A stretch of 64,000 nucleotides of DNA, taken from the NCBI GenBank assembly GCA_016195665.1, contig JACPZD010000024.1, positions 23,997 to 87,996 on the forward strand, written 5' to 3'. How positions within the stretch are numbered: the stretch's first letter is position 1; each line of letters begins with the position of its first letter. Of this stretch, positions 1 through 64,000 are shown piece after piece. Origin of the DNA: Gammaproteobacteria bacterium. GTDB lineage: Bacteria > Pseudomonadota > Gammaproteobacteria > SURF-13. The notes beneath the pieces are model-generated. The model was not told the DNA's origin. It ran no database searches and saw only the letters and a program-made list of their open reading frames with translations. Both the position numbers and the translations under genes were made by a program.

Positions 1-753
1 ATTCAGAATCTCGAAATCATCAAACTGGTAAGCAAGGATTGAAGCGGGTTTGCGTTTGATGTTGAGCGTAGGCAACGGGTAAAGTGTGCGGGTAAGTTGT
101 AAATCCACCTGTTCGAGATGGTTCAGGTAAATGTGGCAGTCACCGCCGGTCCAGATGAAATCGCCTACTCCCAAACCACACTGCTGAGCAACCATGTGAG
201 TGAGTAGTGCATATTCCGCGATGTTGAAGGGCACGCCGAGGAAGGCGTCGCAGGAGCGCTGGGTGAGTTGGCAGGATAATTTTTTATCCGCCACGTAAAA
301 TTGAAAAAAGGCGTGACAAGGGGGGAGCGCCATCTTTTCCAACTCGCCTACGTTCCAGGCGCTTACAATTAATCGCCGCGAGTTGGGGTTGGTCTTGATC
401 TGTTCTATCAGTTCGCCGATCTGGTCTATGCGGCGCCCGTCGGCGCTTTTCCAGGCGCGCCACTGCTCGCCATACACCGGGCCGAGGTCGCCGTTTTCGT
501 CCGCCCATTCATTCCAGATACGCACGCCGTTGTCGTTAAGATATTTAATGTTGGTGTCGCCGCTCAAGAACCACAGCATCTCGTGGATGACGGACTTGAG
601 GTGTAGTTTCTTGGTGGTAACCAGCGGAAAGCCTTCGTTCAAATTAAAACGCATCTGATAACCGAACACGCTTAAGGTGCCGGTGCCGGTGCGGTCGCCC
701 TTGTGTGTACCGTGCTCGCGGATGTGTCGTAGAAATTGCAGATATTGCTTCAT
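1..753 (-). CDS. thyA: thymidylate synthase; 3' end (C-terminus) runs off the window start
   Basis: Minus-strand translation from ATG at 753 reads [11 protein letters not shown]...GDRTGTGT...PPCH..FQFYV, canonical ThyA motifs; start lies 3 nt downstream of the lgt stop, the classic lgt-thyA arrangement. Confidence 0.85.
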
Positions 754-756
754 AAG

Positions 757-1551
757 CTAAATATTATGGATGGAAGATTTTCGATAAGAAAACCATAGGA
801 GCGTCAAACCGGCCACAATCATCGGGACGGACAGCGCTTGCCCCATCGTGAGCCAGCCGAAGGCGAGATAACCCAACTGGGCATCGGGCATGCGCACGAA
901 TTCCACGATAAAACGGAATGCGCCATAGCAAAGTAAAAACAGGCCGGAGACCGCCATCGTAGGGCGCGGTTTGCTGGAGTAGAGCCAAAGGATAACAAAC
1001 AGCACCAGGCCTTCCAAAAAGGCCTGATAAAGCTGCGAAGGATGGCGCGCGAGAGGTCCGCCGTTGGGGAACACCATCGCCCACGGCACGTCGCTCACCT
1101 TGCCCCACAGTTCGCCGTTGATGAAGTTGCCGATGCGCCCCGCGCCAAGACCGATGGGCGCCAGCGGTGCGACAAAATCCGTGACCTCAAAGAAGGTCTT
1201 GCGGTAACGGCGGCCGAAGAGCCACATGGCGATCAGGACGCCCATCAATCCGCCGTGAAACGACATGCCGCCCTGCCAGACCTTGATGATGTTCAGTGGG
1301 GCGTCGAGAAAACCGGGGAGGTCGTAGAACAGCACATAGCCGAGCCTGCCACCCAGCACCGCGCCCAGCGCACTGTAGAAAATTAAATCGCCGATCTGTT
1401 CCGGCATCCAATTCGAACCGGGCCGTTGCGCGCGCCAGCGGCCCAACCACCAGGCGGCGGCGAACCCGACGAGGTACATGAGGCCATACCAGTGGATGCT
1501 GATTGGGCCGAGATGAAGGGCGACAGGATCAATCTGGGGGTAGCGGAGCAT
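757..1551 (-). CDS. lgt: prolipoprotein diacylglyceryl transferase
   Basis: 264-aa ORF; N-terminus ...[23 protein letters not shown] and the G-rich signature match Lgt. Confidence 0.9.
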
Positions 1552-1600
1552 GCCGCAATTATAGACTAGCAGGCAGTCGAATAACAGCCTGTCGGCGATA

Positions 1601-1637
1601 CATGAAAGTCCCCTCCCCGTACGGGGAGGGGTATTTT
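1601..1637. terminator. GC-rich hairpin CCCCTCCCCG-TA-CGGGGAGGGG followed by TATTTT
   Basis: Perfect 10-bp inverted repeat immediately after the stop of the 494-aa gene, between convergent or tandem minus-strand genes. Confidence 0.4.
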
Positions 1638-1640
1638 CGA

Positions 1641-3125
1641 TCAGCTTTTGAGCATACCGCGCAGTATCGCTCGGTACTGTTTGAGGGCGCGCTCCTGGGT
1701 GGTGAGCAAACTCTCGAAGCTGCGTTCGATGGCCGCGGTCACGACCTTATCCAGACTCTTGAGATCGGCAGGCGGTTTGGGCGTGTCGTCAAGGCCTTGG
1801 TGTTTGCCGCGCATGCCGCTCAAGATCTCGCCGAGGATGAGGTCTTCAATGGGACCCACCTGCGGTAGAAAATCGCCGTCATCGGGAATCTTCTCGAGCT
1901 TGAGACGAATATCCAGCGGGATGCGGTCAATAATGAAGCGGTAAATGGTGCATTGCGGAGCATAGCGGCCTAACACGTCGCGCGCCTGGAGGCCGAGATG
2001 AATCGGCTTGAGTTCCAGAACTTCCCATATCTTCGGGTGCCACAGGATGCCCCAGCACAAGGCATTCAACATGCAACTCTGCAACTTGGGCGGGGCGAGC
2101 CACACCGCGAGATTGAGGTAATAGGCCTCGATATATTTCAGTGCATTGAGTCCTTGCGCCGTTTGAGGGTAGCCCCATAGATTGATGTTGAAGAAGTGAT
2201 GCCAGGTGGAGTCGGTGACGATGCGGCCCAAGTCCACCCTATGCCCGTCATAGGCGGCGGCGACCGCCACGGTGCGGCCGACGTCGGCATCCGGCGACAG
2301 GATGCGCCCCCAGGCGATGAGTTCGGGCTTGGCCTGGAAGCCGTTTTTGCTGGGCCACTCGGCCGCCGGGAAGCTGCCCGGCAGAATCACCTCGCCTTCG
2401 TGCTGGTGATCGGGGAAGATTTTTATCGGCCCCCACTGGCTGCAAAACAACGGGTGAGGGTAACGCTTCCACCAACTATAGGACCACGGGAATCCCGCGG
2501 GATAGGTTTTCAGCGACAAGGGTTGCGGGGTGTCGTCGGACTGGTCATCGAATTGAAAACCGGGCGTCGGCCCTTCGCGCAGGGTGTTGTTCCAGAAGGG
2601 CTGAACGGCGTCGGGCGCCGGCCACTGGCGTATCTTGCCGGCGCGCGGGATCTGTTGGCCGATGGCCTGTCCCAGATTGGCGTGATCGCCGGTCATGAAG
2701 ATGCCGCCGCCCTGGTTCATGAAATTATTCAGCGCGGTGATTTCGGCGGCGGTCAATACATTGCCGGAACCTACTCCGAAGAACCAGATCTGGTCGTAGT
2801 TGGCGCTGATATTCAACTGGTCGAGGCGGCTGTTGGGCTGCGATCTCAGCTTGAAGGTCACGTCAAAATTGACCCAGTACCAGGGATCGGACTTCAGCAC
2901 CTGCTTGACCTTGCCGAGATCAAAAGCTGGCGTGCTGCCGGGCGTGAAGGGGTTGGGGAGCGGGTCGGTGAGTGTGACGCCGCTGTCGGAATAAAACAGA
3001 ATGCGCACCTTGCATGGCCTCGGCCGCCACGGCCAGTGTATATAGTCCTCGATTTGCCAACGCGCGCGCAGATCGAGATCGGCGGGGTGCAGTTCGGAAA
3101 CAAGATTCTTGGAGCGTTTAACCAT
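1641..3125 (-). CDS. hypothetical 494-aa protein; a segment (FFGVGSGN...[24 protein letters not shown]) resembles a ThuA/class-I glutamine-amidotransferase-like fold
   Basis: Long ORF with AGGAGG 8 nt upstream of the ATG at 3125; no confident family assignment from sequence alone. Confidence 0.55.
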
Positions 3126-3265
3126 AAGATCCTCCTCATTTCTTGAGCTTGTTGACTGAAGAGACCTCTGAAAAACTCAGGGCCTTGAAGACCTCTGCCG
3201 GGCGGTGATCCCGGCGGGGGGAATTACTACTGCCTTTCCATCCTACACCCAACTATCGGTGCTAG

Positions 3266-4471
3266 CTACCCTAGATAGACGCGAGTAAAAAAGGCATTGA
3301 GGTAGCGGGTTTCGGGGATGGCGGGGTGGACGGGGTGATCGGGGCCTTGCTGGCCCTGTTCGAGGATTTGCAGGTTGCGGTCTACATGACGGCTGGTCTG
3401 CAACAGCACGTCTTGCAGAGCGTTGGATTCAAGGTGGTAGGAACAGGAGGCTGAAATCAGAATGCCGTCCTTCGCCAACACTTGCATGGCCATTTGGTTG
3501 AGTTGGTGATAAGCCTGCAAGCCCTGCTTGAGGTCTTTTTTGCGTTTGATGAAGGCTGGCGGATCGAGTATCACGACATCGAATTTTTGGCGCTCGGCGC
3601 GCAGTGATTTGAGCGCGTCGAAGGCATCGGCCTGTATGCCCGTGACGCGCTCCGTGACGCCATTGAGCGCGGCATTGTGGCGGAGTTGAGCTAGGGCGCT
3701 CTGGGAGGAATCCACGCACAGCACCTCGCTCGCTCCCGCCGCTGCGGCCTGCACGCCCCAGCCACCGAGATAGCTGAAAACATCCAACACGCGCCGGTCT
3801 TTTACATAGTGCTGCATGCGTGCACGATTCATGCGGTGGTCGTAAAACCAGCCGGTTTTTTGTCCGGTCAATACCGGGACGTCGAACACTACGCCGTTTT
3901 CTTCCAGCCTGACCCACTCGGGGGTTTCACCCAGTACCGTTTCAACATACTTTGGCAAGCCTTCCAGAGCGCGACTGGAAGTATCGTTGCGCAGAACGAT
4001 GGCGCGGGGCTTGATGACTTTTTGCAGAGCGGCGACCACCTCTATTTTGACGCGCTCCATGCCCGCGGTGGTGAGTTGCACGACCAGTACATCGCCGTAG
4101 CGGTCCACCACCAGGCCCGGCAGGGCATCGCCCTCGCCGAACACCAGGCGATAATAAGGCTTGTCGAACAACCGTTCGCGCAGTGACAGTGCGATATTGA
4201 GGCGGTGCACCAGCAGCGACTGATCGAGCACGTAGTGCGGGTCACGGCTCACCAACCGCGCGCAGATGAGCGAGTGCGGATTGGCATAGCCGGTGCCGAG
4301 CACGGCGCCATTACTCGCCTCGATGCTGACAAGCTGGCCGGGTTCGAAACCCGTCAGCGGCGTGTGCGCGACGTCCACCTCGTTACTGAATACCCACAGA
4401 TGACCGGTGTGCAGGCGGCGCTCTTCTTTCTTTTTCAGACGCAACGGCGCGAGGGTTTTTGGAGTGCTCAT
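3266..4471 (-). CDS. rlmI: 23S rRNA m5C1962 methyltransferase, class I SAM-dependent (RlmI family)
   Basis: 401 aa; N-terminal PUA-like region (LRLKKKEERRLHTGHLWVF) and C-terminal methyltransferase fold (VLDVFSYLGGWG...DVVILDPP) collinear with E. coli RlmI. Confidence 0.8.
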   Translation of the reverse strand: MSTPKTLAPLRLKKKEERRLHTGHLWVFSNEVDVAHTPLTGFEPGQLVSIEASNGAVLGTGYANPHSLICARLVSRDPHYVLDQSLLVHRLNIALSLRERLFDKPYYRLVFGEGDALPGLVVDRYGDVLVVQLTTAGMERVKIEVVAALQKVIKPRAIVLRNDTSSRALEGLPKYVETVLGETPEWVRLEENGVVFDVPVLTGQKTGWFYDHRMNRARMQHYVKDRRVLDVFSYLGGWGVQAAAAGASEVLCVDSSQSALAQLRHNAALNGVTERVTGIQADAFDALKSLRAERQKFDVVILDPPAFIKRKKDLKQGLQAYHQLNQMAMQVLAKDGILISASCSYHLESNALQDVLLQTSRHVDRNLQILEQGQQGPDHPVHPAIPETRYLNAFFTRVYLG

Positions 4472-4494
4472 TTAAGTGATCTCTGAAAAATATA

Positions 4495-4582
4495 TCGCCA
4501 ACCGCCAAGACGCCAAGGTCGCCGAGAAAAAAGATTTGAATGGTAAGCAAGAAATCTTGGCGGTCTTGGCGCCTTGGCGGTT
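4495..4582. repeat. hairpin repeat family D (CCGCCAAGACGCCAAGG ... CTTGGCGCCTTGGCGG around an AT-rich loop), copy 1
   Basis: Long imperfect palindrome; a second copy at 33208..33288 has about 80 percent identity and the same architecture. Confidence 0.6.
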
Positions 4583-4602
4583 CAACATGACTCAGGATTT
4601 CC

Positions 4603-6072
4603 TTAATAACGCGACGGGCGCGGCCAGGTAATCGGCTGATAGCCCGTGCAGTGTCTTGCGTAGAGGGTGCGCAGCACGGCGCCGTCGGGCGCATAGGCGG
4701 TCACCGGCGGGAGCAGCACGCAATGGGTGAAGGCGCGCAGTAATTCCGGCGGCGGTTCGGTGGAGGTACTTATGTACGCGCCATTACGCCCCGCCTCGCG
4801 TTCGATGCCGGGCCATAGATCGTGTTGATTGTAACGGCGCGTGGCGTTGCCGGTGATGTAAACAGGCATCGGGGTTAGCCAGTAAAAGGCCAGTTCGCCC
4901 GCTAGAGTATACGAATCGGTAAGAATAAATTCGATGGGCTTGCCCGCCTCCTCTAGGGCGATCTGCACTGTCGCCACCGGCGCCTGCCAGGCGCGCATTT
5001 TACGAAACGGGTCCTGCTGACTTGCCAAGCCAAAGCTATAGGGAAAATGGCCGATCGCGATCATCGTCAGCGACATGAACACCCCGACGTAAACAAACGC
5101 CCGCTTCACGCGCGCGAGATTGGGTAGCTGTCCCGCGAACAGAATCAGAAATCCGATATAACCCGGCGCCGCCCAGTTGAGTTGAACCTTGGCGCTGAAC
5201 GCCTTGATTAAAAAAAATCCTAACAGGAACAGCGACGAATACCACAAGAAGCGTTGCTGCTCGGATGCAGGCTTGCGCCATAACACGCTGGCCGCCGCCA
5301 ACACCACCAGCGGCGACAAGGTAAAAATTTGAGTCAGTGAAAAATCCAGCAGGCTGTTCAGCGACCATGTGTCATGCGCGACATGACCCAGCTCGTGACG
5401 AAACATGACCCAATCGTGCTGAGCGTTCCAGAGGACCACCGGGCTGAACAGGACCAGGGCCAGCAGCGCCGCCAGCCACGGATGGGGGGTCTTGAGTTGC
5501 TCGCGGCCGGCGCGGGTGAGCAGCAGCCACCCCCCAACAAAAACAGGCAGCAAGACTATGCTGAGCTTGGTCAGCCCTCCGAGGCCCGCCGCCGCGCCGA
5601 ACTCATACCACGCAAGTGACCGGCCGCGAAACAGCGCACGCCACGCGGCCCACAGACCCCATGTCCACAGCAGCAACAACAGGATGTCGGTGGTCATCAC
5701 CGATCCGAGAGTGAAGAACAGCGGCGTGGTGAGCCCCAACAGCAGCACCCACCCGCTCGCCGCGCGGCTGTTCCACACTTGTTGTGCAAAGTAGAACAAC
5801 AGAGCAAGGAAACCGCTGTAGGCCAACCAGGCGGGGAGGCGGGCTTGCCAGGCGCCGTGGCCGAATAGGGTTTCGGATAATGCAATCAGCCAAGCGACCA
5901 GCGGGCCCTTGGAATAATAAGACCAGTCAAGCTGGCGTGACCATTCCCAGTACTGGGCCTCATCGAAGTGCAGCTCCAGACCTGCGCTCTGCATCAGCAC
6001 GGCCTTGAGGAGCGGCAGGCTGAGTAAAAAAACCGGCAGGGCGAGGATGGCGCCTCTCTTGCCGAGCATCAT
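4603..6072 (-). CDS. glycosyltransferase family 39 (ArnT/PMT-like) polytopic membrane protein
   Basis: Real start is MMLGKRGAIL at 6072, overlapping the upstream stop as ATGA; the 678-aa track ORF is an artefactual N-extension. Motif DEAQYWEWSRQLDWSYYSKGP and more than 10 predicted TM segments. Confidence 0.8.
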   Translation of the reverse strand: MMLGKRGAILALPVFLLSLPLLKAVLMQSAGLELHFDEAQYWEWSRQLDWSYYSKGPLVAWLIALSETLFGHGAWQARLPAWLAYSGFLALLFYFAQQVWNSRAASGWVLLLGLTTPLFFTLGSVMTTDILLLLLWTWGLWAAWRALFRGRSLAWYEFGAAAGLGGLTKLSIVLLPVFVGGWLLLTRAGREQLKTPHPWLAALLALVLFSPVVLWNAQHDWVMFRHELGHVAHDTWSLNSLLDFSLTQIFTLSPLVVLAAASVLWRKPASEQQRFLWYSSLFLLGFFLIKAFSAKVQLNWAAPGYIGFLILFAGQLPNLARVKRAFVYVGVFMSLTMIAIGHFPYSFGLASQQDPFRKMRAWQAPVATVQIALEEAGKPIEFILTDSYTLAGELAFYWLTPMPVYITGNATRRYNQHDLWPGIEREAGRNGAYISTSTEPPPELLRAFTHCVLLPPVTAYAPDGAVLRTLYARHCTGYQPITWPRPSRY

Positions 6073-7085
6073 GCCGAATGCTTCCAGCCCGCCTCGGCTG
6101 ATTCCTCCGGACTTTCGGGGTTGCGCATGATATATGAGCGGGCCTGGCCCGATTCGAAATAGGTGCGGGCAATCAGTTCGCTTAACACACCGGTGGTGAG
6201 AAACTGCACGGCCATCACAATGAGCAATACGCTTATCATCAACAATGGACGAGTGCCGATGTTCTCCCCGAAAAAGATCTTGAGAATGAATAGATAACTC
6301 ATGCCGATGAAACCGATGACGCCGAACGCGAGTGCTATACCGCCGAAGTAGTGACCGGGGCGCGCGCGGAAGCGGATGAAGAAGTACACTGAAAGTAGGT
6401 CCATAATCACGCGGAAGGTGCGCGAGAGACCGTATTTGGAGACGCCGAATTGACGCGGCGAATGAGCGACGACTTCCTCCTTGATGCGCGAGGTTGCCGT
6501 GTGCGCGGCCATCCAGGCCGGGATGAAGCGGTGCATCTCGCCGTACAGGCGGACGTTCTTGATGACCTGCGCGCGATATACCTTGAGGCTGCACCCGTAA
6601 TCGTGCAGGCGCACCTCGGTCATCCGTCCGATCAGCCAATTGGCGATGCGCGAGGGAATGGTGCGCAGCCAGAGGCTGTCTTTGCGGTCTTTGCGCCAGC
6701 CGACCAGCAGATCGAGATCTTCGTCCAGCAGGCGCTGCACCATGCGCGGGATGTCGGCCGGGTCGTTTTGCAGGTCGCCGTCCAGCGTGACGATCACGTC
6801 GCCGCGCGCCGCATCAATGCCCGCCTGCATGGCAGCGGTCTGACCGAAGTTGCGTTGCAGAGTTATGCTGCGTACATGTCCGCCATATTGGGCGATGCCC
6901 TGCCGCATCACTCGTTCCGTGTCGTCTGTGCTGCCGTCACTGACCAGAATCAACTCCCACGGATGGCGATAACCGGCCAGTACCTCGTGCACGCGCGCGA
7001 GCAGCGGCGCGACGCTCTCCGCCTCGTTGTACAGAGGCACGACGAGCGAGACGCGGTGCGCGGTCAACTCAAGGGAAGTGTTCAT
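6069..7085 (-). CDS. GT2 polyprenol-phosphate sugar synthase (ArnC/GtrB-like)
   Basis: 338 aa; VSLVVPLYNE...ILVSDGSTD...TLDGDLQND cytoplasmic GT2 catalytic motifs plus two C-terminal TM helices, as in ArnC/DPM synthases. Confidence 0.85.
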   Translation of the reverse strand: MNTSLELTAHRVSLVVPLYNEAESVAPLLARVHEVLAGYRHPWELILVSDGSTDDTERVMRQGIAQYGGHVRSITLQRNFGQTAAMQAGIDAARGDVIVTLDGDLQNDPADIPRMVQRLLDEDLDLLVGWRKDRKDSLWLRTIPSRIANWLIGRMTEVRLHDYGCSLKVYRAQVIKNVRLYGEMHRFIPAWMAAHTATSRIKEEVVAHSPRQFGVSKYGLSRTFRVIMDLLSVYFFIRFRARPGHYFGGIALAFGVIGFIGMSYLFILKIFFGENIGTRPLLMISVLLIVMAVQFLTTGVLSELIARTYFESGQARSYIMRNPESPEESAEAGWKHSA

Positions 7086-7651
7086 GACGATAGCTGAGAG
7101 CGGGCCCGAATGCGGCGCATAAAATCAGAATATTGTACGCCGATGAGGGCGGCAAGGTAAGCCAGCAGGGTTCCGATCACGGCGCCGGTCAACACCTGAC
7201 TCGGATAGTGCTTGCCGAGATAGACACGGGAGATCGTGACTAATAGAGCGATGCTGAACAGCGTCAGCGCCCATCTGCGCGAACGGGTCATGAAACTCAT
7301 GAAGGTGGCTACCGCAAAAAAATTGAGCGCGTGGTTGGAAGGGATGCCGTTCAACTGAGATCCGCAGCGCCCGTTGGGCAGCCGCAGCAACTCAGCGATG
7401 ACATAGCACGGGCGCGGTTGCGCCCAGAGGTGTTTGGCCAGATTGCCAATCGCATCGCCGACGATGACCAGAGCAAGCAACGCCAGCCACAGCCGCACTC
7501 CATCCCGACCATACTGTTTTATGCTTAGCGCGAGCATAACGGCCAGCAGCGGAAAGGCGAAGGTGTTGCGGTCGGAAAGCCAGGAAAACAGGACATCATT
7601 CCAAGGATGCGCCCAGGACTGGTTGATCCAGACGAGCAGCGCCTCATCCAT
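7082..7651 (-). CDS. PAP2-family membrane phosphatase (variant motifs)
   Basis: 189 aa; KHLWAQPRP, IPSNH and SRVYLGKHYPSQ correspond to PAP2 motifs 1-3 with substitutions; 4-nt overlap with the upstream gene. Confidence 0.7.
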   Translation of the reverse strand: MDEALLVWINQSWAHPWNDVLFSWLSDRNTFAFPLLAVMLALSIKQYGRDGVRLWLALLALVIVGDAIGNLAKHLWAQPRPCYVIAELLRLPNGRCGSQLNGIPSNHALNFFAVATFMSFMTRSRRWALTLFSIALLVTISRVYLGKHYPSQVLTGAVIGTLLAYLAALIGVQYSDFMRRIRARSQLSS

Positions 7652-8627
7652 GTTGGGCAGGTCGTGAAAGCAATAGACTCAACGCACCGCCCAGCAGCGT
7701 GGTGGCCAGCAAGAATAAGTGCAGGTTGACAGCGGCCTTGAAGGCGGCCACGGCCGGTGCGCCGAACGGCAGTAAGGCCGCCACCACGCCCGCCTCGTAG
7801 GTGCCGGCGCCCGCGAAGGCGTGGATGGGCAGCACGCTGGTCACATCGCCGCCAATCACGCCGAGCCAGGCGGCGGCGAACGGGATCTCGATAAACAATC
7901 GCAACACCCAGACAAACACGCCCAGCTTGACGACCCAGTTGATGGCGGTCCACAGCCAGGCGCGCCAGAAGGCGCTGTGGCTGTATGGCAGGCTGGTTAA
8001 AATCTTGTGCAGCAGTCTGCGCGGACGGCCGCCCGGATGGGCGTTCATATAGTTGAGTAGCTTTGCATTAGCCAGAAACAGCAGATACGGCACGCTCAGC
8101 CATAGCAGGCACGCAGCGCCGGCATACGTCCAGGGCCGAAGAGTAATCCCCAGCGCGAGCAGCACCAGGGTGTGCAAGTCCAGCACCCGAAACCATAGCA
8201 GTGCGGGGGTGGAACGCATCAGCGGCACGTCGAAGTAGCGCTTCATGAGTATGGGGAAGGAAACCTCTCCGGTCCGCATCGGGAGCAGATTATTAAAAAA
8301 ATTATGCAGCAGCATGAGCTTGAGACAGGCCGCGAACGCCCCCCGCATTTCATCGCGGAAATAGTCATACAGACGCATGGCCCTGACCCAGTAAGTAAAA
8401 AACGTCAGTATAATAGCCAAGAATAATAGACTATAGGGCAAGGCCCGCCAGGGAGCGAGCAAATTCCGCCAACCGAAATAGAATTCGATCAGCGCCACGA
8501 AGGCGATGAAGAGAGCGATGCCTGTGAGATATGATAGCTTCACGAGGTAGTTTGGCGGGCTGGTTGGCGATGAGGGTGCTGACTCAGTGTAGGTGGCGCG
8601 AGCGCGCAGCGCAACCCTTTCTCCCAT
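7644..8627 (-). CDS. UPF0104 / lysyl-PG-synthase transmembrane-domain (flippase-like) membrane protein
   Basis: Polytopic membrane ORF (LSYLTGIALFIAFVALIEFYFGWRNL...). Start uncertain: alternatives are ATG at 8627 or GTG at 8541; the track ORF extends to 8687. Confidence 0.6.
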   Translation of the reverse strand: MGERVALRARATYTESAPSSPTSPPNYLVKLSYLTGIALFIAFVALIEFYFGWRNLLAPWRALPYSLLFLAIILTFFTYWVRAMRLYDYFRDEMRGAFAACLKLMLLHNFFNNLLPMRTGEVSFPILMKRYFDVPLMRSTPALLWFRVLDLHTLVLLALGITLRPWTYAGAACLLWLSVPYLLFLANAKLLNYMNAHPGGRPRRLLHKILTSLPYSHSAFWRAWLWTAINWVVKLGVFVWVLRLFIEIPFAAAWLGVIGGDVTSVLPIHAFAGAGTYEAGVVAALLPFGAPAVAAFKAAVNLHLFLLATTLLGGALSLLLSRPAQHG

Positions 8628-8657
8628 TCTACGAGGAAGATCATCAAGCAAAAACAA

Positions 8658-8726
8658 TTTACCGCAGAGGGCGCGGAGCTGAACCAAGTCTTTTTGAACT
8701 TATCTCTCCGCGCCCTCCGCGGTGAA
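8658..8726. repeat. hairpin repeat family B (TTCACCGCAGAGGGCGCGGAGGAG ... CTCCGCG.CCTC.GCGGTGAA), copy 1
   Basis: About 22-bp inverted arms around a 25-30-nt loop; four copies in the window (also 30788..30860, 42089..42158, 56494..56552). Confidence 0.7.
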
Positions 8727-8727
8727 T

Positions 8728-10356
8728 ATGGTTTTATCCGAAATGGACTCTAGGGCCCGCGACATGAACAGCCTCACTCGCTCCAACATAGGGCTTTACA
8801 CCCTGTTCGCCGCCTGTGTGCTGGCCGGTTTTTTTCTCAATATCCATGCGGTGCCGCTGTTCGATCTGGATGAGGGCGCCTTCAGCGAGGCCACCCGCGA
8901 GATGTTCGTGCGCGGCGATTTTATTTCCCCCTACCTGAATGGTGAGCCGCGTTACGACAAACCGGTGCTGATCCACTGGCTGCAGGCCGCGAGCGTCTGG
9001 AGCTTGGGGCTTAATGAATTGGCGTTGCGGTTACCCTCGGCCTTGGCGGCCGCGTTGTGGAGCTGGCTGATCTTTCTTTTCACAAAGCGGTACACGACCA
9101 CCGCCACGGCCTTGTATGCCGCCATCATCACGGCCAGCAGCTTGCAGGTCTCGCTCATCGCCAAGGCCGCCATCGCGGACGCCCTATTGAATCTGTTTCT
9201 CAGCGGTGCACTGTTTAGTATTTATCTTTTCTATCAGTCACGCGAACTGAGATATGTCTATCTCAGCGCCGCAGCCATGGCCCTGGGCTTTCTCACCAAG
9301 GGGCCGGTTGCGGTGGTCATACCACTCGCCGTGAGTCTGTTGTTTTTTTTGAGCAAGGGTGAATTCAGGACTTGGCTCATGGCGCTGTTTAATCTTCGTG
9401 CGATGGCGCTGTTCGGCCTGCTGGCCCTGCCCTGGTACGTCGCGCAGTACCTCAGAGAGGGCGACGCCTTTATCCAGGGGTTTTTTTTCAAGCATAATAT
9501 CGCCCGCTTTGGGGAAACCTTTGAGCAGCATGGCGGCGGGGTTTTTTATTATATCCCGGTCGTCCTCATCGGTCTGTTGCCTTATACCGCACTGCTGTTC
9601 AAAACCTTCACCCGTCTCGGCGAAATCGTCAACGATGATCTAAAACGTTACCTTCTGATATGGTTTTTATTCGTCCTGATATTTTTTTCGTTTTCCGGCA
9701 CCAAGCTGCCTCACTATGCGGTGTACGGCTATCCCGCCGCCATCATCTTGATGGCCATGTACCTGGACACATTGCGCTCCGGATTCATGATCCTTCTGCC
9801 GCCGCTGCTCTTGTTTACCGCCTTGCTGTTTCTCCCCGAACTGATTCATGCCTGGCTCGCGGCGGTGCAGGATGTGTTTATTCGAGACACATTGCGCGAT
9901 GCGGGCGATTACTTTTCATTCCCCTACAGATTATTTTTTTCGCTGGCCATTTTACTCACTGTGTACTTTATGTTTGAAAACCGGTTTAGCAATCCGGGAA
10001 AATTGTTGTGCAGCGGGCTCGTTACCGTGACGGGGGTGGCGCTGTTTGTGCTGCCGATAGCGGGGCAGATTTTGCAATCGCCCATCAAGGAGGCGGCGCT
10101 CATCGCCAAGCGGGCCGATTATGCGGTGGTCATGTGGGGACTGAACGCGCCGAGCTTTAATGTTTACAGCGAACGGCTGGTGGAGCGGCGCGAACCGCGC
10201 CCCGGCGAGATCGCACTGACCAAGTCGAGCTATCTGCCGCGCCTCAAGGGCTACGAGACGCTTTATTACAAAAACGGGATTGCGCTCATCCGTGTGAAGT
10301 CACGAATAGACGTATCAAGCCCGGCAGGGCCAGCATCAAACAGCTCAGCGCAATGA
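8728..10356 (+). CDS. ArnT-like (GT83) undecaprenyl-phosphate-sugar:lipid A glycosyltransferase
   Basis: N-terminal FDLDEGAFSEATREMFVRGDFISP matches the ArnT signature (DE.RYAEI.REM). About 12 TM segments. First ATG at 8728 lies inside the family B hairpin; alternative starts at 8743 or 8764. Confidence 0.8.
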   Translation: MVLSEMDSRARDMNSLTRSNIGLYTLFAACVLAGFFLNIHAVPLFDLDEGAFSEATREMFVRGDFISPYLNGEPRYDKPVLIHWLQAASVWSLGLNELALRLPSALAAALWSWLIFLFTKRYTTTATALYAAIITASSLQVSLIAKAAIADALLNLFLSGALFSIYLFYQSRELRYVYLSAAAMALGFLTKGPVAVVIPLAVSLLFFLSKGEFRTWLMALFNLRAMALFGLLALPWYVAQYLREGDAFIQGFFFKHNIARFGETFEQHGGGVFYYIPVVLIGLLPYTALLFKTFTRLGEIVNDDLKRYLLIWFLFVLIFFSFSGTKLPHYAVYGYPAAIILMAMYLDTLRSGFMILLPPLLLFTALLFLPELIHAWLAAVQDVFIRDTLRDAGDYFSFPYRLFFSLAILLTVYFMFENRFSNPGKLLCSGLVTVTGVALFVLPIAGQILQSPIKEAALIAKRADYAVVMWGLNAPSFNVYSERLVERREPRPGEIALTKSSYLPRLKGYETLYYKNGIALIRVKSRIDVSSPAGPASNSSAQ

Positions 10357-11062
10357 CGCGCTGCAATACTTGTGTATCCGCATAACTGGTCACCGGCCAC
10401 AGCAGCAGATACAGCGCCGCCAAGGCGAGCACCGCTGCGATCAGGCGCTGCGTGGCGATCTCCATGCCCCGCGGCCAGCGGCGCGCAAGCTCTATCGCCC
10501 ACACCGCGCTCATCCAGCCGAGCAGCGCCCCGCCCAGTACGTCGAGCGGCCAATGCACGCCCACCATGATGCGCGATAGCCCGACGGCGGCGGCGATGAG
10601 CAACAGGCCCGCCCCTAGCCATCCATTCTTAAAACCGAGTGCGACCACCCCCGCCCAGGCGAAGATAGTAGCCGTGTGGCCGGAGGGAAAGGCCGTGGCC
10701 TTGAGGGCGGGGCCGATGAGATGAAAGCTCTCGGGTGACAACACGGCCGGCGGACGTGCAACGCCGAACGCGAGTTTGAGGCCGACCACCAGCACGGTAC
10801 TGAGTAGACCGGCAATCATGGCTGCCCAGAGGATGTCCGGGCGCCGGCCCGCCAGCGGCAGCAGTAAGATCATGGCAATCCAGCCGTCACCCAGCATCGT
10901 CATGGCCGCCCACACAACATCGTCGGCGAACAGGCCCTGTTTATTAATCCACAGAAACAAGGTGCGATTGCTGCCGGTGATAACTATGGCCGCCATCGCG
11001 AGAACACCGGCGAGCGGCACCAGCCAGCGCCACGGGTTAGCAGGCCAAGCTGATGGACTCAT
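10286..11062 (-). CDS. PAP2-family phosphatase (canonical motifs)
   Basis: 258 aa; KLAFGVARPP, PSGHTA, SRIMVGVHWPLD are the three PAP2 motifs; 71-nt convergent overlap with the ArnT-like gene. Confidence 0.8.
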   Translation of the reverse strand: MSPSAWPANPWRWLVPLAGVLAMAAIVITGSNRTLFLWINKQGLFADDVVWAAMTMLGDGWIAMILLLPLAGRRPDILWAAMIAGLLSTVLVVGLKLAFGVARPPAVLSPESFHLIGPALKATAFPSGHTATIFAWAGVVALGFKNGWLGAGLLLIAAAVGLSRIMVGVHWPLDVLGGALLGWMSAVWAIELARRWPRGMEIATQRLIAAVLALAALYLLLWPVTSYADTQVLQRVIALSCLMLALPGLIRLFVTSHG

Positions 11063-11746
11063 GCCGGCTTTTCGTCCGCAAACACCAGACGTACTTGAGT
11101 CCCCTTGCCGCGGCTGCTGCGCAGATGGATGCGCCAGTTGTAGCGGTCGCAGATGCGCTTGACCAGGGGCAAGCCCATGCCTGCGCCGCCCGGGACGCCG
11201 GCGGTATTGCCGCCGCGAAAGTGGGGCTCGAATACATGCGGCAAGTCGGCGGAGGTAATCCCTACGCCCGTGTCTTCAATACTTATGCTGTCGGCGTCCA
11301 ATTGCACGTTCACCGCGCCGCACCCGCCGGGTGAGCGGATCGTACACCAGATCGGCCACCTGGATGATCGCCGAACCGGGAGTTGCCCCGCGCCGCGTCA
11401 GGGCCTGCAGGCGCGCCTCGATTTCCTGCAACGCAAAGGGTTTGACCACATAGTCATCCGCCCCGCTGTTAAATCCGGCGAGCTTTTCCGGCAAGGTGTC
11501 GCGGGCCGTCAGCATCAGCACCGGCGTATTCTTGCGTGCTTCTTGACGCAATTTTTGGCACAGGTCTACGCCGTCCATCCCCGGCAACATGAGATCGAGT
11601 ACAATGGCGTCGTAGTCGTTCACCACCGCCAGGTGCAGGCCGGTGATGCCATCTTCCGCTACGCTGACCATGTGCCCTTTGTCGCTGAAGAAATCCTGCA
11701 GGATGGACGTGATGCCCATATCGTCTTCTATAATCAGGATGCGCAT
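11059..11746 (-). pseudogene. deletion-fused remnant of a PmrA/BasR-type response regulator and PmrB/BasS-type histidine kinase
   Basis: 11276..11746 encodes an intact receiver domain and the first 20 residues or so of the OmpR winged helix (IQVADLVYDPLTRRVRRGERAI) then stops. 11059..11313, in another frame, encodes only the HATPase_c tail (VNVQLDADSISIEDTGVGI...GGAGMGLPLVKRI), closely PmrB-like. Junction around 11290..11313. Confidence 0.7.
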
Positions 11747-11761
11747 AGCCCCCCATCACCT

Positions 11762-11782
11762 GTAGGGCCGGATTCATTCGGC
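11762..11782. repeat. REP-like hairpin family A (GTAGGGCCGAATTCATTCGGCC), copy 1
   Basis: GGCCGRAT / ATTCGGCC inverted repeat; three copies, all between convergent or divergent gene ends (also 13956..13980, 14935..14956). Confidence 0.6.
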
Positions 11783-11826
11783 CAATTCAGTTCATAGTTC
11801 ACCACACAATCAAAGGTTCCGCAAAT

Positions 11827-13950
11827 ATGTCGCACAGCGAATTCACCAACCGCCTGAGCCGAGAAACCAGCCCCTATTTACTGCAACACGCCCACAACCC
11901 CGTGGACTGGTACCCGTGGGGCCCGGAGGCGCTGGAGCGGGCCCGACGCGAGGGCAAGCCGATCCTGCTTTCGATCGGCTATTCGGCCTGTCACTGGTGT
12001 CACGTCATGGCCCACGAATCGTTCGAAGACCCGGCCACCGCCCAGGTCATGAACGAATTGTTCGTCAACATCAAGGTGGACCGGGAGGAACGCCCCGACC
12101 TCGACAAGATCTACCAAACGGCCCACCAACTCCTCACCGGCCAGGGAGGCGGCTGGCCGCTCACCCTGGTGTTGACGCCGGAGGACCAAACGCCATTTTT
12201 CGCGGGCACCTACTTCCCCCGCACCCCCCGTTACGGCATGCCCGCCTTTACCGACCTGTTGCGACGCATCGAGGCCTTTTATCGCACGCGCGGAGGTGAG
12301 ATCAACCGGCAAAACGCGGCCCTGCTCAACGCCCTGCAAAGCGTCAATCCCGCACCTCTCACGGGCGATGTCACCCTCAACGGCGAGCCGCTGGAAATAG
12401 CGCGCCGCCAGTTGGAAAGCAGCTTCGACGCCCGCTACGGCGGCTTCGGCGGCGCGCCCAAGTTTCCCCATCCCCCACACATCGAACGGCTGCTGCGCCA
12501 TTGGTCACACAGCCGTACCGCCTCCAACGCCGATGGTCAGGCATTAGCGATGGCGAGCTTTACCCTGCAAGCGATGGCGAAGGGCGGCATCTACGATCAA
12601 CTGGGCGGCGGCTTCTGCCGCTACGCGGTGGACGAGCAGTGGATGATCCCGCACTTTGAAAAGATGCTCTACGACAACGGCCTGCTACTCGCGCTGTACG
12701 CGCAGGCCTGGGCGGCCACCAATGATCCCCTCTTTAAGCGCATCGCCCTGGAAACCGCGCAATGGGTAATGCGCGAGATGCAATCGCCCGAGGGCGGTTA
12801 TTACTCCAGCCTGGATGCCGACTCCGAGGGTCATGAAGGCAGGTTCTACGTATGGAGCCGGGAAGAAGAGCGCGCCCTGCTGGATGAGCAGGAGTACAGC
12901 GTCTTCGCCCGGCGCTTTGGACTTGACCGGCCTGCGAACTTTGAGAATCGCTGGCATCTGCATGTATTTGCTGATATCGCAGCAGTTTCCCATGAACTGA
13001 AGCTGAGCGAGACGGAGGTTATAAAAATTCTCGATGCCGCGCGCGCAAAATTACTCAAGGCGCGCGAACAGCGCGTGCATCCGGGACGAGATGAAAAGAT
13101 CCTCACCTCCTGGAACGCCCTGATGATTAAGGGCATGGCGGTAGCGGGCCGTCTACTCAACGAACCGGAATTACTCCACTCCGCGGAACGGTCGTTGCAC
13201 TTCATCAAAACCACACTATGGAGTGACGGCCGGCTGCTCGCCACCTACAAAGACGGCCGCGCGCATCTGATGGCCTATCTGGATGACTATGCCTATCTGC
13301 TTGACGCCGTCCTGGAACTGTTACAGGTGCGCTGGCGAACGGATGATTTGAACTTCGCCGTGCAACTGGCCGAGGTATTGCTGGAGCATTTTAAAGATAA
13401 ATCACAAGGAGGATTTTATTTCACCGCCGACGATCACGAACAACTCATCCACCGCCCCAAACCCCTCACGGACGACGCCACGCCCGCCGGCAACGGCATC
13501 GCCGCCTACGCCCTGAATCGCCTCGGCCATCTGCTGGGCGAGACCCGCTATCTCGACGCCGCCGAGCGCGCACTCAAGGCGGGCTGGGACGACATCACCC
13601 GTGCACCGTATGCCCATGACAGCATGCTGCTTGCCCTGGAAGAGATACTCACTCCGCCACAGATCATCATCCTGCGCGGCGAACCGGCCGACGACGCACA
13701 TGGAAGTGCTAGTGTCGCGGGAGGCAGGACGCCGGGAGCGACGATCCCGGAGTGGCAATCGTTCTGCGCATCGGGTTACGCCCCGCGCCGCCTGTGCTTC
13801 GCCATTCCCGCAAACGAACCCCACCTGCCCGGCGCGCTCGCCCTGCGCGCGCCCAAAGACCGGCCTGTCGCCTATGTCTGCGAGGGTAACGTTTGCAGTG
13901 CGCCGGTGACAGAGTTGGCCGAGCTTGGGCTGCGGCTGGGAGGATCATAG
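11827..13950 (+). CDS. thioredoxin-domain protein, YyaL/DUF255 family with C-terminal six-hairpin glycosidase-like domain
   Basis: 707 aa; N-terminus [47 protein letters not shown] is the family signature. Confidence 0.85.
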
Positions 13951-13955
13951 AAGTT

Positions 13956-13980
13956 GTAGGGCCGAATTCATTCGGCCTAC
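13956..13980. repeat. REP-like hairpin family A, copy 2
   Basis: GTAGGGCCGAATTCATTCGGCCTAC between the yyaL stop and the PfkB kinase stop (convergent). Confidence 0.6.
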
Positions 13981-13981
13981 T

Positions 13982-14914
13982 TTATAACGCGTAACCGAAA
14001 CTGTCCTTGAAGCGCGCCTCGAACTCGGCCTTTTCAAAGCGGTGATTTTGCGTGCCGTGCTGTTCGATCTTAATGGCGCCCATGAGCGCCGCGATGCGGC
14101 CGGTCGTGTCCCAATCCAGATCGTTCATCAAGCCGTACAAGAGACCAGCGCGGTAGGCGTCGCCGCAGCCGGTCGGATCGGCCAGGCGGCTGGGTTGGGC
14201 GACGGGGATGCCAAATGTTTTATCACCCGTGTAAATCGTTGAGCCTTTGGCGCCATGCGTCACAATCAGGGCTTGCATGGTGTGCATCAACTCGTCTATG
14301 GATTTGCCGGTGCGCTGCAGCACAAGTTGGAACTCATAGTCGTTGAAGGCCGCCCAGGTGGCCTGCTCCAAAAATTTCATCAGATCCGCTCCGTCGAACA
14401 TCGGCAGACCTTGACCGGGGTCAAAGACAAAAGGGATTCCCGTCTCGTGAAACTGCGCCGCGTGTTGAATCATTCCTTCGCGGCCATCCGGCGCGATGAT
14501 GCCGACCCTCACATCTTTTGCGTCCGTCACGCGGTTTTCATGGGCGTGGTTCATGGCGCCCGGATGAAATGCCGTGATCTGATTGTCGTCGAGGTCGGTG
14601 GTGATAAAGGCCTGCGCCGTAAAGGTGTCGGCGATCTCTTTGATGTGCTTCACGCCGACACCGCAGCGCAACAGCCATTCGCGGTAGGGCGTGAAGTCCT
14701 TTCCCACCGTGCCCATCGGCAACGCCTTGCCGCCCAACATGCTCAGATTGTAGGCGATGTTGCCCGCGCAGCCGCCGTACTCGCGGCGCAACTCCGGCAC
14801 CAGAAACGAAACGCTCAGGATATGCACCTGCTCCGGCAGGATGTGATTCTTGAAGCGGTCATGAAACACCATGATGGTGTCGTAGGCGAATGAACCGCAA
14901 ATGAGCGCTGCCAT
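13982..14914 (-). CDS. PfkB-family carbohydrate/nucleoside kinase
   Basis: Start taken at MAALICGSFAYD (the track ORF extends 20 codons further). GG and DTTGAGD-like motifs (PTGCGDAYRAG) typical of the ribokinase superfamily. Confidence 0.8.
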   Translation of the reverse strand: MAALICGSFAYDTIMVFHDRFKNHILPEQVHILSVSFLVPELRREYGGCAGNIAYNLSMLGGKALPMGTVGKDFTPYREWLLRCGVGVKHIKEIADTFTAQAFITTDLDDNQITAFHPGAMNHAHENRVTDAKDVRVGIIAPDGREGMIQHAAQFHETGIPFVFDPGQGLPMFDGADLMKFLEQATWAAFNDYEFQLVLQRTGKSIDELMHTMQALIVTHGAKGSTIYTGDKTFGIPVAQPSRLADPTGCGDAYRAGLLYGLMNDLDWDTTGRIAALMGAIKIEQHGTQNHRFEKAEFEARFKDSFGYAL

Positions 14915-14934
14915 GGAAATTCCTTCGGTCAGTG

Positions 14935-14956
14935 GTAGGGCCGAATTTATTCGGCC
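14935..14956. repeat. REP-like hairpin family A, copy 3
   Basis: GTAGGGCCGAATTTATTCGGCC between the kinase start and the dgkA stop. Confidence 0.6.
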
Positions 14957-14957
14957 T

Positions 14958-15332
14958 TCAATAAAACTTTTCAATGAAAATCACACCCCATATCACCAGG
15001 GCGTTGGTGAGCGTGAGCAACACCGCCGCCGAGGCCATGTCCTTGGCGCGGCCGGAAAGCGTGTGATGCTCGGTACCGATTCGATCTATCGCCGCCTCGA
15101 TGCTGGAGTTGATCACCTCCACGATCAGCACCAAAAACAGGCTGCCGAGCAGGAGGGCGCGTTCCATGGCGCCGCTTCCCAGCCATAAGGCGAGCGGGGC
15201 CATGATAAAAAACAGAATGATTTCGACACGAAACGCTGCCTCGTTGCGCCAAGTGGCGCGCAGTCCCGCAACGGAATAGTTAAAGGCCCGAACGAGGCGC
15301 TTGAATTCATTGGTTTGGTTGTGGTTGGCCAT
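14958..15332 (-). CDS. dgkA: diacylglycerol kinase
   Basis: Start at MANHNQTNEFKRLVRAFNYS...; three TM helices; ...SAIEAAIDRIG... DgkA signature. Confidence 0.85.
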   Translation of the reverse strand: MANHNQTNEFKRLVRAFNYSVAGLRATWRNEAAFRVEIILFFIMAPLALWLGSGAMERALLLGSLFLVLIVEVINSSIEAAIDRIGTEHHTLSGRAKDMASAAVLLTLTNALVIWGVIFIEKFY

Positions 15333-15449
15333 GGGCGGACACGAATAGCTCGGGCAAGATAACAGTAGTTTACGATTCAAGCAACATTACAGTTTAGTGA
15401 CAGTGCGGCTCACAAATTTATTTAGCTTAAGACTCTATTTCATTGAATT

Positions 15450-15472
15450 GTAACATCTCTGCTACAGACTAC
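15450..15472 (+). promoter_or_regulatory. weak Pho-box-like direct repeat (TTGTAAC-ATCT-CTGCTAC) upstream of the metallophosphoesterase gene
   Basis: Two CTG.A.C heptads with a 4-nt spacer, about 40 nt upstream of the ATG at 15505; resemblance to CTGTCAT-N4-CTGTCAT is only partial. Confidence 0.2.
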
Positions 15473-15504
15473 CGTAAGTTCGGGAGCGTCAAGAGGAGCT
15501 CGGT

Positions 15505-16317
15505 ATGACCAGCCCGCTGCACTTTAGAGCCATTTGGATATCCGATGTTCACCTCGGCATCCGCGCCTGCAAGGCGGAATTTCTTCTCGATTTTCTCAAG
15601 CAGACCCAATCCGATTATCTGTATCTGGTCGGCGACGTGATTGATCTCTGGAGCATGAAAACCTTTTGGTACTGGCCCAAACTGCACAATGACGTGGTGC
15701 AGACCATCCTGAACAAGGCCGCCAACGGCGCCAAGGTCATTTATGTCCCCGGTAACCATGATGAATTGTTTCGCGACTACGCGGGCCACACCTTTGGGAA
15801 GGTGCGCATCTGCACCGAGGCGGTACACAAAACGGCTGACGGGCGCAGGCTGCTGGTAATCCACGGCGATGAATTCGATAGTGTAGTGAAATATAGCAAG
15901 TGGCTCGCCAAGCTCGGCAGTGGGATGTACGAATTTCTATTGTTCGCCAACCGCGGCATCAACTTCTTCCGCCGCAAATTCGGTTTCCCTTATTGGTCGC
16001 TTGCCGCCTATCTGAAACATAAGGTGAAAAACGCCGTGAGCTATATCAGCAAGTTCGAAGAGGTCCTGGTGCACGAAGCCAGAAAACGCAAGCTGCACGG
16101 CGTTATTTGCGGGCATATCCATAAAGCGGCGATCGAAGACTTCGACGGCGTTCTGTATTGCAATGACGGCGACTGGGTGGAGAGCTGCACCGCGCTGGTG
16201 GAGCATCCCGACGGCGCCCTGGCGGTGATACGTTGGGCGGAAGAGAGTGTGTTTTTACTTAAGGAAGGAGAGTATGAAAATAGTTCTAGTCAGCGACGCC
16301 TGGTTTCCGCAGATTAA
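15505..16317 (+). CDS. calcineurin-like metallophosphoesterase, LpxH/PlcP-like
   Basis: 270 aa; ISDVHLG...YLVGDVIDLW...VPGNHDE...HGDEFD...GHIH metallophosphatase motifs in LpxH order. Confidence 0.75.
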   Translation: MTSPLHFRAIWISDVHLGIRACKAEFLLDFLKQTQSDYLYLVGDVIDLWSMKTFWYWPKLHNDVVQTILNKAANGAKVIYVPGNHDELFRDYAGHTFGKVRICTEAVHKTADGRRLLVIHGDEFDSVVKYSKWLAKLGSGMYEFLLFANRGINFFRRKFGFPYWSLAAYLKHKVKNAVSYISKFEEVLVHEARKRKLHGVICGHIHKAAIEDFDGVLYCNDGDWVESCTALVEHPDGALAVIRWAEESVFLLKEGEYENSSSQRRLVSAD

Positions 16318-17335
16318 CGGCGTCGTCACGACGCTCTTCAAAACCAAACAAGAGCTTGAAAAGCTCGGCCACCACGTCATCACTATCACGCCGGATCACT
16401 TCAAGACCATTCCCTGTCCAACTTACTCCGAAATCCGGCTTGCCATTGCCCCCTCTAAAAAGGTTCGCGAGTTATTAAAAACCTTCCAAGCGGATGCCGT
16501 ACACATCGCCACTGAAGGCCCGTTAGGTCTGGCGGCGCGCGCCTGGTGTCTAAAACAAAACTTTCCTTTTACCACTTCGTTTCACACCCGCTTTCCGGAA
16601 TATGTGAAGCTGCGTTTTCATATCCCGCTCGCGCTGACCTACGCCTTTCAGCGCTGGTTTCACGGCGCGGCCCAATACACCATGGTGGCGACCGAGGCGC
16701 TCAGACAAGAGTTGACGGAAAAGGGTTTTCCAAATCTGGTGATCTGGTCACGCGGCGTGGATACGGAATTATTCCGCCCACGCGAAAAAAAGTTACTGAC
16801 GTGTCCACGTCCGGTCTTTAGTTACCTTGGGCGCGTCGCGGTCGAAAAAAATATCGAGGCCTTTCTGAAACTCGATCTGCCCGGCACCAAGTACGTTATC
16901 GGCGATGGGCCGGACATGTCAAAGCTGATGCAGCGTTATCCCGAGGTCATTTTTGCCGGTTTCAAGACCGGCGAAGATCTCGCGCTGCACCTTGCGCAGG
17001 CCGATGTGTTCGTCTTTCCCAGTCGCACCGACACCTTCGGTCTGGTGGTGATCGAGGCGCTGGCTTGCGGCGTGCCAGTTGCCGCCTATCCCGTGCGCGG
17101 GCCGGCCGACATCATCGTCAGCGGTGAGTTCGGTTATCTGGATGAGGATTTACAAAACGCTGCGGTTAAGGCTCTGTCACTCGATCACGTAAGTTGCCGC
17201 GCAGCAGCCCTGAAGTACACCTGGGCGGCTTGTACGCAGCAATTTCTCAGCCATCTCAATCATACCCAGCAAGCGCAGGCCAAGGCACAGACCACTATGG
17301 TTGCCACACAAGATCCAACTCGCGTGCAGCCTTGA
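16274..17335 (+). CDS. glycosyltransferase family 4 (GT-B, retaining); overlaps the upstream gene by 44 nt
   Basis: [20 protein letters not shown]... N-terminus and C-terminal EX7E-like region ([22 protein letters not shown]) typical of GT4. Confidence 0.8.
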
Positions 17336-18743
17336 CATCATCCAGACGGCGCACCGGTGTGGTGTAGGGCGCCCCTTTCACCTGCTCAGGTGTGGCATGC
17401 GCCTCAGCAAGTATCTTTTGCATCGCGGTAATAAATCCATCCAGCTCCTCCTTGCTCTCGGTCTCGGTGGGTTCGATCAGCAAACACTCCGGCACGAGCA
17501 ACGGGAAATACGTGGTGGGTGCGTGATAGCCGTAATCGAGCAAACGCTTCGCGACATCCATTGTGGACACACCGGTTTCATCCTTGAGTTTTTTCAGGGT
17601 GAGAATGAACTCGTGCGTCGCACGCCGGTTGGGATAGGCCGCCTGATAGCCGAGCCGGGTCAACTTCGCCATCAGGTAATTGGCGTTCAGCGTGGCGAAC
17701 TCGGCTACCCTGGGCATGCCTTCACGGCCCAGCAGCCGCGCGTACACATAGGCACGCAACAGCACGCCGGCGTTGCCCATGTGTGCCGATAAACGACCGA
17801 TGCTCTGCGGATAATCCTTTTCCGTGAGCCAGCGGTAAACACCTTCTTTTTCCTTGCCCACGATGGGGATGGGAAGAAACGGCAGCAAGCGATCATTCAC
17901 ACCCACCGGCCCCGCGCCCGGCCCACCGCCGCCGTGCGGCGTGGAGAAGGTCTTGTGCAGATTCATGTGGATTACGTCGAAGCCCATGTCGCCGGGCTTT
18001 ACCTTGCCGAGAATGGCGTTGAGATTGGCGCCGTCGTAGTAGAGCAGCCCACCCGCATCATGCACAATTTTTTGTACCTGTTGAATATCCTTTTCAAACA
18101 CGCCCAATGTCGAGGGGTTGGTGAGCATCAGGCCCGCCGTGTGCGACCCCACCGCGGCGCGCAATTGCTCAAGATCAATATCGCCATCGCCGTCGGTGGG
18201 AATCTCGCGCACCGTGTAGCCGCACATCGCGGCGGTGGCGGGGTTGGTGCCGTGCGCGGCATCGGGCGCCAGGATTTCGCTGCGCGCCGTGTCGCCGCGC
18301 GCATCGTGATAGGCGCGGATCATGGCCACCCCCGCGAATTCGCCCTGTGCTCCGGCCATCGGCGTAAGCGACACCGCCTTCATGCCCGTCACGTCCTTGA
18401 GCATTTCCTGCAACTCGTACATGCACGCCAAAAATCCCTGGCTGTAGCTTTCCGGTGCGCCCGGATGTCTCCCCGAAAAACCCGGCAACAGCGCGAGCTT
18501 GTTGCACGCACGCGGGTTGTACTTCATGGTGCAGGAGCCGAGCGGATAGAAGTGCGTGTCTATCGAGAAGTTCTTCTGCGACAACTTTGTATAATGCCGC
18601 ACGGCCTGCATCTCGGAGACTTCAGGTAACAAGGGGCGCCGCGCGCGGCGCAGATGTTGCGGAATGTCCGTCGCTTCCGGTTTGTCGAGCGGTGACTGCG
18701 AGGAATTAATGCGGCCCTGCTGCGAATGTTCAAAAATCAACAT
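17295..18743 (-). CDS. gcvPB: glycine dehydrogenase (decarboxylating) subunit 2
   Basis: Start at [10 protein letters not shown]; PLP-lysine region [16 protein letters not shown]. Confidence 0.9.
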
Positions 18744-18855
18744 GTGCTTGACCCTGACGACGCCTATGCGTATTGTTGTGAATGGAGGTAACGTTTGTGG
18801 AAGCTCTGGCGCTCCCTGCACCACACGGAACCTCCGAATAAATCAGAGGTTCCTT

Positions 18856-19065
18856 ATGACTATGACCACAGACCGCATGGTGCTGGCGTTCGCCGGCAGT
18901 TTTATTCTTATCAGCCTGATCCTGTCTCAGCTTCACTCGCTTTACTGGCTTTGGTTTACCGCCTTCGTCGGCGCCAACCTGCTGCAAACCGCGTTCACCG
19001 GCTTCTGCCCCCTCAGCAAAATCCTGATTGCAATGGGCGCAAAACCCGGCCCAGGCTGCTTATAG
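18856..19065 (+). CDS. small inner-membrane protein, DUF2892 (YgaP C-terminal-like)
   Basis: 69 aa ([23 protein letters not shown]...[13 protein letters not shown]); AGAGG Shine-Dalgarno 6 nt upstream. Confidence 0.6.
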
Positions 19066-19069
19066 GCGC

Positions 19070-19570
19070 TTACCGTAACGCCGCGATCGCCTTGTCGTAA
19101 TCCGGCTCCTGGGCGATCTCCGGGACGAGCTGGGTGTATTTCACCTTGTCGTTCTCGTCAATCACCACCACGGCGCGCGCCGTGATGCCGGCCAGCGGTC
19201 CGTCCTCGATCAGCACGCCGTAATCCTTGGCGAAATGGCGGTCGCGCATCATGGAAAGCGTGACGACATTTTTGGCGTTTTCCGAGGTGCAGAAACGGTT
19301 CATGGCGAACGGCAGGTCGGCGGAAATCATCAGCATCACCGTGTCGTTGCGATTCTTGGCGTACTCGTTGAATTTTTTGGTGCTCATGGCGCACACCGGC
19401 GTATCCAAACTGGGCACGATGTTGAGTAGCTTCTTCTTGCCGCGGAAATCGGCCAGTGTCTTATCGTCGAGGTTCGCGTCCGCCAGACTGAAGTCCGGCG
19501 CCTTGGCGCCGACCTTGGGAAGCTCACCGTTGGTGTGAATAGTTGTGCCTTTCAGAGTGATGGTTGCCAT
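19070..19570 (-). CDS. tpx: thiol peroxidase
   Basis: 166 aa; ...[16 protein letters not shown]... with the peroxidatic Cys motif. Confidence 0.9.
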
Positions 19571-19597
19571 ACTCTCTCTCCTTAGTCTTCCCGTTTG

Positions 19598-20953
19598 TCA
19601 GTTGCTCATTATACGCCGCAGGTGTGCGGCATAGGTATCGAGATCTGCTGTGGTTTTCGTCTCGGTGGCGCAAACCAGGACCGCATCACCAAGCTCGGGG
19701 TAGTGCTCGTCCAGGGCGTGGCCGCCCAGCAGATTGTCCTTCTCTAACGCGTGCAGCACCTCGCGCACCGGTTTGTTCAAGCGCACCACGGCCTCATGAA
19801 ATACCGGCCGGCTGAATGCCCTGGTCATACCGGGAATGGCGGTGAGTTTTCCCAGCAGCGCAACCGTGTTGGCGTGGCTTGCGGCGGCGGCGCGCTCCAG
19901 ACCCTCCGGCCCCAATAAAGCCATGTGTATCGTTGCGGCGGTGACCAGCAGGCCCTGATTGGTGCAGATGTTGGAGGTCGCCTTGGAGCGGCGGATGTGC
20001 TGTTCGCGCGCCTGCAAGGTGAGCGCGAAGCCGGGCTTGCCATCGAGATCCACGGTGCGCCCGACGAGGCGCCCCGGCATCTGCCGCACATATTTTTTTT
20101 TGCAGCACATAAAACCGAAATAAGGGCCGCCGGATGAGAGCGGCACGCCCAGCGGCTGACCCTCCCCGCAGGCTATATCCGCACCCTCGGCGCCCCACTC
20201 GCCGGGCGGCTTGAGCAGCGCCAGCGCCAGCGGATTGACCACCGCAATCACCAGCAGCCCGTTGGCATGCGCCCAGTCTGTGAGTGCGTCCACCTCTTCC
20301 AGCACACCGAAAAAGTTGGGTTGGGGAATCACCAGCGCCGCGAAGTCTGCACCTTTGTATTGCTCCAGCGATTCCGGCACGGTGTGGCCTTCGCCCGCGC
20401 AGTACGGTATTTCGAGCAGCTCGATGTTCTGATTCCTGACGATGCTGTGCACGACCTTGCGATACACCGGATGAACCGTCGCGGGGATTAAGATGCGCCT
20501 CGATTTACCGTGCGCGCGCACCGCCATCAGCACCGCCTCGGCCAGCGCCGAGGCGCCGTCGTAGAGCGAGGCGTTGGAGACCTCCATAGCGTTGAGCGAC
20601 GCCATCATGGTCTGATATTCATACAACAATTGCAGCGTGCCCTGGCTGGCCTCGGCCTGGTAGGGGGTATACGCGGAGTAAAATTCACCGCGCGTGGTGA
20701 TCTCCCAAACCGCCGCAGGGATGTGGTGCTCATAAGCCCCCGCCCCGATGAAGCACAACGGCTTTCCGTCCTGCGCCGCCCGCTCGCTCATGAGCCGCGT
20801 GACGTCCATTTCACTTATGCGCGCCGGGATCTGCGTAAACTGCTCATTGCGCAGTCCGGCGGGGATTTCATCAAACAAATCCTCAATGCGCGAGGCCCCT
20901 ACGGCCGCGAGCATTTCTTCAATATCTTTTGTGGTGTGCGGGATAAACGGCAT
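19598..20953 (-). CDS. gcvPA: glycine dehydrogenase (decarboxylating) subunit 1
   Basis: 451 aa; ...[22 protein letters not shown]... subunit-1 signature. Confidence 0.9.
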
Positions 20954-20959
20954 GATTGC

Positions 20960-21355
20960 TCAATGGGCCTCTGCGGCAATAAAGGCAGCATACGCCGCCG
21001 CGTCCAGCAACTGATTCAATTCTGCGGGATCAGCGGGTTTGATGCGAAACATCCAGGCCTGACCATAGGCGTCCTGATTGACAAGCTCGGGTTTATCGCT
21101 GAGTGCGCCGTTGGCCTCGATGATCTCACCGCTGATCGGGCAGTATATATCCGATGCCGCCTTCACCGATTCCACCACCGCGCACGCCTCACCGGCCTTG
21201 GCCTTGCGCCCGGCTCGTGGAAGCTCCACGTAGACCACGTCACCCAGCAAGTCCTGCGCGTGATCGCTGATGCCGACGGTCACCGTGCCGTCCTGGTTTG
21301 ACTGCACCCACTCGTGGGTCTTGGTGTATTTGAGAGTGTTTGGTATGTTGCTCAT
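20960..21355 (-). CDS. gcvH: glycine cleavage system H protein
   Basis: Start at [17 protein letters not shown]; lipoyl-lysine motif ESVKAASD. Confidence 0.9.
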
Positions 21356-21369
21356 TATTTCAACCTCAT

Positions 21370-22527
21370 TTATAGGACAACGACAGCTCGCCCATTTCTC
21401 ACGAACGGCGGCTTCACTACAGTCGCCGGAACCCACTTGCCGCGAATATCCACTTCACAACTCGTACCCGTCGCGGCGGGCACACGCGCCAGCGCAATCG
21501 CTTTACCCAGGGTCGGCGAATAACCGCCGCTGGTAGTTTCGCCTGCGCCGATTCCCGATACCCGCACCTTGAGATGGTTGCGCAGCACGCCCTTGCCGCT
21601 CAACACCAATCCCACCAGTTTGCGTTTCACGCCGGCGTTCTTTTGCCGCTCGAGCGCCGCACGCCCGATAAAATCGCGCGTTGCGGGTTCCCAGGCGACC
21701 GTCCACTCCAGGCCGCACTCCAATGGCGTAATGGTTTCATCCATGTCCGTGCCGTAAAGATTCATGCCCGCCTCCAAGCGCAATGTGTCGCGTGCGCCCA
21801 AACCGGCGGGCTTCACGCCTTTACCAAGCAGCGCGCGCCACATCGCGGCAGCGTCCTTGCCCGGCAGCAATATTTCGAAACCATCCTCACCGGTGTAGCC
21901 GGTGCGGCCGATAAAAATATCGCCGCTGGTCGCTCCCGGCATCCTGCCTCCCGCGACATTAGTAGAACCCTTCGCTACCGCTCTTCCCTGTACGTCATAC
22001 GCGGCATAAAAGGGTTTGAGTTGTGCGGCCTGTTCGCGCAATGTCGGGTCCAGAACCTCACAGACGCGCTCGCGCGCCTTAGGTCCCTGCACGGCGATCA
22101 TGGCGAGATCCGGACGCTCGGTGACCGTGACATCGAATGCCGCCACCTGCTTCTTGATCCAGGCCAAATCCTTTTCGCGCGTTGCCGCGTTGACCACGAT
22201 GCGGAACCAGTTCTCGGTCATGAAGTACACGATGAGATCGTCAATCACACCACCCTGCTCGTTCAGCATGCAGGTGTAGAGCGCCTGCTGCGGCTTGAGT
22301 TTATCCACATTATTGGCGATCAGCCGGTGCAGAAAGGCGCGCACCCCGGCGCCGCGCAGATCCACGATGGTCATGTGCGAGACATCGAACATGCCCGCGT
22401 CGCGCCGCACCTGGTGATGCTCTTCAAGCTGCGAGCCGTAATGGATGGGCATGTCCCAGCCGGCGAAATCCACGATCTTCGCGCCTGCGGCAAGATGCTC
22501 GTTATAGAGTGGCGTGATATGTCCCAT
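21370..22527 (-). CDS. gcvT: aminomethyltransferase (glycine cleavage T protein)
   Basis: Start at [32 protein letters not shown]; ends ...[13 protein letters not shown]... with the GcvT C-terminal barrel. Confidence 0.9.
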
Positions 22528-22539
22528 GCGTCCTTCCAA

Positions 22540-22586
22540 TAAAAAAGGGCGATGCGTGTACGACTGCTCGCACACCCATCGCCCCT
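22540..22586 (-). terminator. intrinsic terminator-type expression platform of the glycine riboswitch
   Basis: Minus strand reads GGGCGATGGGTGTGCGAGCAGTCGTACACGCATCGCCC followed by TTTTTTATT, between the aptamers and the gcvT start. Confidence 0.5.
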
Positions 22587-22589
22587 CTG

Positions 22590-22765
22590 TCCTGTTACCT
22601 GAGAGTTTTATCCCCTTCGGTGCCCGGCAACACACATCGAGTCGTATCGCCGGATCTCTCCAGAATTTATATTACCCTGCGGTCCTTTTGCCTGAGCGTT
22701 TCCGGGCGGTTGCGCCTTCGGCGCCCCGTCATGTTTTTCTATGACGGGGGCTCTCCCACAGGGTA
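22590..22765 (-). ncRNA. tandem glycine riboswitch (two aptamers) in the gcvT leader
   Basis: Minus strand: aptamer 1 GGGAGAGCCCC...GGCGCCGAAGGCGCAACC...CTCAGGCAAAAGGACCGCAG; aptamer 2 CTGGAGAGATCC...GCACCGAAGGGGATAA...CTCTCAGGTAACAGGACAG; both match the glycine riboswitch consensus. Confidence 0.85.
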
Positions 22766-22818
22766 AACATCAGCGCCTACTATACTATGGAGGGCCAAGC
22801 TCTTGCCAGTGTAAAAAC

Positions 22819-22906
22819 GGTGAGGCGTGAGAGGTGAGAGGCTGGTACAAAGTGAGGAGTAAGGGGTAAGGGGTGAGGAATAAATGCCTTACGCCTTACG
22901 CCTCAC
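22819..22906. repeat. hairpin repeat family C (GTGAGGAGTGAGGCGTGAGG ... CCTCACGCCTCAC), copy 1
   Basis: Overlaps the 3' end of fbpB: the last codons (GTG AGG CGT AAG GCG TAA, VRRKA-stop) are encoded by the repeat arm. Other copies at 41521..41607 and 63347..63415. Confidence 0.65.
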
Positions 22907-24544
22907 TAACAGAATGACCGGCAACAAGCCCACCAGCACCAGGGTCAAGGCCGGCAGTGCGGCGCGCTGCCATTCGCCCTCCGAGGTCAGCTCGAAGATG
23001 CGGATGGCGAGCGTATCCCAATCGAACGGGCGCAACAGCAGGGTGGCGGGAAGTTCCTTCATGACCTCTACGAACACCAGCAGGGCCGCGCTTAAGAGTC
23101 CGGGGCGCAGGATCGGCAGGTACACGCGCCACAACAGCTCCCTATGGCTCGCGCCCAGGCTGCGCGCGGCCTGCTGCAGCGACGGCTTGATGCGTTCCAG
23201 GGCGCTCTCGACCGGGCCGTGGGCGACCGCCAGAAAACGCACCAGGTAGGCAAACAACAGGGCCGCCACACTGCTGCTCAACAGCAACCCGGTGGAAACA
23301 CCAAAGACAGTCTGTACGAACGCATCCACCTGCCGGTCCAGCCGGGTGAAGGCCAACATGATACCCACCGCCAGCACCGCGCCCGGCAAGGCGTACCCCA
23401 GCGTCGCCAGCCGCGTGACTGCCCGCATCAGGCGGCCCGGCCATTGTTTACGCACATAGGCAAGCAGCACGGCTGCCGCCACGGTGAACAGCGCGGCCAG
23501 CAGGCCGAGACTCACCGTGTGGCTGACAAATTCGACATAGCCCGCATCCAGATCCTCAATCCCCGCGCTCACCAGCCAGAAAATGAGCTGTCCGACCGGG
23601 ATGATAAAGGCAAGCGCCAGGACTGACAAAGCGAAGCCGCACGCCGCAGCGGCCCGCAGCCCTGTCAAGCGGTGACGATGACCCTGTACCGGTTTGCCGG
23701 CCGCATAATAGCGTGACTGGCCGCGCCAGTGCCGCTCGGCATACAAGGCCACCGCCACAAACAGCAACAGCAAGGTGGACAACTGAGCGGCCGCACCCAG
23801 ATTGAACAGGCCGAACCACGCCTTGTAGATCGCCGTGGTAAAGGTGTCGTAATTAAAGATCGTGACCGCTCCGAAATCGGCGAGCGTTTCCATCAGCGCC
23901 AGGGCGACACCGGCGGCGATGGCCGGCCGCGCCATCGGCAGGGCGATGCGCACAAACGCCGCGCGGGGGCTCAAGCCCAGGCTGCGGCCGGCCTCCATCA
24001 ACGTGCGTCCCTGACTCAGGAAGGCGCTGCGCGCCAGCATGTACACATAAGGATACAGGGCGAGGGTCATCACCGCGATCACGCCGCCCTCTGAGCGGAT
24101 GCGCGGGAACCAATAGCCGTTCTGGCCGAATACCGCACGCAACGCCGCCTGCACCGGGCCGCTGAAATCCAGCAGGCCCACCGCCACAAAGGCCATCACG
24201 TAGGCGGGGATGCCGAGCGGCAGCATCAACGCCCACTCAAAGACGCGCCGGCCCGGGAACTCATACATCACGGTCAGCCAGGCGAGCCCCACACCCAGCA
24301 CCAACACACCCGCCCCCACACCCAATAGCAACACCAGGGTGTTACGCAGCAATTCACCCAGCACCGTATCCGCGAGATGCCGCCACACCTCGCTGCTCGG
24401 CGTGAGCCAGGCGGGCAGCAGCATCAAGACCGGCATGCTCACCAGCACGGCGATCAACAGGGCGGCGACCCTCCACCACCCGCCGTCCGAGACGCGCCAG
24501 GCCGGGCGCACGGCCTGTGTGTCCACACTACCGGGATAAAACAT
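22889..24544 (-). CDS. fbpB: Fe(3+) ABC transporter permease, fused two-domain type (FbpB/HitB-like)
   Basis: 551 aa with two ABC-permease EAA-loop domains; directly downstream of the periplasmic iron-binding protein gene. Confidence 0.8.
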   Translation of the reverse strand: MFYPGSVDTQAVRPAWRVSDGGWWRVAALLIAVLVSMPVLMLLPAWLTPSSEVWRHLADTVLGELLRNTLVLLLGVGAGVLVLGVGLAWLTVMYEFPGRRVFEWALMLPLGIPAYVMAFVAVGLLDFSGPVQAALRAVFGQNGYWFPRIRSEGGVIAVMTLALYPYVYMLARSAFLSQGRTLMEAGRSLGLSPRAAFVRIALPMARPAIAAGVALALMETLADFGAVTIFNYDTFTTAIYKAWFGLFNLGAAAQLSTLLLLFVAVALYAERHWRGQSRYYAAGKPVQGHRHRLTGLRAAAACGFALSVLALAFIIPVGQLIFWLVSAGIEDLDAGYVEFVSHTVSLGLLAALFTVAAAVLLAYVRKQWPGRLMRAVTRLATLGYALPGAVLAVGIMLAFTRLDRQVDAFVQTVFGVSTGLLLSSSVAALLFAYLVRFLAVAHGPVESALERIKPSLQQAARSLGASHRELLWRVYLPILRPGLLSAALLVFVEVMKELPATLLLRPFDWDTLAIRIFELTSEGEWQRAALPALTLVLVGLLPVILLVRRKA

Positions 24545-24565
24545 GGCGGGGCCGTTGCTTAAACG

Positions 24566-25576
24566 TTACTTATATCCCGCCCTGTCCATCAGCATCACCG
24601 CCTTGGCCTGCAGCTTGCCTGCCTCGGAGACGTTGACCGTGTCGTGCTTGAACTCGCCCCAGGAGGCCGCCAGCGGATCAGGTTTCACCTTCGGGTTGGC
24701 GGGAAACTCCATATTCGAATCGGCAAACAGATTCTGCGCTTTGTCCGACGACAGCCACTCCAAAAGCTTCATAGCGGCCTCAGGGTGCTTGGCGTGACGA
24801 GTGACGCCCGCGCCGGAGATATTCACGTGCACGCCATTTTCGTTCTGATTAGGCCAGAAAATAGCGATCGGTGTCTCGGGGTGTTTTTTCTTGAGACGGC
24901 CGAAATAGTAGCTGTTGACGATGCCCACGTCGCACTGCCCTGCCGCCATCGCATCAAGCAGGTTCTCGTCGTCGGAGAACACATCGGTGGCGAGATTGGG
25001 TATCCAGGATTTGACGATCGCTTCTGTCTTGGGCTCGCCGTAGCGCGAGATCATCATCGCCACCAGCGATTGGTTATAGACCTTTTTGGAGCTGCGCAGG
25101 CACAGGCGTCCCTTCCATTTCGGATTGCCGAGATCTTCATAACTGACCAGGTCGGCAGGTTTCACCTTTTTGGTGTTATACACGATCGTGCGGGCGCGCA
25201 CCGAGAGGCCGTACCACTGGCCGTCCGGATCGCGCAGGTGGGCGGGGATGTTCTCCTCCAGAACCTTGGAGTTGACCTTCGCCAACACACCACGCTCTGC
25301 GGCTTGCCACAGATTGCCGGCGTCCACGGTGATCAGCATATCGGCCGGGGTCTTGTCGCCCTCGGCCTGGAGGCGCTCCAGCAACGGTCCCTCTTTGCCG
25401 GTCACAAACTTGACCTTGACGCCGGTTTCTTTGGTGTAAGCGTCAAACAGCGGCTTGATCAACTGTTCGTTACGGGCCGAATAGACCACTACCGTCCCAG
25501 CGGCCTGGACCGTTGGGACCAGGATGAGACTGCCCAGTAAAAGGGCGCCTAATGCCAGGCGATGCAACTGTTTCAT
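24566..25576 (-). CDS. fbpA: Fe(3+) ABC transporter periplasmic binding protein (FbpA/AfuA family)
   Basis: 336 aa with signal peptide (LILVPTVQAAG); ...YSARNEQLIKPLFDAYTKETGVKV... family signature. Confidence 0.85.
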   Translation of the reverse strand: MKQLHRLALGALLLGSLILVPTVQAAGTVVVYSARNEQLIKPLFDAYTKETGVKVKFVTGKEGPLLERLQAEGDKTPADMLITVDAGNLWQAAERGVLAKVNSKVLEENIPAHLRDPDGQWYGLSVRARTIVYNTKKVKPADLVSYEDLGNPKWKGRLCLRSSKKVYNQSLVAMMISRYGEPKTEAIVKSWIPNLATDVFSDDENLLDAMAAGQCDVGIVNSYYFGRLKKKHPETPIAIFWPNQNENGVHVNISGAGVTRHAKHPEAAMKLLEWLSSDKAQNLFADSNMEFPANPKVKPDPLAASWGEFKHDTVNVSEAGKLQAKAVMLMDRAGYK

Positions 25577-25618
25577 GTCCTCTCTCCGTTATTTCAAGGT
25601 GCGGGATGCACTTAATAC

Positions 25619-25639
25619 TAATGATAATTATTATCATTA
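25619..25639. promoter_or_regulatory. Fur box (TAATGATAATTATTATCATTA)
   Basis: Near-perfect 19/21 palindrome matching GATAATGATAATCATTATC, about 43 nt upstream of the fbpA start codon. Confidence 0.65.
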
Positions 25640-25785
25640 ATAAATTCAACAGTTTTTTATCGGCTGTAAGATTTACCCCGAAGGTCTTTGCTTTTATTAA
25701 GGTGTTGCCCGAGCAGGAGGTGAGAAAACTGGCTGGGCTGAGGCTGGCCGCCTCTCCTGCGCATCCTGCGAGACTCTGCGAGACA

Positions 25786-25995
25786 AGGATGTACTAGTGT
25801 CGCGGGAGGCAGAGGATGCCGGGAGCGACCGCCCACGACATTCGCACTTTCGTCGCTCCCGCTATCCTGCTTCGCTCGAAAGCCCAGGGTTCGCCTTCCT
25901 GGCGAACCCGCTCGACGAGATTCGTCTCGCCCCTATGCAGCCGTCGCTCCTGCGCATCCGTGCGCCCGCGACATTCGCACTTCCCTGTGCAGCAA
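25786..25995. repeat. degenerate copy of repeat family F (shares internal units with the MITE-like elements)
   Basis: CGTCGCTCCTGCGCATCCGTGCGCCCGCGACATTCGCACTTCCCTGTGCAGCA matches the internal units of the element at 55599..55850. GTACTAGTGTCGCGGGAGGCAG..GCCGGGAGCGAC also occurs at 13707..13741. Confidence 0.5.
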
Positions 25996-26002
25996 AACAA
26001 AA

Positions 26003-26032
26003 GCCAGCTTTTGGCTGGCTTTTGTGTGTAAA
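26003..26032. terminator. bidirectional rho-independent terminator AAAAGCCAGC-TTTT-GGCTGGCTTTT
   Basis: Perfect 7-bp stem with 4-nt loop and flanking A/T runs, just downstream of the cytochrome c stop (minus strand). Confidence 0.55.
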
Positions 26033-26048
26033 TGAAGCTGTTTTTTTG

Positions 26049-26384
26049 TTACTTCGCCAGAGACAGAATAAAATCTACCAGCTTGTCGATGTTCTCGTCC
26101 GCGACGCGCGGGGAATAGGCAGGCATCACACCCATCTTCCAGCGGCCGGTGCCGCCCTTGTGCACCCAGGCAACCAGATTCGCCTTGGCGGCCGCATCAC
26201 CCTTGTACTTGGCGCTGACATCGTTCCAGGCTGGACCGACGCGCTTCTGCTCAATAGAATGGCAAGCAAGACAGCCGCTTTCCTTCGCCAGGGCCTTACC
26301 GGCCTCCATATCCAGGGCGGCATTCGCCTGACCGGCCAGCAACAGGGTCGCAGCCGCGCTACCAATCAACCAACTTTTTTTCAT
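26049..26384 (-). CDS. monohaem cytochrome c, class I (c551/c552-like)
   Basis: 111 aa; signal peptide; CLACH haem-binding motif; distal MGVMPAY Met ligand region. Confidence 0.85.
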   Translation of the reverse strand: MKKSWLIGSAAATLLLAGQANAALDMEAGKALAKESGCLACHSIEQKRVGPAWNDVSAKYKGDAAAKANLVAWVHKGGTGRWKMGVMPAYSPRVADENIDKLVDFILSLAK

Positions 26385-26513
26385 TACTTTCTCCTTAAAA
26401 TGCTGTTTAAATTTAAATTAAAATCAGGGTTTGCTCTCAGGCGATGCCGGCAGCAACTGACTGATTCATTATTATCTCACGATCTTGACCCTAAAGATCA
26501 AGTGGCCAATAGA

Positions 26514-26670
26514 TTGTTGAAAAAGGCCATCCATGGCCTTTTTCAACAACGAAAAGCAAAAAGTGTGATTTTTACTTTTCTTCATTTTCCAAGCATAAAA
26601 AACCGTGCTTGAAAATGCCGGGCCCTCCATGGCCCGACTAGCGGCCTGTTTTTCAACAGGCCGCTAGTCG
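26514..26670. repeat. structured repeat family E (about 155 nt, three hairpins including the perfect palindrome TGTTGAAAAAGGCCATCCATGGCCTTTTTCAACA), copy 1
   Basis: Second copy at 36293..36446 in the same orientation, about 80 percent identity, also in a minus-strand intergenic region. Confidence 0.6.
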
Positions 26671-26731
26671 ATTCCGGCACTCGAGATTGCAGATATGCAA
26701 GATCTTTACCATTTCGCACGGGATTCGACCT

Positions 26732-28924
26732 CTAAACCGCTTGCAAGTTCGCGTAGGCCACCATCAGCCACTTACTCCCCCCACGTCCAAAACTGATCTG
26801 CACCCGGGCTTGTTCACCCTGACCCTCATAGTTCAGCACCACCCCTTCGCCGAATTTGGCGTGGCGTACCTGCTGGCCGAGCTGCAGCGAGCCCTCCGGC
26901 GACGGGCTTGAGGCTGACGAACCAGAGGAGGGACGGGGCCGCTCGCGCGGCGTGAGTCCTGCGCCGTACTTCGCGGGGGCGGACCCGCTGAGACGCACCT
27001 CGCTGGTCAGTTCCTCCGGGACCTCGCGCAGAAACCGCGAGGGGCGCGGATAGGTCTCCGAGCCATGCAGGCGGCGGGTCTCGGCGTGGGTGAGATAAAG
27101 ATGGCGCTGGGCGCGGGTCATGCCTACGTAGCACAAACGGCGCTCCTCCTCGAGCCGGCCGGGTTCTTCCGCCGACATCCGGTGGGGAAACAGACCCTCT
27201 TCCATTCCGGTCAGAAACACCAGCGGAAACTCCAGGCCCTTGGCCGAATGCAGGGTCATGAGCTGTACGCAGTCCTCCCAGGACTGACCTTGGCCTTCGC
27301 CGGCCTCGAGCGCGGCATGCGCCAGAAAGGCGGAGAGCGGATCTAAGCCCTGGTCATTATCGGGCGGGAAGTAACGCGCGGCGTTGACCAACTCCTCCAG
27401 ATTTTCGAGCCGCGCCTGGCCCTTTTCGCCCTTTTCCTTGGAGTGATGATCCAATAGTCCGCTGTGCCGCAGGATGTGTTCGGTCTGCTCGGCCAGGCCG
27501 AGGCCAATGGTCTCCTGCGCCAGGTGCTCGATGAGGTTGAGAAAGCCCGCCACGGCATTGGCGGCGCGCGTCGGCAGGGTCGCCTGTCTAATCAGACCAT
27601 GCGCAGTTTGCCACAAGGTTATGCCCCGCGCGCGCGCCTCGGCGCGGATCACCTCCAGGCTGCTGTCGCCGATGCCGCGGGTGGGCAGGTTCACCACCCG
27701 CTCGAAGGAGGCGTCGTCTGCGCGGTTGGCGATGAGCCGCAGGTAGGCGAGCGCATCCTTGATCTCGGCGCGCTCGAAAAAACGCAAGCCGCCGTAGACG
27801 CGGTAGGGCATAGCGGCCTGGAGCAGGGCCTCTTCCAGCACCCGCGACTGGGCGTTGGAGCGGTACAAGATAGCGGCCTCGACGCGCCGCCCGCCCTGCG
27901 CCACCCACTGGCGGATGCGCTCCACCACAAAGCGCGCCTCGTCCAGATCGTTGAAGGCGGAGTAAACCAGTATGGGCGTGCCCTGTTCACCCGCCGTCCA
28001 CAGATTTTTGCCGAGCCGCCCGCTGTTATGGGCGATCAGCGCGTTGGCGGCGTTGAGGATAGTGGCGGTGGAGCGGTAGTTTTGTTCCAGGCGCAGAACG
28101 CGGGTGTCGGGATAGTCCTTGCTGAACTGCTGGATGTTCTCGATGCGCGCGCCACGCCAGCCGTAAATGGATTGATCGTCATCGCCGACCATGAACAGCT
28201 TGTTCTCATGACCCGCCAGCAGGCGCAGCCAGCTATATTGAATGGCATTGGTGTCCTGAAACTCATCCACCAGAACGGCGCGGAAACGCTGCCGGTAATG
28301 CGCCAGCACCTCCGGCTGGGTGCGCCACAAATCATGCGCGCGCAGCAGCAGTTCGGCGAAGTCCACCAGCCCCGAGCGCTCGCACATCTCCTCATAAGCG
28401 CGGTAGATGCGCAGCATCTGGCGCAGGTGCGGATCGCCATTGTCGTCCAGGTGCTGCGGGCGCTGGCCTTCGTCCTTGCGCGCGTTGATGAACCACTGCG
28501 CCTGCCGCGGCGCCCACTGCGCCTCGTCCAGATTCAGGGCCTTGAGCACCCGGCGTACCGCGCGGTATTGGTCTTCGCCGTCCAGGATCTGAAAGGTCTG
28601 CGGGAGACCGGCCTCGCGCCAGTGGGCGCGCAGCAGACGGTGCGCCAGACCGTGGAAGGTGCCGACCCACATCCCGCCGACGGAGACGCCCAGCAACTGT
28701 TCGATGCGCCCGCGCATGCCCGCCGCCGCCTTGTTGGTGAAGGTCACCGCGAGGATGCCGGACGGCGAGGCCTGGCCGGTCTCAATCAGCCAGGCGATGC
28801 GATGCACCAGCACGCGGGTCTTGCCGCTGCCCGCGCCCGCGAGAATCAGCAAGGAGCCGGGCGGTGCGGTGACCGCTTCACGTTGGGCGTCGTTTAAGGG
28901 ATCGAGCAGGCGGGTAACATCCAT
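26732..28924 (-). CDS. uvrD: DNA helicase II
   Basis: 730 aa; GAGSGKT Walker A, DEFQDTN, and C-terminal UvrD-type extension; collinear with E. coli UvrD. Confidence 0.9.
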   Translation of the reverse strand: MDVTRLLDPLNDAQREAVTAPPGSLLILAGAGSGKTRVLVHRIAWLIETGQASPSGILAVTFTNKAAAGMRGRIEQLLGVSVGGMWVGTFHGLAHRLLRAHWREAGLPQTFQILDGEDQYRAVRRVLKALNLDEAQWAPRQAQWFINARKDEGQRPQHLDDNGDPHLRQMLRIYRAYEEMCERSGLVDFAELLLRAHDLWRTQPEVLAHYRQRFRAVLVDEFQDTNAIQYSWLRLLAGHENKLFMVGDDDQSIYGWRGARIENIQQFSKDYPDTRVLRLEQNYRSTATILNAANALIAHNSGRLGKNLWTAGEQGTPILVYSAFNDLDEARFVVERIRQWVAQGGRRVEAAILYRSNAQSRVLEEALLQAAMPYRVYGGLRFFERAEIKDALAYLRLIANRADDASFERVVNLPTRGIGDSSLEVIRAEARARGITLWQTAHGLIRQATLPTRAANAVAGFLNLIEHLAQETIGLGLAEQTEHILRHSGLLDHHSKEKGEKGQARLENLEELVNAARYFPPDNDQGLDPLSAFLAHAALEAGEGQGQSWEDCVQLMTLHSAKGLEFPLVFLTGMEEGLFPHRMSAEEPGRLEEERRLCYVGMTRAQRHLYLTHAETRRLHGSETYPRPSRFLREVPEELTSEVRLSGSAPAKYGAGLTPRERPRPSSGSSASSPSPEGSLQLGQQVRHAKFGEGVVLNYEGQGEQARVQISFGRGGSKWLMVAYANLQAV

Positions 28925-29001
28925 ATAATAATTTTAACACATCGCCAGCGGGCCTCATGAACCCAGCATGTGGGGTAAATTACCGGTAAAATGCGCGCTC
29001 T

Positions 29002-29757
29002 ATGCTCACTCAAACCGAACTCGAGCGGTTTCACCAAGACGGCTATATCATCGTGCGCGCGCTGGCGAGCGCCGCTGAAGTCGCCGGGATGAAGGCGGTC
29101 GCCGAACGGGCGCTGGCGGAAAACACGGCGCCGGTTGAATACGAGGCGGACCTGCACTACCCGGGCGCGCCGCCCTCCCGCGACGCGCCCGGCGGACGCA
29201 CCGCGCGGCGCTTGTTGCAGGCCTATGCGCGAGATGCGGTGTTCAAGTCTTGGGCGACGAAGCCTGCCGTAGTTGAGAAACTGCGGCAACTGTTGGGCGC
29301 ACATATCGTCTTGTCGCAAGCCCATCACAACTGCATCATGAGCAAGCAGCCGCACTACAGCAGCGACACGCTCTGGCATCAGGACATCCGTTACTGGGCC
29401 TTCGAGCGTCCCGAGCTGGTGAGTGCGTGGCTGGCGCTGGGGCCGGAATCTCCGGAAAACGGCGGCCTTTACGTGCTGCCGGGCACTCACATCATGAGCT
29501 TTGCGCCGTCGCGTATGGACGAGGCGCAATTTCTACGCACCGATCTTGCCGGGAATCGGATGCTCATCGCCACCCAGGTCCCGGTGCTGCTTGCCGCGGG
29601 GGATGTGTTGTTTTTTCACTGCCGCACCGTACATGCGGCCGGCCGCAATCAAACCGGACAGACCAAGTTTTCGGTGGTTTTCACCTACCACGCTGCCGAC
29701 AATCACCCCCTGCCCGGCACGCGCTCGGAGGCATCTCCGGAGATCGCCATCGCCTAG
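29002..29757 (+). CDS. phytanoyl-CoA dioxygenase (PhyH) family Fe(II)/2OG oxygenase
   Basis: 251 aa; H.D...H facial triad context (WHQDIRYW ... FFHCRTVHAAG). Confidence 0.75.
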   Translation: MLTQTELERFHQDGYIIVRALASAAEVAGMKAVAERALAENTAPVEYEADLHYPGAPPSRDAPGGRTARRLLQAYARDAVFKSWATKPAVVEKLRQLLGAHIVLSQAHHNCIMSKQPHYSSDTLWHQDIRYWAFERPELVSAWLALGPESPENGGLYVLPGTHIMSFAPSRMDEAQFLRTDLAGNRMLIATQVPVLLAAGDVLFFHCRTVHAAGRNQTGQTKFSVVFTYHAADNHPLPGTRSEASPEIAIA

Positions 29758-29919
29758 TTCAGGCAGTTTGCTTGACTCAAAACGATCCAAACACGGTACA
29801 ATACGCCCCTTTCCTGAGGTAACGCCAGGGATGGCCAAGGTGAGTTGCCCTCATCCCCATCCCTTCTCCCTGGGGGAGAAGGGGGCGAGCCGATGCGCTA
29901 CGCGCGCTTTGTATTATTT

Positions 29920-29995
29920 GGCCAGGTAGCTCAGTTGGTAGAGCAGGGGACTGAAAATCCCCGTGTCGGCGGTTCGATTCCGTCCCTGGCCACCA
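29920..29995 (+). tRNA. tRNA-Phe (anticodon GAA)
   Basis: GGCCAGGTAGCTCAGTTGGTAGAGCAGGGGACTGAAAATCCCCGTGTCGGCGGTTCGATTCCGTCCCTGGCCACCA: 7-bp acceptor stem, anticodon loop CTGAAAA, TPsiC GGTTCGATTCC, encoded CCA. Confidence 0.95.
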
Positions 29996-30071
29996 TATCA
30001 CCACCTGCCGCTTGTCTCCCGCTGCGGTCTCTGGTAAAACTCCTTTCTACACCGCGAAGGAGAGTACCGCC

Positions 30072-30767
30072 ATGCCCACCCTATTAATCACCGGAACGAA
30101 TCGTGGCTTAGGCCTGGAGTTTGTGCGCCAGTATGCGAAGGACAACTGGCAGGTGCATGCCTGCTGCAGGGAGCCGGACAAGGCGCGCGAGCTGAGGCAG
30201 TTGGCATCACAATATAAAAACATCGGCGTGCACGAGCTGGATGTGGCGGATCACAAGCAGATTGAGGCGCTCGGCAAAAAGTTGCGCGACACGCCTATTG
30301 ATATAGTGCTCAACAACGCGGGCGTTTATGCGGGAAATAGTGACGAGAGTTTCGGCACGCTGAATTACCAGGCGTGGAACCATGCGTTTCGCATCAATAC
30401 CATGGCCGCCGCCAGGATGGCCGAGGTGTTTGCGGAGCAGGTGGCGCACAGCGACAAACGCCTGATCGCGGCCCTGTCCAGTCTGATGGGCAGCATGGCG
30501 GATAACGGCAGCGGCGGGAGTTATTTATACCGCTCCAGCAAGGCGGCGCTGAATGCCGTCATGGTGAGTCTGGCGCGCGGCCTCAAGGGGCGCCGCATCG
30601 GCACGCTGGTGTTGCATCCGGGTTGGGTCAAGACCGACATGGGCGGCCCGAACGCCGAGATCACCACCGAGGTCAGCGTGCGCGGGATGCGCAGGGTGAT
30701 GGAGGAGTTTGCGTTAAAAGACTCCGGCCGCTTTATCGCCTACGACGGCAAGGAGTTGCCGTGGTAG
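30072..30767 (+). CDS. SDR-family oxidoreductase (CsgA/C-factor-like short-chain dehydrogenase)
   Basis: MPTLLITGTNRGLGLEF... Rossmann TG...G.G motif and YRSSK active-site motif. Confidence 0.8.
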   Translation: MPTLLITGTNRGLGLEFVRQYAKDNWQVHACCREPDKARELRQLASQYKNIGVHELDVADHKQIEALGKKLRDTPIDIVLNNAGVYAGNSDESFGTLNYQAWNHAFRINTMAAARMAEVFAEQVAHSDKRLIAALSSLMGSMADNGSGGSYLYRSSKAALNAVMVSLARGLKGRRIGTLVLHPGWVKTDMGGPNAEITTEVSVRGMRRVMEEFALKDSGRFIAYDGKELPW

Positions 30768-30787
30768 CGGGGCGACCACAGAGAACA

Positions 30788-30860
30788 AATTTCACCGCAG
30801 AGGGCGCGGAGGAGAAATAAGTTATTTGATCGCAGTTCTCTGTGTCCTCCGCGGTGAAAC
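30788..30860. repeat. hairpin repeat family B, copy 2
   Basis: TTCACCGCAGAGGGCGCGGAGGAG...CTGTGTCCTCCGCGGTGAA. Confidence 0.7.
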
Positions 30861-30863
30861 GTT

Positions 30864-31831
30864 TTATTTGTAACCCCACAAACGGTGCATATCAATGTTG
30901 ACGACCTTGTCGCGCGCCACCATTTCCCGTATTGCATAATTTTCATGAGTGGTGTCGCGCCGCGCAGGGGCAAGCAGCGGGGCGGCGCGCGGCCCCATGA
31001 CGCTCTGTACGACAGGACAATTCCCCGCCGCGCCGCGCTTTATGACAATAGCGATCTCGCCGTTCGCCAGCCTCACGAAGGCGCCTGGAGGGAATACCCC
31101 AAGTTCCTTGATGAATAATTGCGCCAGCTCCGCGTCCAATTCTTCCCCCCGCTTCAAAAAAATATCGCGTAGCGCATCCTTGGCGAGAATTTGATTTCGG
31201 TAGACGCGCGGGGCGATCATCGCGCTGTATGAATCCGCCAGCGAGACGATGCGCACGCTGAGCGGGATGTCTTCGCCACGCAGGGCGCCCAGGTAGCCGC
31301 TGCCGTCCAGCTTTTCGTGATGGTGCAACACGGTCTTGATCCACACCTGGTCTTGAACTCCCGACTCGGTGAGCAGATCGGCGGCTTGCAAGGGGTGCAA
31401 CCGAATCGCTTCCCTTCATCCGTCAGGGGCGTCTCCTGTTTTTGCAAGGTTTCCTGCAGGTCTATCATCGCTACGTTGGCGGTCAGCGCCGCGGCGAGTA
31501 TCGGGAGACGTTCTTCCGGGGAAACGCCCTTGCGTTTGGCGATGAGTTCGCTGAGTGTGGCGACCGCCAGCGGATGGGTGAGGGTGTAGCGCCCTTCGAC
31601 GTCGGTATGGAACATTGCCAGCACCGCGTCGGAATCCGTCTCGCACAGGGTTCGCAGTTCTTTGTAAAGTTTGATGACCCGCTCCGGCGGATCATCGCCT
31701 TGACGGTAAATGATGCCGTGAAAGATAGCCTTCAGCCGGATCTGGAAATCCTCCAGAAGGTGAAACGGATTTTTCCAACCGCGAGCTTCTCCTGATCTGA
31801 ACAAAGAACTACATCTCAGCCCATAAGTCAA
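30864..31831 (-). pseudogene. HD-GYP phosphodiesterase gene split by a -1 frameshift
   Basis: 31217..31831 encodes the N-terminal part through ...LQKQETPLTDEG. 30864..31400, in another frame, continues ...RLHPLQAADLL...HHHEKLDGSGY... (HD-GYP signature). The two join if one nt is restored near 31410..31416 (GGG run). Confidence 0.7.
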
Positions 31832-32652
31832 GAAGTTGTATCGGCACCTTTAAGATATTGCGACCAATCCCGTTCGGGATCGCCGGATACGAAAAAATGG
31901 GGATTGAGCAGATCGGATTTGGTGTTATAGCACAGGGTTTGCATGCGGGTGTCGGTCACCCGGCCGCCGGCCTCCTCGACGATACACTGCGCGGCGGCGG
32001 TGTCCCATTCGGAGGTGGGGCCCAGGCGCGGGTAAACATCGGCCCGGCCCTCGGCCACCAGACAGGATTTGAGCGAGCTGCCGATGCTCAGGATTTCATG
32101 GTCGCCGAGCCGGGCAAGAAAGCCGCGCAGGCTGTCGCCGCTGTGCGAACGGCTGGCGGCCACCGTACACCGCCCGCCCGCATAGCGCCGGGTGTGTATG
32201 GCCTGGGGTAGGGCGTCCGGGACTTGTTTGTAGGCGCCGTGACCACGGCTCGCAAAGTAGCAAAGGCCGGTCACCGGCGCATACACTACACCCAGCACGG
32301 GGTGTTGCTCATCAATAAGCGCAATGTTCACCGTGAACTCGCCGTTGCGCTTGATGAATTCGCGGGTGCCGTCGAGCGGATCTATCAGCCAATATCGCCG
32401 CCACGCGGCGCGCTCGCTGAACGGGATATGGGCGGACTCCTCCGATAACATGGGCAGATCGGGCGTGATCCGCCTCAAGCCCTCACAAATCGTCTGGTGC
32501 GCGGCGAGGTCGGCGTGGGTGAGCGGCGTGAGGTCGTCTTTGTGGGTCACGGCGAAGTCGGTGGTGTAGATCTGCATGATCTTGCGCCCGGCCTCTGCGG
32601 CGATTTCAACTACCGCTTTCAGAAAACGGCTGGGGTTGTCGTGGTTGCTCAT
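31828..32652 (-). CDS. cysQ: 3'(2'),5'-bisphosphate nucleotidase
   Basis: Start at MSNHDNPSRFLK; inositol-monophosphatase motifs (WLIDPLDGT, WDTAAA). Confidence 0.85.
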   Translation of the reverse strand: MSNHDNPSRFLKAVVEIAAEAGRKIMQIYTTDFAVTHKDDLTPLTHADLAAHQTICEGLRRITPDLPMLSEESAHIPFSERAAWRRYWLIDPLDGTREFIKRNGEFTVNIALIDEQHPVLGVVYAPVTGLCYFASRGHGAYKQVPDALPQAIHTRRYAGGRCTVAASRSHSGDSLRGFLARLGDHEILSIGSSLKSCLVAEGRADVYPRLGPTSEWDTAAAQCIVEEAGGRVTDTRMQTLCYNTKSDLLNPHFFVSGDPERDWSQYLKGADTTS

Positions 32653-33191
32653 TTCAGCAGCATCTCGCGGACGATAAATAACGCGGCGATGCTGCGTGCC
32701 TCGGTGCACTCGTCCTCTGCCAACAGCGCTTTAAGCTCGCTCAGCTTCCACGGCACGACCTCGATCTCTTCCGGTTCATCGCCGGGCTGTTTATCGGGAT
32801 ACAGGTCTTGGGCAAGCACGATGTGCGTGACATTGCCCTGATAACCCGGCGCCAGGGTGAGCGAGGTGATATGGCTCAGCGTGCGCGCGCCGTAACCGAC
32901 CTCCTCCTTGATCTCGCGGTCGGCGGCGTCGAGCAGCGCCTCGCCCTTCTCGACTCGCCCCTTGGGCAGGGCGAGATCGTAGCGTTCGACACCGGCGGCG
33001 TATTCGCGAATCAGCAGCACGGTGTCGTTATCCAGCATGGGCACGATCAGCACCGCGCCGCGCGGGGAACTGCGCAGGCGTTCGTACTCAACCTCGACGC
33101 CGTTGGAAAACCGCAGGGCGACCTGCTCTACATGAAAGATACGGGTCTTGGCGAGGGTCTGGGTGCGGAGGATTTGCGGGGGTTTGGGCAT
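32649..33191 (-). CDS. nudE: ADP compounds hydrolase (Nudix)
   Basis: Start at MPKPPQIL; Nudix box GRVEKGEALLDAADREIKEEVG; near-collinear with E. coli NudE; nudE-cysQ adjacency as in E. coli. Confidence 0.85.
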   Translation of the reverse strand: MPKPPQILRTQTLAKTRIFHVEQVALRFSNGVEVEYERLRSSPRGAVLIVPMLDNDTVLLIREYAAGVERYDLALPKGRVEKGEALLDAADREIKEEVGYGARTLSHITSLTLAPGYQGNVTHIVLAQDLYPDKQPGDEPEEIEVVPWKLSELKALLAEDECTEARSIAALFIVREMLLK

Positions 33192-33207
33192 TGCCTCATC
33201 CGTTTTG

Positions 33208-33288
33208 AACCGCCAAGACGCCGAGAACGCCAAGATCTTTTTTTATAATTCAAAAGTTTCTCTTGGTGAACTTGGCGCCTTGGCGGTT
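33208..33288. repeat. hairpin repeat family D, copy 2
   Basis: CCGCCAAGACGCCGAGAACGCCAAG...CTTGGCGCCTTGGCGGTT, immediately upstream of the nudE start. Confidence 0.6.
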
Positions 33289-33312
33289 GACGATATAGCT
33301 TTCAGAGGTTCC

Positions 33313-35484
33313 TTAGAACCTGTAGCGGGTGAGCGGGATTTGCCTGCCATCGGGCAATGTGAGGGTAGCCTCGGTGGCATTAGTGAATTGCAGTGTGACA
33401 GCGCCCACATTGCTGGGGTTCGAGGGCGGATGATGCGTGCCGGTCAAGGTTTGTCCGTTGGCATATTGCTGCCAGGTCCCTTGATAGAGCGTCGCAGTGC
33501 TCATCGTGCCGCTCGTGCTATACCAGATGGGGTTGCCGCTCGCATCATACATGTAACCGGCCATGAATAACGTGTTGCCCTGAATCTCGATGGTGAAGCC
33601 GCGGCCGCTTTCGGCGGCGTTCCACCACCAGCCGGTCTCGGGCTGGAAGGCGGGCGTGCCCGAACCGTACATATAACGCTCTACGGGTATCGTCCCGCCG
33701 GGCCAGGTGAGGGTGGCATGACTGGGGTCGCTAAACTGGAGGCTGACCGCTCCCACGTTGGCATTGGTCAGCGAGGCCGGCTGGTAAACACCGGTCAAGG
33801 TTTGGCCGTTGCCGAAGGATTGCAACACGCCGTTGTACTGGGTCGGGCTGCTCATCGCACCTGCCGAGGTAAGCCAGGTGGCGCGGCCGCCGTCGGCGTA
33901 CAAATAACCGGCCATGAATAAATTATTGCCTTGCACTTCGATGCTGAAGCCGCGGCCGCTTTCGGCGGGATTCCACCACCAGCCGTCCATGACCACAGGG
34001 GCGGTCAGGGCCTGGGTGACGGCCGCGGCGGCATTGATGATGCCCGCGCCGCACAGCGCCGTGGTGCAGTTCGATCCGGCGGGAAAGGCGCGTGCGGTGG
34101 ATTGAATGATGGACAGCACCTGCGCGGGACTTAAGCCGGGGTTGACCGAGAGCATCAGCGACACGATACCCGCGACGTGGGGCGTGGCCATGCTGGTGCC
34201 TTCGTAGTACTGGTAATCGTCGCTCTGCGCCAGCACCTTGCCGTCATTGAGCGTGGACAGCACGCCGTTGGGATCGCTGTGGTAAGCCTTCTCTCCGCCC
34301 GGCGCGGCGATTTTTACCAAGGAACCGAAGTTGCTGTAGGACGCCTTGGAGCCGCTGCGATTGGTGGCGGCGACTGAAATAACGCCGTTGCAGTTCGCCG
34401 GGCTAGCCACATCGGTATTCTCATTGTCGCGATGGTTGCCGGCGGCAACCACCACCACCGCACCGGCGGCGACAATGTCGTTGATGGCGGTCTGTTCGGT
34501 GATGCTACAGGGTCCGGCGCCACCCAGGCTCAGGTTCAACACCTTGGCGGGGTTGGGGTTAGAAGGCGCTCCCGTGACAGGCAGGCCCGCCGCCCAGCGC
34601 ATGCCGTCGGTGATATCCGATGCGTGCCCGTTGCCACACTTGCCCAGTACACGCACCGGCAGAATCTTCGATACCCAATTGACGCCCGCCACGCCGCGCC
34701 CATTATTCGTGGCGGCGCCGAGGGTGCCCGCGACATGGGTGCCGTGCCAGGAACTATAAGTGGGTTTGCAATCTGTAAAAAACCCCAGCGAGGTGATGCC
34801 CAAGTATTCATAGTCGGAGACCCAGTCCCCCGGATCGGTCGGATCGCTATCGCGGCCATCGCCGTCGTTGGCCCTGAAAAAAATACCCGGCGCGTCTTCG
34901 GAGACAAAGTCATAACCCGGCAGCATGCGCCCCGCCAGGTCTTCATGCGGCAGAATCCCGGTATCCACCACTGCCACCACGACATTGGCGGAGCCGGTGG
35001 TCACATCCCACGCCGCGGGCAGATTGACCGCGCCGATCTCATCGCTGCTTGCCTTGTAGTGCCATTGATTGACGTACTGCGTATCGTTGGGCGCTTTCAT
35101 GTGATGCATGAGGCGGTCGGGTTCGACATATTCGACCTCCGGCAGAGCCTGCAGGCGGCGCACGATGGCTTGCATCTCGGCCTCGCTCATCGGCCGCGGC
35201 AACTTCAGCACCTGCGCCCCGCCGGACATGGGGCGCAAAGGAGTGAGCGGAACGCCGGCCTTGCGGCTCATCGCCTTGAGCTTGTCGCCGGACAGCGGCG
35301 CCGCCCGGGCGCTCTGCTTGCCGTCCGCCGCCGGACTGCGGAGCTTGACGATGATCCGGTCGGTGCTGCTGAGTTTGGGCGTCAGCCGCGGTTCGGTGAG
35401 ATCATCAGCCGAAACAATCACCGGAAACACCGCAAGACAGACCGCGATGACAGCCAGCGTGTGCTTAAGCATCTTGAATTTCAT
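33313..35484 (-). CDS. secreted subtilisin-like serine peptidase (S8) with two tandem C-terminal domains of about 110 aa
   Basis: Signal peptide MKFKMLKHTLAVIAVCLAVFPVIVSA; D/H/S triad regions (VVDTG..., HGTHVAG, GTSMATPHVAG). C-terminal duplicated unit GWWWN.AESGRGF.IE.QGN.LFMAGY.Y...G...W..S.G.MS..T.Y.G. Confidence 0.85.
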   Translation of the reverse strand: MKFKMLKHTLAVIAVCLAVFPVIVSADDLTEPRLTPKLSSTDRIIVKLRSPAADGKQSARAAPLSGDKLKAMSRKAGVPLTPLRPMSGGAQVLKLPRPMSEAEMQAIVRRLQALPEVEYVEPDRLMHHMKAPNDTQYVNQWHYKASSDEIGAVNLPAAWDVTTGSANVVVAVVDTGILPHEDLAGRMLPGYDFVSEDAPGIFFRANDGDGRDSDPTDPGDWVSDYEYLGITSLGFFTDCKPTYSSWHGTHVAGTLGAATNNGRGVAGVNWVSKILPVRVLGKCGNGHASDITDGMRWAAGLPVTGAPSNPNPAKVLNLSLGGAGPCSITEQTAINDIVAAGAVVVVAAGNHRDNENTDVASPANCNGVISVAATNRSGSKASYSNFGSLVKIAAPGGEKAYHSDPNGVLSTLNDGKVLAQSDDYQYYEGTSMATPHVAGIVSLMLSVNPGLSPAQVLSIIQSTARAFPAGSNCTTALCGAGIINAAAAVTQALTAPVVMDGWWWNPAESGRGFSIEVQGNNLFMAGYLYADGGRATWLTSAGAMSSPTQYNGVLQSFGNGQTLTGVYQPASLTNANVGAVSLQFSDPSHATLTWPGGTIPVERYMYGSGTPAFQPETGWWWNAAESGRGFTIEIQGNTLFMAGYMYDASGNPIWYSTSGTMSTATLYQGTWQQYANGQTLTGTHHPPSNPSNVGAVTLQFTNATEATLTLPDGRQIPLTRYRF

Positions 35485-35542
35485 ACGTTTACTCCCCTTC
35501 GAAATAGCTCTCAAAGATTTTATTAGCAAGAACCATGCCTTT

Positions 35543-36211
35543 TCATTGCCGTTCCGGCTGCGGCGGATGTTTTTTCATCTCCTCCTCGATTTGTTTTTGC
35601 ATCTGCTCCATCTGTGGGGTGAATTCGCTCATGTTGCGCTGCATCGCCTCGCCGCTCTGAGCCATTTGGCGCGCCGCCTGATAGGCGCTGATCTGGAATA
35701 ACGCCAACAGCGCGGTGAGAATGCCGAACACGATCCAGGCGGCCTTGGCGGCGATACCGTGGACCTCTACACTGGCGATGACCAGCAGATAGAGCATCCA
35801 TACGAGCCCCACCAGATGAAGGTAGGGCACAAAGCCGAGTAGCGTAGTGATGGGTGTGATGGCGGAAACATAGGCCAGGCAGCGGTAGGCCGTTTCATAG
35901 TTTTGAGTCGAGCCTATCAGCTTCCAGATCACATACAGAATCCCGGCGCCGATGAAGCTGAAGATGGCCGCAAAAATGGGAACAATAATGATGCTTGCAA
36001 AGGCCATCCCTGCGGCAAACATGGGATGGACGCCGATAAAGAATCCCAAGGACTGCAGCAAACCATTCACTACCGCGATGGCGATTACAAAGATCAGTGG
36101 ATCAAGCAGGCCTCCGGTCTTGGACATGCTGCGAAAAAAAGCGACCGGCGTGGTGATGACTTTGATGACCTGGTCAGGGATAACGGCCAGGTTGATTTGA
36201 CTGGTTTCCAT
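35543..36211 (-). CDS. Yip1-domain polytopic membrane protein
   Basis: 222 aa, five TM helices, Yip1-like topology; glutamine-rich C-terminal tail. Confidence 0.65.
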   Translation of the reverse strand: METSQINLAVIPDQVIKVITTPVAFFRSMSKTGGLLDPLIFVIAIAVVNGLLQSLGFFIGVHPMFAAGMAFASIIIVPIFAAIFSFIGAGILYVIWKLIGSTQNYETAYRCLAYVSAITPITTLLGFVPYLHLVGLVWMLYLLVIASVEVHGIAAKAAWIVFGILTALLALFQISAYQAARQMAQSGEAMQRNMSEFTPQMEQMQKQIEEEMKKHPPQPERQ

Positions 36212-36292
36212 AGTGCCCCCGTGGTGAGTGGTTTAGGAGGCCACTCTGACACGGGAGTTAGGTTATGTCTAGCTTAGGACGCCCTAACAGGA

Positions 36293-36446
36293 TGTTGAAA
36301 AAAGGCCATCCATGGCCTTTTTTCAACTCACAAAGCAAAAAACGCGGTTTTTGCTTTGCTCCATTTTTCAAGCACATAAACCGTGCTTGAAAAATGGCGG
36401 CGCATCCATGCGCCGCACGCAGACTGTTTTTCAACAGCCTGCTAAG
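36293..36446. repeat. structured repeat family E, copy 2
   Basis: TGTTGAAAAAAGGCCATCCATGGCCTTTTTTCAAC ... TTTTTCAAGCACATAAACCGTGCTTGAAAAA ... GGCGCATCCATGCGCC ... CTGTTTTTCAACAG, between the gspN stop and the Yip1 start. Confidence 0.6.
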
Positions 36447-37218
36447 GCTTGGGCTTTGCAGCCGCCGCCGGCTCACCTGCATAGACACCCGACCAGGCCA
36501 CGCTGACGGCGCCGTTGGGGCCGGGCGTACCCAAGAATTTCAGACCCTCGGCGAGTTCGGGATTACGTGTAGCCAGCGTGCCGGTGAATTGATAACCGCC
36601 GTCCGGTTTCAGTAGCAGCACGCCTTGCGCTTGCAGCGGACCGCCGGTGTCGTGCAACACGCCTTTCACGCCGCTCGCGTCGCTGCTCAGGTTCATTTCG
36701 AGGTCACCGAGCGCGACCGGCTGCGGGGCTGAAAAACCCGCCCCATGCCAGACCATGCGGCCACGCCCGCTGGTGATGATCCCTTTCTTTATGCTGATGT
36801 CCTGAAGATCCACTCCCAATACCCCTTGAGGTTTGAACGGGCCGAGATTGGGCAAGCCGGGCAGATCCGCTATCGGCAGATGGCCCTCTATTCCGCGCAC
36901 CCATACCGCGCCGGTGAGTTTGCGGGCAATCGTCCCGAAGCTCTTGCTGGTCTCGCCGTCCGAATGCCAGCTCAGCTCCAAACGCCCCAACAGCAGTTTG
37001 CGCGCCTGCAGTTCCCACTGCAGCGAGCCGAGGCGGTGCTGTCCATAGTCGGCCTGGGCCGCGCGCCCCGACCAGACGCTGCCCTCCAGGCCGTACAAAT
37101 GCAAGTTTCCCAGTCCGCCCTTGAACAGGCTGTAGGCGTGGGATGCGGGAAGAGTACCCACCAGAAAGACGAGGTAGGCGACGAGGACGGCGCCGAGGTA
37201 CCGCGCCAGGGTGTTCAT
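36442..37218 (-). CDS. gspN: type II secretion system protein N
   Basis: 258 aa, N-terminal TM anchor; last gene of the gsp operon. Confidence 0.7.
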   Translation of the reverse strand: MNTLARYLGAVLVAYLVFLVGTLPASHAYSLFKGGLGNLHLYGLEGSVWSGRAAQADYGQHRLGSLQWELQARKLLLGRLELSWHSDGETSKSFGTIARKLTGAVWVRGIEGHLPIADLPGLPNLGPFKPQGVLGVDLQDISIKKGIITSGRGRMVWHGAGFSAPQPVALGDLEMNLSSDASGVKGVLHDTGGPLQAQGVLLLKPDGGYQFTGTLATRNPELAEGLKFLGTPGPNGAVSVAWSGVYAGEPAAAAKPKP

Positions 37219-37715
37219 GTCCCCTCTTCTTCCAGGCCAACCCGGGCGTTGACCTGCCCCGGTGTCTCCTGGCGCTCCACCACGAGGGTGGCGATGTGCA
37301 CGCCGTAGTCACGCTGCAGCGCCTCCAGCCACAACACGAGGTCATCGAAATTGGCCTGTTCGAACCACACCCGCACGCCGGTCTGGCCCTCCGGCTCCAC
37401 GCGCTTCATGGCCGGCCCGAGCCGGCTGTTTTTGGCGGACTGATCCACCAGGGCGAGCAGCGACTGGCCGGGAGAGATTTTGCCCACATTGGGCCTGCCC
37501 GCACGCAACTGCGCTACCTCGCGCGCCGCCTGCTGCATCCACTGCGCCGTGGCTTGCTGTTCCTTGACCGTCTCGCGCAGGGTCTGCTGGCGCGTCGTCA
37601 ATGGACTCCACACCAAGGCATAGAATAACAATAACACCAGCGCGGCGGCGCCAGCTGCCAGCATGCGCTGTTCGCGCGTCTGTAATTGCAGATACCAGAT
37701 CTTGAGTTTTTCCAT
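37215..37715 (-). CDS. gspM: type II secretion system protein M
   Basis: 166 aa bitopic protein; position and size consistent with GspM. Confidence 0.7.
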   Translation of the reverse strand: MEKLKIWYLQLQTREQRMLAAGAAALVLLLFYALVWSPLTTRQQTLRETVKEQQATAQWMQQAAREVAQLRAGRPNVGKISPGQSLLALVDQSAKNSRLGPAMKRVEPEGQTGVRVWFEQANFDDLVLWLEALQRDYGVHIATLVVERQETPGQVNARVGLEEEGT

Positions 37716-37719
37716 AACG

Positions 37720-38976
37720 CTAGCTTTTCTTGGCCCGTAATTGCAGGCGGCTCTCCACCTTGTTGTCGCGGGAGCTGGCCGATTGAATCTCCGCTTCCAT
37801 CTTCGATTGCGCCGCGAGCCGCTGCTTGAGTTGATCCAGCACCTGAAGATCCTGAACCCTGAGGTCGAGATTCAACTGGCCTTCCTTGAATGTGATGTTG
37901 CGCAGCTCCAGATTGGGGGTGTCCTTGAGCGGACCGCCGGCCTGCGTCAATAATTCCAGAAAGCCCTCACCCGCTCCTTTGTTGCCGCGCAGCGCGTCCA
38001 GACGCCGCTGCATCTGCACCTTGGGGTTGACCACCTTGCTGGCATCGGGAAAGGCCTGGAGATACGTCTGTTCGATCTGTTTTTGCAGTTTCGGCGACTG
38101 ACGGCTCAGGCTGACGACCTCGCTCACGGTCATCCCTACATACACGACCAACCATAACGCCAGCAGCGCGGCGGCGGGTTTCCACGGACGCCACAGCTTT
38201 TCGAGTTGCTCGCGCCGGCTATAGTCGCCTTGCAAGAGATTGATGGCGAGATCTTCGTGGCAGTTGCGAGCCAGCACCGCCAAGGCGTCTTCGGGGGAGG
38301 CCTCACGGCTCACCGCCATGCCCAAGGTCTGAGGCCATGTCTCGGCAGGCAGCGCAGGCGCGCCCGGGGTGTCCAGGATACGCAGCCGCGCGGGGCCGGC
38401 ATCGCCGGCCTCAGCGATGGCCAGGCTGAGCAGGGTTTCGAGGTTGTCGTGATCGGCCGCAAAACCCGCTTGCGCGCCGCTGCGGCAGAGTGCGCCTCCT
38501 GCTTCGCGCAGCACCGTCCACGTCCCTTCCTCGTAAGGCAGCGCGAGGACGGCGGGAACCAGCAGATCAGGCTGGAAACCGGCGCCGCGCAAGTAGCCCA
38601 GCCAGGCATCCATCTTGCCCCGCGCCACCACTGCAACGGAAATGGCCTGATCGGCCTGCCGGCCCAGCGCAAAATGTAAGTCCTCGACCTCGCTGCCGAG
38701 CTGATCTTCCAGGGCATAGGGGATGGCCTGCGCGAGGCGCTGGCGGCCCACATTGGGAACGGCGGCGCCCGCCAGCAACACGTCGCTGGCGGGCGTCAAG
38801 ACAATGACCTGCCGGCCGGGAGCAAGCGCCAGCGCTTCCTGGATGCGCCCATGCGCGACGGCCCCTTGCGGCTCGCCGGCGTCATCCATCGCCAGCCAGC
38901 TCAAGGCGAACGCTGACTCGCCGGCCGCGGCGCCGCTTGTGTCATCAATACGAATAAATAACCGGTTACGCATCAA
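37720..38976 (-). CDS. gspL: type II secretion system protein L
   Basis: 418 aa; cytoplasmic actin-like domain plus a TM segment; between gspK and gspM. Confidence 0.75.
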   Translation of the reverse strand: MMRNRLFIRIDDTSGAAAGESAFALSWLAMDDAGEPQGAVAHGRIQEALALAPGRQVIVLTPASDVLLAGAAVPNVGRQRLAQAIPYALEDQLGSEVEDLHFALGRQADQAISVAVVARGKMDAWLGYLRGAGFQPDLLVPAVLALPYEEGTWTVLREAGGALCRSGAQAGFAADHDNLETLLSLAIAEAGDAGPARLRILDTPGAPALPAETWPQTLGMAVSREASPEDALAVLARNCHEDLAINLLQGDYSRREQLEKLWRPWKPAAALLALWLVVYVGMTVSEVVSLSRQSPKLQKQIEQTYLQAFPDASKVVNPKVQMQRRLDALRGNKGAGEGFLELLTQAGGPLKDTPNLELRNITFKEGQLNLDLRVQDLQVLDQLKQRLAAQSKMEAEIQSASSRDNKVESRLQLRAKKS

Positions 38977-39959
38977 TAGTCGCCTATGCCCCGCATCAAA
39001 ACCTGGACTTTCCCTGTGGGGTCCCGATACAGCAAGGTGTGTAACTGTACCTGTCCGCGCCCGGCCTCGCCAGTGGCCGTGACCAAAAAATGATTGCTGG
39101 AGATGTCGGCGCGCGCGGTGACTTTGTCCGCACCCACGATATCGGTGAACTGGGTAATGGTCTCAAATCCCTTGCCTTCGCGCACATCGAGCAGCCGCGC
39201 CGCACCTGCCGTATCCAAATTGGCGACCAGCGCCGCCAGCACGGGGGCAGGGGCGGTATTGACGTTGATGGGGGTAGGCAGAGGCACCGGCGAGCCCGTG
39301 CCGATGAGCGCGCGCAGCGGCAACGCCGTGACGTAGGGTTCCAGGGTCTTTACGATCTCGGGAGTAAAACCCTTGACCAGTGCGAGTTCGCTGGGGCTGA
39401 CCATAGGGGCGTTGGCGGTGCGATAGGGCGGCTTGCGGTCGAGGTAGTCCAAATCTTCCGCCCCGTTGGGTAGTTGATCCACGTTCACGTCTATCCAGTC
39501 TATCGCGGCTTGGGCGAGATCCGGATCGAGATGCAGGTTGGCGAGCAGGCGCTGAAAGACCAGCAGATCAGCCTGACTGACGGCGTTATTCACCCACAGA
39601 TTGTTGAGGTTGAAACGGCCCTGCAGGTCTTCGATCTTGCCGGCCACCTTGCCGCCCGCGACCTCGATGGGCGGCAGCGCCGTGGCCCAGTCCTCATTCA
39701 GCGTGTCGCTCACCTTGTTCTTGGTCTGGCCGTCACGGAAATCTTGCGCTAACACGCCCTGCGCCCAGCTCTCCACCCCCAGCGTGAACAGATAGGCCTG
39801 ATCGCCGTCCAGGATATTTCCGGCGCGGCGGATATCCACCTGCTGACGCGCCGCCATGCCCACGGCGATGATGGTGACCAGCGCGACGACCAACAGTGCC
39901 GTGATGAGCGCGACACCGCGGGAGTGTTGTGGCGTGAAGATCCTTGTCCGCATCTTCAA
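38973..39959 (-). CDS. gspK: type II secretion minor pseudopilin K
   Basis: 328 aa; N-terminus RGVALITALLVVALVTIIAV. Confidence 0.8.
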   Translation of the reverse strand: MKMRTRIFTPQHSRGVALITALLVVALVTIIAVGMAARQQVDIRRAGNILDGDQAYLFTLGVESWAQGVLAQDFRDGQTKNKVSDTLNEDWATALPPIEVAGGKVAGKIEDLQGRFNLNNLWVNNAVSQADLLVFQRLLANLHLDPDLAQAAIDWIDVNVDQLPNGAEDLDYLDRKPPYRTANAPMVSPSELALVKGFTPEIVKTLEPYVTALPLRALIGTGSPVPLPTPINVNTAPAPVLAALVANLDTAGAARLLDVREGKGFETITQFTDIVGADKVTARADISSNHFLVTATGEAGRGQVQLHTLLYRDPTGKVQVLMRGIGDY

Positions 39960-40591
39960 CCTTCTCCCACTACGCGGAACAACCTGTTAATTCGCCCCCA
40001 GCCCTTGATCTCTACGCTCACTTGTATGGCGCGCGGCAAGGTGACCTTTTCATTATTCGCCGCCGCATCGGGCTTGGGCCACAGCGCTTGCTCGGCTAGA
40101 CTTTTGTCCAGAAATTGCACTTCAACCGCAGTGACGTTATCCAGCAGCACGGACTCTTGCGGCTCGGCCGACGGCCCCTGATCGAGCACACTCCAACTGA
40201 GCCGCACTAACCGGCCCTCCTTGAGCTGATAGGCGATGCGCTGCAAGTGGCTGCGCGCCTGGCCCGCCGGGTTGCGCCAGCCGGTGCGGGTAAATTCCAG
40301 CAAGGTCTCGCCGCCCGATTCGCCGCGCAGCGCCGGCTGGCGGTCGCCCAGACCGTCGCGCACGCTGCGCGCCACGATCTGTTCGATGTCACGCTCCATG
40401 CGAGTAAAACCCAACTGCAACTCCGCCAGCTCCGCCGCCTGCTTGTCGGAAGCCGCGCGGGTGTTGAGCACGCTCTGCAAGCCTCCATAGGCCATCGCCG
40501 CCACCACGCCGAAGATGGCCAAGGCCACCAACAGTTCGAGCAACGTGAAGCCGCTTGTCCTGCGGCGAAAATGATATCTAAAGTGGCTCAT
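39956..40591 (-). CDS. gspJ: type II secretion minor pseudopilin J
   Basis: Prepilin motif ...RTSG/FTLLELLVALAIFG. Confidence 0.8.
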   Translation of the reverse strand: MSHFRYHFRRRTSGFTLLELLVALAIFGVVAAMAYGGLQSVLNTRAASDKQAAELAELQLGFTRMERDIEQIVARSVRDGLGDRQPALRGESGGETLLEFTRTGWRNPAGQARSHLQRIAYQLKEGRLVRLSWSVLDQGPSAEPQESVLLDNVTAVEVQFLDKSLAEQALWPKPDAAANNEKVTLPRAIQVSVEIKGWGRINRLFRVVGEG

Positions 40592-40597
40592 GGGCCC

Positions 40598-40966
40598 TTA
40601 TTGCGGCTTGAGGAGATAACCCACCAGAGAAGTCACCGGCTCGCCGCCCTCGGTGGCGCTGACCGCGACATCCATGCGGCGCACGTCGGGGTCGGGGGTG
40701 TTTTGCACCGTAATCTTCCAGTACCACTCGTGCGGCCCCATCGGTGCGCTGCCGGTTTCGGAACCCGCCTCGGGCCATTTGCGGGCAATCTGCAACTCGG
40801 CGGCCTTGTTCATGGCGACCCAGTGCGCCAGGGTGCGATCGCGTAGATAACTCTGGTTGGAGACGTGCGCGCCGACACCCTTCATCATCGCCGCCAGGGC
40901 GATGGCGAGCACCGCCAGGGCCACCATCACCTCCAACAAGGTGAAGCCTTTAACCGTTCTTATCAT
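40598..40966 (-). CDS. gspI: type II secretion minor pseudopilin I
   Basis: MIRTVKG/FTLLEVMVALAVL prepilin leader and N-methylation site. Confidence 0.85.
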   Translation of the reverse strand: MIRTVKGFTLLEVMVALAVLAIALAAMMKGVGAHVSNQSYLRDRTLAHWVAMNKAAELQIARKWPEAGSETGSAPMGPHEWYWKITVQNTPDPDVRRMDVAVSATEGGEPVTSLVGYLLKPQ

Positions 40967-41561
40967 GCTGGGCCTTCATCACCTTGAGCGCGCCGTTGGC
41001 CGTGCCGACGATCTGGTAATCCTCTACGCCTTCGGTGTGCAAGGTGGCGGTGAACGGTGTAGCCTCACCGCTCGATAACAGATAAATGCGAGGTGTCTTT
41101 TCTTCGTCCCCTTTTCGTGCCAGATCCTCTTCCAGTTTTTTATCTACATCGTCCGCGCTCTTCCCGGAGGTTTGGGTGAAATGGATCTCCTCTCCTTCCA
41201 GCTTCATTTCCAGACGCATACCGCCGGGCAGACGGCGCGGCCTCAACGCATCTTGATCAGAACCCACTGCCTGCCAGCCCTTGGCCTCCAGCACCAGGAA
41301 TTGATAGCCGCTGCCTTCCTCGGTCAATTCCAATGCCAGTTCCTTGGCCTGTAGCACCGATTCCTGTCCGGCGAGACTCAGGCGCGCAGCCAGGCTTTGC
41401 GCCTCCTGCTCAGCACGCTGTTCCTGATCGCGGTTGGTTATCGAAAGCGCGGCAAAGGTGAGGGTGATGCCGATGATGAAGATCACCACAATCAATTCGA
41501 GGAGGGTAAAGCCTTTTGCTGGTGAGGCGTGAGGAGTGAGGAGTGAGGTGTTACGCCTCAC
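40950..41561 (-). CDS. gspH: type II secretion minor pseudopilin H; start codon, Shine-Dalgarno and leader peptide lie inside a family C hairpin repeat
   Basis: ...SPAKG/FTLLELIVVIFIIG prepilin motif. No ATG in the leader region; GAGGAG-ttaggc-GTG at about 41561 gives leader MRRNTSLLTPHASPAKG, all repeat-encoded; the track ORF extends to 41594. Confidence 0.7.
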   Translation of the reverse strand: MRRNTSLLTPHASPAKGFTLLELIVVIFIIGITLTFAALSITNRDQEQRAEQEAQSLAARLSLAGQESVLQAKELALELTEEGSGYQFLVLEAKGWQAVGSDQDALRPRRLPGGMRLEMKLEGEEIHFTQTSGKSADDVDKKLEEDLARKGDEEKTPRIYLLSSGEATPFTATLHTEGVEDYQIVGTANGALKVMKAQHDKNG

Positions 41562-41607
41562 GCCTAACTCCTCACGCCTCACAGTTTTTCCCACGCCTCA
41601 CTCCTCA
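41521..41607. repeat. hairpin repeat family C, copy 2
   Basis: GGTGAGGCGTGAGGAGTGAGGAGTGAGG...CCTCACGCCTAACTCCTCACGCCTCAC...CCTCACTCCTCAC; overlaps the gspH 5' end. Confidence 0.65.
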
Positions 41608-41615
41608 CTTTTTTC

Positions 41616-42054
41616 TCACTCCAAATTCCAGTTTCCGATGTCGGCGTTCGGCCCATCGCCGCCGAGCTGGCCGTCGGCGCCCAGGGTAAAGATGTCTACC
41701 GCGCCGTGCGTACCGGGACTGAGATATTGATAAGGCCGCTGCCACGGATCTTTCGGCATACGGTCAATATAGCCGCCCTGTTTCCAGTTGCGCGGCTCGG
41801 GCGGCGTAGCCGGTTTGTTCACCAGCGCCTCGATGCCCTGTTCGGTGGTGGGATAGACGTAGTTATCCAATTTATAGAGATTGAGCGCGCCTTCCAAGGT
41901 CCGTATATCCTGTTTCGCCTTGGTGATGCGCGCGACATCGGGCCGGTCCAACACCCTGGGCACCACTATCGCGGCCAGGATGCCGAGAATCACCACCACG
42001 ACCATGACTTCGATCAGGGTAAAACCGCTATGACATTGTTTAAAGCGTATCCAT
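41616..42054 (-). CDS. gspG: type II secretion major pseudopilin G, with apparent +1 frameshift in the leader
   Basis: Body ...QCHSG/FTLIEVMVVVVILGILAAIVVP is canonical GspG. The only SD-preceded start (GGGGAG-ctattt-ATG at 42054) reads MDTL then TAA; dropping one T from the CTTTAAA run near 42042 gives MDTLKQCHSGFTLIE. Confidence 0.75.
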
Positions 42055-42088
42055 AAATAGCTCCCCTGTGTCCCTTGTGCTGAAAAAG

Positions 42089-42158
42089 CTTCACCACGGA
42101 GGGCGCGGAGGAGAAACAAACCCTTCTTGAGGGTATTCCTCTGCGTCCTCTGCGGTAA
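42089..42158. repeat. hairpin repeat family B, copy 3
   Basis: TTCACCACGGAGGGCGCGGAGGAGAAA...CCTCTGCGTCCTCTGCGGTAAA, just upstream of gspG. Confidence 0.7.
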
Positions 42159-42196
42159 ATTATTTATGGATAAGCTCTTAGCATATATCTTCATGT

Positions 42197-43417
42197 TCAT
42201 TTCACCATTTGGTTCAAATCGAATATGGGCAACAGGATAGCGATGACGATCAGCAACACGATACCGCCCATTGCGAGAATCAGCGCCGGCTCGAACAGGC
42301 CCACCAGCGCGGCCATCAGGGTTTCCATCTCGCGCTCCTGACTCTGCGCCGCCCGTTCCAGCATCGCATCCAGCGTGCCGCTGGCCTCGCCGCTGGCGAT
42401 CAGATGGATGGTCATCGGCGGAAAGTAACGGCTGCGCTCCAGCGCCGTGTGCAGGCTGGCGCCCTCGCGCACCCTGGCGGAGGCCTCCTCCACGGCCTTA
42501 CGCATCGGCAGATTGGACATCACCTGCGCGGAGATGCGCAAACCCTCAAGGACCGGCACGCTGCTCGCGGTGAGAATGCTGAAGGTGCGCGCGAAACGCG
42601 CCGCATTAAGCCCGCGCACCAGCCGCGAAACCAGCGGCGCCGACAACAGCAGTTTGTGAACACGAAAGCGCGGCCCTTCATAGCGCATCAGCATCCTGAA
42701 ACCCGCCACGGCGGCAATGATCAGCGCCAGGATCGCCAGGCCGTAATCGCGGATAAACCCGCTCAATGCAATCAGCCCGCGCGTCAGCACCGGCAGTTGC
42801 TGGCCGATATTCTGAAACACCTGCACCACCTGCGGCACCACGTAGGCAAGCAGGGCCGTCACCACCAGGATGGCGACGCCGGTGAGCAGCACCGGGTAGA
42901 TCAGCGCGAGCATCATCTTCTGGCGCATCTGCTGGCGCGCCTCGGTGTAGTCGGCCAGCCGTTCCAGCACCACGTCCAGATAACCCGACTGCTCGCCCGC
43001 GGCGACCGTGGAGCGAAACAGGTCATCGAACACGGACGGGAAATCGGCGAGCGCGGCGGCGAGCGAATGACCCTCCAGCACGCGCGAGCGCACCGCCATC
43101 AGCATGTTGCTCAGCCGCGCCTTTTCGGTCTGTTGCGAAACGGCGCGCAGGCTCTCTTCGATCGGCAACCCGGAACGCACCAGCGTCGCCAGTTGCCGGG
43201 TGATGAGCGCCAGGTCGGTGGCGCTGACGCCGCGCTGGAAGCTGAATTGCACACCACCGCGATCACGCGCCTCTTTCTGACGCACCTCCTCGACGTTGAG
43301 CGGCGTCCAGCCCTTTTCACGCAACTGCTGGCGCACCTGGCGCGGGGTGTCGCCCTCCAGCACGCCCTTGCGGTTGCGTCCGGTGGTGTCTAATGCGGCA
43401 AATTCAAAGGCAGCCAT
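42197..43417 (-). CDS. gspF: type II secretion inner-membrane platform protein F
   Basis: 406 aa, duplicated GspF/PilC domains, three TM segments. Confidence 0.85.
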   Translation of the reverse strand: MAAFEFAALDTTGRNRKGVLEGDTPRQVRQQLREKGWTPLNVEEVRQKEARDRGGVQFSFQRGVSATDLALITRQLATLVRSGLPIEESLRAVSQQTEKARLSNMLMAVRSRVLEGHSLAAALADFPSVFDDLFRSTVAAGEQSGYLDVVLERLADYTEARQQMRQKMMLALIYPVLLTGVAILVVTALLAYVVPQVVQVFQNIGQQLPVLTRGLIALSGFIRDYGLAILALIIAAVAGFRMLMRYEGPRFRVHKLLLSAPLVSRLVRGLNAARFARTFSILTASSVPVLEGLRISAQVMSNLPMRKAVEEASARVREGASLHTALERSRYFPPMTIHLIASGEASGTLDAMLERAAQSQEREMETLMAALVGLFEPALILAMGGIVLLIVIAILLPIFDLNQMVK

Positions 43418-43441
43418 GTTAAAGGCAGGGACAAGGTAAAA

Positions 43442-43501
43442 GATACAAGATACAAGTAATGCCCTTTTTTCTCTTGTAACTTGTAACTTGTATCTTGTAT
43501 C
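43442..43501. repeat. heptad-built palindrome (GATACAA)x2-G ... (CTTGTAA)x2(CTTGTAT)x2-C between gspE and gspF
   Basis: Perfect 15-bp inverted arms GATACAAGATACAAG / CTTGTATCTTGTATC around TAATGCCCTTTTTTCT; the right arm overlaps the gspE stop codon. Confidence 0.55.
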
Positions 43502-45060
43502 TAATCTTCACGTGTTACCCGCAGCACTTCTTCCAAAGTGGTATCGCCAGTCAGCACGCGGCGCATGCCGTCATCGCGGATGCTGGCTGAGTGGGTGCGG
43601 GCATAGCGCTCCAGGCCATGCTCGCCGGTGCCGTCGTGGATCATCTCGCGCATTTTGTCGTCCACCGTGATCATCTCGTAGATGCCGGTGCGGCCGCGAT
43701 AACCGAGCTGATTGCAGCGCGCGCAACCCATGGCCTTGTATAGCGTAGGCGGTGTGGCGGGCGCTACGCCGAGCGCCCCGCACTCCACCGCGTTGGCCTG
43801 ATAGGGTTTTTTGCAGTGCGTGCACAACAGGCGCACCAGGCGTTGCGCGAGCACACCGACCAGGCTCGACGAGAGCAGGAAGGGCTCCACGCCCATGTCG
43901 CGCAGGCGTGTCACCGCGCCCACCGCGCTGTTGGTGTGCAGGGTGGACAGCACCAGGTGACCGGTGAGACTCGCCTGCACCGCGATCTGCGCGGTTTCGA
44001 GATCGCGAATCTCGCCCACCATCACCACGTCGGGGTCCTGGCGCAGGATCGCGCGCAGGCCGCGCGCGAAGGTCATCTCCACCTTGGTATTGACCTGGGT
44101 TTGACCGACGCCGTCCAGAAAATATTCGATGGGGTCCTCCACCGTCATCAGATTGCGCTTGCTGTCATTGATGCGGGTGAGCGCGGCGTAGAGCGTGGTG
44201 GTCTTGCCCGAACCGGTCGGCCCGGTCACCAGTACGATGCCGTGCGGCAAGTGGATGAGCTTATCGAGGGTAGCCTGCACCGCGTCCGGCATGCCCAGGT
44301 GTTGTAAATCCAAACGGCCCACCTGCTTGTCGAGCAAACGCAACACCACGCGCTCGCCGTGCCCGGAGGGCAGGGTGGAGACGCGCACGTCCACCGGCCG
44401 GCCGGCGATGCGCAGGCTGATGCGTCCGTCTTGCGGCAGGCGCTTTTCGGCGATGTCGAGCTTCGCCATCACCTTGATGCGCGACACCAGCAGCGGTGCG
44501 AGCGCGCGTTTCGGCTCCAGCACCTCGCGCAACACACCGTCCACGCGGAAGCGCACCACCAGGCGTTCTTCAAAGGGTTCGATGTGAATGTCCGAGGCAT
44601 TTTCCTTGATGGCCTCGGTGAGCAGCGCGTTGATGAGCCGGATGATGGGCGCATCGTCTTCGCTCTCCAGCAAATCTTCCGGCTCGGCGAGCTGCTGGGC
44701 GACGCGGAACAGGTCCATGTCTTCGCCGATCTCGCCCATCATCGCCATGGCTTCGCTGCTGTCGTTCTCGTAACCGCGCTGCAACAAAGTCTCGAAGGCC
44801 TCGGCCGTCACTTTTTGCAAGGTGATAGGCTGACCCAGCAGGCGGCGCAACTCGGCAAGCGTGAACGCCGTCACGCCGGGACGGCAGACGATGACGATGC
44901 GGCCGTTGTCCACACCCGTCGCCAGCACGCCGTGCCGCTTGGCGTACACGAACGGCAGGCGCGGCGTCCGCAGCGCGGGTTCCGGCGGCGCCAGCGGCGC
45001 GGCCGTCTCGCCCTGCACGGGCGGCGCTACGGGTGGCGTGATGGGAGTCAGTAGTCTCAT
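43501..45060 (-). CDS. gspE: type II secretion ATPase E
   Basis: 519 aa; Walker [11 protein letters not shown], Asp box, His box, C-terminal tetracysteine (CTHCKK...CARCN). Confidence 0.9.
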
Positions 45061-47159
45061 TGTAAGGGCGCGGTGTCCTCGCCGGGTGTATCAGGGCTGG
45101 GTCTCGGAGTCAACGAACGATCCTCGATCGGCGGCAATTCGGAGGGCTTTTCATCCGGCATGAGCGAGACGCCGTCCGCGGTGCTCTCCAGTTGCTTGGC
45201 GCGGATATAATTATACTTCTCACCTGTCAAGCGGTCACCGGTGGCGGCGTCACGGATGATGGAGGGGTGCAGAAACACCATCAGGTTGGTCTTGCGCAAG
45301 GTGCTGCTGGTGGTACGGAACAGCGCGCCGACCAGCGGCAGATCGCCCAGGCCGGGGATCTTCTGCACGCTCTCCAGTTGATCGTCGCGGATCAAGCCGC
45401 CCAACACCAGAATCTTGCCGTCGTCCACGATCACACTGGTCTTGATAGAGCGCTTGTTGGTAACCAAATCACTCGCCCCGGTTACCGAGGCCGCGAGGCT
45501 GGAGACCTCCTGGGTGAGTTCCAGCTTGATCGCATCGCCTTCGTTGATCTGCGGTTTCACCTTGAGCGTGAGACCGACATCCTTGCGCTCAATGGTCTGA
45601 AAGGGGTTGGCGGTGGAGGGGCCGGTGCCGACTGGGGGGGTGAACCGGCCGGTGATGAAGGGCACATTTTGCGCGACCACGATCTCGGCCTGCTCGTTGT
45701 CCATGGTCACCAGGGTCGGGGTGGACAACACGTTGGTATCGGCATCGGAGGCCAGCGCCTGCAGCAGCAAGGCGAAATTGGTGGCGCCAGTCACTTTGGC
45801 CGTCCCCAGGGTCACGCCTGTACCGATCGAGGGAACCTGCTTACCGACTATACTGGTGATGATGCCGACCAGGCTGTTGCCGGAACCGGGCAGGTTGCTG
45901 ATACCCACCGGGCCGGAGCCGTCGCCCGTGCCGTCGTAGGCCCATTGGATACCCAGATTGGCGGACTTGTCCGTGGAGATCTCGGCGATCACCGCCTCAA
46001 CCAGCACCTGGGCGCGGCGCACATCGAGTTGCCTTATCACCGATTCCAGGGCGCGGAATATCCCCGCCGGCGCTGTAATGACCAGGGCGTTGGCGCTCTC
46101 ATCGGCCTGAATGCTGATTGTCACATTGGCGCCGCTACTGCCGCCACCGATGACGGGCTCAGGGATGAGGGGGGTAGGCAGAGGCGGCTGGCCCGGAGCA
46201 GGTGCGTTCTGCGGGGGGCCGAAGTCCACCGTCGCCGGGACGCCCGGCGCGGGAGACACTGCATCCGCTGCCCTTGGGCCGGTGCTTACCACGGGTTTAC
46301 TCTTGGCCACACCGGTCAACACCGGCACCAGATCAGAGGCCTTGGCATAGCGCAGATAGACCACGTGGATATTGCCGCCGCCGTCCTCGGTCGGCGTGTC
46401 GAGGTGCGAAATCGTGGCGCGCAGGCGCAGCCGGTCTTTGCCCTCGCCGTTAATCAGAATGCTGTTGGTACGCTCGTCGGAGAGGATGATGGTCTGTTTG
46501 GCGGTGGGATCGTTGCGTTTGCTCTGCTGTTCCAGGGTAGTCAGGATGCGCGCCATCTCGACCGCCGAGGCGTGATGCAACGGGATGACCTCCAGCTCAT
46601 CGCTGCTGGGCAGATCAATGCGGCGAATGATTTTGACCAGCCGTTCGATGTTGGCGGCGCGATCGGATATGACCAGCATATTGGCCTGCGGAAACGCCGC
46701 CATGTGCGCCTGCGGGCTCGCCAGCGGCCGGATGATCGGCACCAGTTGGGCGGACGACACATTATTGAGCTCGACCACCCGGGTCACGAGTTCATCGCCT
46801 TCGCCGGGCTCGGCGTCGGTGGTGGTGGGGATGGCGCCGAACTTGGCGTTGGCGTCGGGCACTATTTTAATGGCCTTGCCGCTCGGCACGGCGGCGAAAC
46901 CGTGCACCTCCAGCACCGATTCGAACAGAGCGTAGATGTCCTCTTTCTCCATCGGCTTGGAAGAAATGATGCTGATCTTGCCGTTGACGCGCGGGTCCAC
47001 GATAAAGTTTTTGCCGGTGATCTCGGATACCGTACCAATCACTGCGCGGATGTCGGCATCCTTAAAATTCAAAGTCACCGGCTCAGCCAGCGCCCAGCGG
47101 CTGACGCCTAGCAATACTCCGAGCAATACCGCAACCAGAGCTAATTTTTTATTGCACAT
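45057..47159 (-). CDS. gspD: type II secretion outer-membrane secretin D
   Basis: 700 aa, signal peptide, N0-N3 domains and C-terminal secretin domain (...[15 protein letters not shown]...). Confidence 0.9.
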
Positions 47160-47172
47160 GAGTGGGTCCAGT

Positions 47173-48147
47173 TCATTGGTTAAGGTTAAAGGACATCGTC
47201 CTGGGCTGGCCGTTACGGAGAATGCTGATGTTCACCTGACTGGCTGAGCCCAGTTTGCCTACCGCCTCCAGCCCCTTGGCCGGATTATCCAGCACGACCC
47301 CATTAACCGTCGTGATTATATCCCCAGGCTCCAGGCCAAAGCGCGGCAAAAAGGTAGGGTCGTTGCCGGCGTTGATACGATAGCCCAGTTGCCGGCTTCC
47401 CTCAGTCACCGGCTCGGCCTTTGCCACGCCCGCCAGCACCCGAGGATTGGTCTGCAGGGCATCCCGATAGCTGCGCAATATCGAAAGGGTCTCCGCATTC
47501 TGTTCCGGGCTGGGCGCTTTAGTCCCGGCGGCAGACGCTGCGGGGACAGGGACGGGCGGCTGCTGCGGCTCGGGAACAGGCGCGGGCGGAGGCGGCGGCA
47601 CAGCATCGACCGGCACCGCCACAGGGATGTTCGCATCCGTACCCTCCCTGGGCAGGCGCAACACTTCATCCTGATTATTGCGCACCAGGATGATCCGGTC
47701 CGTGTAGACTTCCTTTAGCTTCGCCCCGCCGGGCAACTCGGCATTGATGGCATAGTAATCTTCCTTACCGCCCTGATCCGCGATGATCGCCCGCGCGCTG
47801 GCCGGATTGTCGGCGGCAATCACACCGCGCAGCAGCAGATTGAGTGGCGTTACCGGAATCTCCGCGGGCGCGGCCGGCGCCTTGGGGGGCTCAAACTTGC
47901 CGAACAGGTGCAGGGCGCTGATCTCCGGTAAGATTTGAGCGGGCGCGGCCGCCGTGCCGGGACCCCCCAGCGGGATGGCGGGAACCTGATAGGCGTAACG
48001 CGGCCCCGACCACAGCGCCCAGGTCAACTGCGCGAGACTGTGCCCCACCCCCAGCGCCAGCAGCAGACCCGCGATGACCGGCAAATAGTCGAGGTAGGGT
48101 CCCTGCCACTGCGACGGTATCAAGCCGCTTTTCCAGTTCAGTTTCAA
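47173..48147 (-). CDS. gspC: type II secretion protein C (PDZ-containing)
   Basis: 324 aa, N-terminal TM, Pro-rich linker, C-terminal PDZ-like region; first gene of the operon. Confidence 0.75.
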   Translation of the reverse strand: MKLNWKSGLIPSQWQGPYLDYLPVIAGLLLALGVGHSLAQLTWALWSGPRYAYQVPAIPLGGPGTAAAPAQILPEISALHLFGKFEPPKAPAAPAEIPVTPLNLLLRGVIAADNPASARAIIADQGGKEDYYAINAELPGGAKLKEVYTDRIILVRNNQDEVLRLPREGTDANIPVAVPVDAVPPPPPAPVPEPQQPPVPVPAASAAGTKAPSPEQNAETLSILRSYRDALQTNPRVLAGVAKAEPVTEGSRQLGYRINAGNDPTFLPRFGLEPGDIITTVNGVVLDNPAKGLEAVGKLGSASQVNISILRNGQPRTMSFNLNQ

Positions 48148-48337
48148 TCTAACGCGTGCCTAAAGGTCTGATTAAGATAATAATTGTTGTGGTAAGACGA
48201 TGAATTATAACATAGTGCCGCGCTGGATCCGGCGTATACAGAACAACGTGCTAGGGTGAGAAGACTGGCCTATGGGAAAAACTATAGCAGAACTGCGCCT
48301 AAAGATAGCCTAGTTATCAGTCCGATTCCACCCCTAT

Positions 48338-48438
48338 ACATGAACCTGCGGCCGAAGGCCGCACCGACTCTCCTTCTCCCCTGGCGGGAGAAGGTGGCCC
48401 GAAGGGCCGGATGAGGGAGAAACCGCCCGGTTCATGGG
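48338..48438. repeat. composite REP-like element with flanking inverted repeats CATGAACC / GGTTCATG and three internal palindromes
   Basis: Internal palindromes GCGGCCGAAGGCCGC, CTTCTCCCCTGGCGGGAGAAG, GGCCCGAAGGGCC. A related hairpin CCCTTCTCCCTGGGGGAGAAGGG occurs at about 29855..29880. Confidence 0.5.
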
Positions 48439-48555
48439 CTCAATTCGGGCGCAAAATCGGCGACGGCGGTCTCTCTGAGATGCAGCGGGCTTGCATTGCT
48501 TAACGATGACGCACAGAGTTCTCTCCCGTACAGCCTGCATAACCTGAGCATAAGC

Positions 48556-49311
48556 ATGGGGCAACACCCGACCGCCAAAGTTCCAATCCGCCCACGTTAT
48601 CCCTGGGTGGATGCCGTGCGTGGAACCGCCATCGCACTCATGATTGCTTACCACTTCTGCTTCGATCTCGTTTACTTCGGCGTGCTGTCTATTGATTTTA
48701 ACCACACCCTGTTCTGGCTGGGCCTGCGCAGCCTGATCGTGAGCCTGTTCCTGGGAGTGATGGGGATGAGTCTCATGCTCGCGTCGCGGCACGGCCTGCG
48801 CTGGCGTCCCTACCTGCGCCGGCTGGCGCTGCTGCTGGCCTCCGCCGGGCTGGTGAGCCTCGGCAGCTATCTGTTATTCCCGGCCAGCATGATTTTTTTC
48901 GGCGTGCTGCACTTCATCGTGGTGGCCAGCGTACTCGCTCTGCCTTTCGTGCATTTTTACTGGATCAATCTCGTTGCCGGCGCAAGCCTGATTATCTTCG
49001 GCCTCATTTATCAGAACGAACTTTTCAACCAACCCTGGTTGCAGTGGTTTGGACTGATGACCTACAAACCCGTCACCGAGGATTACGTCCCGCTGCTGCC
49101 TTGGTTCGGGGTGGTGCTGATCGGCATATTTGCAGGCAAGGCGATTTATCATCGAGCACCGTTGCCAAGGTTCGCAGCCTGGCAACCGGTTGGAACGCAT
49201 GGCAAAATTTTAGCTTGGGCAGGGCGGCACAGTCTGGCGATTTATCTCATCCATCAGCCGGTGCTATTGAGCGTTATGTATCCATTGCTACTAATCAGAA
49301 ACTATACATAG
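48556..49311 (+). CDS. DUF1624 / heparan-alpha-glucosaminide N-acetyltransferase-like membrane protein
   Basis: Start at MGQHPTAKVPIRPRYPWVDAVRG; multi-pass membrane protein with the family-typical conserved R...D..RG start. Confidence 0.7.
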   Translation: MGQHPTAKVPIRPRYPWVDAVRGTAIALMIAYHFCFDLVYFGVLSIDFNHTLFWLGLRSLIVSLFLGVMGMSLMLASRHGLRWRPYLRRLALLLASAGLVSLGSYLLFPASMIFFGVLHFIVVASVLALPFVHFYWINLVAGASLIIFGLIYQNELFNQPWLQWFGLMTYKPVTEDYVPLLPWFGVVLIGIFAGKAIYHRAPLPRFAAWQPVGTHGKILAWAGRHSLAIYLIHQPVLLSVMYPLLLIRNYT

Positions 49312-49427
49312 CGCCATAAATCTACTGCGCGTCTTTGATGCGGGTGCGTGCGGTGCTCGGAATCCTCATGTACTTCTATGTACACTCCGGTTCCTGCGCT
49401 CCGCCGCCCCCGCCTGAAACCCGCTCG

Positions 49428-49841
49428 CTACGATTTCTGTCGCCCAGATTTGACGCCCTCCGCGGACTCGTCCGCCTTGCTCATCAACAGATCAAAATTA
49501 CGATACGCGTATTTTGGATCGGCACCGACGTTTTCAATGCCCTCGGACGTTAGATCCGCGCCATAGTTAAATGCTCGAAAATACAATTGGGAATGATCCT
49601 TGGCGGATACCAGGCGCGCGCTCACCCTCACCCACGGCTTATAGTCGAATGAGTTTGCGGTAGAGAGGTAACCGACGGCGACATACCACACGTCCAGTAT
49701 TGCGTCGGCATCGGTTCGGATGGCTGAATAGTCAGCCTGATTTTCATTTTTTATCGCCGGCCGCTGGTCGGAAAGATAAACGATCTCGTAATTCTGCTTC
49801 TTTAACTCACGCTGTAGCGCTTGGGCAATTTCGGCGCCCAT
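49428..49841 (-). CDS. hypothetical protein (137 aa, no signal peptide; possibly a gene remnant) in the low-GC islet
   Basis: Only ORF in this stretch with plausible codon usage; a stop codon lies immediately upstream of the ATG. Confidence 0.35.
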   Translation of the reverse strand: MGAEIAQALQRELKKQNYEIVYLSDQRPAIKNENQADYSAIRTDADAILDVWYVAVGYLSTANSFDYKPWVRVSARLVSAKDHSQLYFRAFNYGADLTSEGIENVGADPKYAYRNFDLLMSKADESAEGVKSGRQKS

Positions 49842-50212
49842 TAGTTAGACTGAGTATTCACGTTTCTCTCCTATGGAAACTCTGAAAATTCCATCCGTCG
49901 AATTTTCACGCGAATAGCACAGACAGTGAAGATGCACATCGTCTGACTCCTCGAACAATTCTTCTCACCGTCGTGCTACTAAGCTAGACTTAACCCCTTA
50001 TCCCGCTTTTTACAATCGGCAACGCATCCATCAGTCTCTGGGTTTCAAGAGTCCTGCGAGCTACGAGGCGATGGCGGCTTAACTACGTGTCCGTGAAACC
50101 GGGGGTAGCTCAATCTTATCTATTCCGAAACGACGGTCCTGCCAAATATGGCGGTGCACGACCTGACGCCGCTGTTCTGCCGTCGCAGAGACACTACAAG
50201 ACCCTGGCTTAT

Positions 50213-50572
50213 TCAAACTAGCACAATTTGAGACCGCATACTGTAGAGTACAAATAAGACTTCTTCTTGCTCTCGTTGACCGATATTGTTCTTCTTCAAA
50301 GCAGCTAAAGCATCATCCAAGACCGACATAAACTCCGCGGCAGAAATATTCATTCCTTTATGAGCCGCTAACATATCCTTTCCCTTGTAAACGTCGGGGC
50401 CACCTGTTCCTGAGATAAAAAATGTAGCGGCTGCGTTCTTGATTTTAGGGATGTCGCTGTTAGAAAATCTTGTGGCAATCAATTTATTTGCCAGATGATT
50501 GTCAACTACGTCATTCGCTATGTTGGTAATCCCTTCGATACCGCCCAGTCTTTCAAAAAGTGATTCGCTCAT
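50213..50572 (-). CDS. group I truncated haemoglobin (2/2 Hb, trHbN-like), cytoplasmic
   Basis: 119 aa; LFERLGG...F....GGP..Y.G..M...H.GM.I....F pattern of trHb group I; local GC about 42 percent versus about 63 percent genome-wide. Confidence 0.8.
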   Translation of the reverse strand: MSESLFERLGGIEGITNIANDVVDNHLANKLIATRFSNSDIPKIKNAAATFFISGTGGPDVYKGKDMLAAHKGMNISAAEFMSVLDDALAALKKNNIGQREQEEVLFVLYSMRSQIVLV

Positions 50573-50727
50573 GATAGTTCTCCTAAGTTAAAAAACATTT
50601 ACTTATAAAAACCTTCTTGGTGATTGAAGCATTTATAAACTACCATTAAGCATAGAGATACAGAAGTACAATATCTGTAGTGTTCAAATCGACACCAAGT
50701 TACTGAATTAACTGAGGAGTGTACAAA

Positions 50728-59322: not shown

Positions 59323-60300
59323 ATGCTAAAGCTGCTCCGCAACAATCTGCGCGCGTTGAGTTTGGCGATACTGGTGCATGTCGCCCTGATCGTCATGCTG
59401 GTCATCAGTCTGGACTGGAAGCTGACGCCGCAGCCGGCCGGAGAACAGAAAGTGATACAGGCCACCGTGGTGGACGAGGCCAAGGTGCAGGCCGAGATGG
59501 AGAAGCTCACGCAACAGGATGTTCAGAAAAAACAGCAGGAACAGGAGCGCCAGAAACGGTTGGAGGAACAGGCGGAACAGGCTAAAAAGGCCCGCGAGGA
59601 CGAGCACGCGCGTTTGGAGGAATTAAAACGGCAACAGCAGACCGAGGCCACGCGGCTGGAGCAACTCAAACAGGAACAGCAGGCCGCCGAGCAGCAGCGT
59701 CAGGAGCAGGCGCGCCTGCACGCCGAGCAGCAAAAGGCCGAGGCCGAGCGGCTGGAAAAAATCAAACAGGAACAACTTACCGCCGAGCAAAGGCGTAAGG
59801 AGGAAGAACAGCGCGCCGAAGCACTGAAGAAAAAACTCGCGGAAGAGGAAAAGCAGCGCAAGGAGACGGAACAGCAGCGCTTGGCGGAGGCGGAGACCAA
59901 ACGTAAAATTGACGAGCAGAAACGTCAAAAGGCCGAGCAGGAGGCGCAACGGCGCCGCGAGGCCGAAGAGCAATTGAAACAGCAGCTTGCGGCGGAGCAG
60001 GCCGCCGGCGCCGAACAGAATCAGCAGTTGATCGCGCAATATGTGGCGCGCATTCAGCGCGAGGTCACCCAGAACTGGTTGCGGCCGCCCACGGCGCGGC
60101 TGGGCATGTCGTGCACGGTGATGGTGAATCTCGCCCCCAGCGGTGAGGTGCTCAACGCCCGGGTGGTGACGAGCAGCGGCGACACGGCCTTCGACCGCTC
60201 GGTGGAGGCGGCGGTGTACAAGGCCTCGCCCTTGCCGCTGCCGCCGGACCCGGCGCTGTTCGACTATTTCCGGGAATTGAATTTCATCTTTAAACCTTGA
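59323..60300 (+). CDS. tolA: Tol-Pal system protein TolA
   Basis: N-terminal TM, long E/Q/K/A-rich helical domain II, C-terminal domain III. Confidence 0.85.
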
Positions 60301-60476
60301 GGGACCAAGCCATGAGGACATTATTGCGTTTAATTAATTCATACTCCGCAGCATGCTGCGGAAACAACGCAATGGGGTATCCAAAGGGGAGAGACGCAGT
60401 TCTCCCCTTTGGTCGCAAGCGCGGATTTACTCCGCGCGCAGCGAAATCAAACAGGAAAATACCCCACGGTTTTACC

Positions 60477-61775
60477 GTGGGGTATTTGATTTTGACCGGC
60501 CTGTTGGCCGGCCTGGCGGCGGGCGTCCAGGCGGCGCCGCTCAGCATTGAGATCACTCGCGGCGTAGAGGGTGCATTGCCCGTCGCCATCGTGCCCTTCG
60601 ATGAGGGCGGGCGCGCCGCACCTGAAGACGTCGCGCAGATCATCGCCGACGATCTCGCGCGCAGCGGCCGGTTTTCGCCATTGCCGCGCCAGGACATGAT
60701 CGCGCAGCCGCACCAGGCCGCGCAGATCAATTTCGCCGACTGGCGCGTGCTGGGCATGGAGGGCCTGGTGATCGGCCAGGTGCGCACCGCCGGCGCGGAT
60801 CGCTACAGCGTTCAATTCCAGCTCTTTAATGTATTCAAGGGCGACCGCCTGGTGGGCTATAACATCAGCACCACCAGCCGGGAACTGCGCCGCACCGCGC
60901 ATCAAATCAGCGACATTATCTATGAAAAACTGACCGGCCAGCCCGGCGCTTTCGATACCCGCATCGCCTACGTGACGACCTCGGGGCCCGCCAGTTTTTC
61001 CCTGCAAGTGGCCGACTCCGACGGCTACAACCCGCAGACTATCCTGACCTCGAAGCAGCCCATCCTGTCGCCGGCCTGGTCGCCCGACGGTACCCGGCTC
61101 GCCTATCTCTCGTTCGAGAATCGCCGCCCGCAGATCTTTATCCAGGAGCTCGCCTCCGGTTCACGTGAACGGATTGCCTCGTATCCGGGCCTGAACGGCG
61201 CACCGGCCTGGTCGCCGGATGGACGGCGGCTGGCGCTCACGCTTTCCAAGGACGGGAATCCCGAGATTTATGTGCTAAACTTGGCCAGCAAAGCCCTGCA
61301 ACGCCTCACCGACAACAGTGCGATCGATACCGAACCGGCTTGGTCGCCGGATGGTAATACCATCCTGTTTACTTCCGACCGGGGCGGAAAACCGCAGCTT
61401 TATAAAATGTCCGCTGGCGGCGGCGAGGCGCAGCGCGTCACCTTCAATGGTGACTACAATGCCCGCGGGGTGTTTTCACCCGACGGCGCCATGCTGGCGA
61501 TGGTGCACAGAGAAGGCGGTAATTACCGCATCGCGGTGCAGGACTTGAGCAGCGGCGAAGTGAAGGTGTTGAGCGAGCGTTCTCTCGATGAATCGCCGAG
61601 CTTCGCACCCAACGGCAGCATGGTGCTCTACGCGACCGGAGATCAAGGCGTGCTGGCGGCGGTCTCCGTGGACGGGCGGGTGCGGCAACGGCTGGCCCTG
61701 CAGGAAGGCAATGTGCGCGAGGCGGTGTGGTCGCCGTTCGGCCGTAAAACCGATTTTGAATCTCTTCAACCTTGA
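60477..61775 (+). CDS. tolB: Tol-Pal system beta-propeller protein TolB
   Basis: Signal peptide then ...[21 protein letters not shown]... and repeated AWSPDG propeller blades. Start uncertain (a GTG near 60477; the track ORF opens at 60297). Confidence 0.85.
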
Positions 61776-61821
61776 ACAGCGTGTTGCTACACAACTAAAT
61801 TGAAAACATTAAGGAGCGATT

Positions 61822-62349
61822 ATGAAGTTATTAAGCAAAGGGTTACTAATTATTTTATCTGCAATCGTATTGTGGGGCTGTCAGACGACTGCTACCCCGG
61901 AAGGCGGCGCCAAGGTTGAAGACCGCAGCAGCGGCGCAGGCGGCGCCACGGCCGGGGCGGCGACCGAAGGCGGAACCTTCAGCGGCGACCCGCTCGATGA
62001 TCCGTCCAGCCCGTTGTCGCAGCGCATCGTCTACTTCGATCTTGACAGCAGCGATGTCAAAGCCGAGGATCGCGCCACCGTTACGGCGCATGGCAAGTAT
62101 CTGGCCGGCAACGCCAATGCCTCGGTGACCCTGGAAGGACACGCGGATGAACGCGGCTCGCGCGAATACAATCTCGCATTGGGCGAGCGCCGCACCAACG
62201 CCGTGCGTCAGTTGTTGTTGGCCGAGGGGGCCGCTGCGCAGCAGATCCAGACCGTCAGCTACGGCGAGGAAAAGCCTGCCGATCCCGCGCATAATGAAGA
62301 AGCCTGGTCGCTCAACCGGCGCGTGGAATTTGTCTACAACCGTAAATAA
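61822..62349 (+). CDS. pal: peptidoglycan-associated lipoprotein
   Basis: Lipobox LWG/C; OmpA-like C-domain (VTLEGHADERGSREYNLALGERRTNAV). Confidence 0.9.
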   Translation: MKLLSKGLLIILSAIVLWGCQTTATPEGGAKVEDRSSGAGGATAGAATEGGTFSGDPLDDPSSPLSQRIVYFDLDSSDVKAEDRATVTAHGKYLAGNANASVTLEGHADERGSREYNLALGERRTNAVRQLLLAEGAAAQQIQTVSYGEEKPADPAHNEEAWSLNRRVEFVYNRK

Positions 62350-62489
62350 TAGCAATGGCATTTACGGCACTGCGAGCAACACCCCCGCTATTGGCGGGGC
62401 GGTTGCTAAGAAGTTCATTAGTAAGGCGACACTCTCCTATACGTTCACTCCCCCTGTCTAGGGGGAGAGACAGGGTGGGGGTAAGTAAA

Positions 62490-63341
62490 ATGGGATTTTT
62501 ACTAGGAAGAAACATAGTAAGCGATATCCGCTTACTTTGTTTCTTCCTAGTGTTATTGAGCTTGGGCGCGGCCGCCTGGAGCGCGCCGCGCGATGAAGAA
62601 CTGACGCTCGATGAGCGTGTCGCCCGCCTCGAACAGCAGGCGCGCAATCAAAGCCTGGCAGAGTTGTTTTCCCGGCTGGACAGTCTGCAACGTGAAGTGC
62701 AGCGCATGCGGGGCAAGATCGAGGAACAAGGTCACCAGATCGAGCAATTTCAGCGCGGCCAGAAAGAAACTCAGCAGGCGCTGGAGCGGCGCATCGAAGC
62801 ACTCGAACAGCGCAGCAGTGCGCCAACGCCGCCGCCCGTTGGCGCTGGCATCCCTCCGGTTGCTCCGTCCGCAACAGGCGCCCCGCCGGCATCAACGGTA
62901 CCAGCCCCAGACAACGCCGAGAACCCGGAACTACAACCTGCGGCGACTGACGCCGGCAACGAGGCGGCCGCCTATCAGCAGGCCTTTGACCTGCTCAAGA
63001 AGGGCAGCTACGAAAAGGCGATTGCGGCCTTCCTTGATTTCCTGAAACGCTATCCAAACGGCGCCAACGCCGGCAACGCACAGTATTGGCTGGGCGAGAC
63101 CTACTACGTCACCCGTAAATTCAAGGAGGCCCAGCAGGCCTTCCAAACCTTGCTCGACCGTTACCCAAACAGCCCCAAACAGCCCGACGCCAGCCTCAAG
63201 ATCGGCTTTGTCCATTATGAACAGGGCGAGTGGGCCAAGGCCCGCAAGACCTTGGGCGAAGTCGCCAGCCGCTATCCCGGCACCGCCGCCGCCAAGCTCG
63301 CACAGGCGCGCCTCGACAAAATGCAGAAAGAAGGGCGTTAA
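62490..63341 (+). CDS. cpoB: cell division coordinator CpoB (YbgF), TPR-containing
   Basis: Start at MGFLLGRNIV...; coiled-coil N-domain and C-terminal TPRs (NAQYWLGETYY); last gene of the tol-pal cluster. Confidence 0.85.
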   Translation: MGFLLGRNIVSDIRLLCFFLVLLSLGAAAWSAPRDEELTLDERVARLEQQARNQSLAELFSRLDSLQREVQRMRGKIEEQGHQIEQFQRGQKETQQALERRIEALEQRSSAPTPPPVGAGIPPVAPSATGAPPASTVPAPDNAENPELQPAATDAGNEAAAYQQAFDLLKKGSYEKAIAAFLDFLKRYPNGANAGNAQYWLGETYYVTRKFKEAQQAFQTLLDRYPNSPKQPDASLKIGFVHYEQGEWAKARKTLGEVASRYPGTAAAKLAQARLDKMQKEGR

Positions 63342-63346
63342 CGGCT

Positions 63347-63415
63347 GTGAGGAGTTAGGAGTGAGGGGTGAGGCGTGAGGCGTAAAGTGCTGTTGCTCCT
63401 CACGCCTTACGCCCC
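63347..63415. repeat. hairpin repeat family C, copy 3
   Basis: TGTGAGGAGTTAGGAGTGAGGGGTGAGGCGTGAGGCG...CTCCTCACGCCTTACGCC. Confidence 0.65.
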
Positions 63416-63444
63416 ACCCCCTAACACCTGTAGTAGAATATCCC

Positions 63445-64000
63445 ATGCCGTCACAAGTACTTCCGGATGTTCTAGCCGAAAATCCCGTCGCGCAACAACG
63501 CCTGCGCGTCACCGAAATCTTTTATTCCCTGCAAGGCGAGACACGCACGGTGGGGTTGCCGACGGTGTTCGTGCGCCTCACCGGCTGTCCGTTACGCTGC
63601 GGCTACTGTGACACCGCTTATGCCTTTCACGGCGGGGAATGGCGCGGTATCGCCGACATCCTCAAGGAAGTGGCAAGGTATCAACCGCATTATGTCACGG
63701 TCACGGGCGGTGAGCCGTTGGCTCAGAAGGTGTGCCTGACCCTGCTCAGCCGGTTATGCGACGCGCACTACGAGGTCTCGCTGGAGACCAGCGGCGCATT
63801 GGATATTTCCCAGGTAGACCCCCGCGTTATCAAGGTGGTGGACCTGAAGACGCCCGGCTCCGGCGAAGCGGACAAAAATCTCTACAGTAATCTCGCCCGT
63901 CTCTCACCCCGCGATCAGATCAAGTTTGTGCTGTGCGACCGCGCCGATTACCAATGGGCAAAAGACATCCTGAGCGAATACGATCTGACCTCGCGCTGCG
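63445..64000 (+). CDS. queE: 7-carboxy-7-deazaguanine synthase (radical SAM); C-terminus beyond the window
   Basis: ...FVRLTGCPLRCGYCDT... radical-SAM C..C...C variant typical of QueE. Confidence 0.85.
   Translation, partial: MPSQVLPDVLAENPVAQQRLRVTEIFYSLQGETRTVGLPTVFVRLTGCPLRCGYCDTAYAFHGGEWRGIADILKEVARYQPHYVTVTGGEPLAQKVCLTLLSRLCDAHYEVSLETSGALDISQVDPRVIKVVDLKTPGSGEADKNLYSNLARLSPRDQIKFVLCDRADYQWAKDILSEYDLTSRC

Follow-up and report, generated by a model that had tools for sequence, protein, structure and literature searches.

The question raised by this locus is what purpose might be served by six genes that together encode a GT2 enzyme, a flippase-like UPF0104 protein, two ArnT-like GT-C transferases and two PAP2 phosphatases, and in particular whether the sugar transferred would be placed upon lipid A phosphates or would take their place. 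The reading we prefer, to which we attach a probability of roughly 0.55, is that an outer-membrane lipid (lipid A, probably) first loses phosphate and then receives a sugar in its place, in a form of periplasmic three-component glycosylation. The general logic set out in an earlier note on this DNA (cytoplasmic charging by GT2, a flippase-like protein, two ArnT-like GT-Cs in the periplasm and PAP2 enzymes acting on the acceptor) seems, judged by sequence, to be sound; its proposal that sugars are added onto phosphates, with the PAP2 enzymes limiting the sites, is disfavoured by the pairing and fusion of phosphatases with transferases.

ORF calling and Pfam profile searches recovered all six genes of that note, with positions and families in agreement. 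Four lie on the minus strand, where the start and stop codons of successive genes overlap by 4-8 nt, and form a translationally coupled core operon. Its first gene is UPF0104/PplT (COG0392, a membrane protein; 7644-8627, 327 aa with ATG 8627 as start; LPG_synthase_TM, 5.4e-23), followed by PAP2a (7082-7651, 189 aa, a membrane PAP2 phosphatase with variant motifs; Pfam PAP2, 6.1e-24), GT2 (6069-7085, 338 aa, a polyprenyl-phosphate glycosyltransferase of ArnC/GtrB/DPMS type; Glycos_transf_2, 3.7e-30) and lastly GT-C1 (4603-6072, 489 aa, an ArnT-fold glycosyltransferase; PMT_2, 5.9e-28). A 678-aa ORF for GT-C1 was rejected as too long, the true start being ATG 6072, in overlap with the stop codon of GT2 (ATGA). 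On the plus strand lies GT-C2 (8722-10356, 544 aa, or 530 aa from an alternative start at 8764; PMT_2, 3.9e-17), a close homologue of ArnT. The strands and order first reported are correct for these five genes but not for PAP2b (10286-11062, 258 aa, a canonical PAP2 phosphatase; Pfam PAP2, 3.9e-21), which lies on the minus strand rather than the plus and is convergent with GT-C2, their 3' ends sharing 71 bp. Nor does PAP2b belong to the operon in which it had been placed; it lies downstream of a decayed two-component remnant (11059-11746, minus strand), comprising an OmpR-type receiver whose DNA-binding domain is cut short (11276-11746; Response_reg, 3.8e-27) and the C-terminal 84 aa of a histidine kinase (11059-11313, covering only positions 38-107 of the HATPase_c profile). 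This remnant, which appears decayed on a three-frame reading, is probably non-functional; it is absent beside the module in other loci and is no part of what is conserved. The intergenic stretch (8628-8721) from which UPF0104 and GT-C2 diverge holds a REP-like palindrome with arms at 8657-8678 and 8706-8727, the second reaching into the start of GT-C2. As this unit occurs in seven copies in the window (the whole 64 kb stretch of DNA analysed), against 0.84 expected, and was not found in the corresponding intergenic region of relatives, it is a dispersed repeat rather than a demonstrated operator.

The cluster is common to many uncultured Gammaproteobacteria and Nitrospirota. Of 35 proteobacterial loci having sufficient flanking sequence, 28 retain the complete four-gene core, as do all seven such Nitrospirota-like loci, the order in Nitrospirota being shuffled (a PAP2-GT-C1 fusion, then GT2, then UPF0104), and in 31 loci there are in-frame fusions, joining PAP2a to GT-C1 (16), to GT2 (11) or to PAP2b (4); the arrangement is thus far beyond chance. 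Fusion proteins P0082, P0095 and P0107 are present in the protein database, and the fusions tie PAP2a to the pathway. GT-C2 adjoins PAP2b in each of the 16 loci with an orthologue of GT-C2, so that these two constitute a second, accessory pair travelling together.

GT2 has two C-terminal TM helices and aligns over its full length with ArnC (9BHC, 3e-50) and GtrB (5EKP, 1e-32), with a further match to DPMS (2e-13); its orthologues, 56-77% identical, adjoin GT-C1 in 66 loci. It would on these grounds be the maker of the lipid-linked sugar donor, though not an ArnC equivalog, since the NCBIfam ArnC model gives it 198.5 bits where the cut-off is 529. As had been noted earlier of the cluster, it has no genes for sugar-nucleotide synthesis, for a deacetylase or for ArnA, ArnB or ArnD; none is present among the 43 long ORFs scanned in the window, which are most of those of at least 200 aa, and no sugar-tailoring gene recurs beside the module in 80 related loci. 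This would be no puzzle if the donor were a housekeeping nucleotide sugar. Since no deacetylase, aminotransferase or deformylase was found in those scanned ORFs or recurrently in the 80 loci, a neutral hexose or hexuronic acid seems likelier than an amino sugar.

As to the transferases, the claim that they are two distinct proteins is borne out (26% identity over 184 aa, E 0.017), and both are ArnT-like GT-C enzymes, mutually unrelated. GT-C2 matches the C. metallidurans ArnT (5EZM) at 8e-25 (phmmer), and the residues invariant in its family (D48, D50, E51, D79, K80, D153, R262 and Y332) sit at ArnT D55/E56, E84/K85, D158, R270 and Y345, so that the catalytic and Und-P-binding residues of ArnT are retained, but not its Zn-site histidines. 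In sequence GT-C1 bears only a distant likeness to ArnT (profile E 0.005), and its predicted model is nearest to ArnT. The GT39 and GT83 labels first given to the pair are therefore approximate as to family, both missing the Pfam PMT cut-off (21 bits against 22.7), and right as to their ArnT-like character. With the same sub-threshold score, and no MIR domain in a Pfam search, the possibility that they are protein O-mannosyltransferases, raised at the outset as an alternative, was rejected.

The two phosphatases are deeply divergent (32% identity over 62 aa). PAP2b carries the canonical motifs (KX6RP / PSGH / SRX5HX3D, conserved in 12 of 13 orthologues) and has as its best match, over its whole length, the Aquifex lipid A 1-phosphatase LpxE (6EBU, 2.7e-17). 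For PAP2a the same structure is the best PDB match (8e-7), but its motifs are KX6RP / PSNH / SRX5HX3Q; Gln replaces the last Asp in 49 of 66 PAP2a matches, these being the proteobacterial orthologues, while those of Nitrospirota keep Asp. Because the proteobacterial form thus has Gln for the charge-relay Asp and PSNH for PSGH, its phosphatase activity is assumed. Known LpxEs are mutually only 14-17% identical, and that of H. pylori also lacks the last motif Asp (PMC6581854).

The preferred scheme would comprise a single donor arm and a pair of acceptor arms, periplasmic and dependent on a lipid carrier. At the cytoplasmic face GT2 would move a sugar from a common nucleotide sugar onto undecaprenyl phosphate, and UPF0104, a candidate flippase for polyprenyl-P-sugar, would bring the product to the periplasmic face. 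There the unrelated pairs PAP2a/GT-C1 (core operon) and PAP2b/GT-C2 (accessory) would each act in turn, the PAP2 removing an acceptor phosphate and the GT-C glycosylating the freed position from Und-P-sugar. The acceptors would most likely be the 1- and 4'-phosphates of lipid A, presumably with one pair for each position, whichever pair serves which, and the product a sugar-capped, phosphate-poor lipid A in which phosphate is replaced rather than decorated. It is the pairing and fusion of PAP2 with GT-C that favour dephosphorylation followed by transfer of the sugar to the hydroxyl so exposed, in the manner of LpxE/RgtF and LpxF/RgtD, where periplasmic dephosphorylation is followed by glycosylation (PMC9393093); in Aquifex lipid A, GalA stands in place of both phosphates (PMC6581854).

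An unlikely alternative is that the GT-Cs act in the manner of ArnT, adding a phosphodiester-linked sugar onto lipid A phosphates (cf. Ara4N or GalN), with the PAP2 enzymes acting separately to trim unmodified phosphates, or in an LpxT-like way, and so tuning the number of sites. The homology of GT-C2 to ArnT is clear and extends to the key residues, and GT-C2 may need no phosphatase, since in Thioalkalivibrio (where there is a minimal trio of GT-C2 divergent from UPF0104-GT2) and Beggiatoa it occurs with UPF0104 (and GT2) but with no PAP2 nearby; moreover, in P. aeruginosa a PAP2 protein, LpxT, is in physical contact with ArnT (PMC13142001). However, GT2 and both GT-Cs score below the Arn equivalog cut-offs, the lack of aminotransferase, deformylase and deacetylase genes in the scanned ORFs and as recurrent neighbours in the 80 loci makes cationic sugars, the usual purpose of such decoration, unlikely, and the 16 PAP2-GT-C fusions and strict PAP2b/GT-C2 adjacency fit sequential action at one site better than antagonism.

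Also improbable is an acceptor other than lipid A, such as an LPS core sugar (cf. RgtA/B/C), a phospholipid or diacylglycerol freed by PAP2, a periplasmic glycan or, by PMT-like O-glycosylation, a protein. Both GT-Cs belong to PMT_2, a family whose acceptors are diverse, GT-C1 is the more distant from ArnT, the UPF0104 relatives GpgF and HexF are linked to glycosylated phospholipids or glycolipids (PMC12713373), and LPS genes are not conserved beside the module, none of lpx, kdtA, msbA or waa being a recurrent neighbour in related loci. It also counts against the preferred reading that no cultured Chromatiaceae with known mannose-bearing lipid A were found among the homologues. Against another acceptor, those characterised systems in the literature searched that bring together a membrane phosphatase, a GT2 like ArnC and a GT-C like ArnT act only on lipid A (PMC9393093, PMC5644692, PMC2233673). 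The nearest solved structures and sequences are the lipid A enzymes ArnT and LpxE, the carriers are all diderm (Proteobacteria and Nitrospirota, in 84 related loci with an identified organism), and the protein O-mannosyltransferase variant is the one already rejected.

Und-P is the substrate of ArnC-type GT2 enzymes and is released by GT-C enzymes, so that, on what is established for ArnC/ArnT and GtrB, no Und-PP arises in the pathway itself. The least probable reading, that the PAP2s convert Und-PP to Und-P to feed or recycle the carrier of GT2 while the GT-Cs need no prior dephosphorylation, draws on the best NCBIfam matches of both PAP2s (the undecaprenyl-diphosphatase models SepP and PRK11837, far below cut-off), on the JGI name 'undecaprenyl-diphosphatase' of several homologues, on the C55-PP phosphatase activity of Aquifex LpxE (PMC6581854) and on the 11 PAP2a-GT2 fusions, which suit such a role equally well, but sits poorly with two so divergent PAP2s, each bound to a different GT-C, and with the PAP2a-GT-C1 fusion, which has both active sites periplasmic and is found in two phyla.

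The closest known counterpart to the proposed replacement of phosphate by sugar is the rhizobial system, with LpxE and RgtF at position 1, LpxF and RgtD at position 4' and RgtE as polyprenyl-P-GalA synthase. Likened by descriptions rather than sequences, it shares with the present module a periplasmic-face PAP2 phosphatase, an ArnT-family GT-C and an ArnC-like GT2 (PMC9393093, PMC5644692), two phosphatase/transferase pairs for two positions (presumptively so here) and adjoining PAP2 and GT-C genes, an rgtE-rgtF-lpxE cluster being known in Mesorhizobium loti (PMC5644692); RgtF, LpxE, RgtD and RgtE have 547, 271, 473 and 338 aa (PMC7795004), against 544, 258, 489 and 338 here. Unlike in rhizobia, the carriers are Gammaproteobacteria, Accumulibacter and Nitrospirota, the parts all lie at one locus, PAP2a departs from the usual motif and frequently occurs as a fusion with GT-C1, GT2 or PAP2b, and the flippase-like UPF0104 gene is conserved as a fourth part; the word 'flippase' is absent from those rhizobial and Caulobacter papers in the literature searched that name rgtD and rgtE.

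The Arn pathway (arnBCADTEF), which adds L-Ara4N onto lipid A phosphates, likewise has its carrier charged and flipped before periplasmic transfer, and GT2 and the GT-Cs resemble ArnC and ArnT. The present locus is nevertheless of neither Arn, Flm/NaxD nor Lgm type: GT-C2 scores 157 bits against an NCBIfam ArnT cut-off of 567, GT2 falls similarly short, GT-C2 lacks the conserved Zn-site histidines, PAP2 partners are present, and there is no ArnA, ArnB, ArnD or ArnE/F, the module genes abutting so that no space is left for small SMR genes. In Francisella, the ArnC-like synthases FlmF1 and FlmF2 make Und-P-mannose or Und-P-GalN and the ArnT-like FlmK transfers the sugars to lipid A, alongside LpxE/LpxF, mannose being reported at the 4' position dephosphorylated by LpxF (PMC2233673); there, two GT2s with two donors serve one GT-C for both positions, whereas here one GT2 serves two GT-Cs, and the Francisella genes are not in phosphatase/transferase pairs, nor is a flippase named (PMC2233673). 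Gtr systems (GtrA as putative flippase, GtrB synthase and a GtrC-type GT-C) are a three-component periplasmic glycosylation of the same general kind (PMC11127046), but with O-antigen rather than, as presumed here, lipid A as acceptor; here a single donor arm is common to two GT-Cs, PAP2 phosphatases are integral, and the candidate flippase belongs to a family other than GtrA, SMR or MATE.

That candidate matches PF03706 above threshold, its only fold match being MprF, and an MprF-like protein is thereby put forward as carrier-sugar flippase, a role to which no protein had been assigned in such pathways; for stand-alone UPF0104 proteins no flippase activity has so far been demonstrated (PMC12713373; preprint 10.1101/2022.03.11.483950). 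The earlier statement that such an arrangement had not been described is half true, being preceded, besides the M. loti cluster, by an archaeal neighbourhood of UPF0104, AglD-like GT2 and PMT/STT3-like GT-C, for which a COG0392 flippase was predicted (PMC5898192), and by the bacterial flippase candidates GpgF and HexF, stand-alone UPF0104 genes also occurring in glycolipid operons (PMC12713373). Set beside its relatives (the N-terminal domain of MprF, the C-terminal domain of archaeal AglD, and the proteins GpgF, HexF and YbhN), the present protein stands alone, with no aminoacyl-PG synthase domain, and its partners, in diderm bacteria, are a synthase of ArnC type and transferases of ArnT type.

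Six genes lie between positions 4603 and 11062 of the window, a cluster that was proposed from a first reading of the sequence and is borne out by ORF listing, translation and Pfam and NCBIfam scans. Four of them follow one another on the minus strand: UPF0104 (the PF03706/PplT membrane protein; 7644-8627, Pfam LPG_synthase_TM, 5.4e-23), PAP2a (the first of two PAP2 phosphatases; 7082-7651), GT2 (an ArnC/GtrB-type synthase; 6069-7085) and GT-C1 (the first of two ArnT-like transferases; 4603-6072, Pfam PMT_2, 5.9e-28). Because their starts and stops overlap by 8, 4 and 4 nt in turn (the start of GT-C1 forming an ATGA overlap with the stop of GT2), these four look like one translationally coupled operon. 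The UPF0104 reading frame is open as far as a TTG at 8687, but the start chosen in an independent annotation of an identical contig is the ATG at 8627. The second transferase, GT-C2 (8722-10356), is on the plus strand, divergent from this core operon, and the second phosphatase, PAP2b (10286-11062), which the earlier note had put on the plus strand, is actually on the minus strand and converges on GT-C2. The 3′ ends of these last two genes overlap by 71 bp (10286-10356); no overlap is seen in the related loci L004 and L014 from other genomes. Conservation of GT-C2 does not reach its final ~19 residues, and so it is likely that one of the two genes has been lengthened at its 3′ end in this lineage. 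In GenBank the proteins (MBI3344460-65, from a Gammaproteobacteria MAG) carry generic names only.

GT2 is a full-length homologue of ArnC (3e-50), Synechocystis GtrB (1e-32) and archaeal DPMS (2e-13), its alignment to ArnC/GtrB spanning residues 10-327 with the C-terminal transmembrane part included, and it is a membrane-anchored GT2 of the ArnC/GtrB/DPMS type, as expected for the first member of a three-component system. On the ArnC equivalog model NF007986 it scores 198.5 bits, well under the cut-off of 529 for assignment of the same function, and the identity of the sugar could not be read from similarity either, the ranking ArnC > GtrB > DPMS not being discriminating. GT-C2 is a clear ArnT homologue (8e-25 against the Cupriavidus enzyme); on the ArnT equivalog model NF009784 (cut-off 567 bits) it scores 157.1 and GT-C1 26.6, so that neither passes. 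Among the residues of GT-C2 that are invariant in an alignment of 19 orthologues are D48, D50, E51, D79, K80, D153, R262 and Y332, which fall at ArnT D55/E56, E84/K85, D158, R270 and Y345 (numbered as in the structure paper), presumably the catalytic and Und-P-phosphate-binding residues of that enzyme. Both GT-C2 and GT-C1 have a GT-C fold with an acidic motif in the first loop and residues that bind the carrier phosphate.

Since GT-C1 and GT-C2 share only 26% identity, over just 184 residues (E 0.017), they are, to judge by their sequences, two old lineages and not recent paralogues. As both lack a MIR domain and fall below threshold on the Pfam PMT model (PF02366), they are also, by this classification, not protein O-mannosyltransferases (PMT, GT39). 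A search of plasmids found distant relatives only, namely Rhizobium GT39 genes (28-31% identity) for GT-C1 and a Pantoea ArnT (~30%) for GT-C2. The Rhizobium relatives (L086, R. rhizogenes pC6.5d, 5683-9874; L085, R. tumorigenes, 142-9812) adjoin a GT2 gene, their other neighbour being either a dual-specificity (tyrosine-phosphatase-like) phosphatase or a PAP2 gene with a two-component system; the former case recalls Caulobacter CtpA, which has been proposed to dephosphorylate lipid A (PMC9393093).

The tripartite motif KX6RP-PSGH-SRX5HX3D is present in both phosphatases, in canonical form in PAP2b (KX6RP / PSGH / SRX5HX3D) and as a variant in PAP2a (KX6RP / PSNH / SRX5HX3Q). The final Q of PAP2a is kept in proteobacterial orthologues, the Nitrospirota versions having D; this Asp is no strict requirement, and the LpxE of H. 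pylori does without it (PMC6581854). For each protein the best PDB match is LpxE of Aquifex aeolicus, at 2.7e-17 over the whole protein length for PAP2b and at 8e-7 for PAP2a; the Aquifex enzyme is a proven lipid A 1-phosphatase that is active on C55-PP and PGP as well, and the proven LpxEs share a mutual identity of only about 14-17% (PMC6581854).

UPF0104 scores 82.4 bits on PF03706 (gathering score 33.4) and its Nitrospirota counterpart 156.7 bits (1.3e-45), and its fold is of the MprF transmembrane-domain type. No GtrA, SMR/ArnEF, MATE or Wzx flippase occurs in the locus, where UPF0104 is the only extra membrane protein and hence the only candidate flippase, a role in lipid translocation being suggested by gene context only: across phyla it keeps company with GT2 and a GT-C, including in a minimal Thioalkalivibrio trio. 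The statement in the earlier note that a UPF0104 flippase is not a described arrangement needs to be narrowed. Makarova and co-workers reported that in archaea UPF0104 genes adjoin those for an AglD-like GT2 and a PMT/STT3-like protein, and predicted COG0392 proteins to be flippases (PMC5898192), in bacteria GpgF and HexF have been put forward as flippases of glycolipids (PMC12713373), and a preprint proposes the UPF0104 family as general lipid translocators (10.1101/2022.03.11.483950), so that the idea itself is in part already published; what does appear to be new is the bacterial combination containing PAP2. Of the rhizobial and Caulobacter lipid A papers retrieved in which rgtD and rgtE are named, none uses the word “flippase”.

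When one genome was scanned for each GTDB species, 443 relatives of GT-C1 were confirmed, and the best 80 of these 443 loci were fetched with their flanks. They come from Gammaproteobacteria MAGs (Competibacteraceae, bins labelled Chromatiaceae or Ectothiorhodospiraceae, Thiomargarita and symbionts), from Accumulibacter and, at ~30% identity, from Nitrospirota/Thermodesulfovibrionia. Mapping by tblastn on these 80 found UPF0104, PAP2a, GT2 and GT-C1 co-directional in most proteobacterial loci; where there was enough flank, all four core genes were present in 28 of the 35 proteobacterial loci and in each of the 7 Nitrospirota-like ones. Nitrospirota have the complete set in a different order (PAP2-GT-C1, GT2, UPF0104), which is good evidence that these genes are functionally coupled. 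GT-C2 and PAP2b likewise occur together in every locus with a GT-C2 orthologue (16/16), and three ways of placing this pair with respect to the core were seen. In-frame fusions were found in 31 loci, joining PAP2a to GT-C1 in 16 (3 Ectothiorhodospiraceae, 13 Nitrospirota-like), PAP2a to GT2 in 11 (Competibacter and Accumulibacter) and PAP2a to PAP2b in 4, and fused PAP2+PMT_2 proteins are also found in the protein database. Through adjacency and fusion, then, a phosphatase is coupled to an ArnT-family transferase and an ArnC-like synthase, and, if the model set out below holds, these natural PAP2-GT-C, PAP2-GT2 and PAP2-PAP2 fusions suggest that the enzymes work as one membrane complex (which might make them useful for structural work).

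Neighbour clustering over the same best 80 of 443 loci found no sugar-nucleotide or LPS genes as recurrent neighbours, nor arnA, arnB, arnD or ArnE/F. What does recur is housekeeping in nature (RlmI, Lgt, a BioA-like aminotransferase, NadC-like, FBPase-like and HIT proteins, an acyltransferase), together with DUF3108. In 13 Competibacter-type loci the gene immediately upstream of GT-C2 encodes a secreted DUF3108 protein; it is found ~5.5 kb upstream of GT-C1 in L021, L023, L025, L026, L028 and other Competibacter loci, with further sites at 4179-4973 in L083 and 4255-5049 in L084, and in Beggiatoa alba it lies directly downstream of UPF0104. The window has no copy of it. DUF3108 may belong to the module as an additional part.

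Periplasmic glycosylation by three components follows the logic of synthase, flippase and GT-C (PMC11127046). Here GT2 would charge undecaprenyl phosphate in the cytoplasm, UPF0104 would export the Und-P-sugar and a GT-C would transfer the sugar outside, in the periplasm, the two unrelated PAP2/GT-C pairs forming acceptor arms in which the PAP2 would ready the acceptor. ArnC-type synthases use Und-P and GT-C enzymes release it, so that such a pathway has no diphosphate to hydrolyse, and for a PAP2 that is adjacent or fused to a GT-C the best explanation is therefore acceptor preparation. Because the characterised systems with such a combination, in the literature searched, act on lipid A, the reading that we favour, at a probability of a little over one half, is that the locus would replace the phosphates of lipid A by sugars, one pair serving each position.

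Some other acceptor (the LPS core, a phospholipid or diacylglycerol, a glycan or a protein) seems to us improbable. Much the same weight can be given to a decoration of retained phosphates in the manner of ArnT, with the PAP2s acting separately: the cultured Thioalkalivibrio (GCA_000378965.1) and Beggiatoa alba, which carry a UPF0104 orthologue, show a minimal form, with GT-C2 orthologues (48% and 52% identity) divergent from UPF0104-GT2 and UPF0104-DUF3108, respectively, and no PAP2 nearby in either, and LpxT and ArnT interact in P. aeruginosa (PMC13142001), but the PAP2 fusions and the lack of cationic-sugar genes speak against it. Least likely of all is that the PAP2s are Und-PP phosphatases feeding GT2, as the PAP2a-GT2 fusions, weak matches to UppP models and the dual activity of Aquifex LpxE might suggest, given that PAP2 is also fused to GT-C and that two divergent PAP2s are each tied to their own GT-C.

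If lipid A phosphates are indeed replaced, protein sizes offer a hint, and only a hint, as to position: GT-C2 and PAP2b (544 and 258 aa), GT-C1 (489 aa) and GT2 (338 aa) parallel rhizobial RgtF and LpxE (547 and 271 aa), RgtD (473 aa) and RgtE (338 aa) (PMC7795004), a weak indication that PAP2b/GT-C2 would serve position 1 and PAP2a/GT-C1 position 4′. As no tailoring enzyme accompanies the module, Ara4N, GalN and GlcN are disfavoured, and a hexose or hexuronic acid taken from a housekeeping nucleotide sugar is favoured. A search seeded with the GT-C1 of a Chromatiaceae MAG was aimed at cultured purple sulfur bacteria with phosphate-free, mannose-bearing lipid A; no named cultured Chromatiaceae were among its best 120 matches, and that lipid A is for this module a literature lead only (PMC2233673).

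The flanks of the cluster are housekeeping genes (an RlmI-like methyltransferase, Lgt, a DUF255 thioredoxin-like protein and a PfkB kinase), and the remainder of the window holds glycine cleavage genes, an ABC transporter, UvrD, a type II secretion operon, RuvB and Tol-Pal genes. The claim that sugar-nucleotide synthesis and tailoring genes are lacking holds for the cluster and for the 43 long ORFs scanned in the 64 kb window, no sugar-nucleotide, aminotransferase, deformylase or deacetylase gene occurring among these; arnA, arnB, arnD and ArnE/F are absent from the cluster and from these ORFs, and could be encoded in another part of the genome. A tandem glycine riboswitch (70 and 47 bits; 22577-22768, minus strand) precedes gcvT and gcvP1/P2 in the ordinary arrangement. 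At 15505-17335 on the plus strand a calcineurin-like metallophosphoesterase gene overlaps a GT4 glycosyltransferase gene by ~70 bp, and the two could be another envelope-glycan pair. The sole low-GC stretch of the window (50001-52000, GC 0.476 against ~0.60), which holds an HxlR-type regulator, may with the adjacent match to the Xanthomonas sRNA sX9 (49368-49441, plus strand; 48.3 bits, gathering score 44) be a small acquired island. Two minus-strand ORFs are without a Pfam family, one of 494 aa at 1641-3125 (at E <= 0.001), which competes with an opposite-strand ORF of 316 aa (2196-3146), and one of 340 aa at 55402-56424 (at E <= 1e-5).

Two candidates for regulation of the module were rejected. 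Directly upstream of PAP2b and on the same strand (11059-11746) are two short ORFs, an OmpR-type response regulator/receiver cut short within its DNA-binding domain and, in another frame, the last 84 aa only of a histidine kinase; these are, on their sequence, a deletion remnant of a two-component operon, and they are not conserved in related loci. In the R. tumorigenes plasmid locus the corresponding genes are intact, in the order RR-HK-PAP2-RR-GT39-GT, and the remnant may therefore be the trace of a control over lipid modification that has since been lost. The other candidate, a 22-nt inverted repeat between UPF0104 and GT-C2 considered as an operator, proved to be a dispersed REP-like element that is not conserved in relatives. 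This palindromic unit (CCGCAGAGGGCGCGGAG) has 7 copies in the window (8657-8727, 30795-30811, 42094-42155 and 56498-56549) against 0.84 expected by chance, mostly as intergenic inverted pairs, and the pair in the divergent region overlaps the GT-C2 start codon. A scan of 4300-12000 for promoters and terminators gave no signal above shuffled expectation.

If lipid A phosphate replacement holds, organisms of wastewater phosphorus removal, nitrification and sulfur cycling would have an unusual, phosphate-poor lipid A (the literature searched yielded no lipid A chemistry for any of the carriers), Rgt-type lipid A glycosylation would gain a candidate flippase and the very widespread UPF0104/YbhN family a testable cargo, and the six genes would make a compact cassette for engineering dephosphorylated, glycosylated lipid A of low endotoxicity. 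If it does not, the six genes still make up a conserved system for glycosylation in the periplasm. A more far-reaching proposal, held here only tentatively and as a whole, is that stand-alone UPF0104/PplT is a dedicated Und-P-sugar flippase in a widespread bacterial pathway and that the two PAP2/GT-C pairs, sometimes fused, would yield a fully phosphate-free, doubly glycosylated lipid A. Were this true, it would provide the first concrete cargo for the ubiquitous, uncharacterised YbhN/COG0392 family, with environmentally dominant uncultured groups (Competibacter, Accumulibacter, giant sulfur bacteria and Nitrospira-related lineages) as the carriers.

As regards known systems, the locus is distinct from the Arn, Flm/NaxD and Lgm loci; it differs from Arn in that GT2, GT-C1 and GT-C2 are below the ArnC/ArnT equivalog cut-offs and in being without arnA/B/D and ArnE/F. 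Precedents for the chemistry do exist. In the rhizobial system positions 1 and 4′ lose their phosphates at the periplasmic face through the action of LpxE and LpxF, RgtF and RgtD then adding GalA from the product of RgtE (PMC9393093), and in Mesorhizobium loti rgtE, rgtF and lpxE are clustered (PMC5644692); in Aquifex GalA replaces both phosphates of lipid A (PMC6581854), and in Francisella mannose is added at the phosphate-free 4′ position (PMC2233673). The model makes a clear prediction that can be tested; in principle it is no surprise. What appears to be new is the conserved bacterial combination of UPF0104, an ArnC-type synthase, ArnT-type transferases and PAP2 phosphatases, as well as the presence of both pairs at a single locus, the frequency of fusions and the taxa involved; to the rhizobial Lpx/Rgt system, which it would resemble in its working, the locus is likened by its parts and protein sizes, not by Rgt sequences.

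Follow-up and report, generated by a model that had tools for sequence, protein, structure and literature searches.

Introduction

PmrAB (BasRS) of the Enterobacteriaceae, encoded within pmrCAB and regulating eptA and arnBCADTEF, pairs an OmpR-family response regulator with a HisKA-type histidine kinase that carries a two-transmembrane periplasmic sensor, and its genes are co-operonic with that of a lipid-modifying enzyme, the phosphoethanolamine transferase encoded upstream of them. The enterobacterial basRS genes sit with eptA and not next to the arn operon. Genes for lipid A remodelling are also clustered elsewhere, in sets that comprise LpxE/LpxF-type PAP2 phosphatases, ArnC-like glycosyltransferases and ArnT-like glycosyltransferases of GT-C type; examples are flmF2/flmK/lpxE/lpxF of Francisella, rgtF/rgtD of Rhizobium and lgmAB of Bordetella. 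The third described system that is relevant here is a mode of gene decay, namely the classic deletion between short direct repeats, in which one copy of the repeat is left at the junction.

The locus described here occupies positions 11059-11746 of a 64-kb stretch of gammaproteobacterial DNA (the window, i.e., the whole stretch that was analyzed). A sequence-only reading of the window had presented it as a PmrAB/BasRS-type two-component system reduced to a receiver-domain stub and an out-of-frame kinase tail. Comparison with relatives indicates that this segment is very probably a non-functional remnant, a pair of pseudogenes that originated in one deletion, within a clade of uncultured Gammaproteobacteria that has repeatedly lost this regulator. 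The window feature itself is an ordinary deletion pseudogene; the added value of the comparison is that one 2-kb regulatory operon is found broken in five ways in sister lineages, with its target-like neighbours conserved. No earlier description of the locus, or of such a system being lost recurrently in MAGs, was found in a literature search.

Results

In relatives the intact locus encodes, in this order, a regulator of 226 aa, a kinase of 429 aa and a PAP2-family phosphatase, followed by a convergent ArnT-like gene, as found in L003, L006, L013, L014, L138 and L139/L140, and the sampled loci that are intact number at least seven. The first two of these genes share 11 nt, which are read in different frames. 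The domain map of the intact regulator comprises Response_reg (residues 3-113) and Trans_reg_C (residues 148-220), and that of the intact kinase a weakly matched HAMP domain (residues ~153-205), HisKA (residues 214-273) and HATPase_c (residues 324-423). A regulator-kinase pair of 69% identity in L008 likewise has an envelope-lipid setting, its neighbours being a Sulfatase-family gene, a GT2 gene and a LAB_N gene. At more distant loci of PAP2 homologues (Massilia, Betaproteobacteria and others) no orthologous two-component system adjoins the phosphatase gene; the linkage is thus confined to this clade, the pair in L008, beside other envelope genes, being the one further case. Homologues of 66% identity, whose neighbours are SulP transporters, were set aside as probably not orthologous. 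When metagenomes were scanned with the receiver stub, matches to generic regulator peptide patterns predominated (best match 61% identity, with no orthologous locus gained). No other regulator or kinase homologue was found within the 64-kb window, the part of the genome covered here, so that a second copy of the system may lie elsewhere.

In the window the regulator is represented by a minus-strand ORF at 11746..11276 that encodes 156 aa, of which residues 3-113 match Pfam Response_reg (E 3.8e-27). The native part of this ORF (11312..11746, minus strand), delimited by Pfam and by junction mapping, corresponds to codons 1-145 of 226, and it retains the receiver domain in full, together with the linker and the beta-strands that open the effector domain; the claim that the receiver domain and the start of an OmpR winged helix had been left is thus borne out by comparison with relatives. 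Translation against P0002 and L003 shows that the remainder (11276..11311, minus strand) is an out-of-frame tail of 11 codons, ERAIGRRQHKY, followed by a TGA stop, and exists because the regulator frame reads on into kinase-derived DNA. Among full-length homologues, those most similar to the stub are P0002 (92% amino acid identity) and P0003 (89%), both OmpR-family regulators of 226 aa. Residues D8, D9, D51, T80 and K102, read from the translation, are all present in the stub, which therefore has the acidic pocket, phospho-acceptor Asp, Thr and Lys that characterize an OmpR/PhoB-family receiver. A winged-helix DNA-binding domain is lacking: the Trans_reg_C region (residues 148-220 in intact P0002) is wholly missing from the window, and the 156-aa protein has no Pfam match to Trans_reg_C.

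Upstream of the stub lies an intergenic region (11747..11826) common to the regulator and a divergent DUF255/thioredoxin-like gene; alignments of relatives show it to be strongly conserved, and it contains the regulator ribosome-binding site GGGGG and a palindrome at 11766-11783. A simple promoter/terminator scan of 8400-12100 found no sigma-70 consensus promoter and no promoter-like site in this region between the regulator and the DUF255 gene, and it gave counts no higher than those of shuffled sequences. Given that the ribosome-binding site and the well-conserved upstream region are kept, the expression signals of the stub are probably retained, and the stub is probably still translated, as the product of a young pseudogene and not as a selected protein.

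The kinase is represented by its last 84 codons only (11059..11313, minus strand; codons 346-429 of 429 plus stop, identified by Pfam HATPase_c and tblastn). The frame 11334..11059 matches positions 24-107 of the 111 in the HATPase_c profile (E 1e-16), and tblastn aligns the remnant to residues 339-426 of the L003 kinase. The earlier estimate that the last 80 or so residues of a HATPase domain persist in another frame was accordingly close, whereas the gap of about 20 nt that had been placed between the two pieces does not exist, as kinase-derived DNA begins at the junction itself (11313) and the two ORFs overlap by 38 nt. The remnant has the G1, F and G2 boxes of HATPase_c. Deleted from the kinase are both transmembrane segments, the periplasmic sensor, HAMP, the DHp/HisKA domain with its phospho-accepting His, and the N box; both HisKA (214-273) and the N box (LGNLIHNAYSY) fall within the missing segment. 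The remnant therefore has neither the DHp domain with phospho-accepting His nor the full CA domain by which a HisKA-type kinase is recognized. With the sensor, HAMP, DHp, N box and DNA-binding domain lost, the pair is capable of no sensing, autophosphorylation or DNA binding. The stop codon of the kinase remnant overlaps the start codon of PAP2 (ATGA).

Alignment to intact relatives, which had been proposed as a check on the sequence-only reading, maps the junction cleanly to 7-bp direct repeats. The window corresponds to L003[..476] joined to L003[1749..], so that exactly 1,272 bp are absent; measured against L003, L013, L014 and L139, the window has kept codons 1-145 of the regulator and 346-429 of the kinase. 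In intact L013, L014 and L139 the motif GGCGCGG occurs once at each breakpoint, the two copies being exactly 1,272 bp apart; in the window a sole copy survives, at 11313..11319 (minus-strand sequence). The proposal of a single deletion is thereby upheld, and its size is corrected from roughly 1.4 kb to 1,272 bp, bounded by one pair of 7-bp repeats. The length of the deletion is a multiple of three; the two remnants are out of frame because the intact genes overlap by 11 nt in different frames. Two Logan assemblies (SRR12113414 and SRR12113415) are identical to the window over 1,701 nt, though they may share its source, and an identical 156-aa protein is present in an NCBI MAG (MBI3344467.1) whose source is possibly also the same. 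A sequencing error that would restore a full-length regulator is thus not seen, with the same proviso as to source for the two assemblies. Full-length orthologues, a mappable junction, loss of essential domains and a reproducible assembly, which together characterize a deletion pseudogene, are all found for the window.

The regulator is of the OmpR family and the kinase of the HisKA family; the name PmrAB/BasRS does not withstand closer comparison. Intact P0002 scores 154.2 bits against the NCBIfam PmrA model (NF007928; curated cut-off 330) and, higher than this and also below the cut-off, 191 bits against a heavy-metal regulator subfamily (cut-off 279); the intact L003 kinase scores 86.8 bits against the NCBIfam PmrB model (NF008025; cut-off 314). 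Among solved structures the nearest to the regulator is DrrD (149 bits), and BasR, at 127 bits, scores about the same as MtrA and PrrA, so that BasR structures are no nearer than those of MtrA, PrrA and DrrD; the nearest to the kinase is the cytoplasmic domain of QseC (64 bits). The resemblance to PmrAB is one of setting, in that the ancestral pair was also co-operonic with a lipid-modifying enzyme and adjoins ArnT-like and ArnC-like genes. It differs in that the co-operonic enzyme is a downstream PAP2 phosphatase, whereas in pmrCAB it is an upstream phosphoethanolamine transferase, and in that the pair in the window is deleted and is not an orthologue. "PmrAB-type" is thus apt only as an analogy of context and not as a statement of membership. 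By the same analogy, the ancestral role of the pair was likely control of envelope-lipid modification.

The envelope-modification neighbourhood itself is real, with PAP2 in an operon-like arrangement and ArnT-like and ArnC-like genes nearby. The PAP2-family lipid phosphatase gene (10286..11062, minus strand; 258 aa, intact; Pfam PAP2 E 3.9e-21) is, by gene order, the third gene of the ancestral regulator-kinase-PAP2 operon, an order shared with L003, L013, L014, L138 and L139. Convergent with it is the ArnT-like glycosyltransferase gene (8764..10356, plus strand; PMT_2, GT-C type; identified by Pfam PMT_2 and the L001 gene call), which scores 157 bits against the NCBIfam ArnT model (cut-off 567). 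Profile matches identify the remaining four genes of the cluster (4603..8627, all on the minus strand) as those of an LPG_synthase_TM protein (8627..7644), a second PAP2 (7651..7082), an ArnC-like GT2 (7085..6069) and a second PMT_2 protein (6072..4603). With two PAP2, one GT2, two PMT_2 and one LPG_synthase_TM, the neighbours share the domain set of known lipid A remodelling clusters; they differ from the known families in scoring far under equivalog cut-offs. Among the cluster genes scanned, arnA, arnB and arnD were not found.

Further short alleles of the operon were found through a PAP2 scan of species-representative genomes and through the member lists of 90% protein clusters. In the two clusters nearly all members have 226 aa, and the exceptions, of 156, 123, 115 and 101 aa, are each cut short by a different deletion or frameshift; the short receiver is thus not a conserved single-domain gene of relatives free of any kinase remnant, which was the alternative that the sequence-only reading had named against itself. 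Four other close lineages are broken differently from the window, three by deletions at short G+C-rich repeats and one by a frameshift in the kinase. When positions are given relative to intact L013 (regulator 6510-7190, kinase 7180-8469), the window allele is a deletion 6943/8215 (1,272 bp; repeat GGCGCGG; two Logan assemblies), and that of L015, known from one MAG, is a deletion 6949/8333 (1,384 bp; 9-bp repeat CGGCGGCGT) accompanied by an additional 1-nt frameshift after residue 92 of the stub. L121-L128 (nine contigs from several projects) share a deletion 6865/8142 (1,277 bp; repeat GCGGCG) that leaves a 119-aa receiver and an 88-aa HATPase ORF. L129-L134 (seven contigs) share a deletion 6802/8481 (~1.68 kb; imperfect repeat GCGGAYGA) by which regulator codon 96 is joined, in the same frame, to the final five codons of the kinase; this in-frame stub also keeps the stop/start overlap with PAP2. 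In L135-L137 (three sources) the regulator is intact (R82C), and the kinase carries a 1-nt deletion in a C-run at codon ~64 and a further loss of 12 nt. In all four large deletions the left breakpoint falls within nt 293-440 of the regulator and the right one in the final 17% of the operon, so that the 5' region and PAP2 are spared.

The deletions can be distinguished by the DNA that each has kept. The window keeps regulator DNA that is absent from L121, and L121 keeps kinase DNA that is absent from the window; each thus has DNA that the other lacks, and neither deletion can be derived from the other. The same reciprocal retention holds for L015 and L121. Neighbour-joining trees were computed for four segments, namely PAP2, the ArnT-like gene, the left flank and the initial 290 nt of the regulator. 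Three of these trees unite the window with L121 and L135, all of them broken and each differently. L015 and L129 group with intact L014. L003, L004, L013 and L006 fall outside both groups with no lesion seen (the L004 contig covers the regulator and part of the kinase only). The PAP2 segment of L121 groups with L014, which indicates recombination inside the locus.

Derivation of the L015 deletion from the window allele by a secondary loss of 112 bp is compatible with the junction alone. It was rejected because the flanks of L015 (pfkB, DUF255 and PAP2) are nearest to intact L014 (93-94%, vs 84.5-92% to the window), and because neither the stub nor the kinase tail of L015 has any special affinity to the window; the ArnT-like segment of L015 is nearer to the window (92.9%, vs 90.9% to L014). 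The deletions thus represent three or more independent events. For inactivations the number of independent events is from two to five, two being the minimum because an unobservable first hit may have been shared inside each group. In the group of the window, L121 and L135, for example, the deletions could have followed an earlier common hit of the kind seen in the L135 frameshift.

Selection on the neighbouring genes was gauged from pairwise dN/dS between regulator-dead lineages (the window, L121 and L129, plus L135 where available). All six flanking genes that were compared are open in these lineages, and their overall dN/dS is 0.12-0.39: the operon PAP2 0.23-0.39, the ArnT-like gene 0.12-0.21, LPG_synthase_TM 0.13-0.28, the second PAP2 0.24-0.32, GT2 0.14-0.15 and DUF255 0.16-0.21, part of the divergence behind these values possibly predating loss of the regulator. 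The second PMT_2 gene was left out, as it runs past the contig end in the L121 and L129 loci. The low values show that the envelope genes are still used without this regulator. The sequence-only reading had held that the adjacent genes lost their dedicated regulator, which is plausible; that their expression depended on this system alone is evidently not the case, since the genes stay under purifying selection.

The receiver stubs themselves give a less uniform picture. In receiver codons 1-90 the five broken lineages have 7 synonymous and 8 nonsynonymous private substitutions, vs 11 and 2 in three close intact lineages, a contrast that is borderline for relaxed selection (Fisher p = 0.055). 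The receivers of L129 and L015 carry L37P, D44G and L89P. The window lineage alone has four synonymous and two nonsynonymous private changes (K10M and R64Q), i.e., few changes and no clear decay, which suggests that either the window deletion is young or the stub is still weakly constrained.

Discussion

The window allele arose by a single 1,272-bp deletion between the two copies of GGCGCGG, which bears the mark of replication slippage or microhomology-mediated illegitimate recombination. Its mechanism is no different from that of the classic deletion between short direct repeats: one repeat copy is left at the junction, the repeats measure 6-9 bp, the deletions extend over 1.27-1.68 kb, and later point lesions are found too, as in the frameshift of L015. 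What is unusual is the recurrence, with four repeat pairs used within one 2-kb operon in sister lineages. The regulator may have become dispensable or its loss may have been favoured, and the envelope genes would now be expressed independently of it. The surviving alleles would be those with internal lesions only, deletions that reach into the shared 5' control region or into PAP2 presumably being selected against.

That the loss was adaptive and not neutral, with the PAP2 and glycosyltransferase genes becoming locked into a favourable expression state, is possible but doubtful. Five distinct lesions among ~12 sampled lineages are many, all four deletions spare the 5' region and PAP2, the envelope genes are maintained by purifying selection, and two alleles each occur in many samples from several projects. 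However, relaxed selection together with purifying selection on the flanks predicts the same pattern; the alleles were found solely by way of shortened regulator proteins, so that their left breakpoints are a biased sample; G+C-rich repeats of the CGG type could be a mutational hot spot; and alleles that are intact remain frequent, at seven or more of the sampled loci. Under an adaptive scenario the favoured lesions would be those that end signalling yet leave in place the 5' control region driving PAP2. The broadest version of it, a parallel adaptive loss of an envelope-stress two-component system across an uncultured freshwater/groundwater gammaproteobacterial clade in which inducible lipid A remodelling was made fixed, is on present evidence unlikely. 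If the losses were adaptive, they would mean that environmental bacteria have simplified the regulation of their lipid A remodelling, in parallel to the phoPQ and pmrAB mutations known in clinical isolates.

Isolated receiver domains fold by themselves, and the stub might be a selected stand-alone receiver, acting either as a phosphate sink, as the sequence-only reading had offered, or as a dimerization partner that interferes with another OmpR-family regulator. Such a role would be consistent with a complete domain (residues 3-113) that has its catalytic residues, with conservation of the ribosome-binding site and upstream region, with the preponderance of synonymous over nonsynonymous private changes in the window stub, and with the L121 allele, which also retains a whole receiver of 119 aa and has no private amino acid changes. 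It is nonetheless very unlikely, as the cognate kinase is destroyed, the end point of the stub varies by lineage (145, 119 and 96 aa), the shortest of these is truncated within the receiver and is missing Y99, K102 and helix 5, a frameshift follows residue 92 in L015, L129 and L015 carry L37P, D44G and L89P (two of these being substitutions to proline), and the short form is not a conserved gene in any relative.

An artefact of assembly or sequencing (repeat collapse or a chimeric join), suggested at most by the position of the junction at a short repeat within G+C-rich DNA, is scarcely credible when the 7-bp repeat is far shorter than any assembler k-mer, the same sequence is recovered in Logan assemblies of two sequencing runs, and similar yet distinct deletions occur on nine and seven independent contigs of relatives.

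Read as a deletion remnant within a clade that repeatedly loses this regulator, the locus offers, in its five-way breakage, a natural experiment on the dispensability of a dedicated envelope regulator, and its alleles document clearly a series of microhomology-mediated deletions that were caught at an early stage. Public annotation of the remnants is misleading, the two pieces being named "response regulator transcription factor" and "sensor histidine kinase".

Variation within and beside the regulator–kinase locus

In L121, a related locus carrying a deletion of its own, the PAP2 phosphatase gene (6817-7674) clusters with those of L014, which has an intact regulator–kinase pair, and L015, another deletion-bearing relative, whereas the left flank, the regulator stub and the ArnT-like gene of L121 cluster with the window and with L135, in which the kinase is frameshifted. 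This discordant grouping of the PAP2 gene and its flanks indicates homologous recombination inside the locus. Gene content close to the regulator–kinase locus varies as well: the metallophosphoesterase and GT4 glycosyltransferase genes at window 15349-17302 are found in L121, L129 (a ~1.68-kb deletion allele) and L135 but are absent from L015 and from L139 (intact pair), and the gene pair is therefore a presence/absence polymorphism.

In some relatives the stop of the kinase is separated from the start of PAP2 by a repeat element of 220-240 nt that contains a hairpin (L121:6684-6925; L135:7950-8188; and L136:5609-5847, the last with the same frameshift allele as L135), and L014 has a shorter insert of ~160 nt at this position. 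The element is missing from the window locus and from L003, L013, L128 and L138, where the kinase stop and PAP2 start overlap. Partial copies occur at other sites in the window, namely at 36354-36445 (85% over 92 nt) and at 26517-26548 (a 32-nt hairpin piece), and for this reason the element seems to be a dispersed intergenic repeat of small size.

The 5' region of the regulator gene

A palindrome, GGCCGGATTCATTCGGCC, precedes the start codon of the regulator by ~20 nt (window 11766-11783) and may serve as an operator or form a hairpin in the 5' UTR; it is kept in most relatives, with the consensus GGCCGAATGAATTCGGCC, and is present in two copies in L013. In L129, at 5810-6000, and at the same coordinates in L130, the palindrome is replaced by a ~190-nt insertion with several hairpins upstream of the regulator start, and the allele in which this insertion is found has lost the entire kinase. 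At its 5' end, the truncated regulator gene of L121 carries a 27-nt tandem duplication (5990-6030), the duplicated unit comprising the ribosome-binding site and the first six regulator codons.

Annotation, a related system and other features of the window

Among the NCBI names returned, both remnants (window 11059-11746) bear ordinary product names: the 156-aa regulator remnant (MBI3344467.1) is called "response regulator transcription factor" and the 84-aa kinase remnant (MBI3344466.1) "sensor histidine kinase". In the more distant locus L008 (1022-6189), a 69%-identical regulator–kinase pair immediately upstream of genes for a 659-aa Sulfatase-family protein, a GT2 and a LAB_N protein is a related two-component system beside a different envelope-lipid gene set. 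RNA features elsewhere in the window comprise a tandem glycine riboswitch (22577-22768, minus strand) upstream of the ORF ending at 22635, a tRNA-Phe gene (29920-29995, plus strand), and an Rfam match to the Xanthomonas sRNA sX9 (49368-49441, plus strand; 48 bits, gathering score 44).

What the first reader, a model, noticed from the sequence alone, without database searches (positions are those of the whole stretch)
14958..17335. Candidate phosphate-sparing lipid remodelling locus: dgkA divergent from a PlcP/LpxH-like metallophosphoesterase and a GT4 glycosyltransferase
A calcineurin-like phosphoesterase with LpxH-type motif order is translationally coupled (44-nt overlap) to a GT4 glycosyltransferase, and diacylglycerol kinase is transcribed divergently. 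This matches the PlcP (phospholipase C) / Agt (glycosyl-diacylglycerol synthase) pair described in alphaproteobacteria and marine bacteria for replacing phospholipids with glycolipids under phosphate limitation. DgkA would recycle the diacylglycerol intermediate. A weak Pho-box-like direct repeat lies upstream at about 15450. Alternatively the phosphoesterase could be a second LpxH-type enzyme.
Basis: inference. Interest (0 to 1): 0.5.

Follow-up and report, generated by a model that had tools for sequence, protein, structure and literature searches.

The report
PlcP–Agt phosphate-sparing lipid operon with dgkA
This is an ordinary but clear copy of a known bacterial gene set that swaps phosphorus-containing membrane lipids for sugar lipids when phosphate runs short, here sitting back-to-back with a diacylglycerol kinase gene and a phosphate-starvation control site.

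Summary
dgkA (14958-15332, minus) is divergent from a 270-aa metallophosphoesterase (15505-16317), which overlaps a 353-aa GT4 glycosyltransferase (16274-17335) by 44 nt.

The phosphoesterase is not LpxH. It scores 37-39 bits against LpxH equivalog cut-offs of 134 and 190, and is 25% identical to LpxH. It is 56% identical to P. aeruginosa PlcP (PA3219) and 48% to the founding S. meliloti PlcP (SMc00171).

The glycosyltransferase is 49% identical to P. aeruginosa Agt1 (PA3218). It carries the Agt-clade motifs GRVAxEKN and FPSxTDTFG and the His104/Asp dyad. An agt orthologue follows plcP in 72 of 80 related genome loci.

A near-consensus Pho box sits at 15386-15403 on the opposite strand, facing dgkA. 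It is the only match with 2 or fewer mismatches in the 64 kb (0.05 expected at 1 mismatch).

A lipid kinase flanks plcP in 37 of 80 loci: DgkA in 5 and an unrelated DAGK_cat/YegS-type kinase in 32. The dgkA link is therefore probably functional, as in the published Burkholderia plcP-agt-dagK operon.

Verdict: a new member of a known system, in an uncultured gammaproteobacterium. Low-to-moderate interest.

The parts
14958..15332 (-). dgkA, an integral-membrane diacylglycerol kinase of 124 aa. The mechanical ORF extends to a TTG at 15380, but the ATG at 15332 is the likely start.
   Evidence: Pfam PF01219 E 2.9e-34. Matches E. coli DgkA structures (3ZE3 and others) at E 4e-33, 49% identity over 116 aa. 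Called as 124 aa on identical public contigs.
15333..15504 (.). 172-bp divergent control region between dgkA and plcP.
   Evidence: Sequence read directly. No sigma-70 consensus promoter passes the scan. 28% of columns vary among three close relatives, but two blocks are invariant.
15386..15403 (-). Near-consensus Pho box, CTGTCAC-TAAA-CTGTAAT, oriented towards dgkA.
   Evidence: 1 mismatch to CTGTCAYNNNNCTGTCAY. It is the only hit with 2 or fewer mismatches in 64 kb on both strands, with 0.05 expected at 1 mismatch or fewer. Both half-sites are invariant in L086, L088 and L089, with only the spacer varying.
15356..15384 (-). Possible dgkA promoter: TTGCTT (15379-15384), a 17-nt spacer, then TATCTT (15356-15361), directly downstream of the Pho box.
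   Evidence: Inference from alignment A1 and the list of variable positions. The TTGCTT hexamer is invariant in the close relatives. TATCTT is kept apart from one change at 15358 (TATGTT in L086/L088). 7 of the 17 spacer positions vary. It is too weak to pass the promoter scan.
15437..15454 (+). Weak Pho-box-like direct repeat, ATTTCAT-TGAA-TTGTAAC.
   Evidence: 4 mismatches to consensus, not significant alone. The TTGTAAC core is conserved out to L004 and L005 (82% and 77% PlcP identity), where the rest of the spacer does not align. It sits in the usual position range of plus-strand Pho boxes upstream of plcP orthologues.
15465..15470 (+). Candidate -10 hexamer CAGACT for plcP-agt, exactly 10 nt after TTGTAAC.
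   Evidence: Inference. An A2/T6 hexamer lies 10 nt after TTGTAAC in every lineage of alignment A1 except L006: CAAACT, CAGACT, CATAGT and GATGAT. The 10-nt spacing of E. coli PhoB-dependent promoters is from my own knowledge.
15505..16317 (+). plcP, an intracellular phospholipase C of the LpxH-like metallophosphoesterase type, 270 aa.
   Evidence: Metallophos domains. 56% identical to PA3219 and 48% to SMc00171. Below the LpxH equivalog cut-offs. Metal ligands conserved. More than 8000 homologues found, the listed ones at up to about 70% identity across Gammaproteobacteria.
16274..17335 (+). agt, a DAG-dependent GT4 glycosyl-diacylglycerol synthase of 353 aa, overlapping plcP by 44 nt.
   Evidence: Matches Glyco_transf_4 and Glycos_transf_1. 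49% identical to PA3218/Agt1. Motifs GRVAVEKN (186), FPSRTDTFG (248) and His104 are present. GGAG Shine-Dalgarno at 16267-16270. An orthologue lies immediately downstream of plcP in 72 of 80 loci.

Best explanation
The locus is a PlcP-Agt membrane-lipid remodelling module in an uncultured gammaproteobacterium. Its nearest relatives are MAGs labelled Gammaproteobacteria and Acidiferrobacteraceae. The steps below are inferred from homology, not shown here.

1. Induction. Under phosphate limitation, PhoB binds the 172-bp divergent control region. That region holds a near-consensus Pho box at 15386-15403 and a weak, conserved one at 15437-15454. PhoB then switches on plcP-agt.
2. Phospholipid cleavage. 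PlcP, a binuclear-metal phosphoesterase related to LpxH, cleaves membrane phospholipids. The products are diacylglycerol (DAG) and a phospho-head group, whose phosphate can be reclaimed.
3. Glycolipid synthesis. The translationally coupled Agt transfers glucose and/or glucuronate from a UDP-sugar onto DAG. This gives phosphorus-free glycosyl-DAG lipids (MGDG and/or GADG).
4. DgkA. The divergent dgkA is probably co-regulated through the Pho box that faces it. It most likely acts as a DAG overflow valve, converting excess bilayer-disrupting DAG back to phosphatidate.
For: Identity to characterised proteins:
- 56% to PA3219 PlcP, 49% to PA3218 Agt1, 48% to SMc00171 PlcP.
- The reference loci were authenticated by their neighbours: cyaB next to the P. 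aeruginosa pair, and AHL synthase plus a LuxR-type regulator next to the S. meliloti gene.
- The PA3219 to SMc00171 identity I measured (46.6%) matches the published 46%.

Not LpxH: 38.8 and 37.1 bits against cut-offs of 134 and 190.

Functional residues: metal ligands intact. Agt-clade motifs and the His104/Asp dyad present.

Gene order: agt follows plcP in 72 of 80 genome loci, often overlapping it.

Pho boxes:
- One near-consensus Pho box in the window, 0.05 expected, with invariant half-sites in relatives.
- plcP upstream regions across 83 loci are enriched for Pho boxes. At 2 or fewer mismatches there are 16 on the plus strand and 6 on the minus strand, against 0.2 expected per strand.

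Kinase link:
- dgkA lies divergent from plcP in L004, L005, L006 and L058, and downstream of agt in L078.
- A non-homologous DAGK_cat kinase lies divergent from plcP in 32 of 80 loci.

Literature:
- PlcP-Agt pathway validated in P. aeruginosa, in SAR11 and Phaeobacter, and in Methylosinus.
- B. cenocepacia plcP-agt-dagK operon.
- DagK listed as PHO-dependent in P. putida.
Against: - There are no expression or lipid data for this organism.
- The strong Pho box faces dgkA, not plcP. Its spacing to either candidate dgkA -10 element is not the canonical 10 nt.
- That box is absent from the next relatives L004 and L005.
- The plcP-facing site has 4 mismatches and is not significant alone.
- The sugar specificity of Agt cannot be read from sequence. 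P. aeruginosa Agt1 makes only MGDG, whereas SAR11 GTcp is broad.
- Re-phosphorylating DAG costs ATP phosphate, so the benefit of inducing DgkA under phosphate starvation is not obvious.
- dgkA may be the cell's only, housekeeping copy.
Confidence: 0.85

Rival explanations
1. The phosphoesterase is a second or divergent LpxH-type UDP-2,3-diacylglucosamine pyrophosphatase. The GT4 enzyme would then act on a lipid A or LPS intermediate rather than on DAG.
For: LpxH is the nearest solved structure (E 1.4e-07) and the top NCBIfam hit. Public annotation calls the whole family 'UDP-2,3-diacylglucosamine diphosphatase'. An LPS or lipid A modification-like cluster lies 4-10 kb upstream.
Against: - Scores are 3.5- to 5-fold below the LpxH equivalog cut-offs.
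- Identity is 25% to LpxH against 48-56% to validated PlcPs.
- The identically annotated P. aeruginosa and S. meliloti proteins are the experimentally shown PlcPs.
- The downstream GT carries the motifs of the DAG-dependent Agt clade.
- No operon link to the upstream LPS-like cluster: a DsbH-like gene and pfkB intervene.
Confidence: 0.04
2. plcP-agt is a genuine remodelling pair, but the dgkA adjacency is incidental. On this view dgkA is a housekeeping gene, and the strong Pho box serves only plcP-agt (acting bidirectionally), represses dgkA, or is a chance match.
For: - Only 5 of 80 plcP loci have DgkA nearby.
- The box is not conserved in L004 or L005.
- Its spacing to candidate dgkA -10 elements is non-canonical.
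- Repressing DAG re-phosphorylation during phosphate starvation would make physiological sense.
Against: - A lipid kinase from one of two unrelated families flanks plcP in 37 of 80 loci, 36 of them in the same divergent position.
- Kinase-facing Pho-like sites are enriched: 4 or fewer mismatches in 21 of 32 loci against 5.2 expected.
- Burkholderia DagK is co-operonic with plcP-agt and induced by Pi depletion.
- P. putida DagK is listed as PHO-dependent.
- Chance expectation for the box is 0.05 per window.
Confidence: 0.25
3. The module makes glycolipids constitutively, or in response to another stress such as envelope stress, acid or host conditions, and is not under Pho control.
For: The plcP-facing Pho-like site is weak. 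In B. cenocepacia the pathway also matters for intracellular survival and phagosome acidification.
Against: A near-consensus Pho box lies in the shared control region. Pho boxes are strongly enriched upstream of orthologues. Every characterised PlcP-Agt system I read about is induced by phosphate limitation.
Confidence: 0.08

Closest known systems
Pseudomonas aeruginosa PA3219-PA3218 (PlcP-Agt1) lipid renovation operon (Jones et al. 2021, bioRxiv 10.1101/2021.04.14.439775)
   Same: Same two-gene order with overlapping reading frames. PlcP is 56% and Agt 49% identical. A Pho box lies in the upstream region. Both hosts are gammaproteobacteria.
   Different: - P. aeruginosa has a 4-nt overlap against 44 nt here.
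- Its Pho box is on the plcP strand at about -107.
- No DAG kinase lies within 5 kb.
- A second enzyme, Agt2 (PA0842), makes GADG there. Whether this organism has one is unknown.
Burkholderia cenocepacia plcP-agt-dagK operon (BCAL2364-2366; bioRxiv 10.1101/2023.05.30.542800)
   Same: The same three functions are linked, and all three proteins are induced by Pi depletion. A Burkholderiaceae locus (L078) shows plcP-agt followed by a DgkA-type kinase that is 45% identical to the window DgkA.
   Different: There dgkA is the third gene of the operon on the same strand. Here it is divergent, has its own Pho-box-adjacent promoter region, and is followed by pfkB.
Sinorhizobium meliloti PlcP (SMc00171), the founding member of the family
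   Same: 48% identical over 261 aa, with the same metal-binding motifs and the WYWP and GDWVESCTA signatures.
   Different: The S. meliloti gene stands alone beside AHL synthase and LuxR-type regulator genes, with no adjacent agt. According to the literature its DAG feeds betaine-lipid (DGTS) synthesis.
SAR11 HTCC7211 GTcp / Agrobacterium Agt (GT4 glycosyl-DAG synthases; PMC8231724, PMC4796936)
   Same: GT-B GT4 architecture, motifs GRVAxEKN and FPSxTDTFG, the His104/Asp dyad, and a position immediately downstream of plcP.
   Different: I could not obtain these sequences, so direct identity is untested. Their donor range (Glc, Gal, GlcA) may differ from this enzyme's.
LpxH (UDP-2,3-diacylglucosamine pyrophosphatase of lipid A synthesis)
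   Same: Same calcineurin-like fold, the same order of metal-binding motifs, and an inserted helical region at the place where LpxH has an insertion.
   Different: 25% identity. Scores are 37-39 bits against cut-offs of 134 and 190. The insertion sequence differs, and PlcP-specific WYWP and C-terminal GDWVESCTA motifs are present. The substrate is a phospholipid, not UDP-DAGn.

Membership tests
PlcP (LpxH-like intracellular phospholipase C) | Calcineurin-like metallophosphoesterase domain with intact metal-binding motifs (DxH, GD, GNHD/E, H, GHxH). | tested here: met
   Pfam Metallophos and Metallophos_2. D14, H16, D44, N84, H120, H204 and H206 are invariant in an alignment with PA3219, SMc00171 and LpxH.
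PlcP (LpxH-like intracellular phospholipase C) | Strong full-length similarity to an experimentally validated PlcP. The published survey criterion was BLASTP E below 1e-40 to Phaeobacter MED193 PlcP. | tested here: met
   E 1e-103 and 56% identity to PA3219; E 9e-95 and 48% to SMc00171. This is higher than the identity between those two references (46.6%). The MED193 sequence itself was not available, so validated surrogates were used.
PlcP (LpxH-like intracellular phospholipase C) | Distinct from bona fide LpxH. | tested here: met
   NF003743 scores 38.8 bits against a cut-off of 134. TIGR01854 scores 37.1 against 190.35. Identity to LpxH is 25%.
PlcP (LpxH-like intracellular phospholipase C) | Genomic linkage to a gene for phosphorus-free lipid synthesis (agt, pgt or btaAB). 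| tested here: met
   agt overlaps the plcP stop codon. The same arrangement is seen in 72 of 80 related loci and is the 'type 2' arrangement of Sebastian et al..
PlcP (LpxH-like intracellular phospholipase C) | Pho box or PhoB control of the promoter. | tested here: inconclusive
   A near-consensus box lies in the shared intergenic region but on the dgkA-facing strand. The plcP-facing site has 4 mismatches, though its core is conserved. No binding or expression data exist.
PlcP (LpxH-like intracellular phospholipase C) | Phospholipase C activity releasing DAG, and a requirement for it in lipid remodelling under phosphate limitation. | not testable with these tools
   This needs an enzyme assay, a mutant and lipidomics.
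Agt clade of GT4 (DAG-dependent glycosyl-diacylglycerol synthases) | GT-B GT4 domains plus the clade motifs GRVAxEKN and FPSxTDTFG, and the His104/Asp catalytic dyad (PMC8231724). | tested here: met
   Matches Glyco_transf_4 and Glycos_transf_1. GRVAVEKN at 186, FPSRTDTFG at 248 (Asp253), and His104 in SFHTRFPEY.
Agt clade of GT4 (DAG-dependent glycosyl-diacylglycerol synthases) | Close similarity to a biochemically validated Agt. The clade is reported to be under 25% identical to other GT4 enzymes. | tested here: met
   49% identity over 327 aa, E 1e-110, to P. aeruginosa Agt1/PA3218. Other NCBIfam GT4 equivalogs all score far below their cut-offs.
Agt clade of GT4 (DAG-dependent glycosyl-diacylglycerol synthases) | Product identity (MGDG, GADG or both). 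| not testable with these tools
   Donor specificity differs among characterised members and cannot be assigned from the sequence features I examined.
DgkA (prokaryotic integral-membrane diacylglycerol kinase) | Full-length DAGK_prokar domain and close similarity to E. coli DgkA. | tested here: met
   PF01219 covers positions 1-102 of 102, E 2.9e-34. E 4e-33 to PDB 3ZE3, 49% identity over 116 aa.
LpxH (lipid A UDP-2,3-diacylglucosamine pyrophosphatase) | Score at or above the curated equivalog cut-off (TIGR01854 or NF003743). | tested here: not met
   37.1 against 190.35 bits and 38.8 against 134 bits. Not filed as LpxH.
LpxG (Chlamydia-type metallophosphoesterase of lipid A synthesis) | Similarity to characterised LpxG. 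| not tested
   No LpxG sequence or model was available in the tools used. The strong PlcP match makes membership unlikely.

The most novel reading that the evidence does not exclude
A DAG kinase may be an integral, Pho-regulated third component of PlcP-Agt lipid remodelling across Proteobacteria. It would be supplied by non-orthologous displacement: membrane DgkA in this gammaproteobacterial lineage, an Ectothiorhodospiraceae MAG and Burkholderiaceae, and a soluble DAGK_cat/YegS-type kinase in many alphaproteobacteria. In 36 of the 37 kinase-bearing loci it occupies the same divergent position upstream of plcP. Its role (a DAG safety valve, or a route to re-channel acyl chains into selected phospholipids during phosphate stress) has not been dissected in any paper I could find.
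Probability: 0.5. Interest if true: 0.45.

Novelty: new member of a known kind. Interest (0 to 1): 0.22.

Why it matters
The finding adds a clear PlcP-Agt remodelling locus to an uncultured gammaproteobacterial lineage near the Acidiferrobacteraceae. It implies these organisms can lower their phosphorus quota by replacing phospholipids with glycolipids.

It is also a worked example of a common annotation error. Every public copy of this family that carried a source name is labelled as an LpxH-type enzyme (UDP-2,3-diacylglucosamine diphosphatase, hydrolase or pyrophosphatase) or generically as a metallophosphoesterase, not as PlcP.

The only part that goes beyond routine is the kinase pattern. 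Lipid kinases of two unrelated families sit divergently next to plcP, often with Pho-box-like sites facing them. This makes the unexplained role of DAG re-phosphorylation during phosphate starvation experimentally approachable.

Tried and rejected
- **LpxH assignment.** Tested with the NCBIfam equivalogs, PDB sequences and pairwise BLAST, and rejected.
- **A second LpxH in the window.** tblastn with an LpxH fragment finds only the plcP gene itself. This is uninformative for the whole genome.
- **Sigma-70 promoter scan of 14800-17500.** No hits. This fits activator-dependent promoters but is weak evidence.
- **Pho-box scan at 3 mismatches.** 12 hits against 11.6 expected, which is noise. Only the 1-mismatch site stands out.
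It varies among close relatives, so I dropped it from the model.
- **Conservation of the strong box.** It is not found in L004 or L005, so Pho control of dgkA may be specific to this lineage.
- **Other reference sequences.** I could not obtain Phaeobacter MED193 PlcP, HTCC7211 or Atu2297 Agt, or PA0842 Agt2. Placement relative to those proteins, and sugar specificity, are therefore untested.
- **SMc00171 literature.** A search for SMc00171 plus diacylglycerol returned nothing.
- **Structure prediction and large profile searches.** Judged unnecessary and not run.
Full report
**1. Observation**

The ORF table shows three genes at the stated coordinates.
- dgkA lies on the minus strand at 14958-15380.
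- A 270-aa ORF lies at 15505-16317 on the plus strand.
- A glycosyltransferase ORF ends at 17335.

Start sites and overlaps:
- The dgkA ORF's mechanical TTG start is probably wrong. The ATG at 15332 gives a 124-aa protein beginning MANHNQ. Gene calls on identical public contigs (L084, L085) give the same 124, 270 and 353 aa products.
- The GT start is the ATG at 16274, preceded by GGAG. The overlap with the upstream stop codon is exactly 44 nt.

Domain hits:
- dgkA matches DAGK_prokar at E 2.9e-34.
- The 270-aa protein matches Metallophos and Metallophos_2.
- The GT matches Glyco_transf_4 plus Glycos_transf_1.
- DgkA matches E. coli DgkA crystal structures at E 4e-33 and is 49% identical over 116 residues.

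**2. What the phosphoesterase is**

It is a distant LpxH relative only.
- Its best solved relatives are LpxH chains at E 1.4e-07.
- The two NCBIfam LpxH equivalog models score 38.8 and 37.1 bits against cut-offs of 134 and 190.

More than 8000 homologues exist. The listed ones reach about 60-70% identity across Gammaproteobacteria such as Nitrosococcus, Methylotetracoccus and Acidiferrobacteraceae. Where a source name is given, it is an LpxH-type or generic metallophosphoesterase label.

A tblastn against PLSDB found chromosomal pieces deposited as 'plasmids' that hold reference genes.
- A P. aeruginosa record holds the gene pair directly upstream of cyaB, that is PA3219-PA3218-PA3217.
- An S. 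meliloti replicon holds the gene next to an AHL synthase and a LuxR-type regulator, that is SMc00171. The PA3217 = cyaB and SMc00168/SMc00170 = sinI/sinR assignments are from my own knowledge.
- The two reference proteins are 46.6% identical to each other. This matches the 46% published for PA3219 against S. meliloti PlcP and authenticates them.

The window protein is 56% identical to PA3219 (E 1e-103) and 48% to SMc00171 (E 9e-95), but only 25% to LpxH. All seven metal ligands are conserved. PlcP-specific signatures (WYWP, GDWVESCTA) are shared with the references and absent from the LpxH fragment. It is a PlcP, not an LpxH.

**3. What the glycosyltransferase is**

- It is 49% identical over 327 residues (E 1e-110) to P. 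aeruginosa PA3218/Agt1. That enzyme was shown to make monoglucosyl-DAG.
- It carries the two UDP-sugar motifs described for the Agt/GTcp clade, GRVAxEKN and FPSxTDTFG. It also has the His104/Asp dyad at matching positions.
- Its best NCBIfam hits are lipid glycosyltransferases, all far below cut-off.
- Sugar specificity (Glc, GlcA or both) cannot be inferred.

**4. Conservation of the arrangement**

A scan of one genome per species returned 80 loci at 56-82% PlcP identity.
- In 72 of them an Agt orthologue (47-79% identical) lies immediately downstream on the same strand, often overlapping plcP.
- The closest relatives keep the whole block. L004 and L005 have pfkB-dgkA<>plcP-agt, with gcvPB also visible in L005; L006 keeps dgkA<>plcP-agt-gcvPB without pfkB. 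Closer metagenomic contigs L086 to L089 (93-96% identical) show the same order.
- On this basis the organism is an uncultured gammaproteobacterium whose nearest labelled relatives are 'Gammaproteobacteria' and Acidiferrobacteraceae MAGs.

**5. The dgkA link**

DgkA also flanks plcP in two further lineages.
- In an Ectothiorhodospiraceae MAG (L058) it is divergent from plcP, and the agt orthologue lies further along the dgkA strand.
- In a Burkholderiaceae MAG (L078) it is the third gene after plcP-agt.

The L078 arrangement is that of the published B. cenocepacia plcP-agt-dagK operon, whose three proteins rise under Pi depletion.

I also inspected loci that have minus-strand Pho boxes upstream of plcP. 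In 32 of 80 loci, mostly Rhodospirillales and other alphaproteobacteria, a roughly 300-aa DAGK_cat plus YegS_C lipid kinase is transcribed divergently, 100-340 bp from plcP. This kinase is unrelated to DgkA.

Altogether 37 of 80 plcP loci have a putative DAG kinase next door. Two non-homologous families are involved, and 36 of the 37 share the same divergent geometry. That argues for a functional link rather than coincidence. Lidbury et al. list DagK with PlcP among PHO-dependent lipid-remodelling proteins in P. putida. Sebastian et al. do not mention a kinase. What the kinase does in the pathway is not addressed in the papers I read. My 'DAG overflow valve' role is inference.

**6. Regulation**

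The strong, dgkA-facing box:
- The consensus quoted in the P. aeruginosa paper is CTGTCATNNNNCTGTCAT. I allowed C or T at each half-site end.
- The window has one site with 2 or fewer mismatches: CTGTCAC-TAAA-CTGTAAT at 15386-15403 on the minus strand. It has 1 mismatch, with 0.05 expected.
- It lies in the dgkA-plcP spacer, 54 bp from the dgkA ATG, and points towards dgkA.
- Among three distinct close relatives, 28% of spacer columns vary but none of the 14 half-site positions do. The chance of that is about 0.01 under a uniform model.
- Directly downstream of the box, TTGCTT-17 nt-TATCTT is nearly conserved (one change in TATCTT), with a variable spacer. This looks like a weak -35/-10 pair for dgkA, but that is inference and it does not pass the scan.
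- Either candidate -10 places the box 3 or 14 bp off the canonical PhoB position, which is my own knowledge of E. coli pho promoters. The mode of control, and even the target promoter, is therefore not settled.

The weak, plcP-facing site:
It has 4 mismatches and is not significant alone.
- It lies in a 26-bp invariant block, and its TTGTAAC core persists in L004 and L005, where nothing else aligns.
- In each of those lineages a hexamer with A at position 2 and T at position 6 follows exactly 10 nt later. That is the classic Pho-promoter spacing (inference).

Across all loci:
- plcP upstream regions are strongly enriched for Pho boxes. At 2 or fewer mismatches there are 16 on the plus strand and 6 on the minus strand, against 0.2 expected per strand.
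- Kinase-facing sites are enriched in the alphaproteobacterial spacers. Sites with 4 or fewer mismatches occur in 21 of 32 against 5.2 expected.

I conclude that Pho control of the locus is likely, about 0.65. Both divergent promoters are probably PhoB-responsive.

**7. Mechanism**

Shown: the gene identities, the translational coupling, the conserved synteny and the Pho-box statistics.

Inferred from homology and literature:
1. PhoB induces the locus at low Pi.
2. PlcP cleaves phospholipid to DAG and a phospho-head group.
3. Agt combines UDP-Glc or UDP-GlcA with DAG to give MGDG or GADG.
4. DgkA removes surplus DAG as phosphatidate.

**8. Comparison and novelty**

This is the known PlcP-Agt lipid renovation pathway in a new lineage. 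Its gene layout is closest to the 'type 2' arrangement of Sebastian et al., and its three-gene content matches Burkholderia. It is a new member of a known kind.

The LpxH alternative fails a defining test. LpxG was not tested.

The modestly new element is the widespread association of two unrelated lipid-kinase families with plcP, which I followed up only partly.

**9. Verdict**

Interest is 0.22. Confidence in the PlcP-Agt assignment is 0.85.

Noticed in passing
L012:6876-7796 (minus), and the equivalent position in 31 other loci (L008, L010, L011, L013, L015, L017-L020, L024-L026, L030, L032-L034, L037, L040, L042, L046, L047, L049, L050, L052, L053, L056, L059, L060, L063, L065, L074): A roughly 300-aa DAGK_cat plus YegS_C lipid kinase, unrelated to DgkA, is transcribed divergently 100-340 bp upstream of plcP in 32 of 80 genome loci. 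Pho-box-like sites facing the kinase are enriched. It occupies the same position as dgkA in the window.
   Followed up: partly
window 4603-11062: A cluster of envelope-modification-type genes: two PMT_2 (ArnT-like) glycosyltransferases, a GT2, an LPG_synthase_TM protein and a PAP2 phosphatase. It may be an LPS or lipid A modification locus. It is separate from the plcP operon.
   Followed up: partly
window 11059-11746 (minus): A 156-aa response-regulator receiver ORF ends just as the DNA-binding domain should begin. It is followed by an ORF holding only the C-terminal 84 aa or so of a histidine kinase. This looks like a decayed or internally deleted two-component system next to the PAP2/ArnT-like cluster.
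   Followed up: no
window 22577-22768 (minus): A tandem glycine riboswitch (two aptamers, 70 and 47 bits) lies upstream of gcvT-gcvH-gcvPA-gcvPB. This is ordinary.
   Followed up: no
window 17295-17335: agt and gcvPB converge, and their 3' ends overlap by 41 nt with no terminator-like hairpin between them. The same overlap is present on the identical public contigs.
   Followed up: no
window 13982-14914 (minus): A PfkB-family kinase of 310 aa starts 43 nt after the dgkA stop on the same strand. It is syntenic with dgkA in L004, L005, L086 and L089, so it may be co-transcribed with dgkA. Its best NCBIfam hit is a nucleoside kinase, far below cut-off.
   Followed up: no
window 48000-52000 and 49368-49441: A low-GC patch (0.48-0.54 against about 0.60 elsewhere) contains a hit to the Xanthomonas sRNA family sX9 just above its gathering score, 48.3 against 44 bits.
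   Followed up: no
L068:6906-7700 and L041:6831-7820 (minus); L019:7008-9054; L058:5657-7862: Other plcP neighbourhoods differ. In two Pelagibius/Kiloniellaceae loci a DUF1045 gene, of the type found in phosphonate operons, is divergent from plcP with a Pho box. L019 has two tandem agt paralogues. L058 has dgkA and agt on the strand opposite plcP, plus a second, distant GT downstream of plcP.
   Followed up: no

Follow-up and report, generated by a model that had tools for sequence, protein, structure and literature searches.

Two related elements between minus-strand genes

The window, by which we mean the whole 64,000-nucleotide (64 kb) stretch of DNA analysed here, contains two copies of a non-coding element without coding capacity, which we call family E, and each of them lies between two minus-strand genes. 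Copy A has the stop codon of uvrD (26732) and the start codon of a cytochrome c gene (26384) on either side, and copy B the stop codon of the T2SS gene gspN (36442-36444) and the start codon of the Yip1 gene (36211). This gene context agrees with the original prediction, which had placed two paralogous, look-alike elements of about 80% identity on the same strand, each between a minus-strand stop and the next minus-strand start, upstream of the cytochrome c and Yip1 genes. The two elements were found at the expected positions and on the same strand, pairwise alignment gave 82% column identity (short flanks included), and their paralogy holds.

The boundaries of the element were refined from the family alignment, which gave 154 bp for each copy (A, 26510-26663; B, 36288-36441). 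Copy A runs on the plus strand from TIR to TIR, TAGATTGTTGAAAAA ... TTTTTCAACAGGCCG (nhmmer E = 1.7e-43), with the tetranucleotide CCAA on its left (26506-26509, plus strand), a degenerate YTAR form as judged from the family alignment, and CTAG on its right (26664-26667, plus strand). Copy B, also on the plus strand, runs from CAGGATGTTGAAAAA to TTTTTCAACAGCCTG (nhmmer E = 1.9e-54) and is bracketed by a CTAA target-site duplication (36284-36287 on the left and 36442-36445 on the right, both plus strand), whose right repeat contains the gspN stop codon, TAG on the minus strand.

Folding gave five consecutive hairpins per copy, with z-scores of -8.9 to -11.1 and equally good folds on either strand. 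In copy A, HP1 (26514-26549, plus strand) is a perfect palindrome of 17 bp with a GGCC core, an ATCCAT loop and A5/T5 arms, and it takes in the core of the left TIR; it looks like a bidirectional terminator. It is followed on the same strand by HP2 (26551-26580; GAAAAGCAAAAA / TTTTTACTTTTC around a variable loop), by HP3 (26583-26617; CATTTTCCAAGCA / TGCTTGAAAATG), the most conserved hairpin of the family, and by HP4 (26619-26636), whose GC stem CGGGCC / GGCCCG carries the loop CTCCAT; among copies this stem covaries and the TCC of its loop is conserved. HP5 (26638-26667, plus strand) is the right-TIR hairpin, CTAGCGGCCTGTT-TTTC-AACAGGCCGCTAG, and extends into the flanking CTAG. The hairpins of copy B lie at 36294-36327 (HP1), 36331-36358 (HP2), 36361-36397 (HP3), 36398-36415 (HP4) and 36419-36442 (HP5). 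The conserved hairpins that had been anticipated are present, but there are five per copy and not three.

The perfect 16-bp palindrome TGTTGAAAAAGGCCAT-CC-ATGGCCTTTTTCAACA described earlier was recovered at 26515-26548, as was the recurring TTGAAAA motif: 9 of the 21 TTGAAAA/TTTTCAA sites of the window fall inside copies A and B. GTTGAAAAA/TTTTTCAAC occurs six times in the window, each time within one of the two copies, and TGTTGAAAAA, with at most one mismatch, matches the window nine times against 2.25 expected, a number that was reached in none of 100 shuffles. The window also has a degenerate solo right end on the minus strand (1565-1613; nhmmer E = 1.9e-4, model positions 118-166), an HP5-like sequence, CAGGCTGTTATTCGACTGCCTGCTAG, that lies in a spacer after a terminator hairpin.

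Distribution of family E

The search for further copies that the original prediction had recommended led to the identification of about 40 further copies or fragments, spread over three metagenomes and seven MAGs of uncultured Gammaproteobacteria. An exact-pattern scan of GTDB species genomes gave 12 true copies in seven MAGs named 'Gammaproteobacteria bacterium' with 55-64% GC, metagenome contigs scanned for the HP3 hairpin yielded 19 loci, 11 of them in a single sample, and a nhmmer profile built from the copies added others in the flanks, some complete, some partial and some rearranged. IMG/VR scanned with a 17-mer returned four chance matches only, and blastn against plasmids left family E unmatched.

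When the proteins flanking the copies in the window were compared by tblastn with loci L001-L023 no matches were obtained, indicating that the copies there are not orthologous and occupy unrelated positions. The neighbours of the copies are unrelated genes and all settings are represented: tandem with the GGA strand (6-7), tandem with the TCC strand (5), convergent (~10) and divergent (~7), with no orientation bias relative to genes. Among 24 full-length, non-orthologous aligned copies, identity was 87.5% within a source versus 85.5% between sources, and no pair was more than 95% identical. These values indicate that the family is old, and they show no sign of recent transposition.

Ends and flanking duplications

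In alignments of 12 and of 24 copies the homology starts and stops abruptly at the TIRs. The left end reads YTAR followed by CAGGNTGTTGAAAAA and the right end TTTTTCAACAGCCTG followed by YTAR. The 15-nt TIRs, CAGGNTGTTGAAAAA on the left against CAGGCTGTTGAAAAA as the reverse complement of the right end, are present in nearly all copies, and the family alignments revealed no conserved promoter outside either end. The 4-nt flanks are of the YTAR type (CTAA, CTAG, TTAG, TTAA and CTGA were recorded), and of 28 independent copies 14 have the same tetranucleotide on the left and on the right, where shuffling gave 6.9 (P = 3e-5). Among the 14 are CTAA/CTAA, which is non-palindromic, and CTGA/CTGA and TTAG/TTAG, which are off-consensus; such pairs could arise neither from part of an inverted repeat nor from an end encoded by the element. 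The duplication is imperfect in half of the copies and the right repeat (CTAA in 18 of 28) is more uniform than the left, so that part of it may belong to the element.

Other assignments of the ends were discarded. An IS630-type TA duplication does not account for the flanks, in which positions 1 and 3 covary too (TTAG/TTAG, CTGA/CTGA), and an 8-9-bp duplication proposed by the aligner at copy A was dropped because, throughout the family, the bases that follow the right YTAR bear no relation to the left end. Integron attC sites have core sites, 5'-RYYYAAC ... GTTRRRY-3', that are paired across an imperfect palindrome; HP1 has the opposite polarity (5'-GTTGAAA ... TTTCAAC-3'), with each core one position off the consensus, and is not such a site.

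A 4-bp target duplication with the motif YTAR is the signature of IS5 (PMC5009759). We consider that family E is probably a mobile, MITE-type, non-autonomous repeat of an uncultured gammaproteobacterial lineage. It would be moved in trans, now or formerly, by an IS5-type DDE transposase, which would make a staggered cut at YTAR and leave YTAR duplicated; we put forward this identity of the partner enzyme tentatively. A search of about 309 kb of sequence that carries the family gave no autonomous element with the same TIRs placed 0.8-2 kb apart, and no transposase partner was found in this sequence or in plasmids.

Position relative to stop codons

Of 30 copies, about 14 have a long, high-GC3 open reading frame whose stop codon occupies positions 2-4 of the duplication. 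Among the non-disruptive YTAR sites of the window, stop-codon sites account for 15 of 90; the enrichment is about threefold (binomial P = 1.3e-4). Insertions would survive mostly just past stop codons, because a pyrimidine followed by TAA or TAG makes a YTAR site at which an insertion is harmless. The enrichment could reflect selection, such insertions being harmless or useful as terminators, but it could also reflect targeting, which is equally compatible with the data.

Gain, loss and decay among relatives

We compared the two loci with those of relatives whose UvrD is 97% (L047), 93% (L048/L049), 89% (L050) and 77% (L051) identical to that of the window; the exact sequence of the window's own UvrD returned no record. 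The spacer between uvrD and the cytochrome c gene holds the element in the window (347 nt) and in L047 (346 nt) and is empty, at 183-199 nt, in L048/L049, L050 and L051. In L048 the copy A junction is empty but for one TTAG, at the position of the left flank (CTAA on the plus strand of the window); as the filled and empty spacers have diverged by ~10%, this junction is not fixable to the nucleotide. In L047, the 97% relative, copy B has lost 80 nt internally, and with them HP4, HP3 and half of HP2, and in L050, the 89% relative, only a remnant of HP5 is left, at the gspN stop codon. Copy B is older than copy A.

L050 also has a variant of the element, flanked by CTAG/CTAG, between a tRNA and a PhyH gene, where the window and L047 have none. 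Locus L036, 91% identical to the window over 43.7-48.8 kb, contains a partial copy at a place where the sequence of the window is unrelated. Mosaic variants were found with an extra two-hairpin module between HP1 and HP2, with an insertion in the HP4 loop, or with hairpins missing. Copies of family E decay through internal deletion and through the swapping of hairpin modules.

The stretch in which L036 and the window differ (window 48217-48535, L036 236-400) is a variable spacer that begins after ...AACATAG. On the side of the window it consists of about 320 nt of other repeat-like sequence, and on the side of L036 of a partial E copy (HP5-HP3) and an unrelated hairpin, making it an insertion hot spot.

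Conservation of the hairpin stems

Across 24 copies, 95.8% of the cells of the stem alignment pair, compared with 36-49% in slid controls. Compensatory double changes occur in 18 of 58 pairs versus 5.7 +/- 1.6 in column shuffles, and 18 was reached in none of 500 of these. Paired columns are 94% conserved and unpaired columns 83%, and both the stems (94%) and the TCC triplets of the loops are better kept than the other loops (83%). This conservation of stems and TCC is unpredicted by a purely selfish, decaying repeat. Mismatches within the stems are balanced between G.T (24) and A.C (30), indicating that the covariation singles out the RNA of neither strand. The compensatory conservation asserted in the original prediction, and its view that the element is more than a simple REP, were therefore borne out, and so was the covariation that it had offered as a test for RNA, yet covariation among repeat copies is insufficient to establish an RNA gene.

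The stems may have been kept because selection favours a hairpin that works at gene ends in either orientation, or by self-correction of quasi-palindromes through template switching, which would yield paired changes without selection. We propose that these two processes, which are not exclusive, would leave the stems still paired in old, diverged copies. Termination or protection of 3' ends is known for REP/BIME, ERIC and Correia elements, and the five-hairpin stack of family E would act in either orientation as a putative terminator or 3'-end protector. HP1 consists of an A-tract, a GC stem and a T-tract. A simple scan called HP2 and HP4 of copy B terminator-like and did not flag HP1, and a scan for promoter-like sites found none inside copies A and B. 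Family E probably serves secondarily as a putative orientation-independent terminator or 3'-end hairpin stack.

Conserved loops and alternative explanations

The loops of HP1 and HP4 both read R-TCC-N-T, with a TCC that is 92-100% conserved and an N that, at 42-67%, is the least conserved column of the element. The reverse strand thus carries two ANGGA loops per 154-nt element, which are kept in 22-23 of 24 copies. HP1, HP4 and the extra two-hairpin module, which occurs in the variants and in a second MITE family (see below), all keep a CA-N-GGA-UG loop on one strand above covarying stems. On the strand opposite to TCC, CA-N-GGA-UG is the CsrA/RsmE hairpin motif. The conserved loops could equally be sites of recognition by a protein at the DNA level.

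The original prediction had explained the structure of copies A and B by a multi-copy sRNA or a structured 5' leader. Trans-acting sRNA paralogues, or a 5' leader of the cytochrome c and Yip1 genes, would agree with a strong structure that covaries and with the intergenic position upstream of minus-strand genes in the window, but the element has sharp ends beyond which homology does not continue, no conserved promoter and no promoter-like site within the copies. Its downstream genes vary from locus to locus and its orientation is random, the cytochrome c orthologues of three relatives have no upstream element, and the copy upstream of Yip1 is without HP3, HP4 and half of HP2 in the 97% relative. 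The Rfam scan that had been suggested found nothing at gathering thresholds at the locus of the copies, which are not members of any Rfam family. An sRNA or leader is therefore very improbable. Another RNA-level explanation is that the minus strand constitutes a putative CsrA/RsmA-binding RNA module of the RsmW type, possibly as an added function of a mobile element, so that copies transcribed as part of a 3' or a 5' UTR would titrate CsrA or bring their neighbours under CsrA control. The A-N-GGA pattern of the HP1 and HP4 loops on the reverse strand is in favour of it, and two more TCC-loop hairpins occur in variants, but an element of 154 nt has no more than two GGA loops. The stems covary about fixed loops, although the wobble pairs have no strand asymmetry, and the GGA strand is co-directional with the flanking genes for both copies of the window, whereas over the family UCC occurs in the neighbouring mRNA about as often as GGA. 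The minus strand of copy B matches the whole RsmW model (RF02809), namely a GGA-loop hairpin, two hairpins and a long terminal GGA-loop hairpin, with 41.3 bits (E = 7.5e-6 in a small search), which is below the gathering score of 52, and at relaxed thresholds copy A, 13 other loci and L007 alone do not match. Membership of RsmW (RF02809, clan CL00106) was thus rejected, being sub-threshold for copy B and not reproduced by other copies. In copy B, and not in copy A or the further family members searched, HP1 also resembles the hairpin of TD-2 (RF03162), with a UGAAAA stem and an ANGGAU loop, again below the gathering score (37.6 vs 48.7); this match is found on both strands and so reflects the palindrome and not GGA. 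RsmW itself is reported to derive from a 3' UTR (PMC4950607). The absence of a csrA open reading frame from the sequence searched is uninformative. We regard it as doubtful that the minus strand is such a module, and equally doubtful that the element is a mobile carrier of putative CsrA/RsmA-binding hairpins. If it were, insertion at stop codons would carry CsrA sites into the UTRs of genes, 3' as well as 5', and this would rewire a post-transcriptional regulon or turn the copies into a dispersed sponge. If the TCC/GGA loops proved to bind a protein, transposition would be linked to post-transcriptional control.

A further alternative keeps mobility and changes the enzyme: family E would be REP/BIME-like or a PATE, a palindromic mosaic that a tyrosine HUH transposase (RAYT or IS200/IS605 TnpA) moves in the form of single-stranded hairpins and inserts 3' of a fixed CTAR without true duplication, the conserved hairpin loops being the recognition sites of the protein. 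This would suit a modular mosaic of hairpins that are gained and lost, loop triplets that are conserved above covarying stems, and copies that are old and stable like REPs. The right tetranucleotide is indeed nearly constant (CTAA in 18 of 28), but left and right tetranucleotides covary (CTGA/CTGA, TTAG/TTAG), unlike an element-encoded right end, and the 15-nt TIRs are clear. Although the genome also contains a REP family of the classical GTAG type (family D10), family E is without a GTAG-like 5' tetranucleotide, no RAYT or TnpA gene adjoins any copy, and HP1 differs from HP5, unlike the repeated subterminal hairpin of IS200/IS605 ends. We consider movement by an HUH enzyme unlikely. Membership of the RAYT-associated REP/BIME elements was rejected on the lack of GTAG and the presence of TIRs and flanking duplications.

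We therefore retain the view that family E is a MITE-type repeat. As such it would be a clean case of a MITE that settles on stop codons by virtue of its YTAR target, and it would supply hairpin stacks to the ends of genes in an uncultured lineage of Gammaproteobacteria about which little is known. For annotation this means that intergenic blocks of this kind, together with several sister families, should be masked as mobile repeats and not be called as sRNA genes.

Other repeats and RNA features

The window contains a second MITE-like family, with the TIR GGGCGCCNTCTAAAAAT, at 54150-54290 and 55598-55856. The copy at 54150-54290 is a near-perfect hairpin of 150 nt (-79 kcal/mol) that is 93-95% identical to the unlinked loci L039 and L032, and the copy at 55598-55856 has the same GGGCGCCNTCTAAAAAT ends enclosing two tandem D modules with TCC loops. 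The D module consists of a pair of short GC hairpins, GCGCATCCGTGCGC and GCACTTCCCTGTGC, that have TCC loops, with GGA on the minus strand. It occurs in the window at 25937-26000, 55653-55724 and 55768-55819, and inside E copies of L008 (2770-2830), L028, L035 and L030, that is free downstream of the cytochrome c gene, as part of another MITE, or lodged between HP1 and HP2. An Rfam search of the GGA-rich block 55500-55950 returned nothing. In L008 (2668-3488; also in L030 and L031) a 121-aa acidic open reading frame (2887-3252) lies between two inverted E copies, one with a D module and the other with an 80-nt insertion in the HP4 loop, in a layout like that of a composite transposon.

Just past the cytochrome c gene, 112 nt of the window (25830-25941) are 95.5% identical to positions 8507-8617 of an unlinked metagenome locus, L045. 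This stretch includes a hairpin, GGGTTCGCC-TTCC-TGGCGAACCC, and probably represents a further family of repeats. A 110-nt repeat with a long GC-rich hairpin (GGCGCCAAGACCGCCAAG...) is found at 4481-4590 and matches L032 and L028 at 86-89%. A classical REP-like family, GTAGGGCCGAATTCATTCGGCCTAC, with a 5' GTAG, has copies at 11758-11794, 13952-13988 and 14931-14967, which suggests a RAYT-type system in the same genome. Families D2/D5 comprise a palindromic repeat of ~75 nt, CACCGCAGAGGGCGCGGAG ... CTCCGCGCCCTCCGCGGTGAA, with four copies (8652-8726, 30785-30858, 42084-42159 and 56488-56553).

At gathering level, Rfam identified a tandem glycine riboswitch at 22577-22768 on the minus strand, upstream of gcvT-gcvH-gcvP as judged from synteny with L047, a tRNA at 29920-29992 on the plus strand, and the Xanthomonas sRNA sX9 at 49368-49441 on the plus strand (48.3 bits vs 44). 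In L011 a sub-threshold match to the cspA thermoregulator (3531-3843; 51.3 bits vs 78, E = 4e-10) lies about 1 kb from an E copy.

Comparison with known repeat families

Like the pneumococcal BOX elements and the BIMEs of E. coli, family E is composed of short hairpin modules that differ in number and order from copy to copy, and it is likewise located at gene ends, independent of orientation and old. BIMEs and REPs are linked to RAYT and have neither TIRs nor target duplications, both of which are present in family E, and the GTAG motif is missing from family E. TD-1 and TD-2 are multi-copy hairpin repeats of one genome whose role is unknown (PMC1950547).

With IS5 (IS5 family, IS5 group) and the MITEs derived from it, family E shares the 4-bp YTAR duplication (PMC5009759). 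It also shares the bias of surviving insertions towards non-coding sequence; no transposase gene was found in the family E sequence searched. The TIR CAGGNTGTTGAAAAA is unlike the ends of IS5 (GGAAGGTGCGAATAAG) and loosely like the end of IS903 (GGCTTTGTTGAATAAATC). IS903 makes 9-bp duplications.

Correia elements (CREE/NEMIS) of Neisseria, the enterobacterial ERIC/IRU and the pneumococcal RUP are non-coding MITEs of 100-160 bp with TIRs and a short duplication, present as tens of dispersed, mainly intergenic copies with internal insertion and deletion variants. When transcribed they form stable hairpins that can end or stabilise neighbouring transcripts. Family E resembles them in size, lack of coding capacity, TIRs, duplication, dispersed copies and hairpins, and has no sequence similarity to them. 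They duplicate TA and fold mainly into one long hairpin formed by the two ends, whereas family E duplicates four bases (YTAR) and forms a chain of five local hairpins. Unlike them, it has two conserved TCC loops, and about half of its copies lie exactly on a stop codon. Family E is probably a bacterial MITE with an IS5-like target duplication, and as such a family not described before that belongs to a well-known kind of repeat.

What the first reader, a model, noticed from the sequence alone, without database searches (positions are those of the whole stretch)
41521..41607. Hairpin repeat family C donates the ribosome-binding site, GTG start and entire prepilin leader of gspH, and the C-terminal codons of fbpB
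The GTGAGGAGTGAGGCGTGAGG...CCTCACGCCTCAC element occurs three times (22819..22906, 41521..41607, 63347..63415). In the gsp operon it overlaps the 5' end of gspH. There is no ATG anywhere in the leader region, and the only SD-start combination is GAGGAG-N6-GTG inside the repeat. The 17-aa leader MRRNTSLLTPHASPAKG before the FTLLE cleavage site is therefore translated from repeat DNA. At fbpB the same family encodes the last five codons and the stop. The repeat's GAGGAG / GTG composition may make it a portable translation-initiation cassette, and its hairpin could occlude the gspH RBS, a possible post-transcriptional control point inside the T2SS operon.
Basis: seen in the sequence. Interest (0 to 1): 0.55.

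Follow-up and report, generated by a model that had tools for sequence, protein, structure and literature searches.

The report
Heptamer hairpin repeat rewrites pseudopilin leader
A small palindromic repeat built from 7-base units sits on the boundary between two secretion-system genes and supplies the ribosome-binding site, the GTG start and nearly all of the cleaved-off leader peptide of GspH, which shows how selfish repeats can overwrite the unconstrained ends of genes without breaking them.

Summary
A hairpin made of tandem heptamers, (GTGAGGN)n-loop-(NCCTCAC)n, occurs at three sites in the window.

Close orthologues show an ancestral ATG leader, MRINSKG. Seven independent heptamer alleles lack it, yet all keep the gspH frame open, and mature GspH is under purifying selection (dN/dS 0.09-0.36). 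So the start and leader are repeat-encoded.

Three in-frame GTGs exist. GTG 41594 has its own GAGGAG-N6, lies 21 nt after the gspG stop and needs 10 kcal/mol to open, against 23-31 for the others. It gives a 28-residue leader.

At fbpB only K-A-stop are new; V-R-R are ancestral codons that already resembled a heptamer.

The element's sequence supplies stops in all frames, SD-N8-GTG and a stop-free arm on either strand. In a 120-locus cross-phylum sample, 23 of 68 upstream genes stop inside such hairpins. A second repeat family sits in frame in the gspG leader.

Repeats donating gene ends are already known (Neisseria REP2, RPE), so this is a new variant. Regulation by the hairpin is untested.

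The parts
41522..41582 (.). Main heptamer hairpin. Arms 41522-41551 and 41553-41582 (4 units each). On the gspH mRNA (minus strand) the 5' arm is GTGAGGC GTGAGGA GTTAGGC GTGAGGC GT and the 3' arm is AC ACCTCAC TCCTCAC TCCTCAC GCCTCAC.
   Evidence: (I1: 30 nt, 90% complementary)
41590..41608 (-). Extra half-array upstream of the stem on the mRNA strand (GTGAGGAGTGAGGCGTGGG). It carries SD GAGGAG (41606-41601) and GTG 41594.
41592..41594 (-). Favoured gspH start codon (GTG). GAGGAG-N6 lies upstream, it is 21 nt after the gspG stop, and it is the first start after the in-frame TGA at 41600-41598. It gives the 28-residue leader MGKTVRREELGVRRNTSLLTPHASPAKG.
   Evidence: NCBI model P0001 = 214 aa; opening 10.1 kcal/mol
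41580..41582 (-). Second in-frame GTG, at the base of the stem (24-residue leader). It has no good SD.
   Evidence: opening 31.2 kcal/mol
41559..41561 (-). Its SD GAGGAG lies at 41573-41568. Both SD and GTG are inside the 5' arm of the stem.
   Evidence: opening 23.1 kcal/mol
41511..41594 (-). Leader-coding region of gspH (28 codons including Gly-1 at 41513-41511). All but the last about 3 codons are repeat DNA.
41496..41510 (-). F-T-L-L-E codons, the start of mature GspH. In the predicted MFE structure CCCUCCUC pairs with the upstream SD/GTG half-array.
40950..41594 (-). gspH ORF (minor pseudopilin; Pfam N_methyl PF07963 and GspH PF12019).
41616..42200 (-). gspG ORF (major pseudopilin), with stop TGA at 41618-41616, 8 nt before the half-array.
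42031..42176 (-). In-frame insertion totalling 144 nt (48 codons) in the gspG leader-coding region, made of a different, MITE-like repeat family (core CCGCAGAGGACGCAGAGGAA at 42155-42136). It turns MNMKTYAKQSG|FTLIE into a 59-residue leader (32 residues if the in-frame TTG is used).
22820..22906 (.). Composite copy at the fbpB 3' end: a hairpin (22852-22879 / 22886-22906) plus an orphan half-array (22820-22840). It lies between the fbpB stop and the tandem glycine riboswitch.
22898..22906 (-). fbpB codons GTG AGG CGT (V-R-R). These are ancestral conserved residues (GTC AGG CGG in a repeat-free 97% orthologue) that now form the first unit of the hairpin arm.
22889..22897 (-). AAG GCG TAA. These are the only fbpB codons (K, A, stop) that are new relative to orthologues. 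They replace S-E-S-E-V-stop.
63347..63417 (.). Third copy, purely intergenic. It lies 6 nt after the stop of the cpoB/ybgF-like gene (63341) and about 28 nt before the queE-like ATG (63445).

Best explanation
A REP-like hairpin built of tandem heptamers colonised the gspG-gspH spacer and overwrote the ancestral gspH start region (ATG-CGA-ATA-AAT-TCC, MRINS).

The element is an inverted repeat, so either strand reads 5'-(GTGAGGN)n-loop-(NCCTCAC)n-3'. That order supplies:
- a TGA in all three frames within three units;
- built-in GAGG-N8-GTG initiation sites;
- an arm with no stop and no start in any frame.

gspH therefore kept a working start. Translation most likely begins at GTG 41594, which has a GAGGAG-N6 SD, lies 21 nt after the gspG stop and sits outside the main stem. 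The ribosome then reads through the 30-bp hairpin. The result is a 28-residue, net-positive leader that the prepilin peptidase removes at G|FTLLE, so mature GspH is unchanged.

The same logic explains fbpB. The array abuts a native heptamer-like V-R-R codon triplet and replaces the variable C-terminal tail and stop with K-A-TAA.

Both gene ends are sequence-unconstrained (a cleaved leader and a variable tail), which is why the encroachment is tolerated.

Shown: the anatomy, loss of the ATG, frame maintenance, and purifying selection on the mature protein. Inferred: which GTG is used, processing of the long leader, and any damping of gspH translation by the hairpin.
For: Anatomy:
- searches give the sequence, arms and arrays.

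Ancestral state:
- Orthologues that are 88-92% identical in the mature part start with ATG MRINSKG|FTLLE.

Frame maintenance:
- Seven distinct heptamer alleles exist (window, L004, L006, L007, L008, L010, L132), differing in length and structure.
- In all seven, the gspH frame is open from a start within -1 to +21 nt of the gspG stop through to Gly-1.
- The other two frames mostly contain no start after their last stop.

Start accessibility:
- Opening energy of the first start is 2.8-12.3 kcal/mol in every allele, against 17-33 kcal/mol for the starts inside the main stem (the TTG of L008 lies near its loop).
- Allele L010 also has a fourth in-frame start, a GTG three codons before Gly-1 that gives a 4-residue leader (8.4 kcal/mol, no SD).
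- NCBI's gene model uses 41594.

Gene still functional:
- The mature ORF is intact in all nine alleles compared (187-189 codons), with dN/dS 0.09-0.36, including pairs of heptamer alleles.

Tolerance of the leader:
- Only Gly-1 is critical for prepilin processing, and the leader is hydrophilic and cytoplasmic (PMC4471445).

fbpB:
- All orthologues end in ...LLVRR plus a variable tail.
- The repeat-free orthologue L134 reads GTC AGG CGG TCG GAA TCT GAA GTT TAA.

Generality:
- In a cross-phylum sample, 23 of 68 upstream genes have their stop at unit position +1, +8 or +15 of such hairpins.
- In an earlier pass, 10 of 10 real-looking ORFs ending in such hairpins were confirmed as real genes by Pfam.

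Parallel case:
- The gspG leader in this window carries an in-frame insertion of another repeat family.
Against: - There are no expression, proteomic or ribosome-profiling data, so the start codon is inferred from thermodynamics and comparative ORF structure only.
- The GTGAGGA-GTTAGGN-GTGAGG pattern that keeps the frame open also occurs in the non-coding copy at 63347. Part of the 'open frame' signal could therefore be family consensus rather than selection.
- The heptamer alleles are related by descent, so they are not seven independent trials.
- A 28-residue leader exceeds the 6-26 range described for class III signal peptides, and far exceeds the under-10 typical of type IVa pilins and pseudopilins (PMC4471445). 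Processing efficiency is unknown.
- Even GTG 41594 and its SD are paired in the MFE structure, with the FTLLE codons.
Confidence: 0.6

Rival explanations
1. gspH starts at GTG 41561 (SD GAGGAG 41573-41568), giving the 17-residue leader MRRNTSLLTPHASPAKG. The hairpin occludes this RBS and acts as a post-transcriptional switch.
For: - The GAGGAG-N6-GTG geometry is as good as at 41594.
- A 17-residue leader is closer to known pseudopilin leaders (PMC4471445).
- A GTG at the equivalent last unit of the 5' arm is in frame in all alleles.
Against: - The SD and GTG lie inside a 30-bp stem, with an opening cost of 23.1 kcal/mol against 10.1 for GTG 41594.
- A ribosome that starts at 41594 reads the same frame, so 41561 is not needed.
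- In all seven alleles the frame stays open upstream of this codon to a start next to the gspG stop, including ATGs in four alleles. That is unexpected if only the last GTG mattered.
Confidence: 0.2
2. The hairpin at this junction is kept by selection, not merely tolerated. It would set the GspG (major) to GspH (minor) ratio, either by protecting the gspG 3' end from exonucleases or by impeding initiation and elongation into gspH, as shown for REP elements within operons. This reading can coexist with the best explanation.
For: - All 11 junction alleles examined fold far better than shuffles (z -2.6 to -9.4), although they come from at least three unrelated repeat families (heptamer, REP-like GTGCGAATGAATTCGCAC..., and CCGCAGAGGACGCGGAGG).
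- A 50%-identical orthologue carries a different heptamer array (GTRATGN) at the same place.
- The SD/GTG region is paired in the MFE structure.
Against: - Persistence may simply reflect an insertion hotspot in a tolerant site.
- There is no U-tract after the stem on the sense strand, so it is not an intrinsic terminator.
- No transcript or protein abundance data exist.
- Distant T2SS operons such as those of E. coli and P. aeruginosa were not examined here.
Confidence: 0.3
3. Contingency locus. The unit is 7 nt, so gain or loss of one unit between the start and Gly-1 shifts the frame and would switch gspH, and with it T2SS function, off and on by slipped-strand mispairing.
For: - Alleles differ in unit number.
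- In the window the two alternative frames contain no start, so a change of one unit would be an OFF state.
- Heptameric repeats are slippage-prone and over-represented in bacteria (PMC4692102).
Against: - All 7 assembled alleles are in the ON frame.
- The arrays are short (3-5 units) and imperfect (variable N, GTTAGG variants), which lowers slippage rates.
- No read-level heterogeneity could be examined.
Confidence: 0.07
4. gspH was inactivated by the insertion and is a decaying pseudogene. The upstream GTG ORF extension would then be meaningless.
For: - The ancestral ATG is gone.
- The leader is unusually long.
- gspG in the same operon also carries a large leader insertion.
Against: - The mature ORF is intact, with dN/dS 0.09-0.36 between heptamer alleles, the same as between ATG alleles.
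- The frame is maintained in all seven alleles despite indels.
- All neighbouring gsp genes are intact.
Confidence: 0.04

Closest known systems
REP / REPIN elements (repetitive extragenic palindromes, mobilised by RAYT transposases)
   Same: Short imperfect palindromes, dispersed in many copies, sitting at gene boundaries and within operons, and forming stable RNA hairpins. When close to stop codons they are known to affect mRNA stability and translation (own knowledge: Newbury et al. 1987; Liang, Rudd and Deutscher 2015; review PMC3184786).
   Different: Each arm here is a tandem array of 7-nt units with variable copy number. No GTAG-type head was seen and no RAYT association was examined. 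The same unit consensus appears in many phyla, whereas REP families are lineage-specific.
Neisseria REP2 and Borrelia inverted-repeat sequences
   Same: Repeats located immediately upstream of genes that carry a promoter, a ribosome-binding site and the start codon (PMC3184786). That makes them repeat-donated translation initiation signals.
   Different: Those are longer, non-heptameric elements with an ATG. Here the start is a GTG and the donated peptide is a cleaved prepilin leader. No promoter was detected.
Rickettsia palindromic elements (RPE), and BRE/RUP/BOX insertions that extend gene 5' or 3' ends
   Same: Palindromic repeats translated in frame as part of functional proteins, or extending their termini (Ogata 2000; Croucher 2011; Hot 2011, as reviewed in PMC3184786).
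   Different: RPEs are 100-150 bp and sit inside mature proteins. Here the translated repeat is removed post-translationally (leader) or replaces a 2-5 residue tail.
Heptameric tandem repeats of bacteria (cyanobacterial STRR, Xanthomonas GGGAATC, Nostoc GGGGAYT, Beggiatoaceae TAACTGA)
   Same: A 7-nt unit, intergenic, with length variation in 7-nt steps between relatives, often just upstream of start codons, and an unexplained cross-phylum distribution (PMC4692102; PMC4679880).
   Different: Those are direct arrays; inverted pairs are noted only as occasional rearrangements. None has the GTGAGGN unit. None was reported to donate start or stop codons. No paper in the searched library contains the GTGAGGN array sequence.

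Membership tests
Class III (type IV prepilin) signal peptide / T2SS minor pseudopilin GspH | Leader ending in Gly-1, followed by F+1, E+5 and about 20 hydrophobic residues; N_methyl and GspH domains | tested here: met
   ...AKG|FTLLELIVVIFIIGITLTFAALS. PF07963 and PF12019 are recorded for P0001, which is 100% identical to the window ORF.
Class III (type IV prepilin) signal peptide / T2SS minor pseudopilin GspH | Short hydrophilic leader (6-26 aa overall; under 10, rarely up to 18, for type IVa pilins and pseudopilins) | tested here: inconclusive
   The possible leaders are 28, 24 or 17 residues. The favoured 28 lies just outside the described range (PMC4471445). The leader is hydrophilic with net charge about +4.
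REP / REPIN | Short imperfect palindrome in multiple dispersed, mostly extragenic copies | tested here: met
   Three sites in 64 kb, 16 motif hits against 0.1 expected. Stems of 19-30 bp.
REP / REPIN | Conserved GTAG/GTGG-type 5' head and an associated RAYT (Y1 transposase) gene flanked by inverted REPs | not tested
   No RAYT search was run. The unit starts GTGAGG, and no separate head motif was seen by eye.
MITE | Terminal inverted repeats flanked by a target-site duplication, with a cognate IS | tested here: inconclusive
   For the heptamer element, comparison with the empty site at fbpB (L134 against the window) shows replacement of about 24 nt and no duplication. The separate gspG-leader insertion does have TIR-like ends (TATCCATAAATAA / TTATTTATGGATA).
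Intrinsic (Rho-independent) terminator | GC-rich stem followed directly by a U-tract on the transcribed strand | tested here: not met
   On the gsp sense strand the stem is followed by CAGCAAAAGGC, and the scan found no terminator there. A T-run (AGTTTTT) follows only on the antisense (+) strand.
Repeat-donated initiation cassette (Neisseria REP2-like) | The repeat supplies the RBS and start codon of the downstream gene | tested here: met
   All in-frame starts and their SDs lie in repeat DNA, and no alternative exists downstream. The ancestral ATG is present only in repeat-free alleles. Actual use of the start was not measured.
Phase-variable simple sequence repeat (contingency locus) | ON/OFF frame heterogeneity caused by changes in unit number | tested here: not met
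   All 7 alleles are in the ON frame. Within-population heterogeneity is not testable with these tools.

The most novel reading that the evidence does not exclude
The (GTGAGGN)n/(NCCTCAC)n hairpin may be a cross-phylum class of gene-boundary element. Its unit would be shaped so that either strand supplies, in order, stops in all three frames, an SD-N8-GTG initiation site, and an arm free of stops and starts. That would let it sit on, and rewrite, the ends of neighbouring genes with little damage.

In this gammaproteobacterial clade, this element and two unrelated repeat families would have repeatedly remade the prepilin leaders of GspH and GspG. The resulting leaders (28-59 residues) would be the longest known for T2SS pseudopilins. 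The persistent hairpin would set the translation ratio of major to minor pseudopilin.
Probability: 0.2. Interest if true: 0.7.

Novelty: new variant of a known kind. Interest (0 to 1): 0.5.

Why it matters
- It gives a clean natural experiment for how small repeats invade gene termini. Closely related genomes (dS 0.1-0.5 in the mature gene) carry an ATG leader, three unrelated hairpin families, or heptamer arrays of different lengths at one gene boundary, and the mature protein stays under selection throughout.
- It shows that the cleaved prepilin leader is a 'safe harbour' for repeat DNA. It predicts pseudopilin leaders (28-59 residues) well beyond the accepted range, which can be tested with prepilin peptidase assays.
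- It warns annotators that starts and stops next to such repeats may be repeat-encoded.
- The wide taxonomic spread of the same 7-nt unit, tightly abutting stop and start codons, is unexplained. I found no description of it in the open literature.

Tried and rejected
- Rfam at gathering thresholds found nothing at any of the three sites. The only hits were a tRNA, a tandem glycine riboswitch and sX9.
- The promoter/terminator scan found nothing at the gspH hairpin.
- The metagenome scan with mature GspH gave only 3 loci, one of them new and useful (L132).
- A search with a 131-residue FbpB C-terminal fragment returned only short fragment proteins at 81% identity or less. These gave the family consensus tail but no close orthologue. 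A full-length search was needed.
- A census of genes that might START inside such hairpins across phyla was unreliable, because most long ORFs running through the 3' arm were antisense 'shadow' ORFs of GC-rich genomes. With a longest-ORF filter, downstream genes mostly start 2-28 nt after the element, not inside it.
- My first stop-codon census mis-set the array start by one base. I corrected this and only the corrected numbers are used.
- I considered whether the GTTAGG unit that removes the in-frame TGA is an uncompensated, selected mutation. It is mismatched with its partner in the window but compensated (CCTAAC) in L006 and in the non-coding copy at 63347, so I do not claim it.
- Literature searches for the repeat sequence itself found only unrelated eukaryotic primers.
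- The paper on REP-dependent trans-translation was not in the searchable library, so I cite it from my own knowledge only.
Full report
**1. What is in the sequence**

The window is 59.6% G+C. On its minus strand it carries a type II secretion operon in the usual order:

| Gene | Coordinates |
|---|---|
| gspF | 42197-43417 |
| gspG | 41616-42200 |
| gspH | 40950-41594 |
| gspI | 40598-40966 |
| gspJ | 39956-40591 |
| gspK | 38973-39959 |

The element is not a generic palindrome. Each arm is a tandem array of 7-nt units, (GTGAGGN)n on one side and (NCCTCAC)n on the other.
- Phased arrays lie at 22820-22840, 22852-22879 and 22886-22906; at 41522-41549, 41555-41582 and 41595-41608; and at 63347-63381 and 63397-63417.
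- At gspH the arms 41522-41551 and 41553-41582 form a 30-bp stem that is 90% complementary.
- As RNA, the junction folds at -64.9 kcal/mol (z = -5.4). The other two copies fold at -40.3 and -56.3 kcal/mol (z = -4.5 and -5.5).
- Rfam has no family at any of the three sites.

**2. The gspH 5' end**

The minus strand reads as follows:
- gspG stops at TGA 41618-41616.
- Next comes GAAAAAA, then a half-array GTGAGGAGTGAGGCGTGGG (41608-41590), then AAAAACT.
- The stem-loop spans 41582-41522.
- It is followed by CAGCAAAAGGC TTT ACC CTC CTC GAA.
- The Gly-1 codon is 41513-41511, so only A-K-G separate the repeat from F-T-L-L-E.

There is no ATG in any frame in this spacer. No ATG, GTG, TTG or near-cognate in-frame codon lies after 41559. 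An in-frame TGA sits at 41600-41598.

Three in-frame GTGs follow that TGA:

| GTG | SD | Position | Leader length | Opening cost |
|---|---|---|---|---|
| 41594 | GAGGAG 41606-41601, N6 | outside main stem | 28 aa | 10.1 kcal/mol |
| 41582 | none good | base of stem | 24 aa | 31.2 kcal/mol |

There are, however, three candidate starts and two identical SD-N6-GTG modules.

**3. Orthologues settle the history**

A protein search found 21 relatives. Their N-termini fall into classes, and I read the DNA of ten loci.
- *Class 1, ATG leader.* L001/L002 and L003 are 87-92% identical in the mature part and have ATG CGA ATA AAT TC(C/T) AAA GGC, giving MRINSKG|FTLLE. This is preceded by a different REP-like palindrome (GTGCGAATGAATTCGCAC-CTAC..GTAGG-GCCGAATTCATTCGGCC). 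The MRINS codons themselves resemble that repeat's unit, whose in-frame reading is VRMNSH.
- *Class 2, third hairpin family.* L009 has the core CCGCAGAGGACGCGGAGGAAA. The MRINS ATG has become AGG, and the only start is an ATG in the hairpin loop.
- *Class 3, heptamer alleles.* There are seven distinct alleles (window, L004=L005=L131, L006, L007, L008, L010, L132), with spacers of 98-169 nt and different numbers of units and modules.

A 50%-identical orthologue (L137) carries inverted arrays of a different heptamer (GTRATGN / NCATYAC) at the same boundary, and its 3' arm is again inside the predicted leader.

The junction is therefore a long-standing hotspot, and repeat-made leaders are the rule in this clade.

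**4. Is the gene still functional, and which start is used?**

Mature gspH is intact in all nine alleles compared (187-189 codons). Pairwise dN/dS is 0.09-0.36. Pairs of heptamer alleles (for example window-L006 0.19 and L008-L007 0.20) are no different from pairs of ATG alleles (L001-L003 0.17). The gene is under purifying selection, so it must be translated from some start upstream of Gly-1.

For each allele I compared the three reading frames of the spacer.
- In the true frame, every allele is open from a start lying -1 to +21 nt from the gspG stop. The start is an ATG in L004, L010, L132 and L006, and a GTG in L007, L008 and the window.
- In the other two frames, the last stop falls at the end of the 5' arm. 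In most alleles no start follows: both other frames are empty in the window, L007, L010 and L132, and one is empty in L004 and L006.
- Taken as independent trials, the chance that all seven sit in a frame with a start is about 0.006. The alleles share ancestry, so this is an upper bound on the strength of the evidence, not a P-value.

Ensemble opening energies for positions -15 to +13 around each candidate show that the first start is by far the most accessible in every allele: 2.8-12.3 kcal/mol, against 17-33 kcal/mol for starts inside the main stem (L008's TTG lies near its loop). L010 also has a GTG only three codons before Gly-1 (8.4 kcal/mol), but it has no SD. NCBI's model for the identical protein (P0001, 214 aa) also starts at 41594.

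I therefore favour GTG 41594 and the leader MGKTVRREELGVRRNTSLLTPHASPAKG. This is inference, and no expression data exist.

The leader is hydrophilic with net charge about +4, as the positive-inside rule requires. Only Gly-1 is known to be critical for prepilin peptidase. At 28 residues it lies just outside the 6-26 range reported for class III signal peptides, and it is several times the length typical of pseudopilins (PMC4471445). The other alleles imply leaders of 34-55 residues.

**5. Why this element can do it**

The element is an inverted repeat, so both strands read 5'-(GTGAGGN)n-loop-(NCCTCAC)n-3'. Three properties follow directly from the sequence.
- Seven is not a multiple of three, so three consecutive GTGAGGN units place a TGA in every frame. 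Any ORF running in is terminated within 21 nt.
- GAGG-N8-GTG (SD plus start) is built into any run of three or more units.
- The consensus NCCTCAC array contains no stop and no start in any frame. It reads ...LTPH/SPHA...

An in-frame GTG in unit i meets an in-frame TGA in unit i+2, unless that unit is the common GTTAGG variant. In every gspH allele the critical unit is GTTAGG or GTTGGG. The GTGAGGA-GTTAGGA-GTGAGG pattern also occurs in the non-coding copy at 63347, so I do not claim it as a selected change.

**6. The fbpB end**

The ORF 22889-24544 (minus strand) ends ...CTG TTA GTG AGG CGT AAG GCG TAA, and the hairpin begins at the GTG.
- All orthologues, close and distant, end in ...PVILLVRR followed by a short variable tail: SGK, SAR, SESEV, SERD, SGADHH and others.
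- The repeat-free 97%-identical orthologue L134 reads GTC AGG CGG TCG GAA TCT GAA GTT TAA AGCAGC|ACTGGCAAGAGC. The window rejoins it exactly at ACTGGCAAGAGC.
- So V-R-R are ancestral codons that already looked like a heptamer unit (GTCAGGC). They may have served as the seed or target. Only K-A-stop are new, and the tail is 3 residues shorter.
- A 95% orthologue (L135) carries yet another heptamer hairpin at the same place (VRRVKQ*).

**7. How general is it?**

- The hits come from Beta-, Gamma-, Alpha- and Deltaproteobacteria, Nitrospirota, Cyanobacteria (Nostoc, Stigonema), Chloroflexota, Gemmatimonadota, Acidobacteriota, Planctomycetota, Bacteroidota, Bacillota and Actinomycetota.
- 44 of the 120 loci have at least 3 phased units on both arms, with up to 12 units on one arm. 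These are real arrays rather than chance matches, although some minimal hits could be chance.
- Of 68 upstream genes (longest six-frame ORF of at least 200 codons), 23 have their stop at unit position +1, +8 or +15 of the 5' arm, and 27 more stop within 30 nt upstream.
- In an earlier pass, ten real-looking ORFs ending in such hairpins were checked against Pfam and all are real genes: MurG, CcmE, DsbB, DUF2062, an FtsX-type permease, a hexapeptide transferase, Dxr, Pth, NuoE and a dihaem cytochrome c.
- Stop donation is therefore common for this class.
- Downstream genes usually start 2-28 nt after the element (30 of 54 genes) rather than inside it. The gspH case, in which the native ATG was lost, is the exception.

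I found no paper in the searchable library that contains the array sequence. Heptameric direct repeats of other sequence are known in Xanthomonas, Nostoc and Beggiatoaceae.

**8. A parallel in the same operon**

In L001, gspG begins ATG AAC ATG AAG ACC TAC GCT AAA CAA AGC GGC TTT, giving MNMKTYAKQSG|FTLIE.

In the window the same ATG (42200) is followed by in-frame insertions totalling 144 nt (48 codons, within about 42176-42031). The larger one has TIR-like ends and a hairpin core, CCGCAGAGGACGCAGAGGAA. This is the same family as the L009 gspH junction, and it has further copies at 30795 and at 56498/56530.

The ORF stays open, giving a 59-residue leader, or 32 residues from an in-frame TTG. 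Two pseudopilins of one operon thus carry repeat-made leaders. This supports the view that the cleaved leader is a tolerant landing site.

**9. Does the hairpin regulate?**

In favour:
- In the MFE structure, the SD/GTG half-array pairs with the CCCUCCUC of the FTLLE codons, and the main stem lies 12 nt downstream of GTG 41594.
- All 11 junction alleles, from at least three repeat families, fold much better than shuffles (z -2.6 to -9.4).
- This is what one would expect if a hairpin lowers translation of the minor pseudopilin or stabilises the gspG message.

Against:
- It is equally what an insertion hotspot would give.
- No U-tract follows the stem on the sense strand, so it is not an intrinsic terminator.

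I rate a selected regulatory role at about 0.3. Nothing here tests it.

**10. Comparison with known systems, and verdict**

Repeats that carry an RBS and start codon (Neisseria REP2, Borrelia IRs), repeats translated in frame (RPE) and repeats that extend gene 5' or 3' ends (RUP, BOX, BRE) are established (PMC3184786).

This case is new in four respects:
- the heptamer-array architecture, with its built-in stop / SD-GTG / open-arm logic on both strands;
- donation of a complete prepilin leader that is later cleaved off;
- the turnover of several repeat families at one gene boundary;
- the wide taxonomic spread of the unit.

I classify it as a new variant of a known kind, with interest 0.5.

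Noticed in passing
window 42031-42176 (minus strand), with related copies at 30795-30814 and 56498-56549: The leader-coding region of gspG, the major pseudopilin, carries in-frame insertions totalling 144 nt, made of a second, MITE-like repeat family (core CCGCAGAGGACGCAGAGGAA, TIR-like ends TATCCATAAATAA/TTATTTATGGATA). This turns the 11-residue leader MNMKTYAKQSG seen in orthologues into a 59-residue leader (32 if the in-frame TTG is used). The same family occupies the gspG-gspH junction in orthologue L009.
   Followed up: partly
loci L011-L130 (genome-contig scan): Hairpins of inverted GT[GTAC]AGGN heptamer arrays occur in genomes of many phyla, including Proteobacteria, Nitrospirota, Cyanobacteria, Chloroflexota, Gemmatimonadota, Bacteroidota, Bacillota and Planctomycetota. 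They abut gene ends very tightly (stop within 30 nt or inside the arm; next start 2-28 nt after). No description was found in the searchable literature. Why the same 7-mer recurs across phyla is unexplained.
   Followed up: partly
L001 2950-3020, L003 960-1035; window 13956-13975: Orthologues with the ATG leader have a different REP-like element (GTGCGAATGAATTCGCAC-CTAC..GTAGG-GCCGAATTCATTCGGCC) just upstream. The MRINS codons (ATGCGAATAAATTCC) look like a degenerate third copy of its unit, so even the 'ancestral' leader may be repeat-derived. The window has one related copy at 13956-13975.
   Followed up: partly
L137 1065-1345: A gspH orthologue only about 50% identical carries inverted arrays of a different heptamer (GTGATGA/GTAATGG ... 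CCCATCAC) at the same gspG-gspH boundary. The 3' array lies inside its predicted 51-residue leader.
   Followed up: partly
L135 2600-2669: A 95%-identical fbpB orthologue has an independent heptamer hairpin allele at its 3' end (tail VRRVKQ*, with the stop TGA inside GTGAGGG). The fbpB end is therefore a recurrent landing site as well.
   Followed up: partly
window 41522-41582 compared with L006 1520-1590: The asymmetric loop of the hairpin (GTGTTACGC) is on the antisense strand in the window but on the sense strand in L006 (57/61 against 54/61 identities). This suggests inversion of the palindrome or gene conversion between its arms.
   Followed up: partly
window 22577-22768 (minus strand): A tandem glycine riboswitch (two RF00504 aptamers, 70.1 and 46.7 bits) lies upstream of gcvT. 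The fbpB-end repeat is wedged between the fbpB stop and this riboswitch. The repeat-free orthologue has only about 24 nt there.
   Followed up: no
window 49368-49441 (plus strand): A match to Rfam sX9 (Xanthomonas sRNA) at 48.3 bits, just above its gathering score of 44.
   Followed up: no
L006 1-1010: In this relative, restriction-enzyme genes (Eco57I and BsuBI/PstI families) lie directly upstream of gspG where gspF normally sits. The gsp operon is therefore interrupted or rearranged there.
   Followed up: no
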